This document shows, piece after piece, positions 1-64,000 of a DNA stretch of 64,000 bases. Every line of letters starts with the position of its first letter. Positions within the stretch are counted from its first letter, which is position 1. This DNA comes from Vulcanimicrobiota bacterium (lineage in GTDB: Bacteria > Vulcanimicrobiota > Vulcanimicrobiia > Vulcanimicrobiales > Vulcanimicrobiaceae). The DNA is taken from assembly GCA_963723515.1 (NCBI GenBank), contig CAVRQT010000003.1, positions 96,001 through 160,000 of the forward strand, read 5' to 3'. Made by a program: the position numbers and the translations under genes. A model generated the notes under the pieces. That model ran no database searches, was not told where the DNA came from, and worked only from the letters and a program-made list of their open reading frames with translations.

Positions 1-869
1 CGCGCCGCGGTTCAGCGATCGATTTGCGAACCATTACGTCACAGGCGGCGGCGGCGCCCGATCAAATCGGTTCGGCGCAGCTGTGGTCGCTGATCACCGA
101 TATGTTGAGCGATTCAACGGCACGCGCCCATTCATTCGGTGTCGGATCGATTCTCGATCTGCCGTTTCAGACGGCGGTCAAAACGGGAACTTCTTCGGAT
201 TTTCGGGACACCTGGACCGTCGGATTTTCTTCGCGCTATACGGTCGGCGTTTGGGTGGGAAACTTCAACGGCGCGCCGATGCGCCACGTTTCGGGTGTGA
301 CCGGGGCGGCGCCGGTTTGGAATCGCATCATGCTGCATCTGCATGAAACGAGCGATCCGCCCGCACTTTCCAAGCCACTCGGCATGGTGCGCCGCCCAAT
401 TTGCGCGACGACGGGACGCCGTCCGGATATTTCTTGCCGCGCGATCGTCTCCGAGTATCTCTTCCCATCGCAACTCGCTGCATACGATCGTCCGCAAAGC
501 TCACCGCTCTCGCACGATTATGATGAGTGGTTGGCGATGCAGAAGACGCCGGCCGGCAACGCGCGCGACATTCGCATCCTTTTCCCCCACGACTCGGACA
601 TGTTTTTGCTGAACCATGCGCCCGCGAATGCTATTCGCACTGCGGCGCTGCAAGCAATTCAATTTCAGGCGCGTGCGCTGCCCCATCAATCGGTGCTCTG
701 GCGTCTCAATGGCCGTTATCTCGCAACGACCGCGTCGCCGTCGCTGATGTGGCCGTTGCGGGTCGGCAAATGGCACGTTGATATCCTGACGTCGGGACGG
801 CGCGACTCCGTTTCGTTCTCAGTCGTGCCGGGCCAGCCGCACATGCGCCGCGGCTTTTCTACGTACTAG
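1..869 (+). CDS. pbpC: Penicillin-binding protein 1C, C-terminal part (5' truncated by window edge)
   Basis: AVKTGTSSDFRDTW...VGVWVGNFNG transpeptidase motif 3 region followed by a PBP1C-type C-terminal beta domain. Confidence 0.85.
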   Translation, partial: RRGSAIDLRTITSQAAAAPDQIGSAQLWSLITDMLSDSTARAHSFGVGSILDLPFQTAVKTGTSSDFRDTWTVGFSSRYTVGVWVGNFNGAPMRHVSGVTGAAPVWNRIMLHLHETSDPPALSKPLGMVRRPICATTGRRPDISCRAIVSEYLFPSQLAAYDRPQSSPLSHDYDEWLAMQKTPAGNARDIRILFPHDSDMFLLNHAPANAIRTAALQAIQFQARALPHQSVLWRLNGRYLATTASPSLMWPLRVGKWHVDILTSGRRDSVSFSVVPGQPHMRRGFSTY

Positions 870-1125
870 AGCGCTTATCTTGACGAGTCAAATGCAGATC
901 GGAAGCGACATCCCGGTAGAGATGCCGCATCGCTTCGACGAGCAGGCCGCCAATACGAAAGACGCCGTCACCCGAAACAGAGACACCTTCCCACGGCGTG
1001 CCCTGATGCTTTTGAACTAAAAGGTACGAATCGCGATCGCGCGCATAGAGCGCGAATTCACCTGATTCGGCAAGGCAGGTTGCGCCGGCAATAGATGCCG
1101 GATCAAGGGATTTGAAAAGTTCCAT
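859..1125 (-). CDS. Hypothetical protein (88 aa)
   Basis: ATG ORF filling the gap downstream of msrB; globular composition; no recognised motif. Confidence 0.6.
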   Translation of the reverse strand: MELFKSLDPASIAGATCLAESGEFALYARDRDSYLLVQKHQGTPWEGVSVSGDGVFRIGGLLVEAMRHLYRDVASDLHLTRQDKRSST

Positions 1126-1171
1126 CGCGGCGGTCGTTCAGCGACAGAACGAAGGCGAACCTGCTTACGAA

Positions 1172-1663
1172 TTATTTCGGTGAGAAAACGAGCGCGAGGC
1201 CGTTCATACAGTAACGCAGCCCGGTCGGCTTCGGTCCATCGTTGAAGACGTGCCCTAAGTGGCCGCCGCAGCGCCTGCAATGAACCTCGGTACGCGCCTC
1301 GATGAGCGAGTAATCGGATTTGGTCCGCACCGCATTGGGCAGGGGAGCGTAGAACGACGGCCATCCCGTTCCGCTCTCAAACTTCGTTGTTGACGAGAAG
1401 AGCGCGAGTTGACAGCCGGCGCAACTGTAGGTACCGCGCCGATGCTCGTATTCGAGCGGCGAGCTCCACGCCGGTTCGGTGCCCGCGCGGCGTAAAATTT
1501 CGAAACGTGCGTCTCCGAGGCGTTTACGCCATTGTTCATCGCTGAGCGTTACTTCGAAACTTTCAGCGGCAGCGGTGGCGAACCGTGGCCTGAACGCAAT
1601 GACTCCTAGCGATGCTGCCAGGCTGCCGATCAGTTCAAGACGCCTCAAGCGTTGATGTGACAT
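1172..1663 (-). CDS. msrB: Peptide-methionine (R)-S-oxide reductase MsrB with probable Tat-like leader
   Basis: GTE, CAGC/CRRC Zn motifs, [24 protein letters not shown]-terminal RR plus hydrophobic stretch. Confidence 0.95.
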
Positions 1664-2127
1664 GACACTCCGTGCTTTTCAAAGTACCGCTGATGGTAGT
1701 CTTCGGCGCGGAAAAACGGTTTCGCGGGCTCAATCTGTGTGATGATCGGAGCGTCGTGCGTGCCGGAACGCTCAAGCGCGGCCTTCGATGCTAAGGCTTC
1801 CTGTTGTTGCTCGGGCGAGTGGTAGAAGATCGCCGAGCGGTATTGCGTGCCGACATCCGGCCCCTGACGATTGATCGTGGTCGGGTCGTGCATCTTCCAG
1901 AAAAGGCCCAACAATTGCGAATACGAGACTTTCTGCGGATCGTATGTCACTTGCACCACCTCCGCATGCCCGGTGCGGTCGGTACAAACGTCTTCGTATG
2001 TCGGATTCTCTTTGTTGCCGCCCATGTAACCGGATACCGCGTCAATGACGCCCGGAAGCTGCCGGAACGCCGCCTCGACTCCCCAAAAACATCCCGCTCC
2101 GAATGTCGCTGTCTCCATTGTTGTCAT
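1645..2127 (-). CDS. msrA: Peptide-methionine (S)-S-oxide reductase MsrA
   Basis: [34 protein letters not shown]. Confidence 0.97.
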
Positions 2128-2199
2128 TCCCTTCAACGCTCCGCTGGGTGCACTTTCTAGAACCCCACCCTTCCCTTAACGGGTTGTAGCCAGTACCGG

Positions 2200-2778
2200 A
2201 TGGCTCAACAGCTTGGGTTTTTTCAGGAAAGGCAGCGGCAGATCGTTTCGACGGCCGGCGGCCGCATCGTTTACTTTGCGTCGGTCTTCACTGCGGCTGA
2301 GAGCGAGTCGCTCTTCGACGTGCTCTTGCGGACCATCCCGTGGTCGTCCGAGCGCATGTGGATGTACGAAAAACTCGTCGATGTGCCGCGGTTGGTCGCT
2401 TCCTACGACCCAGGCGCGGAACTTCCGGAGGCACTGCGTACGATCAAAGCGCGCACTGAGGAAGCGGTCGGTGAGCGCTTCAACGGTGTTTCGCTGAACT
2501 ACTATCGTGATGGCACCGATAGCGTTGCCTGGCACAGCGACCACAGCGAAGGATTGACGAAGCATCCGACCGTCGCGCTCGCAAGCTTCGGCGCAACGCG
2601 CAGCATGCTCTTCCGCGCGAAGGCGCCCCCGCGTCGCCAATTGCGCTGCGATCTTGGACCGGGCAGCGTCCTGGCAATGTACGGCGACATTCAGCAGCAT
2701 TGGGAGCACCATATTCCCAAAGTGCGAATGCCGACCGATGCGCGCATCAGCGTCGCGCTGCGTACCAAGGTCGCTTAA
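2200..2778 (+). CDS. AlkB-family 2-oxoglutarate/Fe(II) dioxygenase (ALKBH2/3-like)
   Basis: LNYYRDGTDSVAWHSD (HxD), WEHHIPK (distal His), RISVALR (RxxxxxR). Confidence 0.9.
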   Translation: MAQQLGFFQERQRQIVSTAGGRIVYFASVFTAAESESLFDVLLRTIPWSSERMWMYEKLVDVPRLVASYDPGAELPEALRTIKARTEEAVGERFNGVSLNYYRDGTDSVAWHSDHSEGLTKHPTVALASFGATRSMLFRAKAPPRRQLRCDLGPGSVLAMYGDIQQHWEHHIPKVRMPTDARISVALRTKVA

Positions 2779-2784
2779 CGCAAC

Positions 2785-4230
2785 TTAGTCAGTGATGAAA
2801 CGCGTGAAGAGATCCGCGCGCAACTTTGCAAGCGCGCCGGGGTCTTCAAGCCAGTCGTCCAGCATGAATGAAAAGGTCACGGTGCCGTGCCGCCGCGTCC
2901 GTAAGAAGCCGGAGATCGTGCGAACGTGGCTGATGCTTCCCGTCTTAGCGAAGACATTTCTTTCGGCCGGCGTCCCGGTGTAGGCGCTTTTCAGCGTGCC
3001 GCGCACACCGGATTCGGGCAGCGCATCAACGATGATATCGCGATGAGGGGATCGCCAATCGCTTTGCAGGATCGTCAGCAGATCGCGCGGGGTAATGCGA
3101 TCGTATTGCGAGAGCCCCGAGCCGTCCGCAATGGAAGCGGTTGCCGGATCGACGCCGATCGATTTCAGATACTGCTGCTCGAGCGCGACGGCGGCCGCCA
3201 TCGGGTCGTTTCCGCCTCGCGAAACGCCCAGCGCAAGGAGAAAGAGCTCGCCCATTAGATTGTCGCTCGGCTCCCAGAAATCAGCGAGCAGCTGCGGCAT
3301 CGTCGCGGAATCGTGGCCCCAAAGAACTTGTGTACCGGTCGGCTGCGCACCCGATCGCACCCCGCCGTCAACGCTGACTCCATGCGCTCGCAACGCTCGC
3401 AAGAATACATCGCCTGCGTAGGCAGCTGGATCGGGCACGGCCGGACGCACGTCGTCGGATTCCTTCGCATCGATCGGATAGGAGCCGGTGAACTTCAGCG
3501 TCGTCCAATCGGAGAAGTCGCGGCTGGTGTCCGTCGTGTCTTTTGAGCGCGGCGGGCCGGTTGTGATCTCGTTGTCGATCTTTAGCGCATCGGTTTGCGG
3601 CTCGACGCGCAGCGCCGCGGGCGTGCCCACCGCCGGGCCGGGCCGCATGTAGATGTGAAGAACATTTTCCTCGAGGGAGAGCGCGGAGACGAGCGGCGCA
3701 TAGTAATAAGGAAGGTCGTCCCAGGACCAGCCCGGCTGATACCTCTGCCCGCCGAAGTACGTCGCATCGGTAATCACGGCACCCGTGAAGTGCGTTGACG
3801 AGGTCGCGACCTTTGCCGCTGCGGCATCGAGATCGTTTGCGGTTAGATGCGCGTCGCCACCGCCTTTGAGGTAAAGATTGGCACCGTCGGTTGCAACCGT
3901 TGTCTTGAACGTGAAGCCGATTCCCAGGTCCCGAAGCGCTGCCGAACCGGCGAGCAACTTAAAGTTTGACGCCGGCATGAATTCGTCATCGGCGTTACGG
4001 GAGTAGAGAAGCTTTCCGCGCGCCGTATCGACTGCGATGAATCCGATATGCGCGCCGCGCAGTACGCGCCGGCCGAGAATGCGAGCGACGTCGCGCTGCA
4101 GCTTTTGAACGTCACGATCCGTCCAGGGCGCTCCCGCAACCGCTGGAGGGCGATCCGCCGCCGACGCGTTCGGCGAATCCAAAAACAACATTGCGAGCGC
4201 CGCGCATGTGAAGAGCAACAGTCGCTTCAT
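2785..4230 (-). CDS. dacB: D-alanyl-D-alanine carboxypeptidase/endopeptidase (PBP4, peptidase S13)
   Basis: Signal peptide; PASNFK (SxxK), SDN, DGSGLS, AKTGS motifs. Confidence 0.92.
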   Translation of the reverse strand: MKRLLLFTCAALAMLFLDSPNASAADRPPAVAGAPWTDRDVQKLQRDVARILGRRVLRGAHIGFIAVDTARGKLLYSRNADDEFMPASNFKLLAGSAALRDLGIGFTFKTTVATDGANLYLKGGGDAHLTANDLDAAAAKVATSSTHFTGAVITDATYFGGQRYQPGWSWDDLPYYYAPLVSALSLEENVLHIYMRPGPAVGTPAALRVEPQTDALKIDNEITTGPPRSKDTTDTSRDFSDWTTLKFTGSYPIDAKESDDVRPAVPDPAAYAGDVFLRALRAHGVSVDGGVRSGAQPTGTQVLWGHDSATMPQLLADFWEPSDNLMGELFLLALGVSRGGNDPMAAAVALEQQYLKSIGVDPATASIADGSGLSQYDRITPRDLLTILQSDWRSPHRDIIVDALPESGVRGTLKSAYTGTPAERNVFAKTGSISHVRTISGFLRTRRHGTVTFSFMLDDWLEDPGALAKLRADLFTRFITD

Positions 4231-4249
4231 GCTTGCTTCTTCATGGCCG

Positions 4250-5667
4250 CTACCAGGCCGGACTCCTGCGCGCAATACTCTTCGGTTTCGCCCCGATGCG
4301 CGCGTAGAGCTCGATTCCGTCGTTTGCGCGAACCAAATGATAGCGGCCCTCAGCGCTTTGCGCGCGAATGCGAGGACCGTCGCGAATCACCCAATTCGAC
4401 TGTGGATACTGCCAATCGAAGAGCGCATAATCGGGATACTGTTCGACACCGAGCGTCGCTCTTGGGAAGAAGCCCATGTGGGTGTAAGCCTCTTCTTGCG
4501 TTCCAACTTCGATCGTCCGCGGCAGCGTCGCAATAAACGCGTCAAGCTGCGCGTCGCGCGCCTGCGGCCAGCGCAGAAAATATCTCGGATGCAATGGATT
4601 CGCGATTGTGAAGATCAGCAGGCAGACGACGGCGCAGCCGATGAGGAGCCGCCGTGCCGCAAGCGGTGCCCGCGCTGATACACTCGGCAAGCGCCCAGCG
4701 TAAAGGCAACGAGCACGTAAGGAATCCACACCGCGGCATAATGTTGTCCCATCGTGTAGGTCACGGGAGCGCGCGAGAGGAGCACTTCGGCGAATGGTGC
4801 GATGGCGAGTACCAGCGCGCGCGAGAGAAACGGCAAGAAGAGCAGCGGCAAGAACGCCAATACGAGGTAGCCGGCGCGATCGGCGATGCCCTGAATCAAA
4901 GACGGCGTCTGCGGCTGCACAGGGGAGTACATGACGAGCGGATGCCAAGGTTCATGCGCTCCGGCGAGCGGCCGTACGACAAGAAAGTAACCGGCAAAGA
5001 CGATCACGGCGCAACCAAGCATCACGAGCGCAGCGCTGACGCCGCGTCGTTCGCCTCGGGCAGCAAAGTACCACAGCGCCGCAATGGCGAGCAACCCGAT
5101 GAAGACCGCCTGATCCTCTTTGATCGCCAAAGCAAGCACGGCGAAGAGGAGTGCGAGCCCAAACTTGCGTGCGTCGAGCGCGTAGAGCAACCACGTGACG
5201 GCCGGAACGACGAGACTGTTTTCATGAAAGTCGGCGAACGTGATGCCGCACAGCGGCGGATAAAGGAACGACAGCGCGGCGATTGCCAGCGCGCACCGTT
5301 CGGGAACCCGCCGCCGCGCGATCAAAAAAAGTGCCGGCGCCACGGTGGCGTTGCACGCCGCGCTGACAACGATTAACGGCAGGGCAGAATGCGTCGCCCA
5401 TACCAACGGCGAGAGCACGTACAAGATCGGCGAAAAGTGAACCGTAAAGTGGCTGGCGCTTTCGATCGTGTTCGAGAAACCGGCAAATGCACTCGCGATC
5501 GTCTGAAAGAAGATGCCGAAATCTTCGGCTGAGCGGTGAGCGACGTACCGGTCGATGCCCAGCGCGCTGAAGATCAAAAAATATCCGGCGCTTCCAAGCC
5601 AAATCCAACCGAGAGCGCTGATACGACACTTCGACAAGCTCAGTGCAGGCCACTTCGACAAGCTCAA
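4250..5667 (-). CDS. DUF2079-family polytopic membrane protein (GT-C-like), frameshifted near 4675
   Basis: DFGIFFQ, HFSPIL, DFHE, KED motifs; the C-terminus continues in ORF 4250..4948; start uncertain because it lies in a repeat. Confidence 0.75.
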
Positions 5668-5674
5668 TGCAAGC
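5627..5674 (+). repeat. Two tandem 24-bp REP-like units (CACTTCGACAAGCTCAGTGCAGGC)
   Basis: Units 5627-5650 and 5651-5674; exact reverse complement of unit 1 at 46695-46718. Confidence 0.9.
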
Positions 5675-5744
5675 CATTGCGCCGTATTCTCATCTATCTT
5701 TTAAGAAGGCGAAGCTGCCGCGACCGTATAGTACAAGGAGAAAG

Positions 5745-7151
5745 ATGAAAGGATTCATTGCAGCGATTGCACTGTGCGCCGCAGCGGCGATCGCAGTCGT
5801 CACGAGTTCGCATTTCTCGAACGCCAAACCGCAAGCCGCACTTGCGGCGGACGCCGGCATTCACAAGATCAAGCACGTGATCATCATCATGCAAGAGAAC
5901 CGCTCGTTCGATAGTTATTTCGGGACGTATCCGGGCGCGGACGGCATTCCGGCGTCGGTCTGTGTCCCGGCAACGCAGGGCGGATGCATTCGTCCGTACC
6001 ACGACGCGAACGATCGCAACGCAGGTGGTCCGCATGGGGAACGCAATGCGATCGCCGACATCGACGGCGGTCGCATGGACGGCTTCATTCTCAGCGCGCA
6101 ACGCGGTCGCCGGCGATGCCGTGGCGTGAACAATCCGAACTGCACGAACGGCGCACGTGTCGATACAGTCGGGTATCACGATCAGCGCGAGATTCCGAAT
6201 TATTGGACGTATGCGCGCAACTTCGTGCTGCAAGACCGGCTCTTTCAGCCGAACGCGTCGTGGAGTTTGCCGCAGCATCTCTTTATGGTTTCAGAGTGGT
6301 CTGCGTCTTGTTCACGGATCGGCGACCCGATGAGCTGTGTCAGCGCATTACAGAGTCCGGACTCGCCGCGCGACTTTGGCGCTCGCCGCGGTGGCGCAAT
6401 GACGCCCGGCCGGCCTGATTACGCGTGGACCGATTTAACCTATCTGCTGCATCGCGCGCATGTGCCTTGGGCTTACTACGTGATGGGCGGCTTCGAACCG
6501 GATTGCCGCGACGACGGAATGCAATGCGCACCGCGCAGCCAAGGCGTGCACACGCCCGGCATTTGGAATCCTCTGCCGTCATTTGATACCGTCAAGCAGG
6601 ATGGCCAGTTAGGCAACGTTCAGGACATCGGCAACTTTTTTCGCGCGGCGCGCAACGGCACGCTTCCTGCCGTGTCGTGGATCACCCCGGCTAACCGCTA
6701 TAGCGAACATCCGCCGGCGCTCGTTAGCGCGGGTCAAGCATATGTGACGGGCCTGATCAACGCGATCATGCGCAGCCCGGATTGGCCCGGCACGGCGATC
6801 TTTCTTTCGTGGGACGATTGGGGCGGTTTTTACGATCACGTCGTTCCGCCGCGGGTCGATCAAAACGGATACGGCCTACGCGTTCCCGGAATCGTGATCA
6901 GCCCGTATGCGCGACGCGGCTTTATCGATCATCAGACACTGAGCCACGATGCGTACGTCAAATTCATCGAAGACGATTTTCTCTTCAGCGCTCGTATCGA
7001 TCCGCGCACCGACGGCCGCCCCGATCCTCGTCCCGACGTGCGGGAGAACCAGGCAACCTTAGGCGATGTAACCCGCGATTTCGATTTTACGCAGCGGCCG
7101 CGTCCGCCGCTGATCCTGGCGGGCGGCATCGGACCGCCGTATCTGCGTTAA
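5745..7151 (+). CDS. Secreted phosphoesterase (phospholipase C / acid phosphatase family)
   Basis: AAGGAG RBS, signal peptide, [47 protein letters not shown]. Confidence 0.9.
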
Positions 7152-8225
7152 GGTTTTGCCAACGGCGCGAACTGATGTAAGAACCGCTCGATGCGCTCGG
7201 CATCGACGCCGGCCGACTGCAATCGCTCTTCCATTGCATCGGCGCGCGCCGGCGGCGTAACGAACATCATGGCGGCTCGATCGTCTGAAGCGCGCAATTC
7301 TACATGGTGCGAGCGCGCGGGAAAGACGACGGTTTGGTAGGGCGTGAGCTCTGCGCTGCCGGTTTCACATCGAACTTCGGCAGGACGATCGAGCGTCATG
7401 AAGATCAGCGGCCGCCCTTCGGTCGGCAACGTGGACCAATTCGCCGTCAAATGGAGCTTCTCGACCGTAAAGTTGTGATCGGCAACGCATGCGAGGCGAC
7501 GCATTCCGCCGAGCTCGTACTCAATCTGTGCGATCGCTCCAGCCTCGGAGCGGCGGTAATCGAGCACGTCGGCCGCTTTTTGCACGTGCAGCTCGCGCGG
7601 CTTACCCTTGTGCATCGACACGATTCCAATCGAAGATGCGATAGGTTAAGTCGCTCGCCTGTTGGGTTTCAAAGACGATGATTCCCGCGCCGATGGCATG
7701 CAACGTGCCTGCCGGTAAGTAGTACACTTCGCTGGCGCGCACCGGAACGCGCCGCAGGATTTCGCCCAGCGTTCCATCTTGGACGCGCCGCTCGTATTCT
7801 TCACGCGACGTGTCGCGATTCCAACCCAGCACGAGCTCCGCGCCCGGTTGCGCATCGATCACGTACCAGCATTCCGTTTTACCGTTCGGCTGATGCTCGA
7901 CGCGTTGGGCGTACTCGTCGTCGGGATGGACTTGCACCGAGAGCGAGTCGTGCGCGTCGATGATCTTCGTCAACACCGGAAAGGTCCGGTTCGGATCGAG
8001 ATTTCCCAAGAATGCGGAGCCGAGCCGGCTGCGAAGATCCGCGAGCGTTTGCGTTTGCAGCGTTCCGTTCAAGACCGCATTTTCGTCCCAGCACTCCCAC
8101 GATTCGCCGAGTTTTTCATTCGGGTCGCCCGCTTTGCCGAAGCGTTTGACGAGCGCATCGCCGCCCCAAATGGCGCCGACGAGCTTCGGGTCGATCAAAT
8201 ACGGGTAGAGCAGCGAATCGTCCAC
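7148..8225 (-). CDS. manA: Mannose-6-phosphate isomerase class I, frameshifted near 7610
   Basis: [54 protein letters not shown] continues in ORF 7148..7621. Confidence 0.9.
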
Positions 8226-8232
8226 GCGAGCC

Positions 8233-8239
8233 TATGATA
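8233..8239. promoter_or_regulatory. Candidate overlapping bidirectional -10 element (TATGAT on +, TATCAT on -)
   Basis: Lies in the 18-bp gap between divergent manA (GTG 8225) and folK-mptA (ATG 8244). Confidence 0.5.
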
Positions 8240-8243
8240 CCAA

Positions 8244-9735
8244 ATGGGTGCGCACCGAGCGAAAGTGGAAGGGTTTCGCGTGCACCAAGTCCACGTCGGC
8301 ATCGGCTCCAACCTCGGCGACCGCCAGAGCAACATTCTGGCCGCACTGCAGCGCCTGCGCCGAAAAGGTGAAGTTTTCGCCGTCTCTTCGTTTTACGAGA
8401 CGGCGCCGTTTGGCGGCGCCGAAGGTCCGCCGTTTCTGAACATCGCGGCGTCGCTGCGCACCGAATTAGATCGAACGGCGTTCGAGCGGTTTGCGCTGGA
8501 CGTCGAAAGCGCGGTCGGCCGCGCAAGACGCCGGCCGATGGAGGCGCGTCCGATCGATATCGACGTTCTCGTCTTCGATGACGCATACGCTCATCCGAAC
8601 CTTGCGAGCCGCAGTTACAACTTGTTCCCGCTCGCCGAGATCGCGCCGGACGTTCTGATTCCACAGCTTAACGAGCGCGCCGCGGATCTTGCCGCGTCGC
8701 TTCCGCAAAACGGCGTGCGAAGAAAATCTCGCGCGCTGGCATTCGCCGCGAATCGGCAAGAAGAAGAACCGGATGTCCGTATCTCGCTTGGCCGCGCCGG
8801 CGTTTCGAACGTGCGGCGCATCATTCACCTCAACATCGATGGGCAGCCGCAGACGTACAATGCGGAGTTTACAATGGTTGCCGCACTGCCGCCGGATAAA
8901 GCCGGCATGCACATGTCGCGCTTCGGCGAGACGCTCGAAGAAGCGACCCTCGAAGTGCTTTCGCGGCAAGATCCTAAGGCGCGCATCGAAACGCTGGTTG
9001 ACGATATTGCGCGTGAAATCATCAGCACGCATCGTGCCGTGAGTGCCGACGTGCGGCTGCGTGCAGACTTTGGGCTCGAACGTTGGACGCCGGTCAGCGG
9101 GAAAGCGCGGCGAAGAGACATACACGCTCGTCGCGATCGCGCACGCCGACGAGGAAGAAACGCGCCACGTCGTTGGAGTTGAAGCGGAAGGGATGACAGC
9201 CTGCCCTTGCGCGCAGCAGATGGTGCGCGAGCATAGCATCCGCGAGCTCGAAGAAGCCGGCTTTACGCCGGAGCAAGCCGAGCGCGCGCTGAACGCGCTG
9301 CCGGCGGCGACGCACAATCAACGCGGACGCGGCTCCGTTTTGATCGGCAACGATCCGGGTGCGCAAGCAACGATCGTCGCCTCAGATCTGATCGAGATCG
9401 TCGAGAACGCGATGTCGAGCGAAACGTACGATCTGCTCAAGCGGCCGGACGAGTTCTTCGTCGTCAACAAGGCGCATCAAAATCCGAAGTTCGTCGAAGA
9501 CGTCGTTCGAGGAATCATCGCCGGCGCGCTGGCGATGTATGCAGACTTTCCGGATTCGGCGTTTATCGCCGCGTCGCAAGTGAACTACGAATCGATTCAC
9601 AAGCATGACGTCTTTGCCGAGGCGTTTGGAACCTTCGGCGAGTTTCGCGCCGAGTTGCGATCAGGGTCCTACCTGGCGCGCAAGACCGACCTCGCCGGCT
9701 GGCTTCGGACCGTGCATAGCCCCGTTTTGCTCTGA
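8244..9735 (+). CDS. folK-mptA: Fusion of HPPK (FolK) and GTP cyclohydrolase MptA/FolE2 family, frameshifted near 9103
   Basis: GIGSNLGDR, FLNIAA, RPIDIDVL (FolK); GMHMSRF, GMTACPCAQ, ATHNQRG, LLKRPDE, NPKFVEDVVR, ESIHKHD (cyclohydrolase); start may be GTG 8280. Confidence 0.85.
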
Positions 9736-10920
9736 ACGTGCCCGTTCGGCACTAAGGCGCAGCGCGGCGATGCGCTTGCCCAGCGAAGGATGCGTTGAGA
9801 ACAGCACTTCGTACCAAGTCGGAACCTCTTCTTCCGCGAGATTCTGCTCGCGCAGCCGAGTGAATGCCGCGCAGCCGGTTTGCGGCGCACGCGTTGCAGC
9901 CACGGCAAAGCGGTCGGCAGCCCACTCGCGCGATCGCGTAAACGTGAAGAGCACCGGGCGAAGCAGCGCTGAGAAAAGCGCCATGCGCATGTAAAGACGA
10001 TAGAGAGCATCCGTGCGATCGTAACTGCGGCGTTCGGATTGCGGCATCGTGAGGTTGGCAAGTAAGAACGTTGTTCCGGCGATGACCGTGCCGAACGCGC
10101 AAAGCCGCCAACTGTCGCGCGCGACATAATGTCCGAGTTCGTGCGCGACGACGAACTCCGTCTCTTCATCGGGGAACGATTTCAGCAGCGTATCACCGAC
10201 GACGATGCGATGCGTTCGGAACAATCCGGTAACGTAAGCATTCGCCTTCTTCGTTTGCCGGCTCATGTCCATGCGTAATATTGCGGCGTCACCGACACCA
10301 AAACGCGACGCAAGACGCCGTAAGCGATTTTCAAGCGCACCGGTCAATGGTTCAAACCGATTGAAGAGCGGCGCGACATAGACCGGCACGATCAGCCCCA
10401 TCAGGACGAAAAACGGCAACAAGGCGAGCGTGGCAAAGAACGGCCATCCATTCGGTTTACGACGCAGGAGCGTCGCAAACGGGATGCTGATCAGCCCGAT
10501 TAATGCGGAGCTGATTCCGAGTCCCTTCGCGTGATCGGTCAGCCATGCGGTCACAGATTGATCGCTTAGTGCGAAGCGGCGCTCTAGCTCATAATCTTCG
10601 ATGAATGAGGCCGGCAATTCAATCAGCGTATCAATCACGAGTCCGGCAACCGCAAGAACGGCAGGGCGCAGCGTGACGGGCAACGGTGCGGTCAAACGCT
10701 GCAGCCGAGCGCCGAAGCCGCCCTCGGAGAGTGCAGCGGCAACCGCGATCGAACGCACGGTGTTCGTCAGTTCCAGGTTTCTTCGAATCCGTCCGTAGCG
10801 CGCAGCATCTTTTTCAAATTGCGGCGGCGGCCGGCGCAGCGCGCCGATCGCCTCGATCAGACGGTAGGCAGCATAGCCGGCGGTGAGGCCGGCTCCGATT
10901 CCGAACAGAAAGCGTCGCAT
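9661..10920 (-). CDS. M48-family (Ste24-like) membrane zinc metalloprotease
   Basis: ANAYVTG, VAHELGH (HExxH), EWAADRFA, STHPS; several transmembrane segments. Confidence 0.92.
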   Translation of the reverse strand: MRRFLFGIGAGLTAGYAAYRLIEAIGALRRPPPQFEKDAARYGRIRRNLELTNTVRSIAVAAALSEGGFGARLQRLTAPLPVTLRPAVLAVAGLVIDTLIELPASFIEDYELERRFALSDQSVTAWLTDHAKGLGISSALIGLISIPFATLLRRKPNGWPFFATLALLPFFVLMGLIVPVYVAPLFNRFEPLTGALENRLRRLASRFGVGDAAILRMDMSRQTKKANAYVTGLFRTHRIVVGDTLLKSFPDEETEFVVAHELGHYVARDSWRLCAFGTVIAGTTFLLANLTMPQSERRSYDRTDALYRLYMRMALFSALLRPVLFTFTRSREWAADRFAVAATRAPQTGCAAFTRLREQNLAEEEVPTWYEVLFSTHPSLGKRIAALRLSAERARSEQNGAMHGPKPAGEVGLARQVGP

Positions 10921-10942
10921 GAAGTCCTCTAATCGCTCCGAA

Positions 10943-12448
10943 GTGCGCCGTTTCGCCAATGCGCGCGTCTACTCATATCTTCCGGATCGCGACGAGTACG
11001 TCGTCTGCTGTGGCCTCGCAGTCGAGGGCGATCGGATCGTTTCGCTCGGCGAAGAGAATGCGCTGAGCGGGAAGACATCGCGCGATCTCGAGGGCCTCAC
11101 GGTGTTGCCGGCGCTTGCGGATTGCCACGTGCATATGGCGGATACCGGATTCACGCTGGGAGCGCGCAACTTGAGCGGCGTCCGCTCCTACGCAGAATAC
11201 TCGGCGGCTGTCGCTGCGCTTGCGCACGGCCACTTTGTTTTCGCCGGAAACTACGATGAAAGCGATTGGAACGACGGCCGGCTCGCCGATGCTGCGCCGC
11301 TCGAACGGTTCTTTTCGGATTCGCTCGCGATGCTCGTGCGAATTGACGGCCATTCGTGCATTGTTAACCGCAAGACGCTGCAGTGGCTTTCCTTGCCGCC
11401 AAATCTTCGCGGCATCGAGAAGAACGAGGGCGGAGAGCCAACCGGAAAGCTTTTCCTGGACGCGAGCTGGAAGGCGCAGTTTGCTTTCTTTGGCGCGATT
11501 CCTGAGGAGATGCGGCGCGCCGCCGAAGCGAGCGCAACGGAAATCGCGCTTTCTCGCGGCGCCGTGCATCTGCACGCGCAACTCGTCGGTTTCCGAAAAG
11601 ATCAATACGCCGGCGAGGTTGAAGCGCTGCGTCGCCTCGCTGGCCCCAAATGGTATCCGAAGATCTGCGAGCCCGACCCATCGCTCGCCAAATCGTTGGG
11701 TCTGCCGTTCATCGGCGGAGACGTCTTCTTGGACGGTTCGATCGGAAGTTGCACCGCCGCAGTCAGCGAGCCGTTCACGACCGGCGGTCATGGGCAAGGG
11801 TGTGGCGCGCTTAACTTCGATGATGATGCGCTCTTCCGGTACTTCGACGAAGCGGAGCGCATCGGCATCTCCGCCGGCGTGCATGCCATCGGCGATCGCG
11901 CGATCGAGCAATGCATCGCGACTTGGGAACGCGTCCTCGATGGAAAGCCGACGCAGCAGCGCCATTTCATCGAGCATTTTGAGATCGCGCGGCAAGATCA
12001 CATCGAGCGCTGCGTGCGATTAGGGATCTATCTCTCAATGCAGCCGCAGTTCGATTTATTGTGGGGCGGTGCAGGCAATATGTACGAGCAGCGGCTCGGC
12101 GCCCAGCGAATGCGCACGATGAATGCTCTTGGGCGCGCACAGCGTGCCGGTGCGGTGCTATGCGGCGGCGATGACAGCCCGGTCTGCGACCTTTCGCCGC
12201 TCTTAGGCATGCACGCCGCAGTGCATCATCATGAACCGCAAGAACGCTTGACCCCGGCGCAAGCGCTGACGATGTACACGTACAATGCGGCGCGTCTCGC
12301 GCACGTCGAAGATCAAACAGGGAGGCTTGCTCCCGGCCTTGCGGCGGACTTCGTCGTGCTCGATCGCGATCCGATGCAGGACGGTGACTTCGCGAGCGCC
12401 ACCGTTCTCCAGACTTGGAGCAACGGCGAACTCGTGTACGAGCGCTAG
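10943..12448 (+). CDS. Amidohydrolase 3 family protein (YtcJ-like)
   Basis: PALADCHVH, DGHS, FLDGSIGS, VHAIGDRA, IEH, MQPQF, G..ADFVVLDRD; start may be ATG 10919. Confidence 0.88.
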   Translation: MRRFANARVYSYLPDRDEYVVCCGLAVEGDRIVSLGEENALSGKTSRDLEGLTVLPALADCHVHMADTGFTLGARNLSGVRSYAEYSAAVAALAHGHFVFAGNYDESDWNDGRLADAAPLERFFSDSLAMLVRIDGHSCIVNRKTLQWLSLPPNLRGIEKNEGGEPTGKLFLDASWKAQFAFFGAIPEEMRRAAEASATEIALSRGAVHLHAQLVGFRKDQYAGEVEALRRLAGPKWYPKICEPDPSLAKSLGLPFIGGDVFLDGSIGSCTAAVSEPFTTGGHGQGCGALNFDDDALFRYFDEAERIGISAGVHAIGDRAIEQCIATWERVLDGKPTQQRHFIEHFEIARQDHIERCVRLGIYLSMQPQFDLLWGGAGNMYEQRLGAQRMRTMNALGRAQRAGAVLCGGDDSPVCDLSPLLGMHAAVHHHEPQERLTPAQALTMYTYNAARLAHVEDQTGRLAPGLAADFVVLDRDPMQDGDFASATVLQTWSNGELVYER

Positions 12449-12454
12449 GAAGAC

Positions 12455-13540
12455 TTAGATCAGCGAGATCGTTTGCTTCTCTTTGGGAATCGACTCAACG
12501 GAGCGCAGCAGCGCGGCCGCGAGTTCGTCGCAGACGGGATCGTCGAGCTCTTCGATGCGTCCTTCATCCGCAAGCAGCGCCTTGAGCGGATCGATCGGCA
12601 TGCGGGCAAGAACCGGCGCTTGTGCCAGTTCAGCAACGCGATCCGCGTACGATGGCCCGAAAACTTCGTACCGTTTGCCGGTATCCGGCGCGACGTAGTA
12701 TGACATGTTCTCAACGACGCCCAAGATCGGCTTCTTCAACTGATGAACGAGGTTCGCAGCCTTGCGTACGATCATCGTTGCCAGCATCTGCGGCATCGTG
12801 ACGAGCACGACGCCGTCGATCGTGAGCGATTGCAGGACCGTCAGGGGCGCATCGGATGTTCCGGGCGGAAGATCGATCAGCAACACATCGAGATCGCTCC
12901 ACGTGACCTGCTCGTAGAACTGGCGAATGACGCCCGAGACGATCGGTCCGCGCCACACCATCGCGGTGTCTTCCTGATCCGTGAGCAGATTTGCGCTGAC
13001 GATTTCGATCGCGCTGCGCGAGATCGCCGGCACGAGCAACGGGCGCTTTTTCCCATCCGCACCGGGCGGCGCCTCCGGATCTTCTCGAATGACGAGCGGC
13101 TTTCGCAAGCCGAAGAGTCGCGGAATCGAAGGCCCCGTGATGTCGGCGTCCAGGATGCCGATGGTCAGGTTGCGCCGGCGCAGGCCAACCGCCAGCAGCG
13201 CCGTCACGAGCGACTTCCCCACGCCGCCCTTTCCCGACATGATCGCGACGACGTACTTGAATGCGGCGCGTCGAGCGAAGGCGCTTGGCGGACGCATTAT
13301 CGGACGTCGGTCTTCATTATTAATCAGCGGGACGCGTCCCGAAAGGCGGGCTTGAACCAGCGCCGTGACGATCGGCTCAACGCGCAGTCCGTGGGCGCGT
13401 GCGCCCTGTTCGATCGTCTCGTAGCGGTTGACCCCGCAGCCCGCGCAGTGCAGCCCGAAAACCGAAAGCACATCCGGCGCGATCGGCAAATCGGCAACGA
13501 GTTGACGGATATTCGTTTCAGGGGCGATCGTGAGGGGCAT
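12455..13540 (-). CDS. mrp: Mrp/NBP35 (ApbC) P-loop NTPase with N-terminal DUF1858-like domain
   Basis: SGKGGVGKS, DADITGPSIP, WRGP, DLPPGTSD, VVENMS; N-terminal FGLHCAGC...ETIEQGARAHG. Confidence 0.9.
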   Translation of the reverse strand: MPLTIAPETNIRQLVADLPIAPDVLSVFGLHCAGCGVNRYETIEQGARAHGLRVEPIVTALVQARLSGRVPLINNEDRRPIMRPPSAFARRAAFKYVVAIMSGKGGVGKSLVTALLAVGLRRRNLTIGILDADITGPSIPRLFGLRKPLVIREDPEAPPGADGKKRPLLVPAISRSAIEIVSANLLTDQEDTAMVWRGPIVSGVIRQFYEQVTWSDLDVLLIDLPPGTSDAPLTVLQSLTIDGVVLVTMPQMLATMIVRKAANLVHQLKKPILGVVENMSYYVAPDTGKRYEVFGPSYADRVAELAQAPVLARMPIDPLKALLADEGRIEELDDPVCDELAAALLRSVESIPKEKQTISLI

Positions 13541-13573
13541 GGCTGATTCTTCCGTCTTGAGAAGGCGACTCCG

Positions 13574-14296
13574 TTGAATACAAACCGATCGCCGGACCTT
13601 TCGTTTGCGGATCACGACACGTTACGCCGGCTCGGTGCGAGGCTAATCGTGAGGGACGACCCTGCTTTTCCGGCCGGCTTACGTGAACTCGAGGATCCAC
13701 CGCATCTTCTCACCGTGCTCGGAGAGTTGCCTTTGCGAGGCGTCGCCATCGTCGGGAGCCGGCGTCCGCCGCAAGAAGCCGCCGAATTCGCATTTGCGCT
13801 GGCCCAACGCATCGCCGAACCGGTGATCAGCGGTTTGGCGAGCGGAGTTGATAGTGCCGCGCACCGCGGAGCGCTCGCGGGCGGAGTCCAAACGCTTGCA
13901 TACATAGGAAGCGGCGTAGCGGCGATCTTTCCACCTGAAAATCAGCCGCTCGCACAAGAGATTGTCCGCAGCGGCGGCGGCATCGCGTCGGCCGAGTTGC
14001 CGAACGCGCTCGTTTCAGATCGTGCGCTCGTGCGGCGTGACGGTTTTCAGGCGGCTCATGCTCGTGCAGTCGTGTTGGTCTGTTCGGAAGCAGGCGGCGG
14101 CGCGATGCATACGATGCGATTCGCGAAGCGCTTGCAGCGCGGACGGTTCGCGATTGTACCAAAGGACGGCGCACAATACTTCGGGAACAGAATCGCCCTC
14201 TCGGCCGGCGCTACGGCGCTTCCTTGGAATATCGAGGATGCGTTACGCGTGCTGCACGAAACGACAAGCGAATCAAGCAATGCCGCATCGATATAA
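13574..14296 (+). CDS. dprA: DprA/Smf (SLOG) family protein, core domain only
   Basis: L.ELEDPP, VAIVGSR, VISGLASGVDSAAHRGAL, GGAMHT. Confidence 0.8.
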   Translation: MNTNRSPDLSFADHDTLRRLGARLIVRDDPAFPAGLRELEDPPHLLTVLGELPLRGVAIVGSRRPPQEAAEFAFALAQRIAEPVISGLASGVDSAAHRGALAGGVQTLAYIGSGVAAIFPPENQPLAQEIVRSGGGIASAELPNALVSDRALVRRDGFQAAHARAVVLVCSEAGGGAMHTMRFAKRLQRGRFAIVPKDGAQYFGNRIALSAGATALPWNIEDALRVLHETTSESSNAASI

Positions 14297-14681
14297 TCCC
14301 CTTTTTACGCCTGAAAACGTCCGCTGTGCGCGAGAAGATCGGGGCGCAGTGCTTCACCGCCTCCCTTTTGGCGTCATCATCGTCGATCGGAATGCCAAGA
14401 TCGTCGACTACAACGAAAATGAAGATCTCTCTACGGTCAAGCAAGATCTGATCGGAAAGAATTTCTTCGAAGAGGTCGCTCCGTGGGCTGCGGTCGACGC
14501 ATTCAAGCGCCGCTGGGACGAGTTCATCTCGTCGCAAGAGACGCTTTTGATGCCGTTCGATTTCACGCTGCCCGGTTCGAAGGGGCCGGTTGAGGTAACG
14601 GTGATGTTTGTGCGCGTCAATTTCGACTCAGATCACGCGACAATTTGCATCGCGCGTAAAGCCGAAGTCCCAAGCGCGTAA
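14280..14681 (+). CDS. Single PAS-domain protein, photoactive yellow protein homolog (Cys69 position is Trp)
   Basis: LPFGVIIVDRNAKIVDYNENE...LIGKNFFEEVAPW...FDFT aligns by eye to the PYP motifs FGAIQLD, YNxxE and GKNFFxDVAPC. Confidence 0.75.
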   Translation: MPHRYNPLFTPENVRCAREDRGAVLHRLPFGVIIVDRNAKIVDYNENEDLSTVKQDLIGKNFFEEVAPWAAVDAFKRRWDEFISSQETLLMPFDFTLPGSKGPVEVTVMFVRVNFDSDHATICIARKAEVPSA

Positions 14682-15996
14682 GGGCGCTGCGCCCGCGAGC
14701 GCGCTGGCGGGCGGCTGCAGTTCGCCCGTCCGGGCGGGTGCCGCGGTCGGCGGAGCACCCTTCATTCAGTCGCACGCGAAAGGCGCGTACGCGTTCGACG
14801 AAAATGGCCGCCGCTACATCGACTACATCATGGCGTACGGGCCGCTTCTTTTCGGGCATGCCCATCCTCGTTTTTCAACGGGTCTGGATGCAATCGCTGA
14901 GCGTGGAGCGCTGTTCGGGTCAACGCACGTTGAAGAGCTTGCGCTTGCAAAGCGGATTGCCGGACATCTTCCGTCGATGCAGCGCGTCCGTTTCACGACG
15001 ACCGGCACGGAAGCCGTTATGTCGGCAATCCGCGTTGCGCGCGCGTTCACCGGCCGCGAGCTGGTCGTGCGCTTTGCCGGGAACTACCATGGCCACTTCG
15101 ATCTGGTGCTTTCTCGTGCGGGCGCATCGGCCGCGCAAAACGGCAAACCAACCGCCTGTGCTGAGCTGCGTCGAAGCGGAATTACGCGCGCCGCGATCGG
15201 CGATGCGATCGTCACACGATACAACGATCTCGATGCGTTCGACCACGCCGTTCGAGGACGCGAGATGCAAATTGCGGCGATCCTCGTCGAGCCGATCGCG
15301 GCCAACATGGGACTCGTCCACCCCGTCCGCGGCTTCTTGGAAGGGCTGCGCCGCAGAGCCGATCGCTTTGGCGCGGTGCTGATCTTTGATGAAGTGATTA
15401 CCTGGCTGCGCTTGGGGTTGGGCGGCGCGCAGCGACGTTTGCAGCTCCGACCCGATCTGACGACGCTCGGAAAAGTTCTCGGCGGCGGTTATCCGATTGC
15501 TGCGTTCGGCGGAAGAGCCGATGTCATGCGCGAGCTCGCGCCTGAGGGCGCAACCTTCACCGGCGGGACGCATGCCGGCAATACGTTGTCAGTCGCAATG
15601 GCGCATCGAACGCTCGATCTGCTGGAATTGCATCCCGAGTATTATCGCTCGATGGCGCAACGAGCAACGCAGCTTGCCGCCGGTTTGCAGTCAATCATTG
15701 CTTCACACGGATTTCCGTATCAGGTCGTTCAAGACGAGAGCATCGTCGATTTCAAGTTTCGAGAGGGCGTCACGCGCAATTGGGAGGATGCATGCGGGGC
15801 AGACGCATCGGCGTATGCAGCGTACTACCACGAAATGCGAAAGCGCGGCGTGCTTTTACCGCCGTCTCAAAATGAACTGATGTTTCTCTCGATTGCTCAC
15901 AGCGCCGCAGACATCGCCGAAACGCTGAACGCGGTCGACGAGGCGTTCGCTCAACTTAAGCGGCGGAAGCCGGTTGGTCAGCGCACGCGCAGGTAG
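14608..15996 (+). CDS. hemL: Glutamate-1-semialdehyde 2,1-aminomutase; start uncertain
   Basis: GGCSSPVRA, YGPLLFGHAHP, GTEAVMSAIRVAR, GNYHGHFD, LIFDEVIT, DLTTLGKVLGGG (PLP Lys). Confidence 0.88.
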   Translation: MCASISTQITRQFASRVKPKSQARKGAAPASALAGGCSSPVRAGAAVGGAPFIQSHAKGAYAFDENGRRYIDYIMAYGPLLFGHAHPRFSTGLDAIAERGALFGSTHVEELALAKRIAGHLPSMQRVRFTTTGTEAVMSAIRVARAFTGRELVVRFAGNYHGHFDLVLSRAGASAAQNGKPTACAELRRSGITRAAIGDAIVTRYNDLDAFDHAVRGREMQIAAILVEPIAANMGLVHPVRGFLEGLRRRADRFGAVLIFDEVITWLRLGLGGAQRRLQLRPDLTTLGKVLGGGYPIAAFGGRADVMRELAPEGATFTGGTHAGNTLSVAMAHRTLDLLELHPEYYRSMAQRATQLAAGLQSIIASHGFPYQVVQDESIVDFKFREGVTRNWEDACGADASAYAAYYHEMRKRGVLLPPSQNELMFLSIAHSAADIAETLNAVDEAFAQLKRRKPVGQRTRR

Positions 15997-16427
15997 CGGC
16001 CGAGCACGACGGCCGTTCCCTTGCCGGGCACGCTGCGGACTGCGAAAATATCGCTGCAGCGCTCCATGATGGGCAAGCCGCGGCCGCGCTCCGCAAACTC
16101 GTCGGGCAGCGGTGTCTTCGGCAGCGGATCCGTAATGAACCCGCGGCCCGAATCGGTGATCGTGGCCACGATCTTATCGTGTTCGATCCGGCATACGATC
16201 TCGATTGCGTCGCGCGATCCGGAATGTTCGATCGCGTTGGCAATCGCCTCGCCAAGCGCAAAGACGAAATCCTCGAGGTCGCAGATTGCAATGCGATGCC
16301 GATGCGCAAACGCGATGACCTCATCGCGGGCACTCTTGCCGTAGCGAGCGTTCGGCGGAATGCAGACGCGGAGCGAAGGACTCTGCGTTCGCCCGTTGCC
16401 AAAGTGCGATTCCGCGCGCTCCATCAA
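15978..16427 (-). CDS. RsbW/SpoIIAB-like anti-sigma factor Ser/Thr kinase (HATPase_c_2)
   Basis: ALGEAIANAIEH, ITDSGRGF, ERGRGLPIM, GKGT. Confidence 0.85.
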   Translation of the reverse strand: MMERAESHFGNGRTQSPSLRVCIPPNARYGKSARDEVIAFAHRHRIAICDLEDFVFALGEAIANAIEHSGSRDAIEIVCRIEHDKIVATITDSGRGFITDPLPKTPLPDEFAERGRGLPIMERCSDIFAVRSVPGKGTAVVLGRYLRVR

Positions 16428-16446
16428 CCTAAGCAGTATCGCCCTT

Positions 16447-16470
16447 ATACCCCTCGTACGGCGGATAAAC
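16447..16470 (-). promoter_or_regulatory. SigB/SigF-type promoter GTTTAT-N12-GGGTAT
   Basis: Minus strand reads GTTTAT CCGCCGTACGAG GGGTAT about 20 bp upstream of the anti-sigma gene. Confidence 0.6.
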
Positions 16471-16532
16471 GTGGTTCTACGGCTTTTTAGAGTCGAATGG
16501 CCTAATGCATCGCAAAGCCGAATGAGCGATAC

Positions 16533-16811
16533 GTGACGGTAGATCGCGAGCGGTCCTACGTCTACGTGCTCATTTGTGCCGACGGTTCACTGTATACCGG
16601 TTGGTGTCGCGACCTGGATCGCCGGATGAAGGCCCACCGCGTTGGCCGCGGCTCAAAGTACGTCAGATCGCGGTTGCCGTGCCGACTGGCAACTTTTTGG
16701 GCGGTCGCAAACCCGTCCGTGGCCAAAAAAGAGGAGGCGGCTTTCAAACGGCTGCGGCGTCCGGCAAAGCTGCGCGCGTTGAAAGATAAGATACTCAAGC
16801 GCCGTTCTTGA
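16533..16811 (+). CDS. Small GIY-YIG nuclease (UPF0213/YazA-like)
   Basis: YVYVLICADGSLYTGW...RRMKAH..GRGSKY.RSRLP. Confidence 0.9.
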   Translation: MTVDRERSYVYVLICADGSLYTGWCRDLDRRMKAHRVGRGSKYVRSRLPCRLATFWAVANPSVAKKEEAAFKRLRRPAKLRALKDKILKRRS

Positions 16812-17670
16812 CATGCCAATAGACGGCATTTGCAATTGCGCCGATTCCGTGAAGCGCGCCGGCATAGTTCGTCAAGTATTTCGTCAACACGCATAAGATA
16901 AAAGGGGTGTCCCCAAAGGGATCGACGATCGCGGCGTCGTTACGGACGCCGTCCACTTCCCCGGTCTTGTTGGCGATTGGAACACTGGCCGGAATTCCGG
17001 CCGGAATTTTGTCGCGATCGGTTTGACCCAGCATGATGTCGATCATCCGCCGGCATGCGCGGGAAGAGGCGACCGTGTCGAGCCCTTCCCGCGAGCCGCG
17101 CTCGATCTGGTAGAGCAGCATACCGATGTCGCGCGGCGTCGTGACGTTCTCGTGATGGTGCACGATCGCGCTATAGTCGAGGAAATGGCGACGCAGATGC
17201 GTCTGTTCGAGCCCCGCGGCGGCGATCGTTTTATTGATCGATTCGAAACCGAAGTGAGTAATCAACGAGTTTGCGGCGCTATTGTCGCTGAGCCGGATCA
17301 TCGGCACGAGGAGCTGCTCGACCGTGAAGCGTTCGCCGCCCCGCGCGCCGGCTAAGAACGGCGAACCGCCGACAAGGTCGGAACCCCGAATCGCTACCAC
17401 GCTGTCGAGAGCGTTTGCGTGATGATCCTGAGCGCGAAACGCCGTGAGCATGATCAAGAGTTTGATGACCGATGCCGCAGGGAAGACGACCTGGGCATTG
17501 TACGCGACGAGCGCTGAACCGGGCGCCATCGTTCTGGCAAAGATTCCCGCCGCTCCCGGCATATCGTCAACGATCGCGCTGAGATTGAGTTCGTCGGCGC
17601 GGGCGCGCCATGGAGGTATTGCAAAAAGCGCGGCGGTGGCGGAGAGGAACGTCAACCGATCCACACGCAT
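16795..17670 (-). CDS. Class A beta-lactamase-related serine hydrolase, exported
   Basis: AASVIK (SxxK), SDNSAAN, TTPRD, NKTG, RNDAAI; TGATG overlap with the upstream permease. Confidence 0.88.
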   Translation of the reverse strand: MRVDRLTFLSATAALFAIPPWRARADELNLSAIVDDMPGAAGIFARTMAPGSALVAYNAQVVFPAASVIKLLIMLTAFRAQDHHANALDSVVAIRGSDLVGGSPFLAGARGGERFTVEQLLVPMIRLSDNSAANSLITHFGFESINKTIAAAGLEQTHLRRHFLDYSAIVHHHENVTTPRDIGMLLYQIERGSREGLDTVASSRACRRMIDIMLGQTDRDKIPAGIPASVPIANKTGEVDGVRNDAAIVDPFGDTPFILCVLTKYLTNYAGALHGIGAIANAVYWHVKNGA

Positions 17671-18464
17671 CAGCTGCCGGTTCCTTGATAGTGGTTGAGG
17701 CCGACGCGCCAAAACGCATACGAGACGGCGAGCCAAGCGATGCCGATCAGCGGGGTCAGCAGGCCAACTTGTGGCGCTAAGGAGAGACCGCTTTGCGCCT
17801 TATGCAAGAAGTACGTCGCCGGAAAGTAGTTCATGAACGCGAACGGCAGCACGAATGTGAGCACGAAACGCACGGCGCGCGTGTAGATGCTGATCGGATA
17901 GCGCGTAAACTCCTGCTCCAGCGACATGACGACCCAGCGTAGCGTGTCGACGCGAACGAACCAAAAAGAGAGCGTCGCCACGACAAGTGAAATGCCGAGA
18001 TCGATGAGCGCGCCGCCGATCACAATCAGCGGAACGAGCAGAACGAATGCCAGGTCAACCTGCACCTTTGTGTATTGCGTCGCGAAGATGAAGAAGACGA
18101 TCCCGAGGACCAGTTCGTCCGGCCAGATCTGCTGCGGCACGGTCAGCGTTTGAAAGAGCGTGTCGAGGGGCCGCACCAAGAAGCGGTCGAAACGGCCCTC
18201 TCGCACGTATTCGGGAACGCTGACGATCGTAAAGAAGAACGTGTTATGGATCGCGTGGCCGAGCATCCAAAGCGCGTAGAGAAATGCCATCTCGCGAAAG
18301 TTCCAGCCGTTCATCGACGGGAATTGACGCAGCGTTACATAGAGTGCCGCGATCGCCGTTCCGTGGTAGACGAGCGTGAATGCGAGCCACATCAAGAAAT
18401 TGGCGCGATACTCGAGCATCGTCAGGAAGTTGATGCGCCAATATTGCTTGTACGTCGCGAGCAT
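17670..18464 (-). CDS. ABC-2 type permease (DUF990 family), subunit 2
   Basis: EYRANF, GRFDRFLVRP, YPISIY, YQGTGS C-terminus. Confidence 0.88.
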   Translation of the reverse strand: MLATYKQYWRINFLTMLEYRANFLMWLAFTLVYHGTAIAALYVTLRQFPSMNGWNFREMAFLYALWMLGHAIHNTFFFTIVSVPEYVREGRFDRFLVRPLDTLFQTLTVPQQIWPDELVLGIVFFIFATQYTKVQVDLAFVLLVPLIVIGGALIDLGISLVVATLSFWFVRVDTLRWVVMSLEQEFTRYPISIYTRAVRFVLTFVLPFAFMNYFPATYFLHKAQSGLSLAPQVGLLTPLIGIAWLAVSYAFWRVGLNHYQGTGS

Positions 18465-18517
18465 TACGTCAAGAATCCATCACGATCTCAGCATCGACAC
18501 GAGCGTCGCAAGCCACG

Positions 18518-19417
18518 GTGAGCCGTTCCGTGTTTCGTGTCGAAGTTCCGGTCAAGGAACCGTTCGATCTACGGTTGACCGCGCGGGCGCTGCAGCGCCT
18601 GGGAAACAACGCCGTCGACGTCATCAGCGCAGACGGCACGTATCGGCGCGCGTTGCAGGATCGCGGTCATACCATTGCCGTGCGCGTGCGTCAAATTGCG
18701 CCGCAGGAACTGGATGTCGCTTTCGCCGGCGCACGCACCGCTCGGCTCCTGCCGACGATCGAGCGGATGTTCGCTATCGACCTTCGGTTGCGTTCGTGGG
18801 AGACGCGTGTCGCCTCGATCCCATGGTTGCGCGATTTGGCCCGGGCGCACCGCGGATTGCGCCCGCCGCGCTACCCGACGCTCTGGGAAGCCGTCGCGCA
18901 TGCGATCGTCTTTCAGCAAATCAGCCTGCATGCCGCGGCGGCGATCATGTACCGCTTCGTGCGAGCGTTGGCGACGCCGATCGAAGACGAGCGCATCGTT
19001 CTCTTTCCGTTTCCTGATGTTCGCGCGGTTGTCGAAGCACCGATGAACCAGTTGCAACACGCTGGACTGAGCGCGAACAAAGCTCGCGCGCTCAAGGAAG
19101 CCGCGAACGCTTTCGCGGAGCGCAAAATCAACGAAGCAACGCTGCAGCGGCTGCCGAGCGCCGAGGCAATCGCGGCGCTCAGCCGCTTGCGCGGGATCGG
19201 GCCGTGGAGCGCAACGGTGATCTTGCTGCGCGGGCTTGGGCGGCTTGACGTCTTTCCGCTCAACGATACGGGCGTCGCCGCGACGATCAAGGTGCTGTCC
19301 GGCAGCGCAACCGTTGACCTCGATGAGCTGCTCTTGCGCTTAGGCGATCAGCGCGGCATGCTCTATTTCCACCTATTGATCGGGCGGCTGGCTCACGCAG
19401 AAAGGCTCAAGAAATGA
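18518..19417 (+). CDS. alkA: DNA-3-methyladenine glycosylase II (AlkA/HhH-GPD family)
   Basis: LWEA..AIVFQQIS, GLSANKA, LRGIGPWSA (HhH), DVFPLND. Confidence 0.88.
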   Translation: MSRSVFRVEVPVKEPFDLRLTARALQRLGNNAVDVISADGTYRRALQDRGHTIAVRVRQIAPQELDVAFAGARTARLLPTIERMFAIDLRLRSWETRVASIPWLRDLARAHRGLRPPRYPTLWEAVAHAIVFQQISLHAAAAIMYRFVRALATPIEDERIVLFPFPDVRAVVEAPMNQLQHAGLSANKARALKEAANAFAERKINEATLQRLPSAEAIAALSRLRGIGPWSATVILLRGLGRLDVFPLNDTGVAATIKVLSGSATVDLDELLLRLGDQRGMLYFHLLIGRLAHAERLKK

Positions 19418-20136
19418 AAACGATTGCCCAAGGCGCGACCTTTACGATTCAGCGCTCGCAGCAACGATACTTTGCAGACCATGGGTGGCTGCAAACGTAT
19501 CACTCGTTCAGCTTCGCGGATTACTTCGATCCGCACAACGTGCAATGGGGCGCGCTACGCGTTTTCAACGACGATCGCATCGCCGCCGCGCAAGGGTTTC
19601 CGCCGCATCCGCATCGCGACATGGAAATTTTGACGTACGTCCTTTCGGGCGAGCTCGAGCATCAGGACAGCATGGGAAATCGCGGCGTCGTGAGCGCCGG
19701 TGGCGTGCAATTCATGAGTGCCGGCACGGGCGTCCGCCACAGCGAATTCAATCATTCGAAGAGCGATGAACTGCACTTGGTGCAGATGTGGGTCCTACCT
19801 GGAAGAGCCGGTACGCGGCCCAGTTATGGCCAGAAAGATTTCACGGCGGACGATCGGCGCAACCGGTGGCTCGTCATTGCCGGGGGCCAGCAATCTGTGG
19901 AGGCTCCGATCGCCCTGACGCAAGACGCTACCCTACGCGTTGCAAGCATCGCGAATGCGTCGCTGAGGTATCAATTTGCGCCGAAGCGCTATGGCTTCTT
20001 GTTTGCCGCTGCCGGGCCGATCATCGTCAATGGCGAGACCATCAATGAAGGGGACGCGGTGCGTCTTTACGACATCCCGGAACTGGAAATCTCGGGCAGC
20101 GGCGAGATCGTTTTCTGGGATCTGCCCGCAGCGTAG
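19414..20136 (+). CDS. Pirin family protein (YhhW-like)
   Basis: HSFSFADY, LRVFNDD, HPHRDMEI, QFMSAGTGVRHSE. Confidence 0.93.
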   Translation: MKTIAQGATFTIQRSQQRYFADHGWLQTYHSFSFADYFDPHNVQWGALRVFNDDRIAAAQGFPPHPHRDMEILTYVLSGELEHQDSMGNRGVVSAGGVQFMSAGTGVRHSEFNHSKSDELHLVQMWVLPGRAGTRPSYGQKDFTADDRRNRWLVIAGGQQSVEAPIALTQDATLRVASIANASLRYQFAPKRYGFLFAAAGPIIVNGETINEGDAVRLYDIPELEISGSGEIVFWDLPAA

Positions 20137-20160
20137 CGCCGCGAAAGTTCGGGCGGGAAG

Positions 20161-20961
20161 CTAACCGCCTTGGATCACGACGCGGCGTGACGCGGCGCGC
20201 CATACGAGCATCGAGAGCAATCCAAAGAGTGAAAGCCACAGTGCTTGCGCGATGAAGTAACGCTCGTATTGCGCCGGCGGAATCAAACCGACGTAAATAA
20301 GCAGCGGCGTCGAGTAGATCGCCGCGAATGGAAGCGCGAAGAGAATGCGTCCGACGATGCCGGAAAAGAAGGTCAGCGGAATGACTTGACCGCTCAGCAG
20401 ATCGGAAACCCAGCGCACGATCAACTGCACGGCGAAGGTCTCCAGCGTCCAAAACGCGATGGCGTTCATCACAAAATTGACGAAGAAATTGACGAGATAG
20501 CCAAGGAGAAAGGAAAACGCAAAGGCGGCGGCTGCCTGCGGGGAGCGCGGCAGATCGATGTGCACGAGCAAGAGCGCGAAGATCAGGGAAGGGACGACGA
20601 GCAAGGCATGCACCAGCGTTTGTCCGACGCCGTCGCTGAAAAAGTACATCGGCAGGCTGATCGGCTTCATCAGATCCGTGGCAATCGTGCCTTCCCGCAC
20701 TTTCTCGCGAATCGAACGCGTCCCATCAACTTCCAGAATGAGCGACATGAGCAAGGCGACCGTCGCGTAGGTGATCATCGAGTGAAGCGGCAGACCGAGC
20801 GGGGCGACGTTTTGCGCGTAGAGCGCCGTCCAAAGCGAACGCAACAGGTAGACCCGTAGTACCAGCGAGACGACTTCCGTAAGGACTTCCATGCGATAAG
20901 TCGCTTCGCGCGCGAACGCCTTCTTGGCGAATTCGATGTACGGCTCAGCGCGAAAGCGCAC
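20161..20961 (-). CDS. ABC-2 type permease (DUF990 family), subunit 1
   Basis: G.IATDLMKP, LSGQVIPL.FF, LPF, VIQGG C-terminus. Confidence 0.88.
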   Translation of the reverse strand: MRFRAEPYIEFAKKAFAREATYRMEVLTEVVSLVLRVYLLRSLWTALYAQNVAPLGLPLHSMITYATVALLMSLILEVDGTRSIREKVREGTIATDLMKPISLPMYFFSDGVGQTLVHALLVVPSLIFALLLVHIDLPRSPQAAAAFAFSFLLGYLVNFFVNFVMNAIAFWTLETFAVQLIVRWVSDLLSGQVIPLTFFSGIVGRILFALPFAAIYSTPLLIYVGLIPPAQYERYFIAQALWLSLFGLLSMLVWRAASRRVVIQGG

Positions 20962-20967
20962 GCGGCT

Positions 20968-21741
20968 CTACTTTTTTTCGCGCTTCTCTCGTTCGAGGCC
21001 GGCTTCACGCCGATGTCGCGCTTCCTCAAGCTCGAGGAACATGACGTCGACGACTTTGCCGACATCGGCGGCTTGCGTCGGCGGCGGCTCTTGCGTCTTA
21101 GAAACCGGCGCCTTGACGGCCGCTTTCTTCGGCTGTTCGGGAATCACTGAGTCCTGCGCGTGCTGCAGGCGCAAGAACCTCGCGTATGTTTGTGCCGCCT
21201 TCTCGCGAACGTCGTCGCTTTGCGGCAGATTGAAGACCGTTTCAAAGAAATTCATTTGGGCGTGGACGTCAGGCGCTTCGCGCGGCGGGTGGATCGTCGC
21301 CGGATCGCCGTAGGCGATGTGCTGCATGGGCACATGCTGTCCCGCGCGCACGTGCGTATTGACGTGAACGATCGCGCCCAGCGCAACGCTGACGCCTGAA
21401 TCAACGGTCGCGCCGTTGAAGACGCGGGCACCGGAAGCGATGAATGCGCCGGGCTCGATCGTTGCTCCGACAAGGTATGCGCCGGGGCCGATGATGCAGC
21501 TTTCGCCGATCGTGAGCGGAAACTGCATCGCCTTGCCGCCGCTGCTCTTCAGTACTGCATTCTCCATAACCACGCTATTGGCGCCGACGACGATCGGCGC
21601 GCCCTCGGCGGTGATCACGGCGCCGTGCAGGACGGCGCAATCTTCTTCGAGCGTCACCTCGCCGCTGATGACGGCGGTGGGCGCAACGTAGGCGTTCGCA
21701 TGGATCTTCGGCTTCTTGGTGTTGCTGGAGACGATCATCAT
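20968..21741 (-). CDS. Gamma carbonic anhydrase-like hexapeptide-repeat protein with C-terminal extension
   Basis: KPKIHANAYVAPTAVISGEV and left-handed beta-helix repeats. Confidence 0.8.
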   Translation of the reverse strand: MMIVSSNTKKPKIHANAYVAPTAVISGEVTLEEDCAVLHGAVITAEGAPIVVGANSVVMENAVLKSSGGKAMQFPLTIGESCIIGPGAYLVGATIEPGAFIASGARVFNGATVDSGVSVALGAIVHVNTHVRAGQHVPMQHIAYGDPATIHPPREAPDVHAQMNFFETVFNLPQSDDVREKAAQTYARFLRLQHAQDSVIPEQPKKAAVKAPVSKTQEPPPTQAADVGKVVDVMFLELEEARHRREAGLEREKREKK

Positions 21742-21746
21742 TTACC

Positions 21747-22755
21747 TCATCTGGAGTGCTCGAGCAGCGGATCATCATACCCTTCGATGTAGATCCGTCG
21801 TATGATCGATTCGAGATCGGGCTCTTCGATCGAGACGTCCGTAATCGGAAAACGTTCGCGCGGCAACGCGAATCAACTGGTCCGCTCGAACGCGTTCGCG
21901 ATCGAAGCGAAATCGCGCCACGGCGCCCTCATTGGCAACGAGTTCTGCGTCAGGCAACTGCATGTCGTGACGTGGTTCGCTCATCGTCACCACGAGCGTC
22001 CGATGCGTCCCGTACTGCTCCTTGATCCGCTCGATCGGGCCGTCGTAAATGATCGTACCGCGGTCGATCAAGACGATGCGATGCGAGAGGCGCTCGACGT
22101 CGGCCAAGTCATGCGTCGTCAAAATGATCGTCGTGCCGCGCTGCTCGTTGATGGCGCGCACGAAATCACGGATTGCCTCCTTCGCGACGATATCGAGTCC
22201 GATCGTCGGCTCATCGAGGTAGATGATCTTCGGGTCGTGCAGCATCGCCGCCGCAAAATCGCCGCGCATGCGTTGCCCAAGCGAAAGTTGACGCACCGGC
22301 GTCTGAAGGAATTCTCCCATCTCGAGCACTTCCGTGAAGTGAGCTAAATTGGCAGCATAACGATCGCTTGGAATCGCATAGATTGCGCGCAACAACTCGA
22401 ACGATTCGATCAGCGGAAGATCCCAATACAACTGGCTGCGCTGACCGAAGACGACGCCGATGTGCTTTGCATTCTCTTGGCGGGATTGATATGGAACGCG
22501 GCCGTCGACCTCGATCAGACCGGATGTTGGTACGAGGATTCCCGTCAGCATCTTGATCGTCGTCGACTTTCCCGCGCCGTTGGGACCGATGTACCCGACG
22601 AGTTCGCCCGGTTCAAGCGACATATTCACGTTGCGAACCGCGACTTTTTCGACATACTTACGGCTGAAAAGCGTCCGGATTGCGCCTGCCGGTCCGCTTT
22701 CGCGCTGAACGGAGCGAAACGTTTTGCAAAGGTCGCGCGTGCGAATGATGGGCAT
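21747..22755 (-). CDS. ABC transporter ATP-binding protein, frameshifted near 21860
   Basis: GPNGAGKST, LSLGQRMR, LDEPTIGLD, TTHD; true C-terminus ITDVSIEEPDLESIIRRIY lies in the shifted frame, ending TGA 21747. Confidence 0.9.
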
Positions 22756-22800
22756 GGCAGGAGGCGCTATTCCACGCGCTGCAAGCGGTCCCTTAGCGAG

Positions 22801-23412
22801 ATGATCGTGACCGTTTCGAATCAATACGGCGCCGGCGCGATCGAGATTGCGCGGCGCGCGGCGGCACAGCTGGGCTACCGCGTCATCGACCAAGAGCTTC
22901 CCGTCGTCGTCGCAAAGCGGCTTCATACCTCACCCGATGCCGTCAGCGCGAGCGAGGATACGAGCCGCAATCTCGGCGAGCGGTTGATCAGCGGTCTCGA
23001 ACTGGCGACGCCCGAGATTTCGCTCGCATCGCGCGAGCAGCAATCCTTCGACCGCGATTGTTTGCGTGAGGTGCAAGTCGCGGTGCGAGAATTTGCTTCC
23101 CAAGGCAACGTGTTCATCATCGGCCGTGCGGCCTATGCGATCTTAGGCCGGCGCGATGACGTGGTGCGCGTCTTCATGTATGCGCCGCGTGAGTGGCGCA
23201 TCGAGCGCATCAGCGACGCAATGCAGGTTCCCCAGGCGCAAGCGGCAGCCGAAGTCGAACGCATCGACCGAGCGCGACGCGCGTACGTTCACGACTACTA
23301 CCAGCTTGAGTGGGCCGACTCCAAACACTACGATCTGTGCATCGATACGGCGCGCTTCGGTCAGCAAGCAAGCGCGTCGATCATCGCCGGCGCGGTTCGT
23401 GGATGCGCGTAG
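22801..23412 (+). CDS. Cytidylate kinase-like family protein
   Basis: MIVTVSNQYGAGA.EIA, IIGR, D..RR.Y...YY, YDLCIDT. Confidence 0.85.
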   Translation: MIVTVSNQYGAGAIEIARRAAAQLGYRVIDQELPVVVAKRLHTSPDAVSASEDTSRNLGERLISGLELATPEISLASREQQSFDRDCLREVQVAVREFASQGNVFIIGRAAYAILGRRDDVVRVFMYAPREWRIERISDAMQVPQAQAAAEVERIDRARRAYVHDYYQLEWADSKHYDLCIDTARFGQQASASIIAGAVRGCA

Positions 23413-24671
23413 CGCGCGAGCTGCCGGCGCTCCTGGAAGAGGCGCCTCCAAAGCGCGGGCCGGGACTCTTTGGTGCGCTGCGGTTTCACGACTTTCGGTT
23501 GTTGTGGATGGGACTGCTCGTCTCGAATCTCGGCACGTGGATGCAATTTACGGCGATCGGCTACTTCGTCGTAAAGCTCTCGCCGACGCCGCAACTCGGA
23601 TCGTTTTACCTCGGTGTGCTCGGCATCGCGCGCGCGATTCCGGTGCTCTTAGCATCACCGATCGCGGGCGTCGTCGCAGATCGTCTGCCGCGACGGCGTG
23701 TGCTCTTTATAACGAACTCGACGATTTCGGCGCTCGCACTGCTTTTAGCCGTGCTCACAAGCCTGCACAGGATCAACATTTGGGGGTTGATCACGCTGTC
23801 TATGCTCAACGCGGCCGCGCAATCGTTCGACGTGCCGGCGCGGCAAAGTTGGGTGCCGCTGCTCGTCGACCGCGAATACGTCGGTAACGCGATCGGTCTG
23901 AATTCGATCGCCTTCAACGCGCCGGCGGTCATCGGGCCGGCGATCGCGGGTTTCTTGATCGCTTACGCCGGCGTTGCGGGGTCGTTTTACGTAAACGCGG
24001 GCGCGACGCTCGCGGTCGTTCTGGCGTTGCTCTTCATGCAATCGCCGGCGCCCTCGAGCACCGTAGCCGAGCCGCTGCTCGTTTCGATTCGCAACGGCAT
24101 TGCGTTCTTGCTTTCGCACGCCATTCTGCGCTATGTCATCATCTTTTTTATGGTGAGCGCGCTCCTCGTGCGATCGTATAGTCTCGTGCTGCCGGCATAT
24201 GCGTTGAACTATCTCGGCGCCGACGCGAAGGGACTCGGTTGGGCGATCGCCGCGACCGGCGTCGGCGGATTCGCCGGTGCGCTCGTTACTGCGCTCTTTG
24301 GATCGCGCGATCGACGCGGCGGATTGTGGTTGCTCTCTGCAAGCGTCATGGCGCTCTCCGTCTTCGCGTTGGGCTTCGTGCGCACGTTATGGATGAGCAT
24401 TCCGGTGCTGATGGTAATCGGGCTTGCCACATTGGCGTTTATGGGCATGTCGAACATCTTGATTCAGACGCTCTCGCCGGATGCGGTGCGCGGTCGCGCG
24501 ATTTCGGTGTACTCGATGCTTGCGCTTGGATTCGTACCTGCCGGCGCCTTTGTCATCGGCGGTTTAGGGTCGCTGATCGGCCTCGGACATGCCTTCATCG
24601 CCGCGGGGCTGGCAACCGCGCTCTTTGCGGTATGGCTGACCCTGCGCAGACCAATCATCAGAACGGTATAA
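23403..24671 (+). CDS. MFS transporter (MFS_3/H+ antiporter-like)
   Basis: GVVADRLPRRR motif A, PARQS, VRGR; about 12 TM segments. Confidence 0.9.
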   Translation: MRVARELPALLEEAPPKRGPGLFGALRFHDFRLLWMGLLVSNLGTWMQFTAIGYFVVKLSPTPQLGSFYLGVLGIARAIPVLLASPIAGVVADRLPRRRVLFITNSTISALALLLAVLTSLHRINIWGLITLSMLNAAAQSFDVPARQSWVPLLVDREYVGNAIGLNSIAFNAPAVIGPAIAGFLIAYAGVAGSFYVNAGATLAVVLALLFMQSPAPSSTVAEPLLVSIRNGIAFLLSHAILRYVIIFFMVSALLVRSYSLVLPAYALNYLGADAKGLGWAIAATGVGGFAGALVTALFGSRDRRGGLWLLSASVMALSVFALGFVRTLWMSIPVLMVIGLATLAFMGMSNILIQTLSPDAVRGRAISVYSMLALGFVPAGAFVIGGLGSLIGLGHAFIAAGLATALFAVWLTLRRPIIRTV

Positions 24672-24836
24672 GGAACCTCTGATCAAGTCCCACGCGGCCC
24701 ATCCTCGGCCGTTTTTTGCCGATTTCAGCGTTGCTGCGGCGGCCACAATGCGTGCTGCATTGCGTCCGTCCTCGCGCCTTGAACTCAACAAAAATCGTCA
24801 CGAGGTTGAACGACGGAGACTTAATCACAGGTTCCT
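24671..24836. mobile_element. MITE-like long imperfect palindrome (166 bp)
   Basis: 19-bp terminal inverted repeats AGGAACCTCTGATCAAGTC / GACTTAATCACAGGTTCCT (2 mismatches); central hairpin CAATGC-N5-GCATTG at the midpoint. Confidence 0.6.
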
Positions 24837-24840
24837 ATAG

Positions 24841-24870
24841 AAAAAAGCGAGCCGCGAAATGCGACTCGCT
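24841..24870 (-). terminator. Intrinsic terminator of the histone-like gene
   Basis: Minus strand GCGAGTCGC-ATTTC-GCGGCTCGC followed by a T run. Confidence 0.85.
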
Positions 24871-24892
24871 AAAGGCACTAAAGAGCCGGGTC

Positions 24893-25204
24893 TTAGGCCG
24901 CTGCCTTCCTCCGACGGCTCCTGCGGCGCGGTTTTGCGGATGCCGCTTTACGCGACGATTTGCGCCGCGTCGACGCCTTGCGAGCTTTCTTTCGTCCGCC
25001 GGACTTCCGTCCGCTTGATTTCTTGCGTCCGCTCGATTTCTTGCGTCCGCTCGATTTCTTACGGCCGCTCGATTTGCGTCCGCCCTTGCGTGCTGCTGAG
25101 CGCTTTGCGGTTGATTTGCGTCCGCCTTTTCTCGAACTGGATTTTTTCGACGAACTCTTCGCGCTCGATCTCTTACGTTTGGCTGCCATATTTCGTGCAG
25201 TCAT
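24893..25204 (-). CDS. Highly basic protamine/histone H1-like protein (103 aa)
   Basis: GGAGAAAGG RBS; about 45% Lys+Arg, no acidic or aromatic residues; own terminator. Confidence 0.75.
   Translation of the reverse strand: MTARNMAAKRKRSSAKSSSKKSSSRKGGRKSTAKRSAARKGGRKSSGRKKSSGRKKSSGRKKSSGRKSGGRKKARKASTRRKSSRKAASAKPRRRSRRRKAAA
25008..25075 (+). repeat. 18-bp tandem repeat (about 3.8 copies) encoding KKSSGR on the minus strand
   Basis: CGTCCGCTCGATTTCTTG-like units at 25008, 25026, 25044, 25062. Confidence 0.9.
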
Positions 25205-25306
25205 CCTTTCTCCGGTCTGGTAAAGACCAGGGTTGTTGCCTCCTTTATACAGCAAACTAGCGTGTGCACGCAAGTTTTGGCGTTGCGCGACGGGAAGTGC
25301 AAGTGA

Positions 25307-26102
25307 GTGAACGTTACAATCGACGGCGTTCGATTGCATGCGATCAGCGCCGGAAACGGATCGTGCGTCGTACTGTTGCACGGCTTTCCGTTGTCCGACG
25401 TGATTTGGAATGCGCAGCTCGAAGCGCTCTCCTCCGCCTCACATGTAATTGCGCCCGATTTGCGCGGTATGGGGCAATCCGATGCGCCGCCGGGGCCGTA
25501 TCTCATGGAGCATCTTGCCGCCGATATCGCTGCGATGCTCGACATCCTTGGAGTTTCACGCGCCGCGATCGTCGGGCATTCGATGGGTGGTTATGCGGCA
25601 TTGTCGTTCTTTCGGATGTTCAGCGAACGTGTCTCGAGTTTGACGCTCATGTGCAGCCGCGTCGATGCCGATACGCCGCAAGCGGCAGAACGCCGAATTG
25701 CACTCGCAACCCGCTTAGAGCGCGAAGGGATGGAGCCGGCGGTCGATGAGTATCTTCCCAAGCTGCTTGCCGCCGATGCCTCCAGTGGGCTCGTTGGTTC
25801 GGTTGCGGCGGTGATGCGTTCGCAAAACCCGATGGGCGCTGCGGCCTTGCTGCGTGGTGCGGCGGTACGCGCCTCGTCGGACGATTTGTTGGAAGATCTC
25901 GACGTGCCGGTGCTGATCGTCTGCGGGTCAGACGATGCGATTTCTCCACCGGAAACGAATGCCGGCGTTGCGGCGCGCATTCATGATTCAGAATTGAAAG
26001 TGATCGAGCGCTCGGCTCACTTGCCGATGCTGGAAAATCCGCACGCAACTGAGCGACGCTCTCAAGGGCTTCCTGCAGCGCTCGGGAACCATTCAGGTGT
26101 GA
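25307..26102 (+). CDS. Alpha/beta hydrolase (PcaD/MenH-like), frameshifted near 26045
   Basis: LLHGFP, PDLRGMG, VGHSMGG, GSDD, SAHLPMLENP; shifted frame gives LSDALKGFLQ...TGA 26102. Confidence 0.85.
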
Positions 26103-26842
26103 AACGGATGGTGGTCGTAGGGACCATCGTAGCGTCTGCGTTTCTCCTCTCCGCGGCTGCGACGCAAGCTCAAAGCAAGCCGTTGCGTCACCTTGTCTAC
26201 AATGTGGGCGTCACCGAGTCGACGCAAACCGACGAGCTCGTCATGGGCAACCACGATTGGATGCCGACGGCCGGCAGCGGCGTCGCGCACTACAGCGGCG
26301 GCATGCTCTCAAATGGAACGATTGACGTCGATATCATCGGATTTACGAACGAAGGCGATGCTCTCGCCGTGCAAATCTCGGAGCATACCGACAATCGCCG
26401 TTCGCCGGTCGTTCGTGTCGACGTCACGTCGGACGGCGCCTTGCGGATGCGCTCGGAAGATGCGATCAACCTCACGTCGGAGGAGCAGGCGCTGTTGCGG
26501 CTTCTCGCACGAAAGTTTCTCAGTCAAGACGGCATGCTGGCCGGAACATGGGTGCATCAGCTGATCGATCGTCAAGCCGATATTCACGAAGAATTCCATG
26601 TCACAGGAACGCAGCCCAACGGCGACATCAACATCGCGCTCGACGAGCGGATCAAAGTTTCCGGCGCGCAGCCGTTCGATACGACGACGCACGGAACGAT
26701 TACGTACAGCCCAGCGTACAAAGTACCGCGGTTGGTCCTCATTGACGGCCGCACGCATCACGAGGGTCTCCAGCAAACGCAGACCGAGGATCTCAAGGTG
26801 CACCTGAACCTTGTCAGCGACTCGTTCGAACCAAACAGCTGA
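26099..26842 (+). CDS. Secreted hypothetical protein (paralog 1)
   Basis: GTG overlapping the upstream TGA; signal peptide ending ATQAQ; collinear similarity to 26919..27677. Confidence 0.75.
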   Translation: MKRMVVVGTIVASAFLLSAAATQAQSKPLRHLVYNVGVTESTQTDELVMGNHDWMPTAGSGVAHYSGGMLSNGTIDVDIIGFTNEGDALAVQISEHTDNRRSPVVRVDVTSDGALRMRSEDAINLTSEEQALLRLLARKFLSQDGMLAGTWVHQLIDRQADIHEEFHVTGTQPNGDINIALDERIKVSGAQPFDTTTHGTITYSPAYKVPRLVLIDGRTHHEGLQQTQTEDLKVHLNLVSDSFEPNS

Positions 26843-26918
26843 CTTTAAGCAAGCGCGTACTTAACAGCGCCCGCAACTGTTCAAGGATTGGCTGCCCCAC
26901 AACCCTGAAGTAACATTC

Positions 26919-27677
26919 ATGAAAAGAACGGCGATCGTTGCACTCGCCCTGGGCGGCGTCTTTCTCTCGTGCGGCACGGCGCTTGCGCAAAAATTACCGC
27001 GTCACTTGGTCTATAAAGTCGGCGTGACGGTTTCCAGTCAGACCGAGGAGCTGACGATGGGTGAAGCCGGTCCCGGCGGTGCAAATGCTTCGATGGCCGG
27101 GGCGTCGGCGAGCAGCGGTGTCGCGCGCTACAACGGCGGCATGCTTTCGAAGGGAACGATCACGGCAGATGTCACCGGGATCACCGCGGACAACGCGTTG
27201 GCGGTGCAGATCTCAGAGGATACGGATAACCGTAAGGCGCCGCCGGTGCGCGTCGACGTTATGCCGGACGGCCAACTCCGCATTCCGGCCGATCAGGCCC
27301 TCAACCTCACTCCCGAGGAGCACGCGCTGTTGGCCCTGCTTGGACGCGACTTCGTGAGCAATGATGACGTCAACGCCGGTAAGTGGGTCCGCGAAGTATC
27401 ACAGAGCCAATCGAACGTTCACGAGACCTACCAAATCACCGGAACGCAGCCGAACGGCGATATCGCCATCACCGTAAACCAGCAGGTGAAAGTGACGGGC
27501 GCGCAGCCGTCCGATACGACGACCTACGGCACGATTACTTACAGCAGCAAATTTAAGGTGCCGCGTTCAATCTCGCTTAACGGACGCACCCATCAAGAGG
27601 GCGTTCAGCAAACGCAAACCCAGGATACCAAGCTGAACTTGGATCTCCTGAGCGATTCGTTTCAGACGGGCGGCTAA
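26919..27677 (+). CDS. Secreted hypothetical protein (paralog 2)
   Basis: Signal peptide MKRTAIVAL...ALA; shares RHLVY.VGVT, GGMLS.GTI, TGTQPNGDI, KVPR, L.SDSF with paralog 1. Confidence 0.8.
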   Translation: MKRTAIVALALGGVFLSCGTALAQKLPRHLVYKVGVTVSSQTEELTMGEAGPGGANASMAGASASSGVARYNGGMLSKGTITADVTGITADNALAVQISEDTDNRKAPPVRVDVMPDGQLRIPADQALNLTPEEHALLALLGRDFVSNDDVNAGKWVREVSQSQSNVHETYQITGTQPNGDIAITVNQQVKVTGAQPSDTTTYGTITYSSKFKVPRSISLNGRTHQEGVQQTQTQDTKLNLDLLSDSFQTGG

Positions 27678-27683
27678 AGAATT

Positions 27684-27712
27684 TCGAAGAAATTGGCAAG
27701 CAATTTCTTCGA
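27684..27712. repeat. Perfect 12-bp inverted repeat TCGAAGAAATTG-N5-CAATTTCTTCGA
   Basis: Read directly, immediately after the paralog 2 stop. Confidence 0.8.
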
Positions 27713-27725
27713 GAGAGAATAGGTT

Positions 27726-27762
27726 GAAAGCGGAGTGGCGAGTAAATCGTCACTCCGCTTTC
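27726..27762. terminator. Probable bidirectional intrinsic terminator
   Basis: GAAAGCGGAGTGGCGA-GTAAA-TCGTCACTCCGCTTTC between convergent genes. Confidence 0.75.
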
Positions 27763-27786
27763 TTCGGTTCGAAGCGCCGCGAAGAG

Positions 27787-27975
27787 CTACCGGGAGATTG
27801 GGAGCTGCGGGCGCCGTCCGAGGCGGCGCACGAAATTCACGAGGAACAACACGCCGATCAATAGCGCCGCGATCACGGCTGCCGCAACCACAATGGGCAG
27901 GGCGAGGAGAGCGACCTTTACGATGACGATGCAGAGCGCGAGCAAGATCGTCAGTCGAACAAATGTATTGAGCAT
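27787..27975 (-). CDS. Small membrane protein (62 aa)
   Basis: Long hydrophobic segment(s) and a basic C-terminal tail. Confidence 0.6.
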   Translation of the reverse strand: MLNTFVRLTILLALCIVIVKVALLALPIVVAAAVIAALLIGVLFLVNFVRRLGRRPQLPISR

Positions 27976-28016
27976 TCTGCGATATCTACCGGAACGCGCG
28001 GCAGCAAGTTTCGTCC

Positions 28017-30644
28017 ATGGCATCGAACGTACGTTCGTTCATGGCTGACGTCTTCGGAACGCTGCACCCGATCGTGGCGGGCTGGTGCCGCGAGCACTTG
28101 GTTGAGCCCACGATGCCGCAGCGAGAGGCGCTGCCTCTGGGCGTCAAACTGCGCACCTTTCTGCTCTCATCTCCAACGGGCACCGGCAAGACCTTAGCCG
28201 CCTTTCTTCCTTTAATGAGCCGCTTAGCGGAACGCCGCGACGCCGATGAGTTGCTGCCGCGGACCTACGGCCTCTACGTCTCTCCTCTCCGGGCGCTCAG
28301 TTATGACGTCGAGCACAATCTGCGCGTGCCGTTGCGCGAAATGGGGTTGCTCGAGCGGCCCAATTCGGAGCGCGCCAAGCTCCGAAGGGGCCGCATCCGC
28401 GAATCAGTGGTCCGCACGGCGGTTCGAACGAGCGACACGCCGCTGGAAGAACGCCGCCTCATGCTCAGACGGCCTCCGCATCTGTTGCTGACGACGCCGG
28501 AATCGCTTGCGGTCATGCTGGCGATGGACTCCTATCGTAAGGCCCTTCGATTTGTTGAAACCGTGGTGGTTGATGAGGTACATGCGCTCGGCGGCAATAA
28601 GCGCGGCGCGCAACTGAGCCTGCTCTTAGAGTCGCTTGAGGAGTTGGTTGCCGCACCGTTCAATCGCATCGGGCTCTCCGCGACTGCCAGCCCGCTCGAA
28701 CGCATCGCCGAATTCTTGGCCGGCGTCGGACGCGCATGTGAGATCGTTGACGCTCGCGGTTTGCGTTCGGTTCAGGTGCGTGTCGATGCGCCCTTCGAAG
28801 GTGCAATGGCGCCGCTCGCAACGGTTGCGCGCGCCGCTTCTGATCTTACGCGCGAGGTCCGCTCCGCGCTCGTCTTCACGAACGTTCGCAGTCAAGCGGA
28901 GCTGATCGGCCACGAGATGGCGCAGCTCGAGGAGGTGCCCGAGCACGTTGAAATCGCCGGCGACGTTCCTCGGCGTCGCGAGGGAACGCGCATCGGCGTC
29001 CATCATAGTGCGCTCGAACGGAACGTCCGCCATCGGATCGAGGCCGCGTTGCGCGACGGAAAGTTGCACACCGTCGTCTGCAGTTCGAGCTTAGAACTGG
29101 GGGTCGACATCGGCTTCATGGATCGCGTCATCATCGTTGGCGGAGCGCGCGGCATTACGGCGACGCTGCAGCGTATTGGACGATCGGGGCACCGCCCGAA
29201 CGCAATCGCGGATGGTGTCGTGATCGCTCAAGATCGCGATGATATCATTGAAGCGGCGGCGACCAAACGGTGCATTGCCGACGGCACGATCGAAGCGATT
29301 GAAATACCCGCTGCACCGCTCGACGTGCTCGCGCAATGGCTCGTCGGAAGCGTCGTACCTCGCCGTCGAGCGCAGGTGAACGATCTGTTGCGAATCGCTC
29401 GCCGAGCGTATCCGTTCCGCGAACTTGAAGAATCGGATCTGCGCGCTTGCGCGCGGTATCTCTCCGGCCAAGGCGTCGGCTCCGAGCGGGCGCACGTGCG
29501 GCGCATCGGCTATGACGGGCATGCGCTCTATGGACTTGGACGCGATGTGTCAGCAGCATTCTTTGAAAATGTCGGAACGATTCCGGACGAGGCGCAGACC
29601 GTCGTCCGCGCACGCGAGGGCACCGACATCGGCCGTGTCGAGGAAGCGTTTCGGGATCAACTGCACGTCGGTGATGTCTTGCTGCTCGCCGGGCGAACGT
29701 TTGAAATCAAGGAAGTCCGTCGAGGGGGAGTTGTCGTTGAACCGGTCTCCGCGAAGCCGACCGTCCCGCAGTGGAGCTCGCATCTGCGCGGTATTTCGAA
29801 GCCGCTGGCGCTTGAAATCGATCGCCTTCGCAGCGGTGTAGCGCAGCGTTTAACGAGCACCTCTGCGGCTCGCGAGTGGTTGCAGCGCCGATACGGCTTG
29901 CGGGAATGGGAAGCGCGCCACGTCGTTGGATACCTCGCGCAGCAAGCCGCGATCTCTGCGATTCCGCAGCTGCAAGAGCCGATCGTCGAGATCTATCGGA
30001 TGAGCGGCCGCCAAACCGCCGTCTTTCACACCGGCGCCGGGCGCCGGATCAACGAAACGCTCGGGCGCGCTGTCGGCGCACGGCTCTTCCGATTTGCCCG
30101 GACCAATACGCAGCTGACAACCGACGACGGCGGCTTCATGCTGACCTTACCGCGCGGCAAAACGATTCCGGACGCCGTCTGGGCGTCGATGCTGCACGTG
30201 GAGCATTTCGAGCGCGATCTGCTCGAAGGTCTGCAATCGTCGCATCTGATCAAGACGAACTTCCGCTACGTTGCAAACACCGGACTCTTAGTGCTGCGGC
30301 GTGCCGGTGGTCGAGCGCTGCGGCGCCGCGCGCTCTCATGGAATGCGGCCGAAATTCTGGGGCGCGTGAAGAACGCCGATCCCGATTTCGTCTTGTTGCG
30401 GGAAACCATCCGCACCGTCACTCGTGATCTGCTCGATGCGCCCGGCGCGCTCGAATATCTCAATGCGCTCAAAGGTGAGCCGCGCGTTCTGCATCCGCCG
30501 GCTGCCTCGCCGTTTACATTCGGGATCGTCACGTCGAGCTTCGGCGATTCGATCGTCTTGGAGGAGCGGACGACGATGGTGGAAGCGCTTCACGAACGCG
30601 TGCTAGCCCTTCGGCCCCGCTCAGGACAGGCCTTGGCGCAATGA
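28017..30644 (+). CDS. lhr: Lhr-core SF2 helicase
   Basis: SPTGTGKTLAAF, YVSPLRAL, TTPESL, VDEVH, GLSAT, HHSAL, SSLELGVDIG, QRIGRSGH, GTIPD, P.WSS. Confidence 0.93.
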   Translation: MASNVRSFMADVFGTLHPIVAGWCREHLVEPTMPQREALPLGVKLRTFLLSSPTGTGKTLAAFLPLMSRLAERRDADELLPRTYGLYVSPLRALSYDVEHNLRVPLREMGLLERPNSERAKLRRGRIRESVVRTAVRTSDTPLEERRLMLRRPPHLLLTTPESLAVMLAMDSYRKALRFVETVVVDEVHALGGNKRGAQLSLLLESLEELVAAPFNRIGLSATASPLERIAEFLAGVGRACEIVDARGLRSVQVRVDAPFEGAMAPLATVARAASDLTREVRSALVFTNVRSQAELIGHEMAQLEEVPEHVEIAGDVPRRREGTRIGVHHSALERNVRHRIEAALRDGKLHTVVCSSSLELGVDIGFMDRVIIVGGARGITATLQRIGRSGHRPNAIADGVVIAQDRDDIIEAAATKRCIADGTIEAIEIPAAPLDVLAQWLVGSVVPRRRAQVNDLLRIARRAYPFRELEESDLRACARYLSGQGVGSERAHVRRIGYDGHALYGLGRDVSAAFFENVGTIPDEAQTVVRAREGTDIGRVEEAFRDQLHVGDVLLLAGRTFEIKEVRRGGVVVEPVSAKPTVPQWSSHLRGISKPLALEIDRLRSGVAQRLTSTSAAREWLQRRYGLREWEARHVVGYLAQQAAISAIPQLQEPIVEIYRMSGRQTAVFHTGAGRRINETLGRAVGARLFRFARTNTQLTTDDGGFMLTLPRGKTIPDAVWASMLHVEHFERDLLEGLQSSHLIKTNFRYVANTGLLVLRRAGGRALRRRALSWNAAEILGRVKNADPDFVLLRETIRTVTRDLLDAPGALEYLNALKGEPRVLHPPAASPFTFGIVTSSFGDSIVLEERTTMVEALHERVLALRPRSGQALAQ
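30607..30631 (+). repeat. Degenerate REP-like unit inside the 3' end of lhr
   Basis: CCCTTCGGCCCCGCTCAGGACAGGC resembles the 24-bp unit (CTTCG..GCTCAG..CAGGC). Confidence 0.5.
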
Positions 30645-31399
30645 CGGCGTCGCAGCAGCTCCAACAGCATCAACTTTTCGCCGGCGTCGCAGCCCTTAGC
30701 AGCGGCATGCTGTGGTTTGAGGCCACACGCACCCTGGTTGGCGCCGACGTGCATCTCGGCTACGAGGAGGTAATCGGCGGAGCGCTGCCCCTGTGGAGCA
30801 CGACGCCATCGATCGATGCGCTATGCGACGCCGCGAGGCAGTTGCAAGCGCAGCACGTCGTGCTTTTAGGCGACGTTATTCACGGCGTTGAGATGAGCGA
30901 CGGTGCCAGACGGCGCATTACGCGCGCGCTGCGAACGCTCCGGTCGCGCGCGCACTTGCAGATCATCGCCGGGAACCACGAAGGAAGATCGCGCGGCGTC
31001 GCCGTTCTCGGAGAAACGTACGAACGGCTGGAAAGCAACGGCTGGGTGCTGATGCACGGCGACCGTCCGACGAACGAGAATCGCGCGGTCATCGGCCATC
31101 TTCACCCGAGCATTCACTTGGGCGGCGGCCAATCGGTACCCGTGTTCTTGGCATCACCGCAACTGATCGTCGTGCCGGCGATGACACCGTATTCGATCGG
31201 CCTCGACGTCCGCTCCGATGATTGTGCTGCCTCACTTGCGATGTGGCGCCTGCGCCCCAGTGATTTTCAGGTTATCGCCTCGGTGCCATCGGGTCTGTTT
31301 GCATTGGGAAGTTTGGCGGCGCTGCGTTCCGCGCAGCATCGGTCGGATGGTGCATCCGGGCGAGGATTTCATCGAAAATTTCTGCAGCCGGATCGCTAG
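30641..31399 (+). CDS. Lhr-associated metallophosphoesterase (MPE/PdeM-like endonuclease)
   Basis: ADVHLG, LLGDVIH, AGNHE, MHGD, GHLHP; ATGA overlap with lhr. Confidence 0.85.
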   Translation: MTASQQLQQHQLFAGVAALSSGMLWFEATRTLVGADVHLGYEEVIGGALPLWSTTPSIDALCDAARQLQAQHVVLLGDVIHGVEMSDGARRRITRALRTLRSRAHLQIIAGNHEGRSRGVAVLGETYERLESNGWVLMHGDRPTNENRAVIGHLHPSIHLGGGQSVPVFLASPQLIVVPAMTPYSIGLDVRSDDCAASLAMWRLRPSDFQVIASVPSGLFALGSLAALRSAQHRSDGASGRGFHRKFLQPDR

Positions 31400-31935
31400 C
31401 GTAGGGTATCGAGTATCGTATAGACGGCGGCCACTTGGGTTGCCGATTCGATCGCGCCACGGCGCAGCAAATCGTGCAGTTGAGCGAGCGACACGACTTC
31501 GACCTCGATGTCTTCAGCCGGATCGAGTTTCTGCGCGAGCTCGTGGCGCACGCCGCGAGCGAGAAACAGGTGCATCAGCGTCGTTGAATTGGTAGGATCC
31601 GGAACGAAGGTTCGAACGAGCTCGAGCGAGTCGGCGACATAGCCGGTTTCCTCAGCCAATTCGCGCACGGCGGCTTCCTGCGGCGACTCGCCGTCGTCGA
31701 TAAAGCCGCTCGGTAACTCCAGCACGGAGCGTCGAATGCCGTACTTGAATTGCCGCACCAGAATGACTTTTTCGTCATTCGTGAGAGCAAAGATCGAGCT
31801 GAAGCCGCGCGTTTCACGAACGTAGTAGTCGTCGATGATCGCGCCGCTGGCCAGTTCGATCGTGTCTTTGCGCAATCGCATGTACGGTGAATCGATCACA
31901 TACGAGGACGCCAGCACCCGCCATTTGTGGTTCAT
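31396..31935 (-). CDS. NUDIX hydrolase (ADP-ribose pyrophosphatase-like)
   Basis: GFIDDGESPQEAAVRELAEETGY Nudix box; VRQFK, LELP. Confidence 0.9.
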   Translation of the reverse strand: MNHKWRVLASSYVIDSPYMRLRKDTIELASGAIIDDYYVRETRGFSSIFALTNDEKVILVRQFKYGIRRSVLELPSGFIDDGESPQEAAVRELAEETGYVADSLELVRTFVPDPTNSTTLMHLFLARGVRHELAQKLDPAEDIEVEVVSLAQLHDLLRRGAIESATQVAAVYTILDTLR

Positions 31936-32025
31936 GATCGCTCTGCAACATTCCCCATGGAGCGGCGCGATACACATGTTGGTGGTAAGGACCGCCGGAC
32001 CCCGTTCGTCAAACGGAATTCAATC

Positions 32026-33670
32026 ATGCAACGAATAGCTGTGGTTGGAGCAGGGACGATGGGCGCGGGCATCGCGCTGACCGCGGCGATCGCCGGCTTC
32101 GACGTCGATCTTGTGGAGATCGACGCGGCGATCCGCGAGCGCGCAGGCGAGCGCTTGAAGCGCGACTCGCAACGCCTCGGCCGCTCCGATGCGCTGTCGC
32201 GCATTCAGATGTGGGGCTCGATCGCCGAGCTTCGTGCGGTCGAGCTGGCGATCGAGGCGGTTCCTGAAAATCTCGCTCTCAAGCAGCAGGTGTTCACACA
32301 ACTCGAGCAACGCTTAGGCGATCGCGCGATTCTCGCGACAAATACGTCGTCGCTCAGCGTTACCGAAATCGGCGACGCACTTGCCGATCCCGGCCGGTTG
32401 ATCGGCCTGCATTTCTTCAATCCGGCGGCCGTGATGAAGCTCGTCGAAGTTGTTAAGACGAATCGCAATGACGAGACCGTTGTAGAGATCGGCCGCGCAT
32501 TTGTGCAGTCGCTCGGCAAGACCGCAGTACTTACCGCCGATACACCGGGCTTCATCGTTAATCGCGTCGCACGCCCGTACTATCTTCAAGCGTTGCGTGC
32601 GTTGGATGCCGGGCCGGCCGAGATCGCGGATCTCGATCTCTTGGCGCGCGGCGCCGGCTTTCGCATGGGCCCGTTCGAATTGATGGATCTGATCGGCTTA
32701 GACGTCAATCTCGCGACGACGGAATCGATATACGAGCGAACGGAAGCGGCGCGCTTTGGGCCGGTGCCGCGTCAGCAGAAGATGGTCGCGGAGAAGAAGC
32801 TAGGTCGAAAGACCGGGCGAGGGTTTCTACAGCGTACGAAAGCGATCGGGGTAACGCGATCGGCGCCAATTACGGCGCCTGAGCCGCCGGCTCGTAATGA
32901 AGATGAAATGATTGTCGTCCTCGGCTTCGGCGACAATCGCGGAGACGATTGCTTCGTACGTTGCAGCAGACGTATGCAAACGTTCAGCAGATCCAGACCG
33001 ACATTGGGCCCGATGATGCATTTCGACGGACCTTGACGCTGAGCCGACGATCGTCTTCGATATCGGTGACGGCGTCTCAGATCGCATCAGCGGCGCTGGC
33101 CGAGATCGAAAACCTTATTTCGGATGATGCGGTTATCTTCTTTGATGCCTATGCGACGCCGATGCGAAGCATTGCCAAGCGCTTGAAGCACCCCGAGATG
33201 GTTGTCGGATACGGCATCGTTGGATCGTTGGAACGACAAGCCGTCGTCGAAATCGTTGATGCGGACGCAACGGATGATGATGCGCTGGCGCTTGCCGAAG
33301 AAATTTTCGCTGCGCTCGGCAAGCAGCACGATGCTCGTGGCGAGTTCCAGCGACTGTTTTTGGGGCGCGTTATCGGTTCGATTGTCAGCGAAGCAGTATA
33401 TGCGGTACAGGACGGCGTCGCTGCGCGTGATGACATCGATCTGGCGATGCAACTCGGCACGAACTATCCAATTGGCCCGATCTCGTGGGGCACAGAGATC
33501 GGCGCGTGAGCGCATCGCGCGAATGCTCGACGCAATTGGCGAATGCCGAAGGAAAGGAATTCGGGCCGGCCCGCGCGCTTGTGGGCGATGGATGCGCAGA
33601 GCGGAGCGGTGCGAGCAGATGGCCGAAGACAAATCGAGGTCAGCACCATGCGTACGGCACGGAGTTCTAA
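32026..33670 (+). CDS. paaH: 3-hydroxyacyl-CoA dehydrogenase (PaaH-type, two-domain), multiple frameshifts at 32830-33600
   Basis: VVGAGTMGAGIA, TNTSSLS, GLHFFNPA, GFIVNRVARPYY, MGPFELMDLIG; second domain IDLAMQLGTNYP.GP; end approximate. Confidence 0.82.
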
Positions 33671-33680
33671 CGGCCATAAC

Positions 33681-34871
33681 ATGAGAGACGTTGTCATCGT
33701 CGATGCGGTTCGCACGCCGATCGGGCGGTATGGCGGCGCGTTGGCAGGGGCGCGCCCCGATGATTTGGCGGCGACCGTCGTTAAGGCGCTTGTTGAGCGC
33801 ACCGGTGTCGATCCCGCAGCGATCGAAGATGTCTTCTTCGGCGCTGCGAACCAAAGTGGTGAAGATAACCGCAACGTTGGCCGGATGGCGGCGATCCTTG
33901 CAGGTTTGCCGTTAGATGTCGCGGGGGCGACGTTCAATCGGTTGTGCGGCAGCAGCCTGCAAGCGATCAACTCAGCCGCGCAAGCCATTGCATGGGGCGA
34001 TGGTGACGTCATCATCGCGGGCGGGGTCGAATCGATGACGCGCGCGCCGTTTGTACAACTGAAGTCGGAGCGCGCATTCGAACGTTCACCCCAAGTGTTT
34101 GATACGACGATCGGGTGGCGGATGATCAATCGCTCCATGCCCCACGAATATACAATCGCGCTCGGCGCAACGGCTGAGAACGTTGCCGAGCGCTATAAGA
34201 TCTCTCGTGAAGAGCAAGATCGATTCGCCTTCGAGTCGCAGCGTAAGACGAAGGCGGCCGTTGAGAGGGGCTGCTTCGATGATGAGTTGGTTCCCGTTAC
34301 GGTTGCACATGGAAAGCAGACAAGCGAAGTTGTCGCCGACGAACATCCACGGCCGCAGACGTCGCTCGAAGATTTGGCGCGACTGAAACCGGCTTTTAAA
34401 GAAGGCGGCACGGTGACCGCCGGAAATTCATCGGGGATCAACGATGGCGCGGCGGCGATCTTGCTGTGTGAAGCGCAAGCCGCAAAGCAATTTGGTTTTC
34501 GGCCGCTTGCCCGCATCGTCGCATCCGGCGTGGCCGGCGTTGACCCGCGCTTTATGGGCTTAGGACCGATTCCGGCGACGAAGAAGGCGTTACAGCGGGC
34601 TGGACTGCGGATGGAAGACGTCGATCTGGTTGAGATCAACGAAGCTTTTGCCTCGCAGTCGATCGCATGTCTGCGCGACCTAGAGATCGATCCCGCGAAG
34701 GCGAATCCGAACGGCGGCGCGATTGCGTTGGGACATCCGCTTGGAGCAAGCGGCGCGCGGATCATGACGACGCTCGTGCATGAGCTCCGCCGCCAAAACC
34801 TGCGCTACGGCGTGGCGACGATGTGCGTCGGAGTCGGGCAAGGAATAACGACAGTCATTGAAAGGTTGTAG
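33681..34871 (+). CDS. paaJ: 3-oxoadipyl-CoA thiolase (PaaJ/PcaF-type)
   Basis: ANQSGEDNRNVGRM, NRLCGS, DTTIGWR, NEAFA, GHPLGASG, CVGVGQG. Confidence 0.9.
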   Translation: MRDVVIVDAVRTPIGRYGGALAGARPDDLAATVVKALVERTGVDPAAIEDVFFGAANQSGEDNRNVGRMAAILAGLPLDVAGATFNRLCGSSLQAINSAAQAIAWGDGDVIIAGGVESMTRAPFVQLKSERAFERSPQVFDTTIGWRMINRSMPHEYTIALGATAENVAERYKISREEQDRFAFESQRKTKAAVERGCFDDELVPVTVAHGKQTSEVVADEHPRPQTSLEDLARLKPAFKEGGTVTAGNSSGINDGAAAILLCEAQAAKQFGFRPLARIVASGVAGVDPRFMGLGPIPATKKALQRAGLRMEDVDLVEINEAFASQSIACLRDLEIDPAKANPNGGAIALGHPLGASGARIMTTLVHELRRQNLRYGVATMCVGVGQGITTVIERL

Positions 34872-34874
34872 AAG

Positions 34875-36350
34875 ATAACAAAGACACAACTGCTCATTGC
34901 CGGCGATTGGCGCGACGCCGCCGAGGGCGCCTCGTACGTCGATCGCAATCCGGCGACGAGCGAAGAGCTTGCGCAGGTCGCGAGCGCCTCTGCTGCCGAT
35001 GTCGATCGCGCGGTGCAAGCCGCGCGTAAGGCCTTGGAGAGCGGGAAGTGGGCCACAATGGCCGCCTCGCGTCGCGCGAAGATCGTCTACAAGGTCGCGC
35101 AGTTGATCGCGGAGCGCGCAGAGGAGCTGGCTCTGCTTGAAGTTCGCGACAACGGCAAGACGATCGCCACGGCCAAAGGCGAGCTGAGCGCGATTATCGA
35201 CACGTTCGAATTTTACGCCGGTGCCGCGACCAAGAACTACGGTTCGACGTTACCTGCGCCTGTGCCGAACTACGTAGCGCACACGCTTGTCGAGCCGGTC
35301 GGCGTCGTAGGAGCAATCGTGCCGTGGAATTTTCCGTTGCTGCTTGCGAGTTGGAAGGTTGCACCGGCGCTTGCAACCGGCTGCACCGTCATCCTCAAGC
35401 CGGCATCCGCTACGCCGTTGACCGCACTCGAGCTTGGAAAAATTGGGCTTGAGGCCGGCCTCCCCGAAGGCGTCCTCAACATCCTTACCGGCCCCGGATC
35501 GGAACTGGGGCAAGCGCTCGTGGAGCATCCGGGGATCGACAAGATTGCGTTCACCGGAAGCACGTCGGTCGGCAAACGCGTCGCAAGCACGGCGGCGCAA
35601 ACGCTCAAACGAGTGACCCTCGAGCTCGGCGGAAAATCGCCGTCGCTTGTCTTCGACGATGCGGATGTTGATGCGGCGATCAACGGCGCGCTCTACGGTA
35701 TCTTCTACAACGCCGGACAAACATGCGAAGCACGTTCACGGGTTCTCGTTCACGAAGCAATCTACGATCAGTTCGTAAGTCGCTTCGGTGAGCAGGCGCA
35801 GAAGTTACGCATCGGCGACCCCGAGGATGCAAAGACGCAGATCGGCGCGATCACGGTCGAAGAGCAGCTCGAAAAGATTGCGGCCTACTGCGTATCCGGT
35901 GAAAAGGAAGGCGCGAAACGTCTGTTTGGCGGTCGTCGAGCCGCCGTCGGCAACGGGCAAGAGCGTGGAATGTTTTGGAGCGCTACGGCCTTTGAAGCCG
36001 AGCCCAACCATCGCATCGCGCAAGAGGAGATCTTTGGGCCGGTCGTCGTTTTCTTGAAATTCAAAACCGAGAGTGAGGCAATCGAGCTCGCGAACGATAG
36101 TGAATATGGCCTTGCCGCAAGCATCTGGTCAAAAGACATCAGCCGCGTCTATCGCGTTACGCGGGCGTTGCGCAGCGGCACCGTCGCAATCAACACGCCA
36201 TACGCGGTCTTTCCGGGCGTCCCGTTCGGCGGCTACAAGCGCTCCGGATACGGGCGGGAACTAGGACTAGAGACGATGCGCCTCTATTCTGAAACGAAGA
36301 GCGTTATAACGTATGTGGGCGAGAAACCCATAAATGCATTCGGGGTATAA
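34875..36350 (+). CDS. Aldehyde dehydrogenase; apparent non-canonical ATA start
   Basis: In-frame QLLIAGDW...NPAT upstream of the called GTG 35013; VPWNFP, FTGST, LELGGKSP, GQTCEA, EEIFGPV, PFGGYK.SG.GRE. Confidence 0.9.
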   Translation: MTKTQLLIAGDWRDAAEGASYVDRNPATSEELAQVASASAADVDRAVQAARKALESGKWATMAASRRAKIVYKVAQLIAERAEELALLEVRDNGKTIATAKGELSAIIDTFEFYAGAATKNYGSTLPAPVPNYVAHTLVEPVGVVGAIVPWNFPLLLASWKVAPALATGCTVILKPASATPLTALELGKIGLEAGLPEGVLNILTGPGSELGQALVEHPGIDKIAFTGSTSVGKRVASTAAQTLKRVTLELGGKSPSLVFDDADVDAAINGALYGIFYNAGQTCEARSRVLVHEAIYDQFVSRFGEQAQKLRIGDPEDAKTQIGAITVEEQLEKIAAYCVSGEKEGAKRLFGGRRAAVGNGQERGMFWSATAFEAEPNHRIAQEEIFGPVVVFLKFKTESEAIELANDSEYGLAASIWSKDISRVYRVTRALRSGTVAINTPYAVFPGVPFGGYKRSGYGRELGLETMRLYSETKSVITYVGEKPINAFGV

Positions 36351-36677
36351 ACGCACATCGAACAGCTAAAAATCGGACAGACCTACGAAACGACGTACGG
36401 CACGCTTTGGAAGGAAGGCACGTATTTTCCGCGCGGTACGAAGGTCGAGGTCGTCGGCGTTCATCTCGAGCAAGGATTTTGCGTGCGCTTTCCCGCGGAA
36501 GTTGATGGCGAGCCGCTCGAGACGTGGGAAGATTGGGCCGAATCCGATTTTCTCGCCGAAGAAGGCACCGTTGAACCGACGCAAACGATCTCTGCCTCGG
36601 TGCTCGCTGAAGCGCGCGAGGTGCTCAGCGATGCGGAAGACGGCTGTCACCTGCACCTTCACGAAGGCGAAGAGTAG
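36351..36677 (+). CDS. Small acidic hypothetical protein (about 108 aa); apparent ACG start
   Basis: Frame open from 36351 (THIEQLKIGQTYETTYG...) to TAG 36677; C-terminal CHLHLHEGEE. Confidence 0.6.
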   Translation, partial: THIEQLKIGQTYETTYGTLWKEGTYFPRGTKVEVVGVHLEQGFCVRFPAEVDGEPLETWEDWAESDFLAEEGTVEPTQTISASVLAEAREVLSDAEDGCHLHLHEGEE

Positions 36678-36689
36678 CGGTCGCGCGTC

Positions 36690-37511
36690 TTACAGCGCGC
36701 TCTTGAAGAACCGTTCGGCCTTCTGAGAAATCAAACCGTAATATTGCCGGAAGATCGCGGAGGCGACGCTGCCGGGCCAATGCGCCGGAAGCAACGCGCT
36801 GGGTAGTCCGGGATCGACATATAAGAATTTGCGAAAGTCCTGAACGAGTTGCAAGCGTTCGATGAATGCGTCGCGCTCGCTGAGCGCGCGAGCGGAGCGT
36901 TCTTTTTCAATCCGCGGTTCGTAGAATGCAACGAACTCGCGATACGCGGCGGCGATCGCCTCGACGTTCCAGCAGCGTTCCAGCAGATCGCGGTCGCCCA
37001 TGGGCCCCTCGTAGTCGGCGATGAAGAGTTGCACGTTGCCGGAGAGAGCGGGCTGCCTTGCGAGCTCTTGAATTTCGGCGCGAACGTCGCGCGGCGAGAT
37101 CCAAACCGCCGGCGCGAGCGGCGCAAAGCCGAGCAGCGCCAACTCTTTGCGCAAACGGTCCCGCAGTTGCCGCTGCTTTTCCGCAATGCCGTAAACGACG
37201 ATCCGCCAGCGTCCATCCCATTCACCTGCCGGTTCATAAATGCGCGGCGCAATATGTGCGATGCGGTTTGTGCCGTGTTCCGTAAGCGCGTATGAAGCGC
37301 GCCCGCCATCTCTTACGCGCGCGAGCCAGCCCTGTGCGGCCATCCGTGAAAGCGCTTGGCGCACTGCCTGTTCGCTGATGCCTAGCTCCGCCATCAGCCT
37401 CACCAAGCTGCCGACCGGCAGTCTGCCGTTGCACATCCGGCCGAAATCACCGTATAGCGTGAAGATGAGCGATGCGGCTCGAGCCGCCTTGACAGCCGTG
37501 GCGTTGCGCAT
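36690..37511 (-). CDS. paaX: PaaX-family transcriptional repressor
   Basis: SLIFTLYGDF, VRQALSRM..QGWL, WDGRW, LGFA, DPGLP.ALLP.HWPG. Confidence 0.9.
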   Translation of the reverse strand: MRNATAVKAARAASLIFTLYGDFGRMCNGRLPVGSLVRLMAELGISEQAVRQALSRMAAQGWLARVRDGGRASYALTEHGTNRIAHIAPRIYEPAGEWDGRWRIVVYGIAEKQRQLRDRLRKELALLGFAPLAPAVWISPRDVRAEIQELARQPALSGNVQLFIADYEGPMGDRDLLERCWNVEAIAAAYREFVAFYEPRIEKERSARALSERDAFIERLQLVQDFRKFLYVDPGLPSALLPAHWPGSVASAIFRQYYGLISQKAERFFKSAL

Positions 37512-37560
37512 GCTAGTATAACGTTATTCTCACGACATCACAAAATTCCGTCACAGCGAC
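37512..37560. promoter_or_regulatory. Divergent paaX/boxB control region with ATAACGTTAT palindrome
   Basis: Palindrome 37518-37527 overlapping a minus-strand TATACT 3 nt before the paaX ATG; three TCAC repeats follow. Confidence 0.5.
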
Positions 37561-37579
37561 GAGGAGACACTTCCGAACG

Positions 37580-38701
37580 ATGACGCGCATAGCGACCTTC
37601 GATGACTGGGTCGATCTGCTGCGGCAATGGCAGCACGATATCGGGCTCGACCAGGAACTGGTCGAGCGCTACATGCCCGGCTACGAATTTGAAGCCAAAT
37701 ACGGCGAATTGCCGACAGACGAGATCACCTTCGGTGAGTTTGCCGGCGAGCGCAAGTGGGAGAAAGTCCTGGAGATTCCCGATCAGCGCATGCGCGATGC
37801 CGTCTTGAACATGGTCGTCTATCAGGGCGATACGGAGTTCGCTTCCAACGAGCAGCAGCGTTTTCTCGTCAACAACGCGCCCAGCGAGTACGATCTTGCT
37901 TCGCTCGTTCGCATCATGGTCGAAGAGACGCGCCATGGCTATCAGATGTGCCATCTGATGATCAAGCACTTTGGCGAAGACGGCAAAATAGAAGCGCAAA
38001 AGATGCTCGAACGGCGTGCTTACGGCAAGAAGAACCGCTTGCTGAATGCCTTCAATGACGACGTGACGCATTGGCTCGATTTCTTCGCGTATACGAATTT
38101 CATGGATCGCGACGGAAAATTCCAGTTGACGATGCTCTCGCACTCCGGCTTTGCGCCGTTGGCGCAATCGATGGGCCCCATGCTTCGCGAAGAGTCCTTT
38201 CACATGGGAACGGGAGTCTCGGGTTTGAAGCGGATCGCGCAAGCCGGCGTCATTCCGGTTGAGCTGCAGCAGAAGTACTACAACAAGTGGCTCTCGGGTT
38301 CACTCGACCTCTTTGGAACGGACCACTCGAGTTCCGCGCAATGGGCGTATGCCTGGGGCATTAAGGGGCGCGTCGATGAGGACAAGACGCAAGACCAGGT
38401 CGACCGCGAGCATTTGAATGAACGCGCCCGCGCGCAGTTCTACGACGAGGCCTCCAAGACGGTCGAGAGGGTCAATAGCGTCAATCCGTCGCCGACGAAG
38501 TTGTACATTCCGGATTTGCGCTTCAATCGTGAAATCGGGGAATTCGCCGGTCAGCGTTGGAGCGTTGATGGACGTCGCTTAACCGAAGAAGAGTGGCAAG
38601 CATACGCGCCGACGGTCCTTCCGAACGTACAAGATGAAGCGGCGCTCGCAGAACTTTTCAAGAGTCCGAATTGGATCGCACCGAAAGGAAAGGCAGCATG
38701 A
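37580..38701 (+). CDS. boxB: BoxB-like di-iron aromatic-acyl-CoA epoxidase (short form, 373 aa)
   Basis: GAGGAG RBS; QGDTEFAS.EQQR, APS.YD, EETRH, DRDGKFQL, LREESFH (two ExxH), DLFG. Confidence 0.8.
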   Translation: MTRIATFDDWVDLLRQWQHDIGLDQELVERYMPGYEFEAKYGELPTDEITFGEFAGERKWEKVLEIPDQRMRDAVLNMVVYQGDTEFASNEQQRFLVNNAPSEYDLASLVRIMVEETRHGYQMCHLMIKHFGEDGKIEAQKMLERRAYGKKNRLLNAFNDDVTHWLDFFAYTNFMDRDGKFQLTMLSHSGFAPLAQSMGPMLREESFHMGTGVSGLKRIAQAGVIPVELQQKYYNKWLSGSLDLFGTDHSSSAQWAYAWGIKGRVDEDKTQDQVDREHLNERARAQFYDEASKTVERVNSVNPSPTKLYIPDLRFNREIGEFAGQRWSVDGRRLTEEEWQAYAPTVLPNVQDEAALAELFKSPNWIAPKGKAA

Positions 38702-39594
38702 CCGTTCGACACGCAGCTCCCTTCGACAAGCTCAGGTGACAGCTCGGCAAGATCGGCGCGTAAGGAGACACCGTTCGGACGCGAGGGCCGGCCGCTCGAC
38801 GGCAAGCGTCTCATTAACTCTAGCCGCGAAGGGCACATCGCGCTGCATCGAGATGAACGACCCGCCCGCCAATACGTACACGCACGAGATGATGCGCCAG
38901 CTCGATGACGCGATTTTGGATGCGCGCTTCGACGATGAGGTCGAAGTGATCGTCGTGACGGGATCCGGTGAGAAGTTCTTCTCCGCCGGCGCCAACATCG
39001 GCATGCTTAACTCGCGTCACGCCACAGTTCAAGTACATGTTTTGCCTGCATGCCAACGAGACGCTCTGCCGATTCGAGCAGACGCCCAAACTCGTTATCG
39101 CGGCGCTCAACGGCCACACGGTCGGCGGCGGCCTCGAGATTGCAATGGCGTGCGACATTCGCATCGCGCGCAAGGACGCTGGCAAGATCGGTCTGCCCGA
39201 AGTCGCGCTCGGCGTGCTGCCTGGCACCGGCGGAACGCAACGCTTGGCGCGCCTTGTCGGAAAATCCAAAGCGATCGAGCTGATGGCGTCGGGCCGCACC
39301 TTTAGCTTCGAACAGGCGCTCGATTTTGGAATCGTCAACGAGATCTTCGAAGGCGATGCGCAGTCGTTTCGCGAGCAAGTGCTGAGCTACGCGAAGCAGT
39401 TCGCATCGCCCAACAAGGCGCCGATGGCGGTCGGACATATCAAGCGGAGCGTGCAAACGGGCATTGAACTGCCGCTCAACGATGCACTGGCGTTGGAACG
39501 CGAGCTGCAATCGCTGCTCTTCAAGAGCGAAGATGCAAAAGAAGGGCTCGCGGCCTATAACGAAAAGCGCGTTGCGCGCTTCAAAAACCGCTGA
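38698..39594 (+). CDS. Enoyl-CoA hydratase/crotonase family protein, frameshifted near 38705, 38845 and 39010
   Basis: ATGA overlap with boxB; DPPAN, FFSAGANI, GGGLEIAMACDIR, GLPEVALGVLPGTGGTQR, DAKEG..A..EKR. Confidence 0.85.
38719..38740 (+). repeat. REP-like unit inside the 5' end of the crotonase gene
   Basis: CCCTTCGACAAGCTCAGG shares the CTTCGACAAGCTCAG core. Confidence 0.8.
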
Positions 39595-39645
39595 TCGTCC
39601 GGCGAATGCTACACCGCGCACACGCTAGGGTCGCGTAGGATTACA

Positions 39646-41387
39646 ATGATCAATTTGAGCGCAATCATTGGCACGGCACTCTTAGCGGCCCAACTTGCCG
39701 CGGCGCCGGCGCCGCCGCTCCGTCCGTCAAGCGACGCGACGCTCAATGCCTTGGCGCAAGCCTATTTCGCTTACGCGTGGCGCGATAATCCGGTGCAGGC
39801 GACGAACGCCGGCGTGCATACGTACGACACGGCGCTTGGTTCGTACAGCGCGGCGGCGTATCGCGCGCGCATTGCGGCGGCCAAATCGTATCTGCGCGCG
39901 CTGCACGCGATCGACCGGCGTAAACTTTCTACCGAAGCCGGATACGACTATGCGATCTTTGAAAGCCGCCTCCGCGCGACGCTGCTCTCGCTTCGAAACG
40001 GAGCAGAGTTGGCGGCATCATCCAAGCCAATACACCGGCGCCGCCTCAAATGCGATCTTCTCGCTGATCAAGCGTGACTTTGCGCCGCTCGACGTGCGCC
40101 TGGGCGACGCAATCGCGCGAGAACGTCAAATTCCGAAGTTACTGGCAGACGGTGCGGCAAACATCACCACGGTCGATCCGACGACCGCGCAAATCGAAGC
40201 CGCCGACGTCAAAGGCGCGATCACGTTCTTCTCGACGATCGTTCCGCAAGCGTTTCACGAGCGTTAGCGATCCGCTGTTGCAAGCGCAGTTCAAGACGGC
40301 CAATGCGGCGACCATTGCGGCGATTGAGCGGTTCAGCGATCGAATGATGGCGGGACCATTCGCGCATCCCTCCGGCACTTATGCCATCGGAGCGAAAGAC
40401 TTTGCCGCCCGCCTAGCGTTGCAAGAGCTGACGCCGATTCCGCTCACTGAGTACGAGCGCGTCGGAATGCGCGCGTTGGACCAAACGAAGGCGCAATTTG
40501 TCGCGATCGCGCAGCAGATCGATCCAGCGAAGACGCCGCAGCAGGTTGCGGATGAAATCGGCGTCGACCATCCAACCGCGGATCAACTGCTTCCTGCGGC
40601 GCAGCGCGATCTTGACGATCTGCGCGCCTTTGTGATCCAACACCACATCGTGACGCTGCCGCCCGATTACAACATCAAGGTCGTTCCGACGCCGGTCTTC
40701 GCACGGCAGACCACCTTCGCATCGATGGATGCGCCGGGGCCATTAGAGACGGTGGCGACGCAAGCATACTATAACGTGACGCCCGTTGAACCGGATTGGT
40801 CGCCGCAGCGTGCCGAATCGCACCTAACGTTTTTCAACAATTACTACCGTCCGATCGTCGGCGCGCATGAGGTGATGCCCGGTCACTACGTCAATTTTAC
40901 GCTGAACCGGCACGAAAAGCTCTCGCTGATTCGCCGGCTCTTCGCAAGCCCGTCATATGCCGAAGGGTGGGCGCATTACGACGAGCAGATGATGGTCGAT
41001 GAAGGGTGGGGCAACGGCAATCCTAAGGTTCGTTTAGCGCAGCTTGAGGGCGCGCTCTTGCGAGAAGCCCGCTACATCGTTGGTTTGCGCGAGCATACGC
41101 AAGGCATGACCGTCGACCAAGCGACGCAATTCTTCATCGACAACGCCTTCGTCGGGCAAGAGCCGGCGCATCGCGAAGCGTTGCGCGGGACGCAGGATCC
41201 GCTTTATGGCTACTACACGCTCGGCAAACTCGAGCTGCTCAAACTGCGCGACGATTATCGTCGCAAGATGGGGGCCGCATATTCGCTGCAGCGCTTCCAT
41301 GACGCATTTCTTGCGCACGGCGATCCGCCGATCGCGATCACGCGAAAGGAATTGCTCGGCAAATCTGACGACGGCCGTTTGCTCTAG
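39646..41387 (+). CDS. DUF885-family secreted protein, frameshifted near 39995 and 40255
   Basis: Signal peptide; P..AT..GVH.YD, HEVMPGHY, YAEGWAHY.E, YTLGKL.LLKLR, FHDAFL. Confidence 0.85.
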
Positions 41388-41407
41388 GGAAGCGGCGGCG
41401 ACACGCT

Positions 41408-42139
41408 CTATGAAACGGACGTCGCGGTGAATTTCGGGCACAGCAGCGTGTCGATCGGATCGGTAGCGATCGAATCGAGATAGCCCTCGGGAATATTCAA
41501 TTCGAATGCCGACGGCCAAGGCGTCGCAGGCACCGGAAACTTGACCGGGATCCTGACATAGTGATACTCGCCGGTCGCCGTACGTAACTTCATAACGACG
41601 GAAAGCGATTCGATCGCCCTATCGGGCAGTTGCGGCATGAATTGCGCATAGTATGCGTCTTCATCTTTTTCGATCGTCGTTTGCAGCGGGATCGGATTTG
41701 AGATCGGCTGATTGCACGGCGCGTTTCGATCGAGTGCGACGAACTCGGGTTGCGCGTACGAGAATGCTGCCGGTGTGGTACCTGTCAAGAGCAACGGCAC
41801 TCCGCCAGGAGACGGGCCGCTTGCAAGGGTTTCTTTGATGTTCCGCAGTTGGTCCGGGATGAAGAAGACGAAATCAGAAGCGCTGCAGCCGTATTTCGGA
41901 ACGCTGACTTGCAGACGGTAGAGGCCGCGAGGCACATCAAACTCCACGACCGGCTCCTCGCCGTAGCCCCGATCCGCCGAATAGGTACGGTCGACTTGCG
42001 GCCGGCCGATTCGATCGCTCACGCGTACGTGCATCGCAAAGGCGGTTTGCGCCCTCAAGCGTGAAATCGGGCCACAGAGGCCAACGTGAAGCGCGACATG
42101 CGTTAGACCGTTCATCGAACCGCGCTCTCCGTTCGCCAT
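41408..42139 (-). CDS. Hypothetical protein
   Basis: Long beta-rich ORF immediately downstream of the ligase; start uncertain. Confidence 0.6.
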   Translation of the reverse strand: MANGERGSMNGLTHVALHVGLCGPISRLRAQTAFAMHVRVSDRIGRPQVDRTYSADRGYGEEPVVEFDVPRGLYRLQVSVPKYGCSASDFVFFIPDQLRNIKETLASGPSPGGVPLLLTGTTPAAFSYAQPEFVALDRNAPCNQPISNPIPLQTTIEKDEDAYYAQFMPQLPDRAIESLSVVMKLRTATGEYHYVRIPVKFPVPATPWPSAFELNIPEGYLDSIATDPIDTLLCPKFTATSVS

Positions 42140-42155
42140 CTCTAGGACGAACGCT

Positions 42156-43856
42156 TCACGATGCGGACGGTGACGCGATGCCTTCACGAGCGAGCATGGC
42201 GGTGTAGATCTCACGCACGCTTTCCAGCGTGTCGATCTCGTCAGGCGGTTTGTCATCACGGATCCGCACGATCCGGGGGAAACGCAGCGCAAAGCCGCTG
42301 TCATGCAAATCGCTTTCTTGAATGATGTCGAAGGCCACTTCCAAGACGACTCGCGGCTCAACGGGTATCGCACGTCGCCATCCGCGGCTCCGTGCTGGCG
42401 CTTCCGCAACCGTGTGAGACAAGAACCACTCCGTCAGGCGGGCGATCTCCGCATCCGTGAGACCTGAATATGCCTTTCCGATCGTCAGCAAGCGGCCGTC
42501 CTCTCCGCGAACCGCAAAGGTATAGTCGGAGAGCACGTTTGCGCGTTTCCCATGGCCCCACTCAACTCCAACGACGACAACGTCGAGCGTTGAGAGCTCG
42601 CGCTTGAGTTTTAGCCACCACTTTCCGCGCCGCCCGGGAAGGTACGGCGAATCGGCGCGCTTGAGCATCAACCCTTCATTGCCCCGTTGCCGTGCCGCCT
42701 CAAAATGCTCGTGCAGCTTCTCGGCGCCGGCCGCGCTCTCCCAAAGTGACCACGACGCGAGCTGCACATGGTCGCCGCCAACGGCGATCTCGGAGAGAAT
42801 CTCCCGGCGCATCGAAAGCGGCTCGTCGAGCAAGAAGCGTTCGTTCCGTGCGAGCAAGTCGAAACACGCGAACGTCACCGGTACCTCGGCAAGCAACCCC
42901 TGCGAGACGTCTTTGCGCTGCAATCTGGCTTGCAAGTAGCGGAACGGCAACACACGACCGTCTTTTTGTGCGATGATCTCGCCATCGAAAATCATCGAAC
43001 CGGAAATCTGCCGCGCGTCAGCGACGATCTCCGGATACGAATGCGCGACGTCGTTGAGCGTACGCGAGAAGATTCTGACGATATCGCCATGCTTGTGCAA
43101 CTGCGCGCGAATCCCGTCAAACTTATCTTCGAGGATCCATGGTGCTCCGCGCAGCTCCTTATAGGATGAGCCGTAAAGAATCGGGGACGCCAGCATGAAT
43201 CCGATCGGCGAGCCATATGCGACTGCGATTTCGTTAAGACGATGATGGCGCGCCGCGAGTGCGACCTCACCGATATCACCGCTCGCCATCACGGCACGCC
43301 GCACGTCGCGGCTTTCGCAATCGAAGGCTTTCGCAAGAGCGTCGATGACGAGACCCTCTTTGAGCCCGATGCGCAACTCGCCGGTCATAATCTTGATCGC
43401 GTATTTGGCTTCAAGTTGGCAGCGGCACGCGCGCAAGATGCGTTCGCAGAGCAACTGTCGTTTTCGTGAAGCGGCTTTTCCGGACGCGGCCGCGATTTGA
43501 TCCAAAATCACCTTTAAGGACGCGGGGTGGAGCGTTTCGCTAAAGAGTTCAGGCGTATCGCTCGGTTTGATGAGCGGCGCGAGAGCCGCACCGAGGTCGC
43601 CGTGGCGGCGATAGCCGTGAGCAAGTTCCGCCTCACCGACGTTCCACGCCGCACGAGCGGCCGCTACGATCGTGCTGCCGCCAAGCGAGAGCGCCCGCTG
43701 ATCGCGCGCTGCAAATGGATTGCCGGTGAAGAAGCGCGTTGCCGCGGCGAGATCGAGATCGTCAAGCTCGCGCAGGTAGCTTGCGAGCAAATCGATCTTC
43801 GCCAGCTTCGACGACGTCGCTGCGATCGCGTCAGCGGTCTGCGCGAATCGCAACAT
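42156..43856 (-). CDS. ATP-dependent DNA ligase
   Basis: EDKFDGIR (KxDG), DGEI, FDLL, EGLMLK, WLKLK, ALRFPRI.RIRDDK. Confidence 0.95.
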   Translation of the reverse strand: MLRFAQTADAIAATSSKLAKIDLLASYLRELDDLDLAAATRFFTGNPFAARDQRALSLGGSTIVAAARAAWNVGEAELAHGYRRHGDLGAALAPLIKPSDTPELFSETLHPASLKVILDQIAAASGKAASRKRQLLCERILRACRCQLEAKYAIKIMTGELRIGLKEGLVIDALAKAFDCESRDVRRAVMASGDIGEVALAARHHRLNEIAVAYGSPIGFMLASPILYGSSYKELRGAPWILEDKFDGIRAQLHKHGDIVRIFSRTLNDVAHSYPEIVADARQISGSMIFDGEIIAQKDGRVLPFRYLQARLQRKDVSQGLLAEVPVTFACFDLLARNERFLLDEPLSMRREILSEIAVGGDHVQLASWSLWESAAGAEKLHEHFEAARQRGNEGLMLKRADSPYLPGRRGKWWLKLKRELSTLDVVVVGVEWGHGKRANVLSDYTFAVRGEDGRLLTIGKAYSGLTDAEIARLTEWFLSHTVAEAPARSRGWRRAIPVEPRVVLEVAFDIIQESDLHDSGFALRFPRIVRIRDDKPPDEIDTLESVREIYTAMLAREGIASPSAS

Positions 43857-43882
43857 GGAACCGTACGCCGCGAGGTGCGGTG

Positions 43883-44560
43883 CTAGTGTTGGGCCACCGC
43901 CGTTTGCTGGATTGTATACTGCGTGAACATGGCATGCGCCGTCAACGCTTCGCCGGGCATGTCAATATTCACGTCACCACCGGCCGGAAGGCGATACCCT
44001 TGAGTCTGCGAGGGGTGAATGGTCAAGGTTATTGTGCCGTGAGCATACTGCATCGCAACCGTTCGCGTCGCATACCGTGAATCGAGCGTGACGATCGCCT
44101 GCACGAGCGGATTGGCGTCACGCCGGTCGCTCGTTTTTGGCCGAAGTGAAAACGTCGTCGAGCCTTGATGTTGACCGACAAGACGCACGGCGTACTGCTT
44201 TTGCCACATGCTCGGATCCAACGGCGAAAGGTCGATCGTGCGGAAGGCCGTTGCGAAAAACGGCATGTGCTCGAAGTTGACGTCATAGAGCTGACCGCGA
44301 ACATATTGACCGCTTCCATTTATGTGGAAGTGTAGCCAGGGAAAATGGCGCATTGCCATGGCGACGGTCATCTGAAACGTGTACGCATTGAGGCCGGCAT
44401 TGCGATTGCAAGCCGCCGCGAAGATCGATGTAGGTGCGATTGCGGCGCCCGCTTCGGCGTTTACAACAATCAAGACGGCGCTTACCGCCGCAACAGTCGC
44501 TCGCGCGGAATAAAGCCGCGCAAGCAAACGCTTGGTCTTGTTCGTCAGCGGAATAACCAT
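43883..44560 (-). CDS. Probable secreted hypothetical protein
   Basis: Hydrophobic N-terminal segment and beta-strand-rich body; between exonuclease and ligase. Confidence 0.65.
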   Translation of the reverse strand: MVIPLTNKTKRLLARLYSARATVAAVSAVLIVVNAEAGAAIAPTSIFAAACNRNAGLNAYTFQMTVAMAMRHFPWLHFHINGSGQYVRGQLYDVNFEHMPFFATAFRTIDLSPLDPSMWQKQYAVRLVGQHQGSTTFSLRPKTSDRRDANPLVQAIVTLDSRYATRTVAMQYAHGTITLTIHPSQTQGYRLPAGGDVNIDMPGEALTAHAMFTQYTIQQTAVAQH

Positions 44561-44619
44561 AAAAGAAATACTGCCGCTGATAGGATACCGTCTTTTGGCG
44601 TGAGTTAAGCGCCCGGCCG

Positions 44620-45642
44620 TTAGAGCAAAGTGAGCTGCGCGTTCTCCTCGAGATACTCTGCATCGATTCCGAGTCGCCGAAGGCGGAAAACGAAATCACG
44701 CCAGCCGTGGTTGAGCAAGACTTTGCTCGGCTGCGCAAGTTCGACGTATCGCAATAGCGCGGGGTAGTCGGCGTGATCCGATAACGGAAACGCGCGATCG
44801 ACTCCATAGCGAAAGATCGTGCCGCGGTCAACGGACCACCCGGTCAAGATGGCCGTCTTTGTCGTGTGCCGGCGTACGGTTTTTGGTAGCTCGCCGGACG
44901 GTGGCCAAACCAAGGCGGTTCCGCCGTCAAATCGCTGCGCGTCGTACCGTTCGTATGGCGGTAAAGGAACGCCGGCGTCTTCGTAGATCTTGCAGATCGA
45001 GTCGACGGCGCCGTGAACCGTTATCGGGATGCCGGCGTGGCCTAAGATTGCGATTGCCTCCTGCGCTTTGCCGAGCGAGTAGGCAAGGAATACCGGAACG
45101 CCGTCGCCCGCGAGCGTTTCATGCGCGAACGCGACGATTTGGGCCGCGACTTCAGCGCGCGGCGGAAAGGCGTATTGCGGGCGCCCGTACGTGCACTCCA
45201 TCAGCACGACGTCGCACCGCTTGACTTCAGGGGGTTCGGCGGTGTACGAGCGTTCAAGTTTGAAGTCGCCGGTATAAACAAACGAACCGCTCTCTCCCTC
45301 GATCAAAAGCTGCGAGCTCCCGAGCACGTGGCCGGCGGAAAACAACGTCAACCGATGGTCTGCGACTTCCCACGGTTCGTTGAACGCGTGTTCTTCAAAG
45401 TCGCACGCAGGGGTGCTTTTGCGAGCGGATTCGAGCAACGACTGCTGTGCCGACTGTCCGTTACGCCGCAAGAAACGCAAGCGGCAAATCTTCGCGCTGT
45501 TGATGGAGGTGACGATCGTTTCGTGCTCGCGAGCGTGGTCGGAGTGTCCGTGAGAGACGTAGCAGCGTTCGCGCGCCTTCATCGAATCGATCCAAAGGTC
45601 GAGCGCGCTTACATACAGCGATTTTTCGGTAACGCTGAACAT
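44620..45642 (-). CDS. Ligase-associated MBL/beta-CASP exonuclease
   Basis: SHGHSDHA (HxHxDH), [35 protein letters not shown]. Confidence 0.9.
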
Positions 45643-45714
45643 TGGGACGAACAGGTGTTTGGCCGCCTGCACGCCGGAAACCTGTGCGATGCGGAGCCTG
45701 TTAAAGAGCCCACT

Positions 45715-46683
45715 ATGGCACGAATCTATGAAAATATCACGGACACGTTCGGCAATACACCGCTCGTCAAGATTCCGCGGCTGACTCGCGCGCTTCAGGC
45801 GACCGTGCTGGTCAAGATGGAGTCGTTCAATCCGGCGGGTTCCGTCAAAGACCGTATCGGCGTTTCGATGATCGAGGCGGCTGAACGCGAGGGCCGGCTG
45901 CGCCCGAATACGACGATCGTCGAACCGACGAGCGGCAACACCGGGATCGCGCTCGCATTTGTGGCCGCCGCGAAAGGGTATCCATGCATTCTGACGATGC
46001 CCGATACGATGACGATCGAGCGGCGCAACCTGCTGCGCGCCTACGGTGCGCAAGTCGTGCTGACGCCGGGCGCTGAAGGCATGCCCGGCGCGATTCGCCG
46101 CGCACGTGAAATCGTCGCCAGCGATCCGGCGCGTTTCCACATGCCGGGGCAGTTTGAGAATCCCGCAAATCCCGAAATTCACCGCCGAACGACTGCTGAA
46201 GAAATTTGGCGCGACACGGACGGAAATATCGACGTGCTCGTCGCGGCGGTCGGAACCGGCGGCACGATCACCGGCGTGGCGGAAGTCATCCGCTCGCGGC
46301 GACCATCGTTTCAAGCGATCGCCGTCGAACCCGCCGGATCGCCCGTGCTTTCCGGAGGTGCGCCCGGCCCACACAAGATTCAAGGAACCGGCGCCGGCTT
46401 TGTGCCGCAAGTGCTCAACACGGAGATCTATGCCGAAGTCATCCGCGTCAGCGATCAAGACGCGATCGAAACGGCGCGTCGTGCGGCGCGCGAGGAAGGC
46501 ATGCTCGTCGGCATTTCGTCGGGTGCGAATCTGTGGGCTGCGCTCGAGGTCGCAAAGCGCGAGAAGATGCGAGGAAAAACGATCGTCACGATCGCGTGTG
46601 ATACGGGCGAACGGTATCTCTCGAATCCGCTCTTCGCCGATCAGGCGCCGCCCGTTCACGAAGCGACCCTGAGCCTGCCCTGA
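45715..46683 (+). CDS. cysK: Cysteine synthase A
   Basis: [48 protein letters not shown]. Confidence 0.95.
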
Positions 46684-46718
46684 GCTGGTCGAAAGCCTGC
46701 ACTGAGCTTGTCGAAGTG
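46673..46718 (-). repeat. Two REP-like units spanning the cysK stop and asparaginase start region
   Basis: 46695-46718 is the exact reverse complement of 5627-5650; 46673-46694 is a degenerate copy containing the cysK TGA. Confidence 0.9.
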
Positions 46719-46721
46719 GGT

Positions 46722-47742
46722 GTGAATGATGCGTTCGTCGAGATAACGCGCGGCCCGATCGTCGAATCGGCTCACGCCATTTGGGCGTGCGCCGTCGATC
46801 GAACCGGCACGCCGATCGTGCAAATGGGCGATATCGAAACGCCGGTCTACCTTCGCTCAAGCGCGAAACCGTTTATTGCAGCCGCAGCGGTCCGCGCCGG
46901 CGTCGTGCAACGCTTTGGCCTAGAACCACGCGAAGTTGCCGTCATGGCAGCGTCGCATTCCGGCGAGCCTTTCCACATCGATGCGGTGCGATCGATCTTG
47001 CGTAAGATCGGCTTGCCGGAATCCGCCTTACAATGCGGACCGCATCCGCCGTACAATGCGGCGGCGGCAAAGGAACTGGCCGATCGCGGTGAGCCGTTTA
47101 CGGCGATTCACAACAATTGCTCGGGCAAACATGCGGGCATCTTAGCGCTGTGCGTCCTTCTGAATTGCGATCCGGCGACATACATGCAGCCGGCGAACCC
47201 AGCGGAGCAGGAGATACTCGCCTTCTGCGCACGCATGACGGGCGATACCGTCGCAGATTTTCCCATCGGCGTAGACGGCTGCGGCATTCCGGTGTTCGCC
47301 GTTCCGGCACTGCACGGGGCGCGGGCGTTCATGCGATTGGCCACCCTGGAAGGCATCGATGCAGAGGATGCTCGGGCACTGGGTGCCGTGCGTGAAGCGA
47401 TGCTCGACTATCCTTTATATATCGCCGGAACGGATGAGTTTGATTCGGTCTTAATGGCGCAGTCGAATCGCACGATTGCCTGCAAAGGCGGAGCAGAAGC
47501 GGTTCACGGCGACGCCGTCATCTCCGAAGGGATCGGCTTGTTCGTCAAAGTGCGCGATGGAGGGCGTCGTGCCGTCGCGCCCACCGTTCTTGCGATCTTG
47601 GACGAACTCGAAGCGATCGCGCTGAACAGCGCATCCGGCGTTGGCGGATTTCGCGGCGCCGCCGATTCGAAATCGCGCCGGGCGAACCGTCGGGGAAACC
47701 CGCGTGAAGCGGGCGATGATTACGAAGACGCGAAAACCGTAA
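46722..47742 (+). CDS. L-asparaginase II (Rhizobium etli-type), frameshifted near 47625
   Basis: RG.IVES.H, RSSAKPF, ASHSGE, NNCSGKHAG, DGCG.P, KGGAE; shifted frame gives PIRNRAGRTVGE...TAA 47742. Confidence 0.85.
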
Positions 47743-47747
47743 GCACC

Positions 47748-50700
47748 ATGCCTTCTTATCTCGATCTGCTGCGCGAGCGAATCGTGCTCTTTGATGGTGC
47801 GATGGGCACGCAGGTCATGGCGTTAGAGCCCGAAGCAGCGCGCTTCGGCGGTGCGCAGTACCACGGCTGCAACGAAGCGCTCGTCTTAAGCGAGCCGCAG
47901 CTGATCGAACGCATCCACGCGGGCTACTTCGAAGCAGGCGCCGATATCGTCGAAACCGACACCTTCACCGGCTCGCGCCTCAAACTCGATGAGTACGGTC
48001 TCGGCGAACGCACCGCCGAAATCAATCGCAGAGCGGCCGAAATCGCGCGTAGTGCGGCAGAGAGGTTCAGCACGCCGGATTGGCCGCGGTTCGTTGCGGG
48101 CTCGCTCGGTCCAACCGGGATGCTGATTTCGTCCTCCGATCCGCTGCTTTCGCGAATTACCTACGATCAGCTCGTCGAGCTCTATCGCGAGCAGGCCGTC
48201 AATTTGCTTGCAGGCGGCGTCGATCTGCTCGTCATCGAGACGATGCAGGATCTGCTTGAGGCGAAGGCTGCGATCGCAGGAATCCAGCAGGCGTTTGAGA
48301 GCGGCTCCCGCCGCGTTCCCGTTCAGGCGCAAGTGACGCTCGACGTCACGGGTCGCATGCTGCTCGGCACCGATATTCGCGCCGTCTGCGCGACGCTCGA
48401 CGCGTTGCCGATCGACGTCATAGGGCTCAATTGTTCGACCGGCCCGCTGCACATGCGCGATCCGGTGCGGTATCTTTGCGAAGCGTCGACCAAATTCATC
48501 AGCGTGATTCCCAATGCGGGACTTCCCAAGATGGGTCCGCAGGGTGAGACGATCTATCCTGAGACACCCGATGAGCTGGCGCATGAGTTGAAATCGTTCG
48601 TTCAGGATTTTGGCGTCAACGTCGTCGGCGGCTGTTGTGGGACGACGCCCGATCACATCGCGGCCTTGCGCGACGCGATCCGCGGAGTGAAGCCGCGCAT
48701 GCCCACGCGCAAGACGCACCAGTTTGTCGCATCGGCCATGACGGCGGTCGCGCTCGAGCAAGAACCGCGTCCGCTGCTCGTCGGCGAACGCATCAACGCG
48801 CAGGGTTCGCGCCGGACAAAACGCCTGTTGCTCGAGGAGAAGTATGACGACATCATGCTCGTCGCGCGCGAGCAAGTTGAAGGCGGCGCGCACGTGCTCG
48901 ACATCTGTTGTGCAATGACCGAGCGAACCGACGAGGATGCACAGATGCAGACGCTCGTCAAGAAGTTAGCGCAATCGACCGAAGCGCCGCTGATGATCGA
49001 CTCGACGGAGCCGCGCGTGCTCGAAACGGCGTTAAAGAATTACGGCGGACGTGCGATCGTCAATTCCGTGCACTTGGAGAATGGGCGCGTCAAGATCGAT
49101 ACGATCATGCCGCTCGTGATGGAAACCGGTGCCGCGGTCGTTGCGCTCACGATCGACGAGCAAGGGATGGCGAAAACCGCTGAGCGCAAAACGGAGATCG
49201 CCGGGCTGATTTACGACATCTGCGTGCGCGAATATGGGTTGCCGCCGGGTGCGCTGATCTTCGATGCGCTAACGTTCACGCTCGCCACGGGCGCCGAAGA
49301 GTACATCGATTCAGCGATCCAAACGATCGAGGGCATCCGCAAAATAAAGGCGCAACTGCCCGGCGTTCTCGCCTCGCTTGGCGTTTCGAATGTCTCATTC
49401 GGGCTCAAGCCGCACGCGCGAGCGACGCTCAACTCCGTCTTCCTGCATCACTGTGTCGAGGCCGGTCTTGGATATCGCGCTCGTCAACGCGAAGGAGATC
49501 ACGCCTTACGCCGAGATCCCCGGAGAAGAGCGAAGCCTCTGCGACGACCTCGTCTTCAATCGCCGACCCGATGCGCTGCAGCGCTTCATCGAGCACTGGG
49601 AGAGCAAATCGGCCCCGGCCGCCGGCGCACAAGCCGAGGCGACTGAAGATGCGGACGAGCCCATTGAAGTCCGCATTCATAACGCGATCTTGCGGCGGCG
49701 TAAAGACGGGATTGAGGCGAAGATCGATGAGGCGCTGGAAGGCCGTGGACCGATCGACGTCTTGAACAACATCCTTCTGCCGGCGATGAAGGATGTCGGC
49801 GATCGTTTCGGCGCGGGCGAGCTCATCTTGCCGTTCGTCTTGCAGTCCGCCGAAGTGATGAAGAAAGCGGTCGCGCACCTCGAGCAGTTCTTAGAGAAAC
49901 AGGAGGGCACGACCAAAGGTAAAGTCGTGCTCGCCACCGTCTTCGGCGATGTGCACGACATCGGCAAGAACCTCGTCAACACGATTCTGACGAATAATGG
50001 TTACAGCGTTTTCGATCTCGGCAAGCAAGTGCCGATGAACACGATCCTCGAAAAGGCGACAGAGGTGAACGCCGATGCGATTGGACTCTCGGCGTTGCTT
50101 GTCTCTACGAGCAAACAGATGCCGGTCTGCGTTGCGGAGCAGGAGTCGCGCGGGCTCGCGTTTCCCGTCATCGTCGGCGGCGCGGCAATCAACCGCGACT
50201 TCGGCCGGCGCATCGCCCTCGTTGAGGGCGAGCGCTTCTTCGAGCCGGGCGTCTTTTACGCGAAGGACGCCTTCGAAGGCCTCGACCTGATGGAGCAACT
50301 GACGCACGAGTCGTCGCGCAAGACGTTGCTCGAGAAGAGCAAGCGCGAAGCGTTCGCATTACGCAGCAGTGCAGTGGCCGCCGCAACCCCGCCCAAACGG
50401 CGAAGTTTCCAAGGTCAAAGCGGAGCGCCCGGATATTCCACGCGCGCCGTTCTTTGGGCCACGGACGCTTGCGCGTCGATCCCAATGAATTGTGGCCCTG
50501 CTTCGATCTGCGCAGCCTGTACCGGCTTTCGTGGGGCGCTTCAAATACGAAGGGCGAGCAGTGGGAGACGCTGCTGCGTGAAGATTTCGAACCGCGGCTT
50601 CATCGGTACGAGCAACTCGCCGTTGATGAGAAGATCCTCGACCCGCGTATTGTGTACGGTTATTTTCGAGCGGCAGGTGAGGGGAACGATGTGCTGCTCT

Positions 50701-51215
50701 TCGATGCCGATGATGCGACGCGCGAGGTCGCGCGCTTTGCATTCTCACGCCAACCCGGGGGTGAGCATCTTTGTCTCGCTGACTACGTGCGGCCGCGTGA
50801 GAACGGCCAGCCCATCGATGTTGTCGCGCTGCAGATCGTGACTGTCGGTTCGGAGGCGACCAAGCGCATCGACGCCTTGCAAGCGCGCGGCGATTACAGC
50901 GAGTCGTATTTTCTGCACGGTTTCTGCGTGCAATCCGCTGAGGCGCTCGCCGAACATACGCATCGGCGTATCCGAACTGAATTGGGATTGCCCGACGATC
51001 GCGGCAAGCGCTACTCTTGGGGCTACGGCGCATGCCCCGATCTCTCGCAGCATGAAACCGTTTTCAGATTGCTCGATGCGTCAAAGGCAATGGGCGTGCA
51101 GCTCACGCCGGCGTACCAAATCGTACCGGAGCAGTCGACCGCGGCGATCGTCATCCATCATCCGAAGGCGGCATATTTTAACGCCGCCGCCGTACGCGAG
51201 CTGACAACGGCGTAA
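47748..51215 (+). CDS. metH: Cobalamin-dependent methionine synthase, frameshifted near 49470 and 50400-50460
   Basis: FDGAMGT, GLNCSTGP, GGCCGTTPDHI, GERIN, GDVHDIGKNLV, RYSWGYGACPDL, PEQST. Confidence 0.93.
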
Positions 51216-51227
51216 GCGAGGCCAAAT

Positions 51228-51581
51228 ATGGTTAAAGAGATTGGGTTTGTGGTGTATACCGTGTCGGATTTGGAGAGAGCGAAGGCGTTTTATCGTGACG
51301 TTGTCGGCCTCGGCGAGCCGAAAGATCTGCACGCCAGCTGGTCGGAGTTCGACGTCGGCGGCACGACGTTCGCAGTCGTTACAGGCGGTGAGGCGGTCGG
51401 AATGCCGCCCGGCTCCAGCTTCAGCGTCGCGTTCGAAGTTGACGATTTAGACGCCGCATTCAAGCGGCTGAAAGAGAAGGGCGTCGATATTAAGGAGCCG
51501 TTTGAATCCCCGACGTGCCATGCGTGCTTCGCAAAGGACCCCGACGGCAACCGCTTCGCGTTACATCAGCTAAAGAAGTAG
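51228..51581 (+). CDS. VOC/glyoxalase family protein
   Basis: VSDLERAKAFY.DVVG, VAFEVDDL, KDPDGN. Confidence 0.9.
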   Translation: MVKEIGFVVYTVSDLERAKAFYRDVVGLGEPKDLHASWSEFDVGGTTFAVVTGGEAVGMPPGSSFSVAFEVDDLDAAFKRLKEKGVDIKEPFESPTCHACFAKDPDGNRFALHQLKK

Positions 51582-51599
51582 CGCGCGAAGCGGCACTGC

Positions 51600-52211
51600 T
51601 CAGGGTGACAGGACGATGTCGAAATCCACTTTTACGTCGTCTTTGACTGAGACGGCGCCGCCCATCACTTTGATCGGCGTAATGCCGAACGACGTCTGCC
51701 GGATCATCGTTGAGCCCGTAAAATGAGATGCGTCCAATTTAGCAACTTGAAGCGTAATGGGCCGCGTCGTCCCGTGCAGCGTGAGATCCCCGTTGACGAT
51801 CCACCGTCTTGGATCGCGATCGTCGATCGACGTTGAGCGAAACGCGATCGTCGGATATTTCGCGATCTCGAGCACTTGGTTATCCATCGCTTTTTGAATG
51901 CTGTCGCGATAGTTTCGATCGAGGACTTGCATCTTTGCGACCTCGATCGTCAATTCGACGCTGCGCGCTGCGGGATTATAGCGGCCGGCGCTGATCGGCG
52001 CGTCGATCGTGTGGTTGTCGGCCAAGGCCGAAAAGAAGCCTTGCTTGTAGACGTAGACCGTCATCTTCGAGCGCTGCGCGTCGATCGCGCGGGAGGCGGG
52101 AACGGAAGTGGGCGGTGGTGCTGCGAGCGTAGGCGGCATCGCTGCCGCGAGAAGAAGAACGCATGAAACGCATCCGCGCAGCGCCGTCTGCATGCGAGCA
52201 TGATGCAACAT
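51600..52211 (-). CDS. YceI-family secreted protein
   Basis: Signal peptide; KYPTI.FRST, GDLTLHGTTRPI, TSFGI. Confidence 0.85.
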   Translation of the reverse strand: MLHHARMQTALRGCVSCVLLLAAAMPPTLAAPPPTSVPASRAIDAQRSKMTVYVYKQGFFSALADNHTIDAPISAGRYNPAARSVELTIEVAKMQVLDRNYRDSIQKAMDNQVLEIAKYPTIAFRSTSIDDRDPRRWIVNGDLTLHGTTRPITLQVAKLDASHFTGSTMIRQTSFGITPIKVMGGAVSVKDDVKVDFDIVLSP

Positions 52212-52311
52212 AGTCGTGAATTCTTTATGAATGGTGCGCAACGCTCCCCCGCCAGGGAAGCCCTCCACTCGAGCGTAACGCACGGTCGAAAGGAGGCAAG
52301 AATATCGCGCC

Positions 52312-53205
52312 ATGACGCCCACGCATATACTGCTCGGCATTACCTCGGCAGTCGCCCTCGCGTTTGTCGCCGTCTGGATAGCGCAGATTCGAAGGGAAGG
52401 ACTGCGCAGCCCAAAGTTCATCGAGGTTGTGCTGGGCTTCGTCACGGATTTTCTCGACACGCTCGGGATCGGATCGTTCGCACCCACGACGTCCGTATTT
52501 AAGTTCGCGCGCTTGGTCCCGGACCAGCGGATTCCGGGAACGCTCAACGTGGGGCACATGCTGCCGACCTTGATCGAGGCGCTGGTCTTCATTGCGATCG
52601 TCGCGGTGGCGCCGCTGACGCTTTATGCGATGATCTTCGCTGCCGTGGCGGGAGCCTGGCTCGGCGCCGGCATCGTTGCGCGGTGGCCGCGCCGGTACGT
52701 GCAGCTCGGCATGGGCATCGCCCTGGCCGTGGCCGCCGTTTTGTTCACCATGAAAAATTTGCAGCTTTTTCCGCCGGGCGGTAGCGCGCTTGCGCTCACC
52801 GGCGCGTTGCTGGCGCTCGGTGTGGCAGCGAACTTCGCACTTGGTGCGCTCATGACGATCGGTATCGGCCTCTACGCGCCCTGCATGATCTTGGTGAGCC
52901 TACTCGGCATGAATCCGATCGCTGCATTTCCGATCATGATGGGATCCTGCGCGTTTTTGATGCCTATCGCTGGAATTCGCTTCATCCGCGCAAACGCATA
53001 CGAAATCGGCGCCGCGCTGGGCCTGACGATCGGCGGGATGCCCGGCGTGCTGATTGCCGCCTTCATCGTCAAGTCGTTGCCGCTGATCGCCGTGCGATGG
53101 CTGGTGGTGGTCGTCGTCATCTACGCCGCCGTTACGATGATACGGTCTGCTTTGCAGGAACGCCGCTATGCGGCCGTCGCTTCCTCCGTCCCGACAGCGC
53201 TGTGA
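52312..53205 (+). CDS. TauE/SafE (TSUP) family membrane protein
   Basis: DTLGIGSFAPTT, IPGTLNVG, GIGLYAP, FPIMMGSCAFLM. Confidence 0.8.
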   Translation: MTPTHILLGITSAVALAFVAVWIAQIRREGLRSPKFIEVVLGFVTDFLDTLGIGSFAPTTSVFKFARLVPDQRIPGTLNVGHMLPTLIEALVFIAIVAVAPLTLYAMIFAAVAGAWLGAGIVARWPRRYVQLGMGIALAVAAVLFTMKNLQLFPPGGSALALTGALLALGVAANFALGALMTIGIGLYAPCMILVSLLGMNPIAAFPIMMGSCAFLMPIAGIRFIRANAYEIGAALGLTIGGMPGVLIAAFIVKSLPLIAVRWLVVVVVIYAAVTMIRSALQERRYAAVASSVPTAL

Positions 53206-54698
53206 GCGCGTCCGTACAATCCGTAGATCACGAGACCGACGATCAACCAAACGATGAATCCAAACCACGGAGCGGGCACGCCGAACCACAACGGACTGCC
53301 GTACTGCAAGGACCAAATTAAGAATGCGGCACTCAACGCCGCGAGCGTCGGAATGAGGTACGGACCGAAGGGAACCGAGAAACCTTGCGTTCCGGGATAG
53401 CGCGCACGGATGATCGGCAGCGCGACCGAAACGAGAATGAACGCTACAAGCGTCCCCATATTCGTGAGCGCGCCGACGATCCCAATCGGAGTAAAGGCCG
53501 CCAGAAGCGCGATGAAGGCGGTAAAGATGATCGTGGACGTTCCCGGCGTGCGAAACCGCGTGTGAACGCGCGCGAAGACAGGTGGTAAGAGACGGTCGCG
53601 CGCCATCGCGAAGAACACTCGAACCTGGCCGAACATCATGACGAGCAGGACCGTCGTCAATCCAGCGATAGCGCCGAGCGAGATGATCGTGCTGGCCCAT
53701 CCAAGGTGGACCGAATCCATCGCAAACGCGACGGGCTGCGGTACGTTAAGCTTGGTATAGGGCACGATCCCTGTGAGGATCGCAACGACGATAATGTAGA
53801 GCACCGTGCAAACCACCAAACTGCCGATGATGCCGATCGGCAGATCGCGTTTGGGATTTTTCGTTTCCTCCGCAGCCGTGGAAACCGCATCGAAGCCGAT
53901 GTAAGCGAAGAAGATGAACGACGCGCCGCCGAGCATTCCGGTCACACCGAAAGGAAAATACGGCACCCAGTTGCCCTGATTGACGTGCCCGACTCCCAAA
54001 ATGATGAAAAAAAGCACGACCGCAACTTTGATCGATACGACGACATTGTTGAAGAGGGCCGATTCGCGAGTGCCGCGGTACAGCAGGAAGCCGATGAGCA
54101 CGATGATGCAAAACGCCGGCAGGTTTACTATGCCGGGTCCAGTTGTGACGCTGCCCCCCATGCCAATCGTCCAGTGGCTCGACGTAAACGCCGGCGGAAT
54201 GTTGATGTGCAGCGCGTTCTTGAGCAACGTAGCGAAATAGCCGGACCACCCGATACTCACCGTTGCGGCGCCGAGCGCATATTCCAGAACCAAGTCCCAT
54301 CCGATGATCCAAGCGATGAGCTCGCCGAGCGACGCGTATGCGAATGTGTACGCGCTGCCTGCGATCGGAACGCGGCTGGCCACCTCCGCGTAGCAAAGTG
54401 CGGCGAAGGCGCTGACGAGACCGGCGATGATAAAGGAAATCGTCAGGGACGGCCCGGCTCGGGTCGCCGCTGCTACCCCGGTCAGCACGAAGATTCCCGT
54501 GCCGATGATCGCACCGATGCCCATTGCGGTGAGCGATACTGGGCCTAGCGTGCGCTTGAGCGTCGCGCCGGTCGCCGGCGCGCCGGTAACGGGCGCACCG
54601 GTCGCTATCGATGTCGGTGCCGCTGCGGGCGACGGTACTGTTTCTCCGGCGCTCTCGGCGAGCAGGCGTTCCAAGGGCTTCACGCGTTTGAACAGCAT
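53166..54698 (-). CDS. APC-family amino acid permease
   Basis: LKRTLG...GAIIGTGIFVL, CYAE, GSAY, FFAYIGFDAVSTAAEE. Confidence 0.92.
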   Translation of the reverse strand: MLFKRVKPLERLLAESAGETVPSPAAAPTSIATGAPVTGAPATGATLKRTLGPVSLTAMGIGAIIGTGIFVLTGVAAATRAGPSLTISFIIAGLVSAFAALCYAEVASRVPIAGSAYTFAYASLGELIAWIIGWDLVLEYALGAATVSIGWSGYFATLLKNALHINIPPAFTSSHWTIGMGGSVTTGPGIVNLPAFCIIVLIGFLLYRGTRESALFNNVVVSIKVAVVLFFIILGVGHVNQGNWVPYFPFGVTGMLGGASFIFFAYIGFDAVSTAAEETKNPKRDLPIGIIGSLVVCTVLYIIVVAILTGIVPYTKLNVPQPVAFAMDSVHLGWASTIISLGAIAGLTTVLLVMMFGQVRVFFAMARDRLLPPVFARVHTRFRTPGTSTIIFTAFIALLAAFTPIGIVGALTNMGTLVAFILVSVALPIIRARYPGTQGFSVPFGPYLIPTLAALSAAFLIWSLQYGSPLWFGVPAPWFGFIVWLIVGLVIYGLYGRAHSAVGTEEATAA

Positions 54699-54754
54699 GA
54701 GGCGAAATATCGCGCTCCACCCAGCGGAAACCTCGTTCAACGTGCGCGGCATAT

Positions 54755-54787
54755 AAAGAAAGCGAGCGTGATGTCGTCACGCTCGCT
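54755..54787 (-). terminator. Intrinsic terminator
   Basis: 11-bp perfect stem AGCGAGCGTGA/TCACGCTCGCT with TTCTTT tail on the minus strand. Confidence 0.8.
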
Positions 54788-54820
54788 GTGCTTTAGAGGT
54801 TTCTCCGCTCTTACAAAGAG

Positions 54821-55234
54821 CTATGGCTTCGGCGGATGCGCCGGACGCACGTGGCGCACCATGTGCCGGTGTATCGTCATTGTGCCGCTTGTATCGGGAC
54901 CCGGATTACGCGCAAACTTCGAAAGCCAGCTCGGGCCGTTTGGATTATCGTTGAGCATATTGGTACCCGCCGGCTTTCCGTTGTACGTGGGAACGCCTGG
55001 ATTCATCGTCCCGCTCGGAGTTGTTGTGTTGGGCGTCGTGTTCGGGTTCGTCGTGGTCGTTGGAGTCGTGTTCATGTTCTGATCGGGACTCGATGTGTCG
55101 GTCGGCGCTGGGGTCTGTTGCGCTACTTGAAGCGTCGCTGCGCTTGAGGCTTTGGGAACCGCGCTCCAGCACATGAGTCCGATAAGCGCAACGGCAAAGG
55201 CCCCTGCCGCAACGCGAAGCAGTGAAATTCTCAT
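54821..55234 (-). CDS. Secreted Thr/Pro/Asn-rich low-complexity protein
   Basis: GAGGA RBS, signal peptide, NTTP repeats, His/Arg-rich tail, own terminator. Confidence 0.65.
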   Translation of the reverse strand: MRISLLRVAAGAFAVALIGLMCWSAVPKASSAATLQVAQQTPAPTDTSSPDQNMNTTPTTTTNPNTTPNTTTPSGTMNPGVPTYNGKPAGTNMLNDNPNGPSWLSKFARNPGPDTSGTMTIHRHMVRHVRPAHPPKP

Positions 55235-55338
55235 CTATTGATTTCCTCGCATGAAAAACGTTGGACTTCAGGCGTACCCGTTTCTGGTAGGAAGGCCACG
55301 CATCAGCCGCTCGGCTGGTTGGCAACCGGTGGGTTCAG

Positions 55339-56499
55339 TCAGCTTACATTGGCGGTGGCCGGAGCGAGAAACTCGCCATGCACGACCTTGCCGCCGACGA
55401 TCGTGCCGATCACGTCAAACGCGCCGTCCCAAATCGAAAGGTCAGCGCGCATGCCTTTGCCGATCAAGCCGATGTCGCGGGCGAGGCCAAGCATCTGCGC
55501 CGGAGCCTGCGTCGCAGCGCACACCGCCCGCTCGAACGGCAATTCCGTGTACTCCATATAGTTGCGAACGGCTTGATCGATCTTTAAGGCGCTTCCCGCG
55601 ACGGTGCCATCTTCGACGCGAACGAGTCCCCCTTCAATATGAAGCCCCGGACCGGAGGCCGGCATGTGATCGGTCGCAAGCACAACGCGGTCGCCGACCG
55701 TGCGCCGCAAGATGTCTACCATCGCCGGCGCGACATGGTAGCCGTCGCAAATAACTTGCACCGCAGTGCGACGATCTTGGATGAAGGCAGCAAGCAACGA
55801 CGGATCGCGATGATCCAACGGCGGCATCGCGTTGAAGGCGTGGGTCAAACTGCGAAAACCTAAACCGATGGCGAGCATGCCTTCGCGATAGCGCGCTGAC
55901 GTGTGGCCGGCGGAACAGACGACGCCGCGTTCCAGAAAAAACCGCGCAGCGTCCGTCGCGCCCTCGACTTCGGGCGCCATCGTCACCATGAGCACTGCGC
56001 CTTTGGAGGCATCATGCAATGTCCGCGCAGCATCAACGCTCGCCGGCCGGATCCATTCATGGCGATGCACCCGCCTGAATTTCGGATTGATGAACGGCCC
56101 TTCGAAGTGGATCCCGAGACATCGTGCTCCAATCGGTGCTGTTTCTTCGAGCGTGTGCGCGGCTTCAGCAATCTCCCCCGCGGCATGCAACATCGACTCC
56201 CATGGCGCGGTCATGACCGAAGCGACAAACGCTGTCGCGCCTTGCCGCGCGTATTCCAGCGATGCAACCGCGACCGCATTTCCTTGATCGCGGTTGAAGA
56301 GAAATTCGCCGGCGCCGTTGGTGTGGACATCGATTAGGCCGGGCGCGACGGTGGTCTCGGGCGGAAGCGTAAAATCGACCACTCCGTCTGGCGCCAAAAC
56401 CTCTGCGATCCTGCCGTGTTCGATGACAAGACGGCCATTAGCCAAAGATCCGTTTCCGAATGCGAGACGCGCTGGCCCAATGCAATAACGGTCCGGCAC
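55339..56499 (-). CDS. nagA: N-acetylglucosamine-6-phosphate deacetylase
   Basis: PGLIDVHTNG, GIHFEGPFIN, MAPE, GHT, THAFNAM, DGYHV, AGS. Confidence 0.9.
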   Translation of the reverse strand: MPDRYCIGPARLAFGNGSLANGRLVIEHGRIAEVLAPDGVVDFTLPPETTVAPGLIDVHTNGAGEFLFNRDQGNAVAVASLEYARQGATAFVASVMTAPWESMLHAAGEIAEAAHTLEETAPIGARCLGIHFEGPFINPKFRRVHRHEWIRPASVDAARTLHDASKGAVLMVTMAPEVEGATDAARFFLERGVVCSAGHTSARYREGMLAIGLGFRSLTHAFNAMPPLDHRDPSLLAAFIQDRRTAVQVICDGYHVAPAMVDILRRTVGDRVVLATDHMPASGPGLHIEGGLVRVEDGTVAGSALKIDQAVRNYMEYTELPFERAVCAATQAPAQMLGLARDIGLIGKGMRADLSIWDGAFDVIGTIVGGKVVHGEFLAPATANVS

Positions 56500-56504
56500 T
56501 AGCT

Positions 56505-57854
56505 TCAGCTGCCGATCAGCGCGAGCGCTTCGTCGCGATGCTTCTCCATGAGTTCTTTCGTATCGCCTTCCACGTTGAGGCGCAGCAGCGGTTCGGTATT
56601 CGATGGCCGCACGTTCATCCACCAATGCGGATATGAAATCGTCACGCCGTCGAGGTGGTCGATTTGCGCATCTTTGTAATGTTCTTCGATCTGCTTGAGC
56701 TTCGCCGGAACATCTTCCACGTGGCTGTTGATCTCGCCCGAGCGAAACCGCGTGTCGATCGGCGCGATCACTTCGCTGACCTTCTTGTTTTGCTCGCTGA
56801 AAAGCTCAAGGCACTGCATGAGTGCAATCATTCCCGAGTCGGCGAACCAGTTATCTTTGAAGTAAAAGTGGCCGGAATGCTCACCGCCAAAGATCACGTC
56901 GTTCTCGCGCATCGTCTTCTTGATCAGCGAGTGGCCGACTTTGGACCGCAACGGCTTGCCGCCGGCGCGTTCGATAACTTCGGGAACGCTGCGACTACAG
57001 ATCAAGTTGTAGAGAATCGTTGCGCCCGGATGTCGCTTGAGCGTATTGAGCGCGACGATCGCGGTGACCATGTCGCCACCGATGAGATTCGCCTTCTCGT
57101 CGACGATGAACATCCGATCCGCATCGCCGTCGAACGCAGCGCCGAGATGGCAGTTGTACTTGAGGACGGCAGCTTGCAAATCGCGCATGTTTTCCGGTTC
57201 GATCGGGCTCGCCGGATGATTCGGGAAGCTGCCGTCGAGCTCGAAATAGAGCGGGATGACTTCGCAGGGCAGCCGCTTGAAGACGTGCGGCACCGTCTCG
57301 CCGGCCATTCCGTTGCCGGCATCGATTGCGATCCGAAACGGCTTGATCGCCGAGCGATCGACGAATGAAAGACAGTGTTCGGCGAAATCGTCGAGGATGT
57401 TGCGCGCCGTCACCGTTCCCGGCGTCGGCGCATCGGGCGGGAGGTCGCCCGAGAGAATGCGATCGCGCATCGTGGCAAGCCCAGTCTCGAGGGAGAGCGC
57501 TTGCGCTTCTTCGCGCGTGAATTTCATGCCGTTGTATTGCGCGGGATTGTGCGAGGCCGTGATCATGACGCCGCCGTCATAGCCATACTTGCCGACCGCG
57601 AAATAGAGTCCATCGGTTGAGGTCATTCCAACGTCGACAACGTTGGCGCCGGCGCGCGTAACACCGCGCGCGAACGCGGAGAATAAACGCTCGCCGGACG
57701 GTCGCATGTCGCGGGCAACAGCGAATGTTTTTGGACCGAGCAGGCCCACAAACGCCCGACCAATGTCGCATGCCACATCGTCGTTGAGTTCTGACGGATA
57801 AACGCCACGAACGTCGTAGCTCTTGAAAATTGAGGCGTTCAGCTTTGTCTGCAT
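56505..57854 (-). CDS. Phosphomannomutase/phosphoglucomutase
   Basis: FKSYDVRG, ITASHNP, FDGDADR, GGEHSGH, RPSNTEP. Confidence 0.93.
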   Translation of the reverse strand: MQTKLNASIFKSYDVRGVYPSELNDDVACDIGRAFVGLLGPKTFAVARDMRPSGERLFSAFARGVTRAGANVVDVGMTSTDGLYFAVGKYGYDGGVMITASHNPAQYNGMKFTREEAQALSLETGLATMRDRILSGDLPPDAPTPGTVTARNILDDFAEHCLSFVDRSAIKPFRIAIDAGNGMAGETVPHVFKRLPCEVIPLYFELDGSFPNHPASPIEPENMRDLQAAVLKYNCHLGAAFDGDADRMFIVDEKANLIGGDMVTAIVALNTLKRHPGATILYNLICSRSVPEVIERAGGKPLRSKVGHSLIKKTMRENDVIFGGEHSGHFYFKDNWFADSGMIALMQCLELFSEQNKKVSEVIAPIDTRFRSGEINSHVEDVPAKLKQIEEHYKDAQIDHLDGVTISYPHWWMNVRPSNTEPLLRLNVEGDTKELMEKHRDEALALIGS

Positions 57855-57931
57855 CCGGTTCTCTTAACGCGCTTTCGGAGGTCCAAATCGTGAAACCTAT
57901 GCGGCGTTTTCAGCCGCAGCGGTAGGTCAGA

Positions 57932-59311
57932 TTGCGGAGCTTTCAGGAAGTGTTGCGAGGCGCCGGTGCATTGACCGCAACGGCGATCCTTGCCTTTGGA
58001 CTCTTCATTGCCGTAAACAGCACGCTCGCGACGCGCGCAACGATCCGTGCAGCATTCGACCGCGAGCGCCAGATTCAAAGCGCGCAGCTTGCGCTTTCCC
58101 AACTCTTGAAGTTGCAACTTGATGAAGAGACATCTGTGCGTGGTTATACGATCACACGCGAACCGGTCTTCCTCGACCCCTATTACTCCGCGAGCGTTCA
58201 ATTTCCACCGCTCGACCACGCCGTAGGCAGCGTTTTGAGGCAAGAGCACATGGATGAAGCGAGGGCGGCGCTCACGGAATTCGATCAGACACACGATGAG
58301 TGGCATCGGTTGGTCGCTGAGCCACTGATCGCCCATCCGAGCACTGCGTTCGCCGTCGACTTGGCGAAGCGTGGTAAGGCGCTCATCGACGCCGAACGCA
58401 ACGATGCCGCCGACATGCAGATGCTGCTCACGCAGCGCGACGATCTGCTCCGGCGCGAAACCCAAGATGAAATCAACCGTACAGGTTACTCCCGTGCCGG
58501 CTGGCTCGTCGCCTTCGGTTTGATTGCACTCCTTTTCAACGCCTACCAATCCCGGTTGACGCGAGAGCTCGAGCAAGAACGTACGACAACGGAGATCCTG
58601 CAGCGCGCATTCCAAAGCGAATTTGAACCGATCCCGCATGCGGATGTCGGCAGCGCCTACATTTCAGCCACGCGGCATGTTGCCGTTGGGGGCGATGTCT
58701 TTGATTTGTATCGCATGAGCGACCGGTTGGCGCTGATGTTGATTGCCGACGTCAGCGGAAAAGGCGTGGATGCGGCCGTCATCACTGCGTTCATTAAATT
58801 CACAATTCGCGGGATCGCGCTGCGGCGGCATGATCCGGCCGACATTCTCGCTGAATTCAACACCGCGTTCCAGCAAGCGGTCGCGAATCCCGATCTCTTC
58901 GTTTCAATGCTGGTAGGCGTGCTGGACGTTGAGAATCGCACGCTCACCTATGCAAGCGGCGGCCATGATTCCGCCTATTTGAGACGCGCAAAGGGTGCGG
59001 TGGAATCGTTGCCGGTGACGGGACCGATTCTCGGAGTGATGGAGCAGCCGTTTGCAAACCGGGTCGTGCAGCTCGAGCCGGGCGACGTGCTGCTGCTGGC
59101 GACCGATGGCTTGACCGAATCGCGCGACCGGCAAGGACAGCAGTTGAATGAAAGCGGCGTCCTCTCTTGGTTAGCGCAGGCAGATGGCGGCCCGCAGCAG
59201 ATAGTCGATCGATTCATTGCGCGCGTACGCAAACGTACCAGCAATCGGTTGAGCGATGATCTCGCGATGCTGGCAATTCGTATGAACGGTGATGGGGCTT
59301 CTGTTGCTTAA
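57932..59311 (+). CDS. Membrane PP2C/SpoIIE (RsbU-like) phosphatase with CHASE3-like sensor
   Basis: TM, DEETSVRGY.IT.EPVFLDPY, TM, VGGDVFD, IADVSGKG, GGH, TDGLTE, SDDLA. Confidence 0.9.
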   Translation: MRSFQEVLRGAGALTATAILAFGLFIAVNSTLATRATIRAAFDRERQIQSAQLALSQLLKLQLDEETSVRGYTITREPVFLDPYYSASVQFPPLDHAVGSVLRQEHMDEARAALTEFDQTHDEWHRLVAEPLIAHPSTAFAVDLAKRGKALIDAERNDAADMQMLLTQRDDLLRRETQDEINRTGYSRAGWLVAFGLIALLFNAYQSRLTRELEQERTTTEILQRAFQSEFEPIPHADVGSAYISATRHVAVGGDVFDLYRMSDRLALMLIADVSGKGVDAAVITAFIKFTIRGIALRRHDPADILAEFNTAFQQAVANPDLFVSMLVGVLDVENRTLTYASGGHDSAYLRRAKGAVESLPVTGPILGVMEQPFANRVVQLEPGDVLLLATDGLTESRDRQGQQLNESGVLSWLAQADGGPQQIVDRFIARVRKRTSNRLSDDLAMLAIRMNGDGASVA

Positions 59312-59708
59312 GCGCTCCGTCTTATTCTTGACGATCGTGGTGCTTTTGCCGATCGCCTCGCAGGCGGATTGTTCCAATATGCCGGGTAGCCAAATCGCGT
59401 TGTTTTCGAGCAATTACGACCCGGATGTCCTCGTTTGGGACACGCGTCGCCGTCTCTTGAGCTACGCAAGCGACTCGTATCGCCTTGCCAAGCTCCTACT
59501 GCCGCATGCGATCCTTGCGCGCGCCGGTACGCTGGCGGTCGTGACGTTGTGTCAACGCAACGCGATTCGTCAAAAATTTCACACGTCGCCGAGCGACGTC
59601 GTCAACGTGCGCATGACAAACGGCGAATATCGCGGCCGCTCCGGGTGGGTGATGGTGGACGACGTTCACGTCATTGGTGATCGCGCGACGCACCGGCGTC
59701 ATCCTTAG
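59292..59708 (+). CDS. Secreted hypothetical protein
   Basis: Signal peptide; C-terminal G.YRGRSGWV reminiscent of SH3-like domains. Confidence 0.6.
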   Translation: MGLLLLKRSVLFLTIVVLLPIASQADCSNMPGSQIALFSSNYDPDVLVWDTRRRLLSYASDSYRLAKLLLPHAILARAGTLAVVTLCQRNAIRQKFHTSPSDVVNVRMTNGEYRGRSGWVMVDDVHVIGDRATHRRHP

Positions 59709-59744
59709 TAGGGCTATCCGGACTGCGGCGGGTATAGCGGCGAT

Positions 59745-60602
59745 ATGGTCGTTGCAACGCGAGAGAAGCTCACCGGCCTGGAATTGCACGCGAATTCCGT
59801 GCGTCAAAACATCATTCGTTCGCTGCTTTCCGCCGGTTCCGGTCACTCCGCCGGACCGCTCGACATGGCCGACATCTTCACGGCGCTCTATTTTGAAATA
59901 TTGCGACACGATCCGAAAAATCCGCAATGGGAAGATCGCGATCGTTTGCTGCTCTCCTGCGGTCACATCGCGCCGGTTCGTTATGCCGCGATGGCCGAAG
60001 CCGGTTACTTTCCAACCGAAGAGCTGCTCACGCTCCGAAAATTTGGGACACGGCTTCAAGGGCACCCCGAGCGCGTGCGATTGCCGGCCGTTGAGACGAC
60101 CTCAGGTCCGCTGGGCGAAGGGCTCGCACAGGGAACCGGCATGGCCGTCGCCGCCAAGCTGGACCAGAAGAGCTGGCGCGTGTACGTCGTTACATCGGAT
60201 GCCGAGCACCAATGCGGACTGCATTGGGAAGCGGTCATGACGGCGGGCAAGTTCCGGCTCGATAATCTCATGAACATCATCGACCGCAACTTCATTCAGA
60301 TCGACGGCAATACGGAGGCCGTCATGCCGCTGGAGCCGCTCGCGGACAAATACCGCAGCTTCAATTGGGAAGTCTTTGAATGCGACGGTAACGACATCGC
60401 CGAGTTCTTAGCGACCGTCGAGCGCGCGCAGAAGATCAAAGATCGTCCGAGCGTCATCATCGCGCACACGATCCCCGGCAAAGGCGTCTCGTACATGGAA
60501 GGCGATTACACGTGGCACGGTAAGCCGCCGAATAAGGAGCAGGCCGACCAAGCATTGCGCGAATTGCAAGCCGAGCGCGAGCGGATCATCGCGCGTGGCT
60601 AA
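59745..60602 (+). CDS. Transketolase, N-terminal (TPP-binding) subunit
   Basis: GSGH, DRDR..LSCGH, LQGHP, SGPLGEG, DAE...G..WEA, DGND, WHGK. Confidence 0.92.
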   Translation: MVVATREKLTGLELHANSVRQNIIRSLLSAGSGHSAGPLDMADIFTALYFEILRHDPKNPQWEDRDRLLLSCGHIAPVRYAAMAEAGYFPTEELLTLRKFGTRLQGHPERVRLPAVETTSGPLGEGLAQGTGMAVAAKLDQKSWRVYVVTSDAEHQCGLHWEAVMTAGKFRLDNLMNIIDRNFIQIDGNTEAVMPLEPLADKYRSFNWEVFECDGNDIAEFLATVERAQKIKDRPSVIIAHTIPGKGVSYMEGDYTWHGKPPNKEQADQALRELQAERERIIARG

Positions 60603-61598
60603 GACGATCGATGCTGCCGCGACGATGCAGCTCGTCAACTACCTGAGAATGCGGAGATCAAGCAAGTCCCGACGCGTAACGGCTTCGGCGAAGGATTGAT
60701 CGAAGCCGGAAAAAGCGATCGCAATGTGATTGGCATTTGCGCCGATCTCTCGGAATCGACGCGCATGGAAGGCTTCAAAAAGGCCTTGCCGGAGCAGTAC
60801 ATCGAGATCGGTGTCTCGGAGCAGTTGCTCGTCGCGATGGCGGCGGGTCTCGCGAGTACCGGAAAAATTCCCTTCATCGCAAGCTACGCGATGTTCAATC
60901 CCGGGCGTTCCTGGGAGCAAGTTCGCACGACAATGGCGCTCAACGAGACGAACGTCAAGATTGCCGGTGCACACGCCGGCGTCTCGGTCGGACCGGACGG
61001 TGCGACGCACCAAGCGATCGAGGATATCGCAATCATGCGCGTGATTCCAAACATGACGGTCGTCGTGCCGTGCGATTCGGCGCAAACGAAGAAAGCGACG
61101 CTCGCAGTCGCCGAGCGTTGGGGACCGACGTATTTGCGGTTCGGCCGTGAAAAATCGGCGGTCATTACGACCGAAGCAACACCGTTTGAAATCGGCAAGG
61201 CGCAGGTCTTCCGCGAAGGCAACGACGTCGCGATCGTCGCCTGCGGCATTCTCGTCTACAATGCACTGATTGCCGCCCATCAACTCCAACAGGAAGACGG
61301 CGTCGACTGCACGGTCGTCAACAACCATACGGTCAAACCGATGGACGATCCGTTGATCTTGGAGGTTGCGCGGCGTTGCCATACCGTCGTCACCGTCGAA
61401 GAGCATCAGCAGGCGGCCGGAATGGGCTCGCGCGTGGCAGAGCTTTTGGCGCGCGAACATCCGGTGCCGATCGAGTTTGTCGGCGTGGCCGATGCGTTCG
61501 GGCAATCGGGCGACCCGATGGAATTGATCGAGTATTACGGCATGGGGACCAACTCAATCAAAGAGGCGGTTCGCCGCGCCTACGCGCGCCGGCACTAA
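60595..61598 (+). CDS. Transketolase, C-terminal subunit, frameshifted near 60645
   Basis: GTG 60595 (MAKTIDAAATMQLVNY) then PTRNGFGE, ADLSESTR, GVSEQ, GPDGATHQ, TVEEH. Confidence 0.9.
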
Positions 61599-61602
61599 CA
61601 CA

Positions 61603-62559
61603 ATCACAGCGCTCCGCAGCCTCGCGGTCGTAACGCTCGCCGTTATACTGTTGGCTGCCGCGCCGGCGTGGCATGAAGAAAACGCTTCCGTCGTTGTGCC
61701 GGGCGGAATGCTTTCGGGCACGTTGACGATTCCCTCAGGCAACGGACCGTTTCCGGTTGCGCTTGTCATTGCCGGTTCCGGCCCGACGGATCGTGATGGA
61801 AATGGACCTTTGGCGCGTACCGACGCGTACAAATTGTTAGCCCACGAACTCGCCAATCGCGGGATCGCGACGCTGCGTTACGACAAACGCACCGTCGGGA
61901 CGAAGCGTTATGCCGGGCATTCATGAAGCGGACCTGCGTTTCGATATGTTCGTTGATGACGCGCTTGCCTGGCTGGCGTTTCTGCGGCACGACCCGCGGT
62001 TCAAGACGATATCGATCGTCGGGCACAGCGAAGGCTCGTTGATCGGCATGTTGGCCGCGCAACGCGACGGCAATGTCGATTCCTTCGTTTCGCTTGAGGG
62101 CGCGTGGCCGCAACGCGGCCGATGTGCTGGTCGAACAGGCGCGCGAAGGAGGTGACGCGAGCGTCGTTGCGACGGTGCAGCAGATCACGAGCGATTTGCG
62201 CGCCGGCAAAACCGTTAGCAACGTCGATCCGTCGCTTTATCTGTCATATCGGCCGAGCGTTCAGCCCTATCTCATCTCTTGGTTCCGATACGATCCGGCG
62301 ACCGAAATCGCCAAGCTCCATTTGCCGGTTTTGATCGTCCAAGGCACAACCGATTTTCAGGTCGGTCGTCGATCGATGCGCAGCGCTTGAAAGCAGCCGA
62401 TCCGGCGGCGAAGTTAGCCTCATTAACGGGATGAATCACATTTTGCGCACTGCCCCCGCCGACCGAACAGCAAACATTGCGACCTATAATCAGCCGTCAC
62501 TGCCGCTCGAACCCGAACTCGTTGACGCGGTTGCGGGCTTTATCACCAATCCGCGTTAG
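61603..62559 (+). CDS. Secreted alpha/beta hydrolase, several frameshifts; apparent ATC start
   Basis: IAGSGPTDRDGN, LRYDKR, VGHSEGS, PYLISWFRYDP, QGTTD.QV, MNHIL across three frames. Confidence 0.8.
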
Positions 62560-63324
62560 GCTTCGGAAAGACTCGCACCGAGCCGTCCGCTAAGCGGATC
62601 GATTCCATCGGCAAACCGTAGGCCCGTCTTCGAGGACGTGCGTCTCAGTGAAATCGCGCGTCGTTGCCGTCGAGAGCACACTGCCCTCGCCTAATACGAC
62701 GATCCGGTCCGCAAACTCGAGCGCTTCGTTGAGCTCATGAAGGACGCAGACAATCGATCTTCCTGACGCCCGCTGTTCGCGCAAGAGCGCAAGAATATCG
62801 CGTGCGACATGGACGTCCAAATGATTCGTCGGCTCATCCAGCAGCATGACCTGCGGCTCTTGCGCTAACGCGAGCGCAATCCAGCAGCGTTGGCGTTCGC
62901 CGCTGGAGAGCGTCACGAAGAGCCGATGTGAGAAATCGCGCAAGCGGACGGCCTCCAATGCCGCCTCGATTGCGCGCGAATCTTCCGGCGTCTCGCGCCA
63001 ATTGAACCACGCATGATGCGCGTAGCGGCCATTGGCGACGACGTCGCGGACGTTGAGCATCTCCAGCATCAGTTCATCGCTTGCGACATAGGAGATGGCA
63101 CGGGCGCGTTCGGTCGCGGAATAATCGGCTATTGTTCGGCCACCGATCTCAACGACGCCGCTGTAGTCGCGATGCAATCCGCAGAGCGTGCGCAGGAGCG
63201 TCGTCTTTCCGACGCCGTTTCGTCCTAGAATGGCGACGAACTCGCCATCGTCCACCGTAAGATTGAGATGCTTGAGTAACGTCCGCGCTGCGATGCGAAT
63301 TTCCAAGTCGCCGACGACGATCAT
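62543..63324 (-). CDS. FecE/BtuD-type ABC ATPase, frameshifted near 62625
   Basis: GRNGVGKTT, LSSGERQR, LLDEPTNHLD, VLHELN; shifted frame AYGLPME...TGA 62543. Confidence 0.88.
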
Positions 63325-64000
63325 ACTTGCACGAGCGCGCTGTCGCGAAAGTAAAGGTAGAGAAACGCCGGCACGCCGATGCACGCCAAGAGAACGCTCA
63401 GCGGAATTTCGATGGGAGCGAACAGCGAACGACTTGCAGCGTCCGCAAGCGTCATGAAGGCCGAGCCACAGAGCGCGCTGAGCGGCAAGACAACCCGCAT
63501 ATCGGATCCGCCGATGCGCCGCGCAATATGCGGCACGATGAGTCCAACGAAGCCGACGATGCCGCTGAGCGCGACGGCGCTTGCCGTTAAGAGCGCGGCG
63601 GACCCGAGGGTGATCCATTGCGCCCGATCGACCTTCACGCCAAGCGCGGCTGCGCGCATGTCGCCGAGGCGCAGAACGTTGAGCGCCGGCACTGCGATCG
63701 TCGCGCCGACCGTGCCGACAACCAAGTATGGCACCGTCCACTGTAGATCGTGCCACGTTCTTCCTGCTAGGGAGCCGGCGAGCCACGAGATGATCGTCTC
63801 GGCGTAGCCGCCTTGTTGAAGGCGCGTGAGCACGAGCGCGACGATTGCCGAAAAGAGCGCCGACAACGAAACACCGGCCAAGATCAAGCGGTTCGCGTCC
63901 AGACCACTGCCGCGACGCGCCAGCGTTGCAACAAGAATCGCCGCGCCCAGACCCGCGCAGAAGCCGAACGCCGGAACGAATGGCGCCGCGATGCCTGAGG
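63321..64000 (-). CDS. FecCD/BtuC-family iron-chelate/cobalamin ABC permease (5' truncated)
   Basis: LILAGV, WLAGSL, LG...A.ALGV, GIVGFVGLIVPH, G.P.FLYL. Confidence 0.9.
   Translation of the reverse strand, partial: SGIAAPFVPAFGFCAGLGAAILVATLARRGSGLDANRLILAGVSLSALFSAIVALVLTRLQQGGYAETIISWLAGSLAGRTWHDLQWTVPYLVVGTVGATIAVPALNVLRLGDMRAAALGVKVDRAQWITLGSAALLTASAVALSGIVGFVGLIVPHIARRIGGSDMRVVLPLSALCGSAFMTLADAASRSLFAPIEIPLSVLLACIGVPAFLYLYFRDSALVQV

Follow-up and report, generated by a model that had tools for sequence, protein, structure and literature searches.

A compact BoxB-type oxygenase in a candidate BoxA/BoxC-independent aryl-CoA pathway of an uncultured soil bacterium

Can an oxygenase of the BoxB type serve an aromatic-CoA pathway in a genome that seems to lack its usual partners? 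The question is raised by a gene cluster of an uncultured soil bacterium of the Eremiobacterota, located within a window of 64,000 nucleotides (the whole stretch of DNA analysed, to which all coordinates refer). Here, we propose, with a probability of roughly 0.55, that this cluster encodes a BoxA/BoxC-independent aerobic aryl-CoA (box-type) epoxidase pathway under a PaaX-family repressor. The first-pass annotation had described paaH, thiolase, aldehyde dehydrogenase and small-protein genes, followed by paaX facing a boxB-like gene and a crotonase gene, and Pfam, NCBIfam and tblastn searches bear out this order:

32026-33509, plus strand: paaH-type 3-hydroxyacyl-CoA dehydrogenase (Pfam, NCBIfam, tblastn)
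33543-34871 (ORF), plus strand: 3-oxoadipyl-CoA (pcaF/paaJ-type) thiolase (NF006551, TIGR02430)
34872-36350, plus strand: NAD(P)-dependent aldehyde dehydrogenase (Pfam Aldedh)
36354-36677, plus strand: conserved small acidic protein, about 107 aa (tblastn)
36690-37511, minus strand: PaaX-family repressor (Pfam, TIGR02277)
37489-37553, plus strand: promoter-like boxes and inverted repeat, the presumed PaaX operator (read from the sequence, alignment)
37580-38701, plus strand: compact BoxB-type diiron acyl-CoA oxygenase, 373 aa, intact (TIGR03225, 3PER, model)
about 38741-39594, plus strand: single-domain crotonase, here ECH-X (Pfam ECH_1, tblastn)

By sequence and predicted structure, the oxygenase is a true relative of BoxB, the component of the BoxAB benzoyl-CoA 2,3-epoxidase of Azoarcus/Aromatoleum evansii (PDB 3PER, 3PF7, 3PM5 and 3Q1G). 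The BoxB-type iron-ligand motifs noticed initially (QGDTE, ExxH, DRDGK, ExxH) are all present, as QGDTE (residues 82-86), EETRH (115-119), DRDGKFQL (176-183) and EESFH (204-208); the protein aligns with residues 85-436 of the 481-residue 3PER chain (E-value of 5.6e-54), at an identity that we estimate from the printed alignment at roughly 40% in the aligned core. The predicted model (pLDDT 93) shares the BoxB fold, with TMq values of 0.89-0.90 (0.90 on 3PM5). By contrast, PaaA of the Escherichia coli phenylacetyl-CoA 1,2-epoxidase PaaABC(D)E (PDB 3PW1) shares its Pfam family, PF05138, with the oxygenase, which however scores only 39.6 bits on the PaaA profile TIGR02156 (cut-off 280) and superposes with a TMq of 0.51-0.54. 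Like BoxB, the oxygenase consists of one chain, and no PaaC-like structural subunit is encoded in its vicinity; downstream of its gene comes one of the crotonase family, and an aldehyde dehydrogenase gene is linked to it as well. However, BoxB is about 100 residues longer: its first 40 or so residues, two internal insertions and about 40 C-terminal residues are missing from the short oxygenase, which scores 233.6 bits on the BoxB profile TIGR03225 (cut-off 499.1) and falls outside the canonical BoxB clade. Furthermore, canonical box clusters are regulated by BoxR, whereas clusters with the short oxygenase are under PaaX- or TetR-type regulators.

A homolog search with the oxygenase returned 4753 matches, the best 120 showing 78-91% identity at lengths of 364-394 aa; the protein is indeed short, as first remarked, but its length is normal for its own family. 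Confirmed loci place this short-BoxB family in at least 590 species genomes of Eremiobacterota, Acidobacteriota and other phyla, and the hybrid gene content described initially stands but is not a one-off, the present cluster being the Eremiobacterota version of a widespread family. The homolog phylogeny recommended in the first-pass annotation sets the family apart from the canonical BoxB clade, and the literature searched yielded no paper describing it, in agreement with the early impression of an under-described system. The 68 loci that span 9 kb or more, out of 80 kept among 590 short-BoxB loci, were used to count gene linkage: a crotonase gene is present in 59, PaaH in 50, aldehyde dehydrogenase in 38, and thiolase and PaaX in 35 each. 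In other phyla, the oxygenase gene is found under TetR-type rather than PaaX-type regulators, and in other lineages it is adjoined by CoA-transferase genes. In two acidobacterial loci, the short BoxB gene has as a neighbour, 2-3 kb away, a gene for HcrA, the alpha subunit of 4-hydroxybenzoyl-CoA reductase, which passes the family cut-off (1035.5 and 1006.3 bits; cut-off 994.55), and 4-5 of the 25 distant loci contain an Hcr-like gene pair.

The usual partners of the known oxygenases were not found. Across the whole window, none of the 69 stop-to-stop frames kept gave a Pfam match to a BoxA/PaaE-type reductase, PaaB, PaaC or PaaD, MaoC/PaaZ, a two-domain BoxC or an AMP-ligase, which upholds the initial reading of the window. 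Profile searches of the genome (2.1 Mb, a 4-contig assembly, 88% complete) extended the picture: the best scores for BoxA and BoxC are 26.8 and 50 bits, respectively, the latter against a cut-off of 712.3, neither PaaA nor PaaE was found, and PaaK gave no match, so that the canonical boxA and boxC genes that might have lain elsewhere, and the paaE gene sought with them, were not found in this 88%-complete genome. Among 151 genomes of the phylum, a BoxA above the family cut-off was found in none and the short BoxB in 72 (G030, an unpublished genome, is part of both counts), and no BoxC turned up in the phylum sample either, in contrast to canonical BoxB, which comes with BoxA and BoxC. Likewise, no PaaB, PaaC, PaaD, PaaE, PaaK or PaaZ of the PaaABC(D)E/PaaG/PaaZ system was found alongside the short oxygenase. 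The claim that there is no CoA ligase holds within the window but not genome-wide: at a distance of some 650 kb from the cluster, beside acyl-CoA dehydrogenase and crotonase genes, the genome carries a benzoate-CoA ligase family gene, which scores 367.7 bits against a cut-off of 375.25. Together with the HcrA neighbours, this gene probably points to a substrate of the benzoyl-CoA type. The search for an electron donor gave nothing in the genome, in which the FNR-type domain PF00175 has no match and the sole NuoF sits in the complex I operon, an observation that counts against the pathway.

The crotonase is the most constant companion of the oxygenase, as the linkage counts indicate, and the neighbourhood analysis suggested at the outset thus supports the view of it as the oxygenase's partner. 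ECH-X is a single-domain member of the crotonase superfamily of about 260 aa; its orthologs, 62-70% identical, are found in 17 of 18 distant loci, whereas the other crotonases encoded there share about 30% identity with ECH-X. Judged from these identities, ECH-X is one specific orthologous partner subfamily of the oxygenase across phyla. It resembles BoxC in its superfamily, in being encoded beside a putative epoxidase and in leaving the next step to a separate aldehyde dehydrogenase, but differs in having one domain instead of two and in reaching no more than 50 bits on the BoxC profile (cut-off 712.3). Both hydratase-type glutamate motifs (GGGLE and GLPE) are retained. The best profile for the intact orthologs is that of a generic enoyl-CoA hydratase (NF005803, 210 bits; cut-off 313), compared with 136 bits on PaaG (cut-off 345) and 131 bits on oxepin_alt NF046063 (cut-off 300). 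This resemblance to an ordinary two-glutamate hydratase, with a best profile that is generic and below its cut-off, counts against the pathway.

The lower-pathway genes are of PaaH and PaaJ/PcaF type, as in the E. coli Paa system. The paaH gene has the long PaaH architecture, its 3HCDH_N and 3HCDH domains falling in two frames that overlap; its pieces score 314 and 79 bits on NF006124, and 268 and 70 bits on TIGR02279. The thiolase falls short of the cut-offs of both NF006551 (568.7 bits against 605) and TIGR02430 (554.3 bits against 597) and, because the profiles begin at ORF residue 47, its true start is probably near 33681. The aldehyde dehydrogenase (Pfam Aldedh, 543 bits; every NCBIfam match below cut-off) is, from its profile scores, of a generic, BADH/HpaE/StyD-like class. 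Past the thiolase stop there is no canonical start codon: ATG, GTG and TTG are absent at the expected starts of both the aldehyde dehydrogenase, whose ortholog aligns from its own residue 11, at 34884, and the small protein. In the box route, the aldehyde dehydrogenase step is followed by steps that also require an isomerase and a hydratase; the generic dehydrogenase and the single crotonase of the cluster count against the pathway. The small protein (tblastn E-value of 7e-53) has no Pfam or PDB sequence match, and its nearest Atlas clusters are hypothetical proteins of Vulcanimicrobiota; it is confined to close relatives, being encoded in 37 of 51 close loci, in some of them directly upstream of the oxygenase gene, and in none of 29 distant loci. 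A 98-aa minus-strand ORF at 36366-36662 was rejected as a gene, being a shadow of this small plus-strand gene.

The divergent paaX gene encodes the PaaX, PaaX_M and PaaX_C domains. Between it and the oxygenase gene lie the promoter-like elements TTGACA (37489-37494) and TAGTAT (37514-37519). An inverted repeat, TAACGT-N23-CCGTCA (37519-37553), overlaps these elements and is presumed to be the PaaX operator. The layout is kept in an alignment of 20 upstream regions. Of 26 such regions, 20 were matched by a regular expression for the repeat (18 of these with a span of 35 nt), whereas 200 shuffles gave on average 0.39 matches per 26 regions; for the window's own region, the expression caught a chance site and the 35-nt site was read by eye. 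A comparable layout is seen in the operator of E. coli PaaX, and the present protein would share with E. coli PaaX both the repressor family and a predicted inverted-repeat operator of two spaced 6-bp arms. PaaX is known to be released by phenylacetyl-CoA, according to an excerpt of PMC4498308. This effector, together with a TIGR02277 score just under the equivalog cut-off (237.7 bits; cut-off 264.55), counts against a benzoyl-type pathway.

A feature missed in the first-pass annotation is that paaH and the crotonase gene are both frameshifted in the present assembly, so that the pathway is only putatively functional in this organism. The paaH frame is broken at least once between 32931 and 33087 (tblastn with the intact ortholog of genome G007 gives HSPs in frames 1 and 3), while the same-genus genome G001 has paaH in one frame; ECH-X has ECH_1 in two frames and tblastn HSPs in three, with single extra bases at about 38846 and about 39015 relative to the one-frame gene of G001. 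Given that rpoB and rpoC, about 7.7 kb, are unbroken, whereas tblastn detects at least five breaks in three genes within 9.5 kb, the cluster could be a decaying remnant, non-functional in this host whatever the family does elsewhere. The breaks do not fall within long homopolymers, and the genome is small, as would suit such decay. We nevertheless consider it unlikely, and assembly indel errors most likely: the fragments are all open, 76-87% identical to their orthologs and free of further signs of decay; each of the four placeable breaks (about 38846, 39015, 39993 and 40261) is a single extra base relative to intact same-genus genes; the same kind of split affects FolE2 and MetH, also in the window, and the matches for the oxygenase gene in G007 and G096, few-contig assemblies of the phylum; and the 88% completeness of the 4-contig assembly fits such errors. 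Still, the two frameshifted genes and the incomplete genome count against the pathway.

The chemistry, too, could differ from that proposed. The short oxygenase might be an O2-dependent hydroxylase or desaturase of non-aromatic (dicarboxylic, alicyclic or branched) acyl-CoA, with ECH-X, PaaH and thiolase forming a module akin to beta-oxidation, fed with an aldehyde precursor by the aldehyde dehydrogenase. The hydratase-like features of ECH-X, the generic dehydrogenase, a BoxB score under half the cut-off outside the canonical clade, a locus devoid of reductase, BoxC and aromatic CoA ligase, and the company kept by the unlinked ligase are all consistent with such a role. However, the identity to the BoxB core and a fold match that extends over the C-terminal part of BoxB, the specificity of PaaH- and pcaF-type enzymes for intermediates of the adipyl-CoA type, and the PaaX-family regulator make it improbable. 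The acidobacterial HcrA genes argue in the same direction, the product of the HcrA-containing enzyme being benzoyl-CoA.

Phenylacetyl-CoA as the substrate, with the chemistry otherwise as proposed, appears more doubtful still. The short oxygenase would then replace PaaABCDE, with ECH-X in the role of the alternative, crotonase-type oxepin-CoA hydrolase and the aldehyde dehydrogenase in that of PacL. A single-domain crotonase with a separate aldehyde dehydrogenase is a known stand-in for PaaZ, a pairing whose recognition rests on the existence of the NCBIfam model NF046063; the regulator is PaaX, with its phenylacetyl-CoA effector; and, neither PaaA nor PaaE being found in the genome, no other phenylacetyl-CoA oxygenase would therefore be present. 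Yet PaaK likewise gave no match in the genome, the ECH-X orthologs score far below the cut-offs of NF046063 and PaaG, the oxygenase is far closer to BoxB than to PaaA, and the family in other phyla has HcrA neighbours and TetR-type regulators. Moreover, the same excerpt of PMC4498308 states that BoxB does not accept phenylacetyl-CoA.

Under the box-type pathway that we favor, an enzyme encoded outside the cluster, for which the benzoate-CoA ligase family gene is the candidate, would form the CoA ester of an aromatic acid. The compact diiron oxygenase would use O2 and two electrons, delivered by a donor not encoded nearby, to epoxidise and de-aromatise the ring of a substrate that is probably benzoyl-CoA or a close analogue. 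ECH-X would hydrate the epoxide, or the oxepin form of it, opening the ring to an aldehyde, and might thereby also relieve product inhibition of the oxygenase, as BoxC, which co-purifies with BoxB, does for that enzyme in the account excerpted from PMC4498308. The aldehyde dehydrogenase would then yield an acid of the dehydroadipyl-CoA type, from which PaaH and the pcaF-type thiolase would form succinyl-CoA and acetyl-CoA, and PaaX would bind its repeat over the -10 box of the oxygenase gene until released by an aryl-CoA. If this is correct, the short-BoxB family would represent a way of degrading aromatic acids that has not been studied so far and that operates without the usual helper proteins of BoxB.

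The cluster that the first-pass annotation had read as a hybrid box/paa aromatic-CoA pathway lies in a genome of 2.11 Mb in 4 contigs (88% complete), and the proteins of the window have their nearest homologs in Eremiobacterota (Vulcanimicrobiota), in the family Baltobacteraceae and its relatives. Pfam and NCBIfam profiles, together with the open reading frames, bear out the gene order proposed there, but frame breaks in paaH and in the crotonase had been overlooked. The features discussed below are the following.

32026-39594: the whole cluster, opening on the (+) strand with, in order, a paaH-type 3-hydroxyacyl-CoA dehydrogenase, a pcaF/paaJ-type thiolase, a generic aldehyde dehydrogenase and a 107-aa acidic protein
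36354-36677 (+): the small acidic protein
36690-37511 (-): PaaX-family repressor
37489-37494: TTGACA, read directly from the sequence
37514-37519: TAGTAT (-10 box), read directly from the sequence
37519-37553: inverted repeat TAACGT-N23-CCGTCA, overlapping the -10 box, a 35-nt site read by eye
37580-38701 (+): BoxB-like oxygenase (373 aa), beyond a 68-nt gap from paaX
about 38741-39594 (+): single-domain crotonase, hereafter ECH-X
39646-41387 (+): DUF885 gene, immediately following the crotonase

The thiolase scores near but under the cut-offs of NF006551 (568.7 bits against 605) and TIGR02430 (554.3 against 597), and the expected starts of the aldehyde dehydrogenase and the small acidic protein carry no ATG, GTG or TTG. 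A Pfam scan of the whole window, with 69 stop-to-stop frames kept, detected no AMP-ligase, BoxA/PaaE-type reductase, PaaB/C/D, MaoC or two-domain BoxC, as the first reading had claimed for the CoA ligase, the reductases, PaaB/C/D and BoxC. On one side of the cluster, 28017-31399 (+) encodes an 875-aa helicase of the Lhr type together with a phosphoesterase resembling PdeM (97 bits on TIGR04123, under the cut-off); on the other, 41408-43856 (-) holds an ATP-dependent DNA ligase of 566 aa and an ORF of 333 aa without a family. We take this group to resemble the ligase-associated DNA damage response set; its two halves stand about 10 kb apart, with a NUDIX gene, the aryl-CoA cluster and DUF885 between them.

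The oxygenase shares the fold and the diiron motifs of BoxB, but falls outside the canonical family. The QGDTE, ExxH, DRDGK and second ExxH motifs quoted in the first reading are all present and are invariant or nearly so across the family alignments; the diiron ligands of BoxB are reportedly the E of QGDTE, the D of DRDGK and the two ExxH motifs. The protein matches BoxB (PDB 3PER, E 5.6e-54) over chain residues 85-436 of 481, and its AlphaFold model (pLDDT 93) superposes on 3PM5_C with TMq 0.90 and TMt 0.71. Relative to BoxB, the compact form is trimmed by ~40 residues at either end and is without two internal insertions; it scores 233.6 bits on TIGR03225 (BoxB), under half of the equivalog cut-off of 499.1. 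Its kinship to PaaA is far more remote (39.6 bits on TIGR02156, cut-off 280; TMq 0.51-0.54). In a quick maximum-likelihood tree of 52 rows, an analysis proposed as a check in the first reading, the short forms fall outside a clade (SH-aLRT 99) made up of the canonical long BoxB proteins. The length of 373 aa was reported correctly but is no oddity, since 364-394 aa is the rule for the family, as judged from the best 120 of 4753 matches (78-91% identical).

The short form is widespread. Among 1.84 billion cluster representatives, 916 match it at E <= 0.001, and scanning a single genome for each GTDB species yielded at least 590 confirmed loci, with carriers among the listed loci in Eremiobacterota, Acidobacteriota, Planctomycetota, Zixibacteria, Eisenbacteria, Ignavibacteria and Armatimonadota. 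A literature search, to which subscription-journal papers were out of reach, returned no description of the short family or of the cluster type. In four of the larger Eremiobacterota genomes (G080, G119, G138 and G113) there is a second kind of BoxB-like match, 44-46% identical over query residues ~32-279 and lying in open frames of 475-976 aa, which may represent a longer or fused form.

The partners expected of either known pathway are likewise missing from the genome at large, within the bounds set by its 88% completeness. The best BoxA match (TIGR03224) reaches 26.8 bits against a cut-off of 459.2, the best BoxC match is the local crotonase (50 bits on TIGR03222, cut-off 712.3), and the sole PaaA match is the BoxB-like gene itself (~40 bits), so that boxA and boxC, whose presence elsewhere would have spoken for a standard pathway, are found nowhere in this 88%-complete assembly. 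The profiles of PaaE, PaaK and the FNR-type NAD_binding_1 domain (PF00175) have zero matches genome-wide. A NuoE/NuoF-type reductase was considered as donor and set aside, the only NuoF of the genome sitting in a normal complex I operon. Across 151 sampled genomes of the phylum, a set that includes the unpublished genome G030, BoxA above the cut-off occurs in none and short BoxB in 72, 4 of which have weaker matches (44-46% identical). Because the oxygenase falls below the family score, is placed outside the clade and lacks BoxA and BoxC as partners, we do not count it as BoxB; as judged from sequence comparison, the cluster would work like the box pathway, with the oxygenase as a probable variant rather than a family member.

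The neighbourhood of the short BoxB gene was compared in 68 loci of at least 9 kb, drawn from 80 kept of the at least 590 and annotated over +/-10 kb. By identity rank, 43 of these (L027-L077, with identities of 64% or more and including one under an Acidiferrales name) were classed as close and the other 25 (L078-L106, 55-59%) as distant; clusters that had no family match and overlapped known genes were set aside as antisense shadow frames of high-GC loci.

Genes neighbouring short BoxB (all loci; close loci; distant loci)
Crotonase: 59/68; 41/43; 18/25
PaaH-type dehydrogenase: 50/68; 42/43; 8/25
Aldehyde dehydrogenase: 38/68; 33/43; 5/25
Thiolase: 35/68; 35/43; 0/25
PaaX: 35/68; 35/43; 0/25

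No recurring reductase or ferredoxin gene stands beside the oxygenase in the 68 loci. Fourteen of the 25 distant loci carry a TetR regulator and 14 a Mug/UDG-family gene, and 4-5 of the 25 an Hcr-like pair of Fe-S and molybdenum genes. The conserved Mug/UDG-family protein (~176 aa; 119 bits on the G/U mismatch glycosylase profile NF007570, cut-off 144) is encoded ~0.9 kb upstream of short BoxB (L078, L083, L087, L093, L100, L106 and others), between two crotonase genes in TetR-ECH-(ALDH)-UDG-ECH-BoxB operons of Acidobacteriota and allies, which puts a DNA-glycosylase fold inside an acyl-CoA operon. CoA-transferase subunits occur in 7-8 of the 68 loci, close and distant alike. Two such genes (PF01144, with weak pcaI/pcaJ-family scores of ~45 bits) lie just downstream of short BoxB in L068, L069, L074, L076, L078, L082, L087 and L090, which suggests that in these lineages the substrate is activated by CoA-transfer and not by a ligase.

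The crotonase partner is, by sequence comparison, one orthologous subfamily. Of the 18 distant loci with any crotonase, 17 have an ortholog 62-70% identical to ECH-X of the close relatives, whereas the other crotonases in those loci are ~30% identical to it; the conservation of ECH-X across phyla therefore at least equals that of the oxygenase. Unlike the two-domain BoxC of ~550 aa, intact ECH-X orthologs consist of a single ECH_1 domain (~257-290 aa), and they stay below the cut-offs for a generic enoyl-CoA hydratase (NF005803, 210 bits against 313), PaaG (136 against 345) and the alternative type of oxepin-CoA hydrolase (NF046063, 131.4 and 132.6 against 300). The window copy retains both glutamate motifs, GGGLE and GLPE, whose glutamates we take to be the classical catalytic residues of hydratases.

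Several traits of the cluster are specific to the present lineage, namely regulation by PaaX together with a defined operator, fusion to a lower pathway of paaH, thiolase and aldehyde dehydrogenase, an orphan small protein, and no dedicated reductase of known kinds detected in the 88%-complete genome. The regulator has PaaX, PaaX_M and PaaX_C domains and scores 237.7 bits on TIGR02277 (cut-off 264.55). Its putative operator was read within the 68-nt spacer and the first bases of paaX, and the layout of promoter and repeat is kept in an alignment of 20 upstream regions. A regular expression for the repeat matched 20 of 26 upstream regions, 18 of them at exactly 35 nt; in 200 shuffles, the mean was 0.39 and the maximum 3 of 26 regions. 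In the window itself, the expression caught a chance site and not the 35-nt one. A comparison with relatives led us to prefer the conserved 6-N23-6 repeat over a palindrome, AGTATAACG/CGTTATTCT, whose AACGTT core was found by a scan in 0 of 25 relatives. With the predicted operator lying over the -10 box, the arrangement is consistent with PaaX repressing the oxygenase operon.

Of 51 close loci, 37 have the gene for the small acidic protein, as against 0 of 29 distant ones; in several loci it stands directly upstream of the oxygenase on the same strand. Pfam searches at E up to 10 gave nothing for it save a chance match (0.043) in one of 9 members, and a profile search of PDB sequences was empty. 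Its AlphaFold model is poor (pLDDT 61.8), with no Foldseek match at E <= 0.001 and weak rows that are SH3-like barrels; the predicted complex with the oxygenase scored 0.00 in two runs, which speaks neither for nor against binding.

In the window, paaH is split between 32931 and 33087 and ECH-X and DUF885 are each read across three frames, yet all three are single-frame in the same-genus genome G001, relative to which ECH-X has single extra bases at ~38846 and ~39015 and DUF885 at ~39993 and ~40261. Outside the cluster, the same kind of split affects FolE2 (GCHY-1; 8238-9732) and MetH (46602-50838), each lying across two overlapping frames, and matches to the oxygenase gene are split in two other few-contig assemblies of the phylum. 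The fragments stay open and are 76-87% identical to their orthologs; on the other side, the breaks are not located in long homopolymers, and rpoB and rpoC are unbroken in the same genome. Since five fresh frameshifts without other decay would be hard to explain biologically, we regard assembly indels as much the likelier cause, and the breaks in FolE2, MetH, paaH, ECH-X and DUF885 suggest assembly-wide indel errors. The asparaginase II gene has no stop codon before the MetH frame and reads into it, and at the position corresponding to DUF885 the relatives G001 and G013 have two tandem copies.

As to the substrate, two acidobacterial loci encode, 2-3 kb from short BoxB, a molybdenum subunit whose scores of 1035.5 and 1006.3 bits exceed the equivalog cut-off (994.55) for the alpha subunit of 4-hydroxybenzoyl-CoA reductase. 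The product of this reductase (Hcr) is benzoyl-CoA. Elsewhere in the genome, a gene of the benzoate-CoA ligase family at C3:777250-778749 (367.7 bits, below the cut-off of 375.25) is a candidate substrate activator unlinked to the cluster. It belongs to an operon-like set with a crotonase (NF006107, 414 bits, over the cut-off of 330) and an acyl-CoA dehydrogenase (G000:C3:777250-780800; L107 9238-12809, minus strand), which may serve to activate an aromatic or alicyclic acid. PaaX control points towards phenylacetyl-CoA instead; the Hcr neighbour, the benzoate-CoA ligase family gene, the lack of PaaK and a kinship to BoxB far above that to PaaA nevertheless favour benzoyl-CoA or a close analogue.

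In the proposed route, an enzyme encoded outside the cluster would turn an aryl acid into its CoA ester, and the compact diiron oxygenase would epoxidise the ring with O2 and an electron donor. ECH-X would then hydrate the epoxide or oxepin form, opening the ring and pulling the reaction onward, the resulting aldehyde would be oxidised by the aldehyde dehydrogenase, and PaaH and the thiolase would yield succinyl-CoA and acetyl-CoA. The cluster as read supplies neither an electron donor nor an isomerase/hydratase pair for the dehydroadipyl-CoA step. For the pairing of ECH-X with the oxygenase we draw a parallel to BoxC, which, according to a review (PMC4498308), co-purifies with BoxB and relieves its product inhibition.

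We tentatively propose a reading, to which we assign a joint probability of roughly 20%, whereby compact BoxB and ECH-X would form a self-contained two-protein ring-cleaving unit without a dedicated reductase. Electrons might come from a general cellular ferredoxin, or the reaction might be of an oxidase type that uses the substrate's own electrons. Simple hydration would open the ring without BoxC-type deformylation, which would make for a formate-free route from benzoyl-CoA with a different carbon length, and the 107-aa acidic protein of the Baltobacterales-type lineage could be a new accessory or coupling subunit.

To our knowledge, aerobic CoA-dependent ring epoxidation is known solely from BoxAB and PaaABCDE. 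The compact form would be a third, occurring without the partners of either in hundreds of uncultured soil species of Eremiobacterota, Acidobacteriota, Zixibacteria, Planctomycetota and other phyla. Short BoxB genes in soil metagenomes are now tagged 'boxB' or 'PaaI' by similarity, and the proposal, if true, would alter how the turnover of aromatic acids and lignin-derived carbon is read from such data. It would also give mechanistic studies a minimal single-chain diiron epoxidase and make the source of the oxygenase's electrons a well-defined question. Experiments could start directly from the PaaX operator and from ECH-X as the conserved partner.
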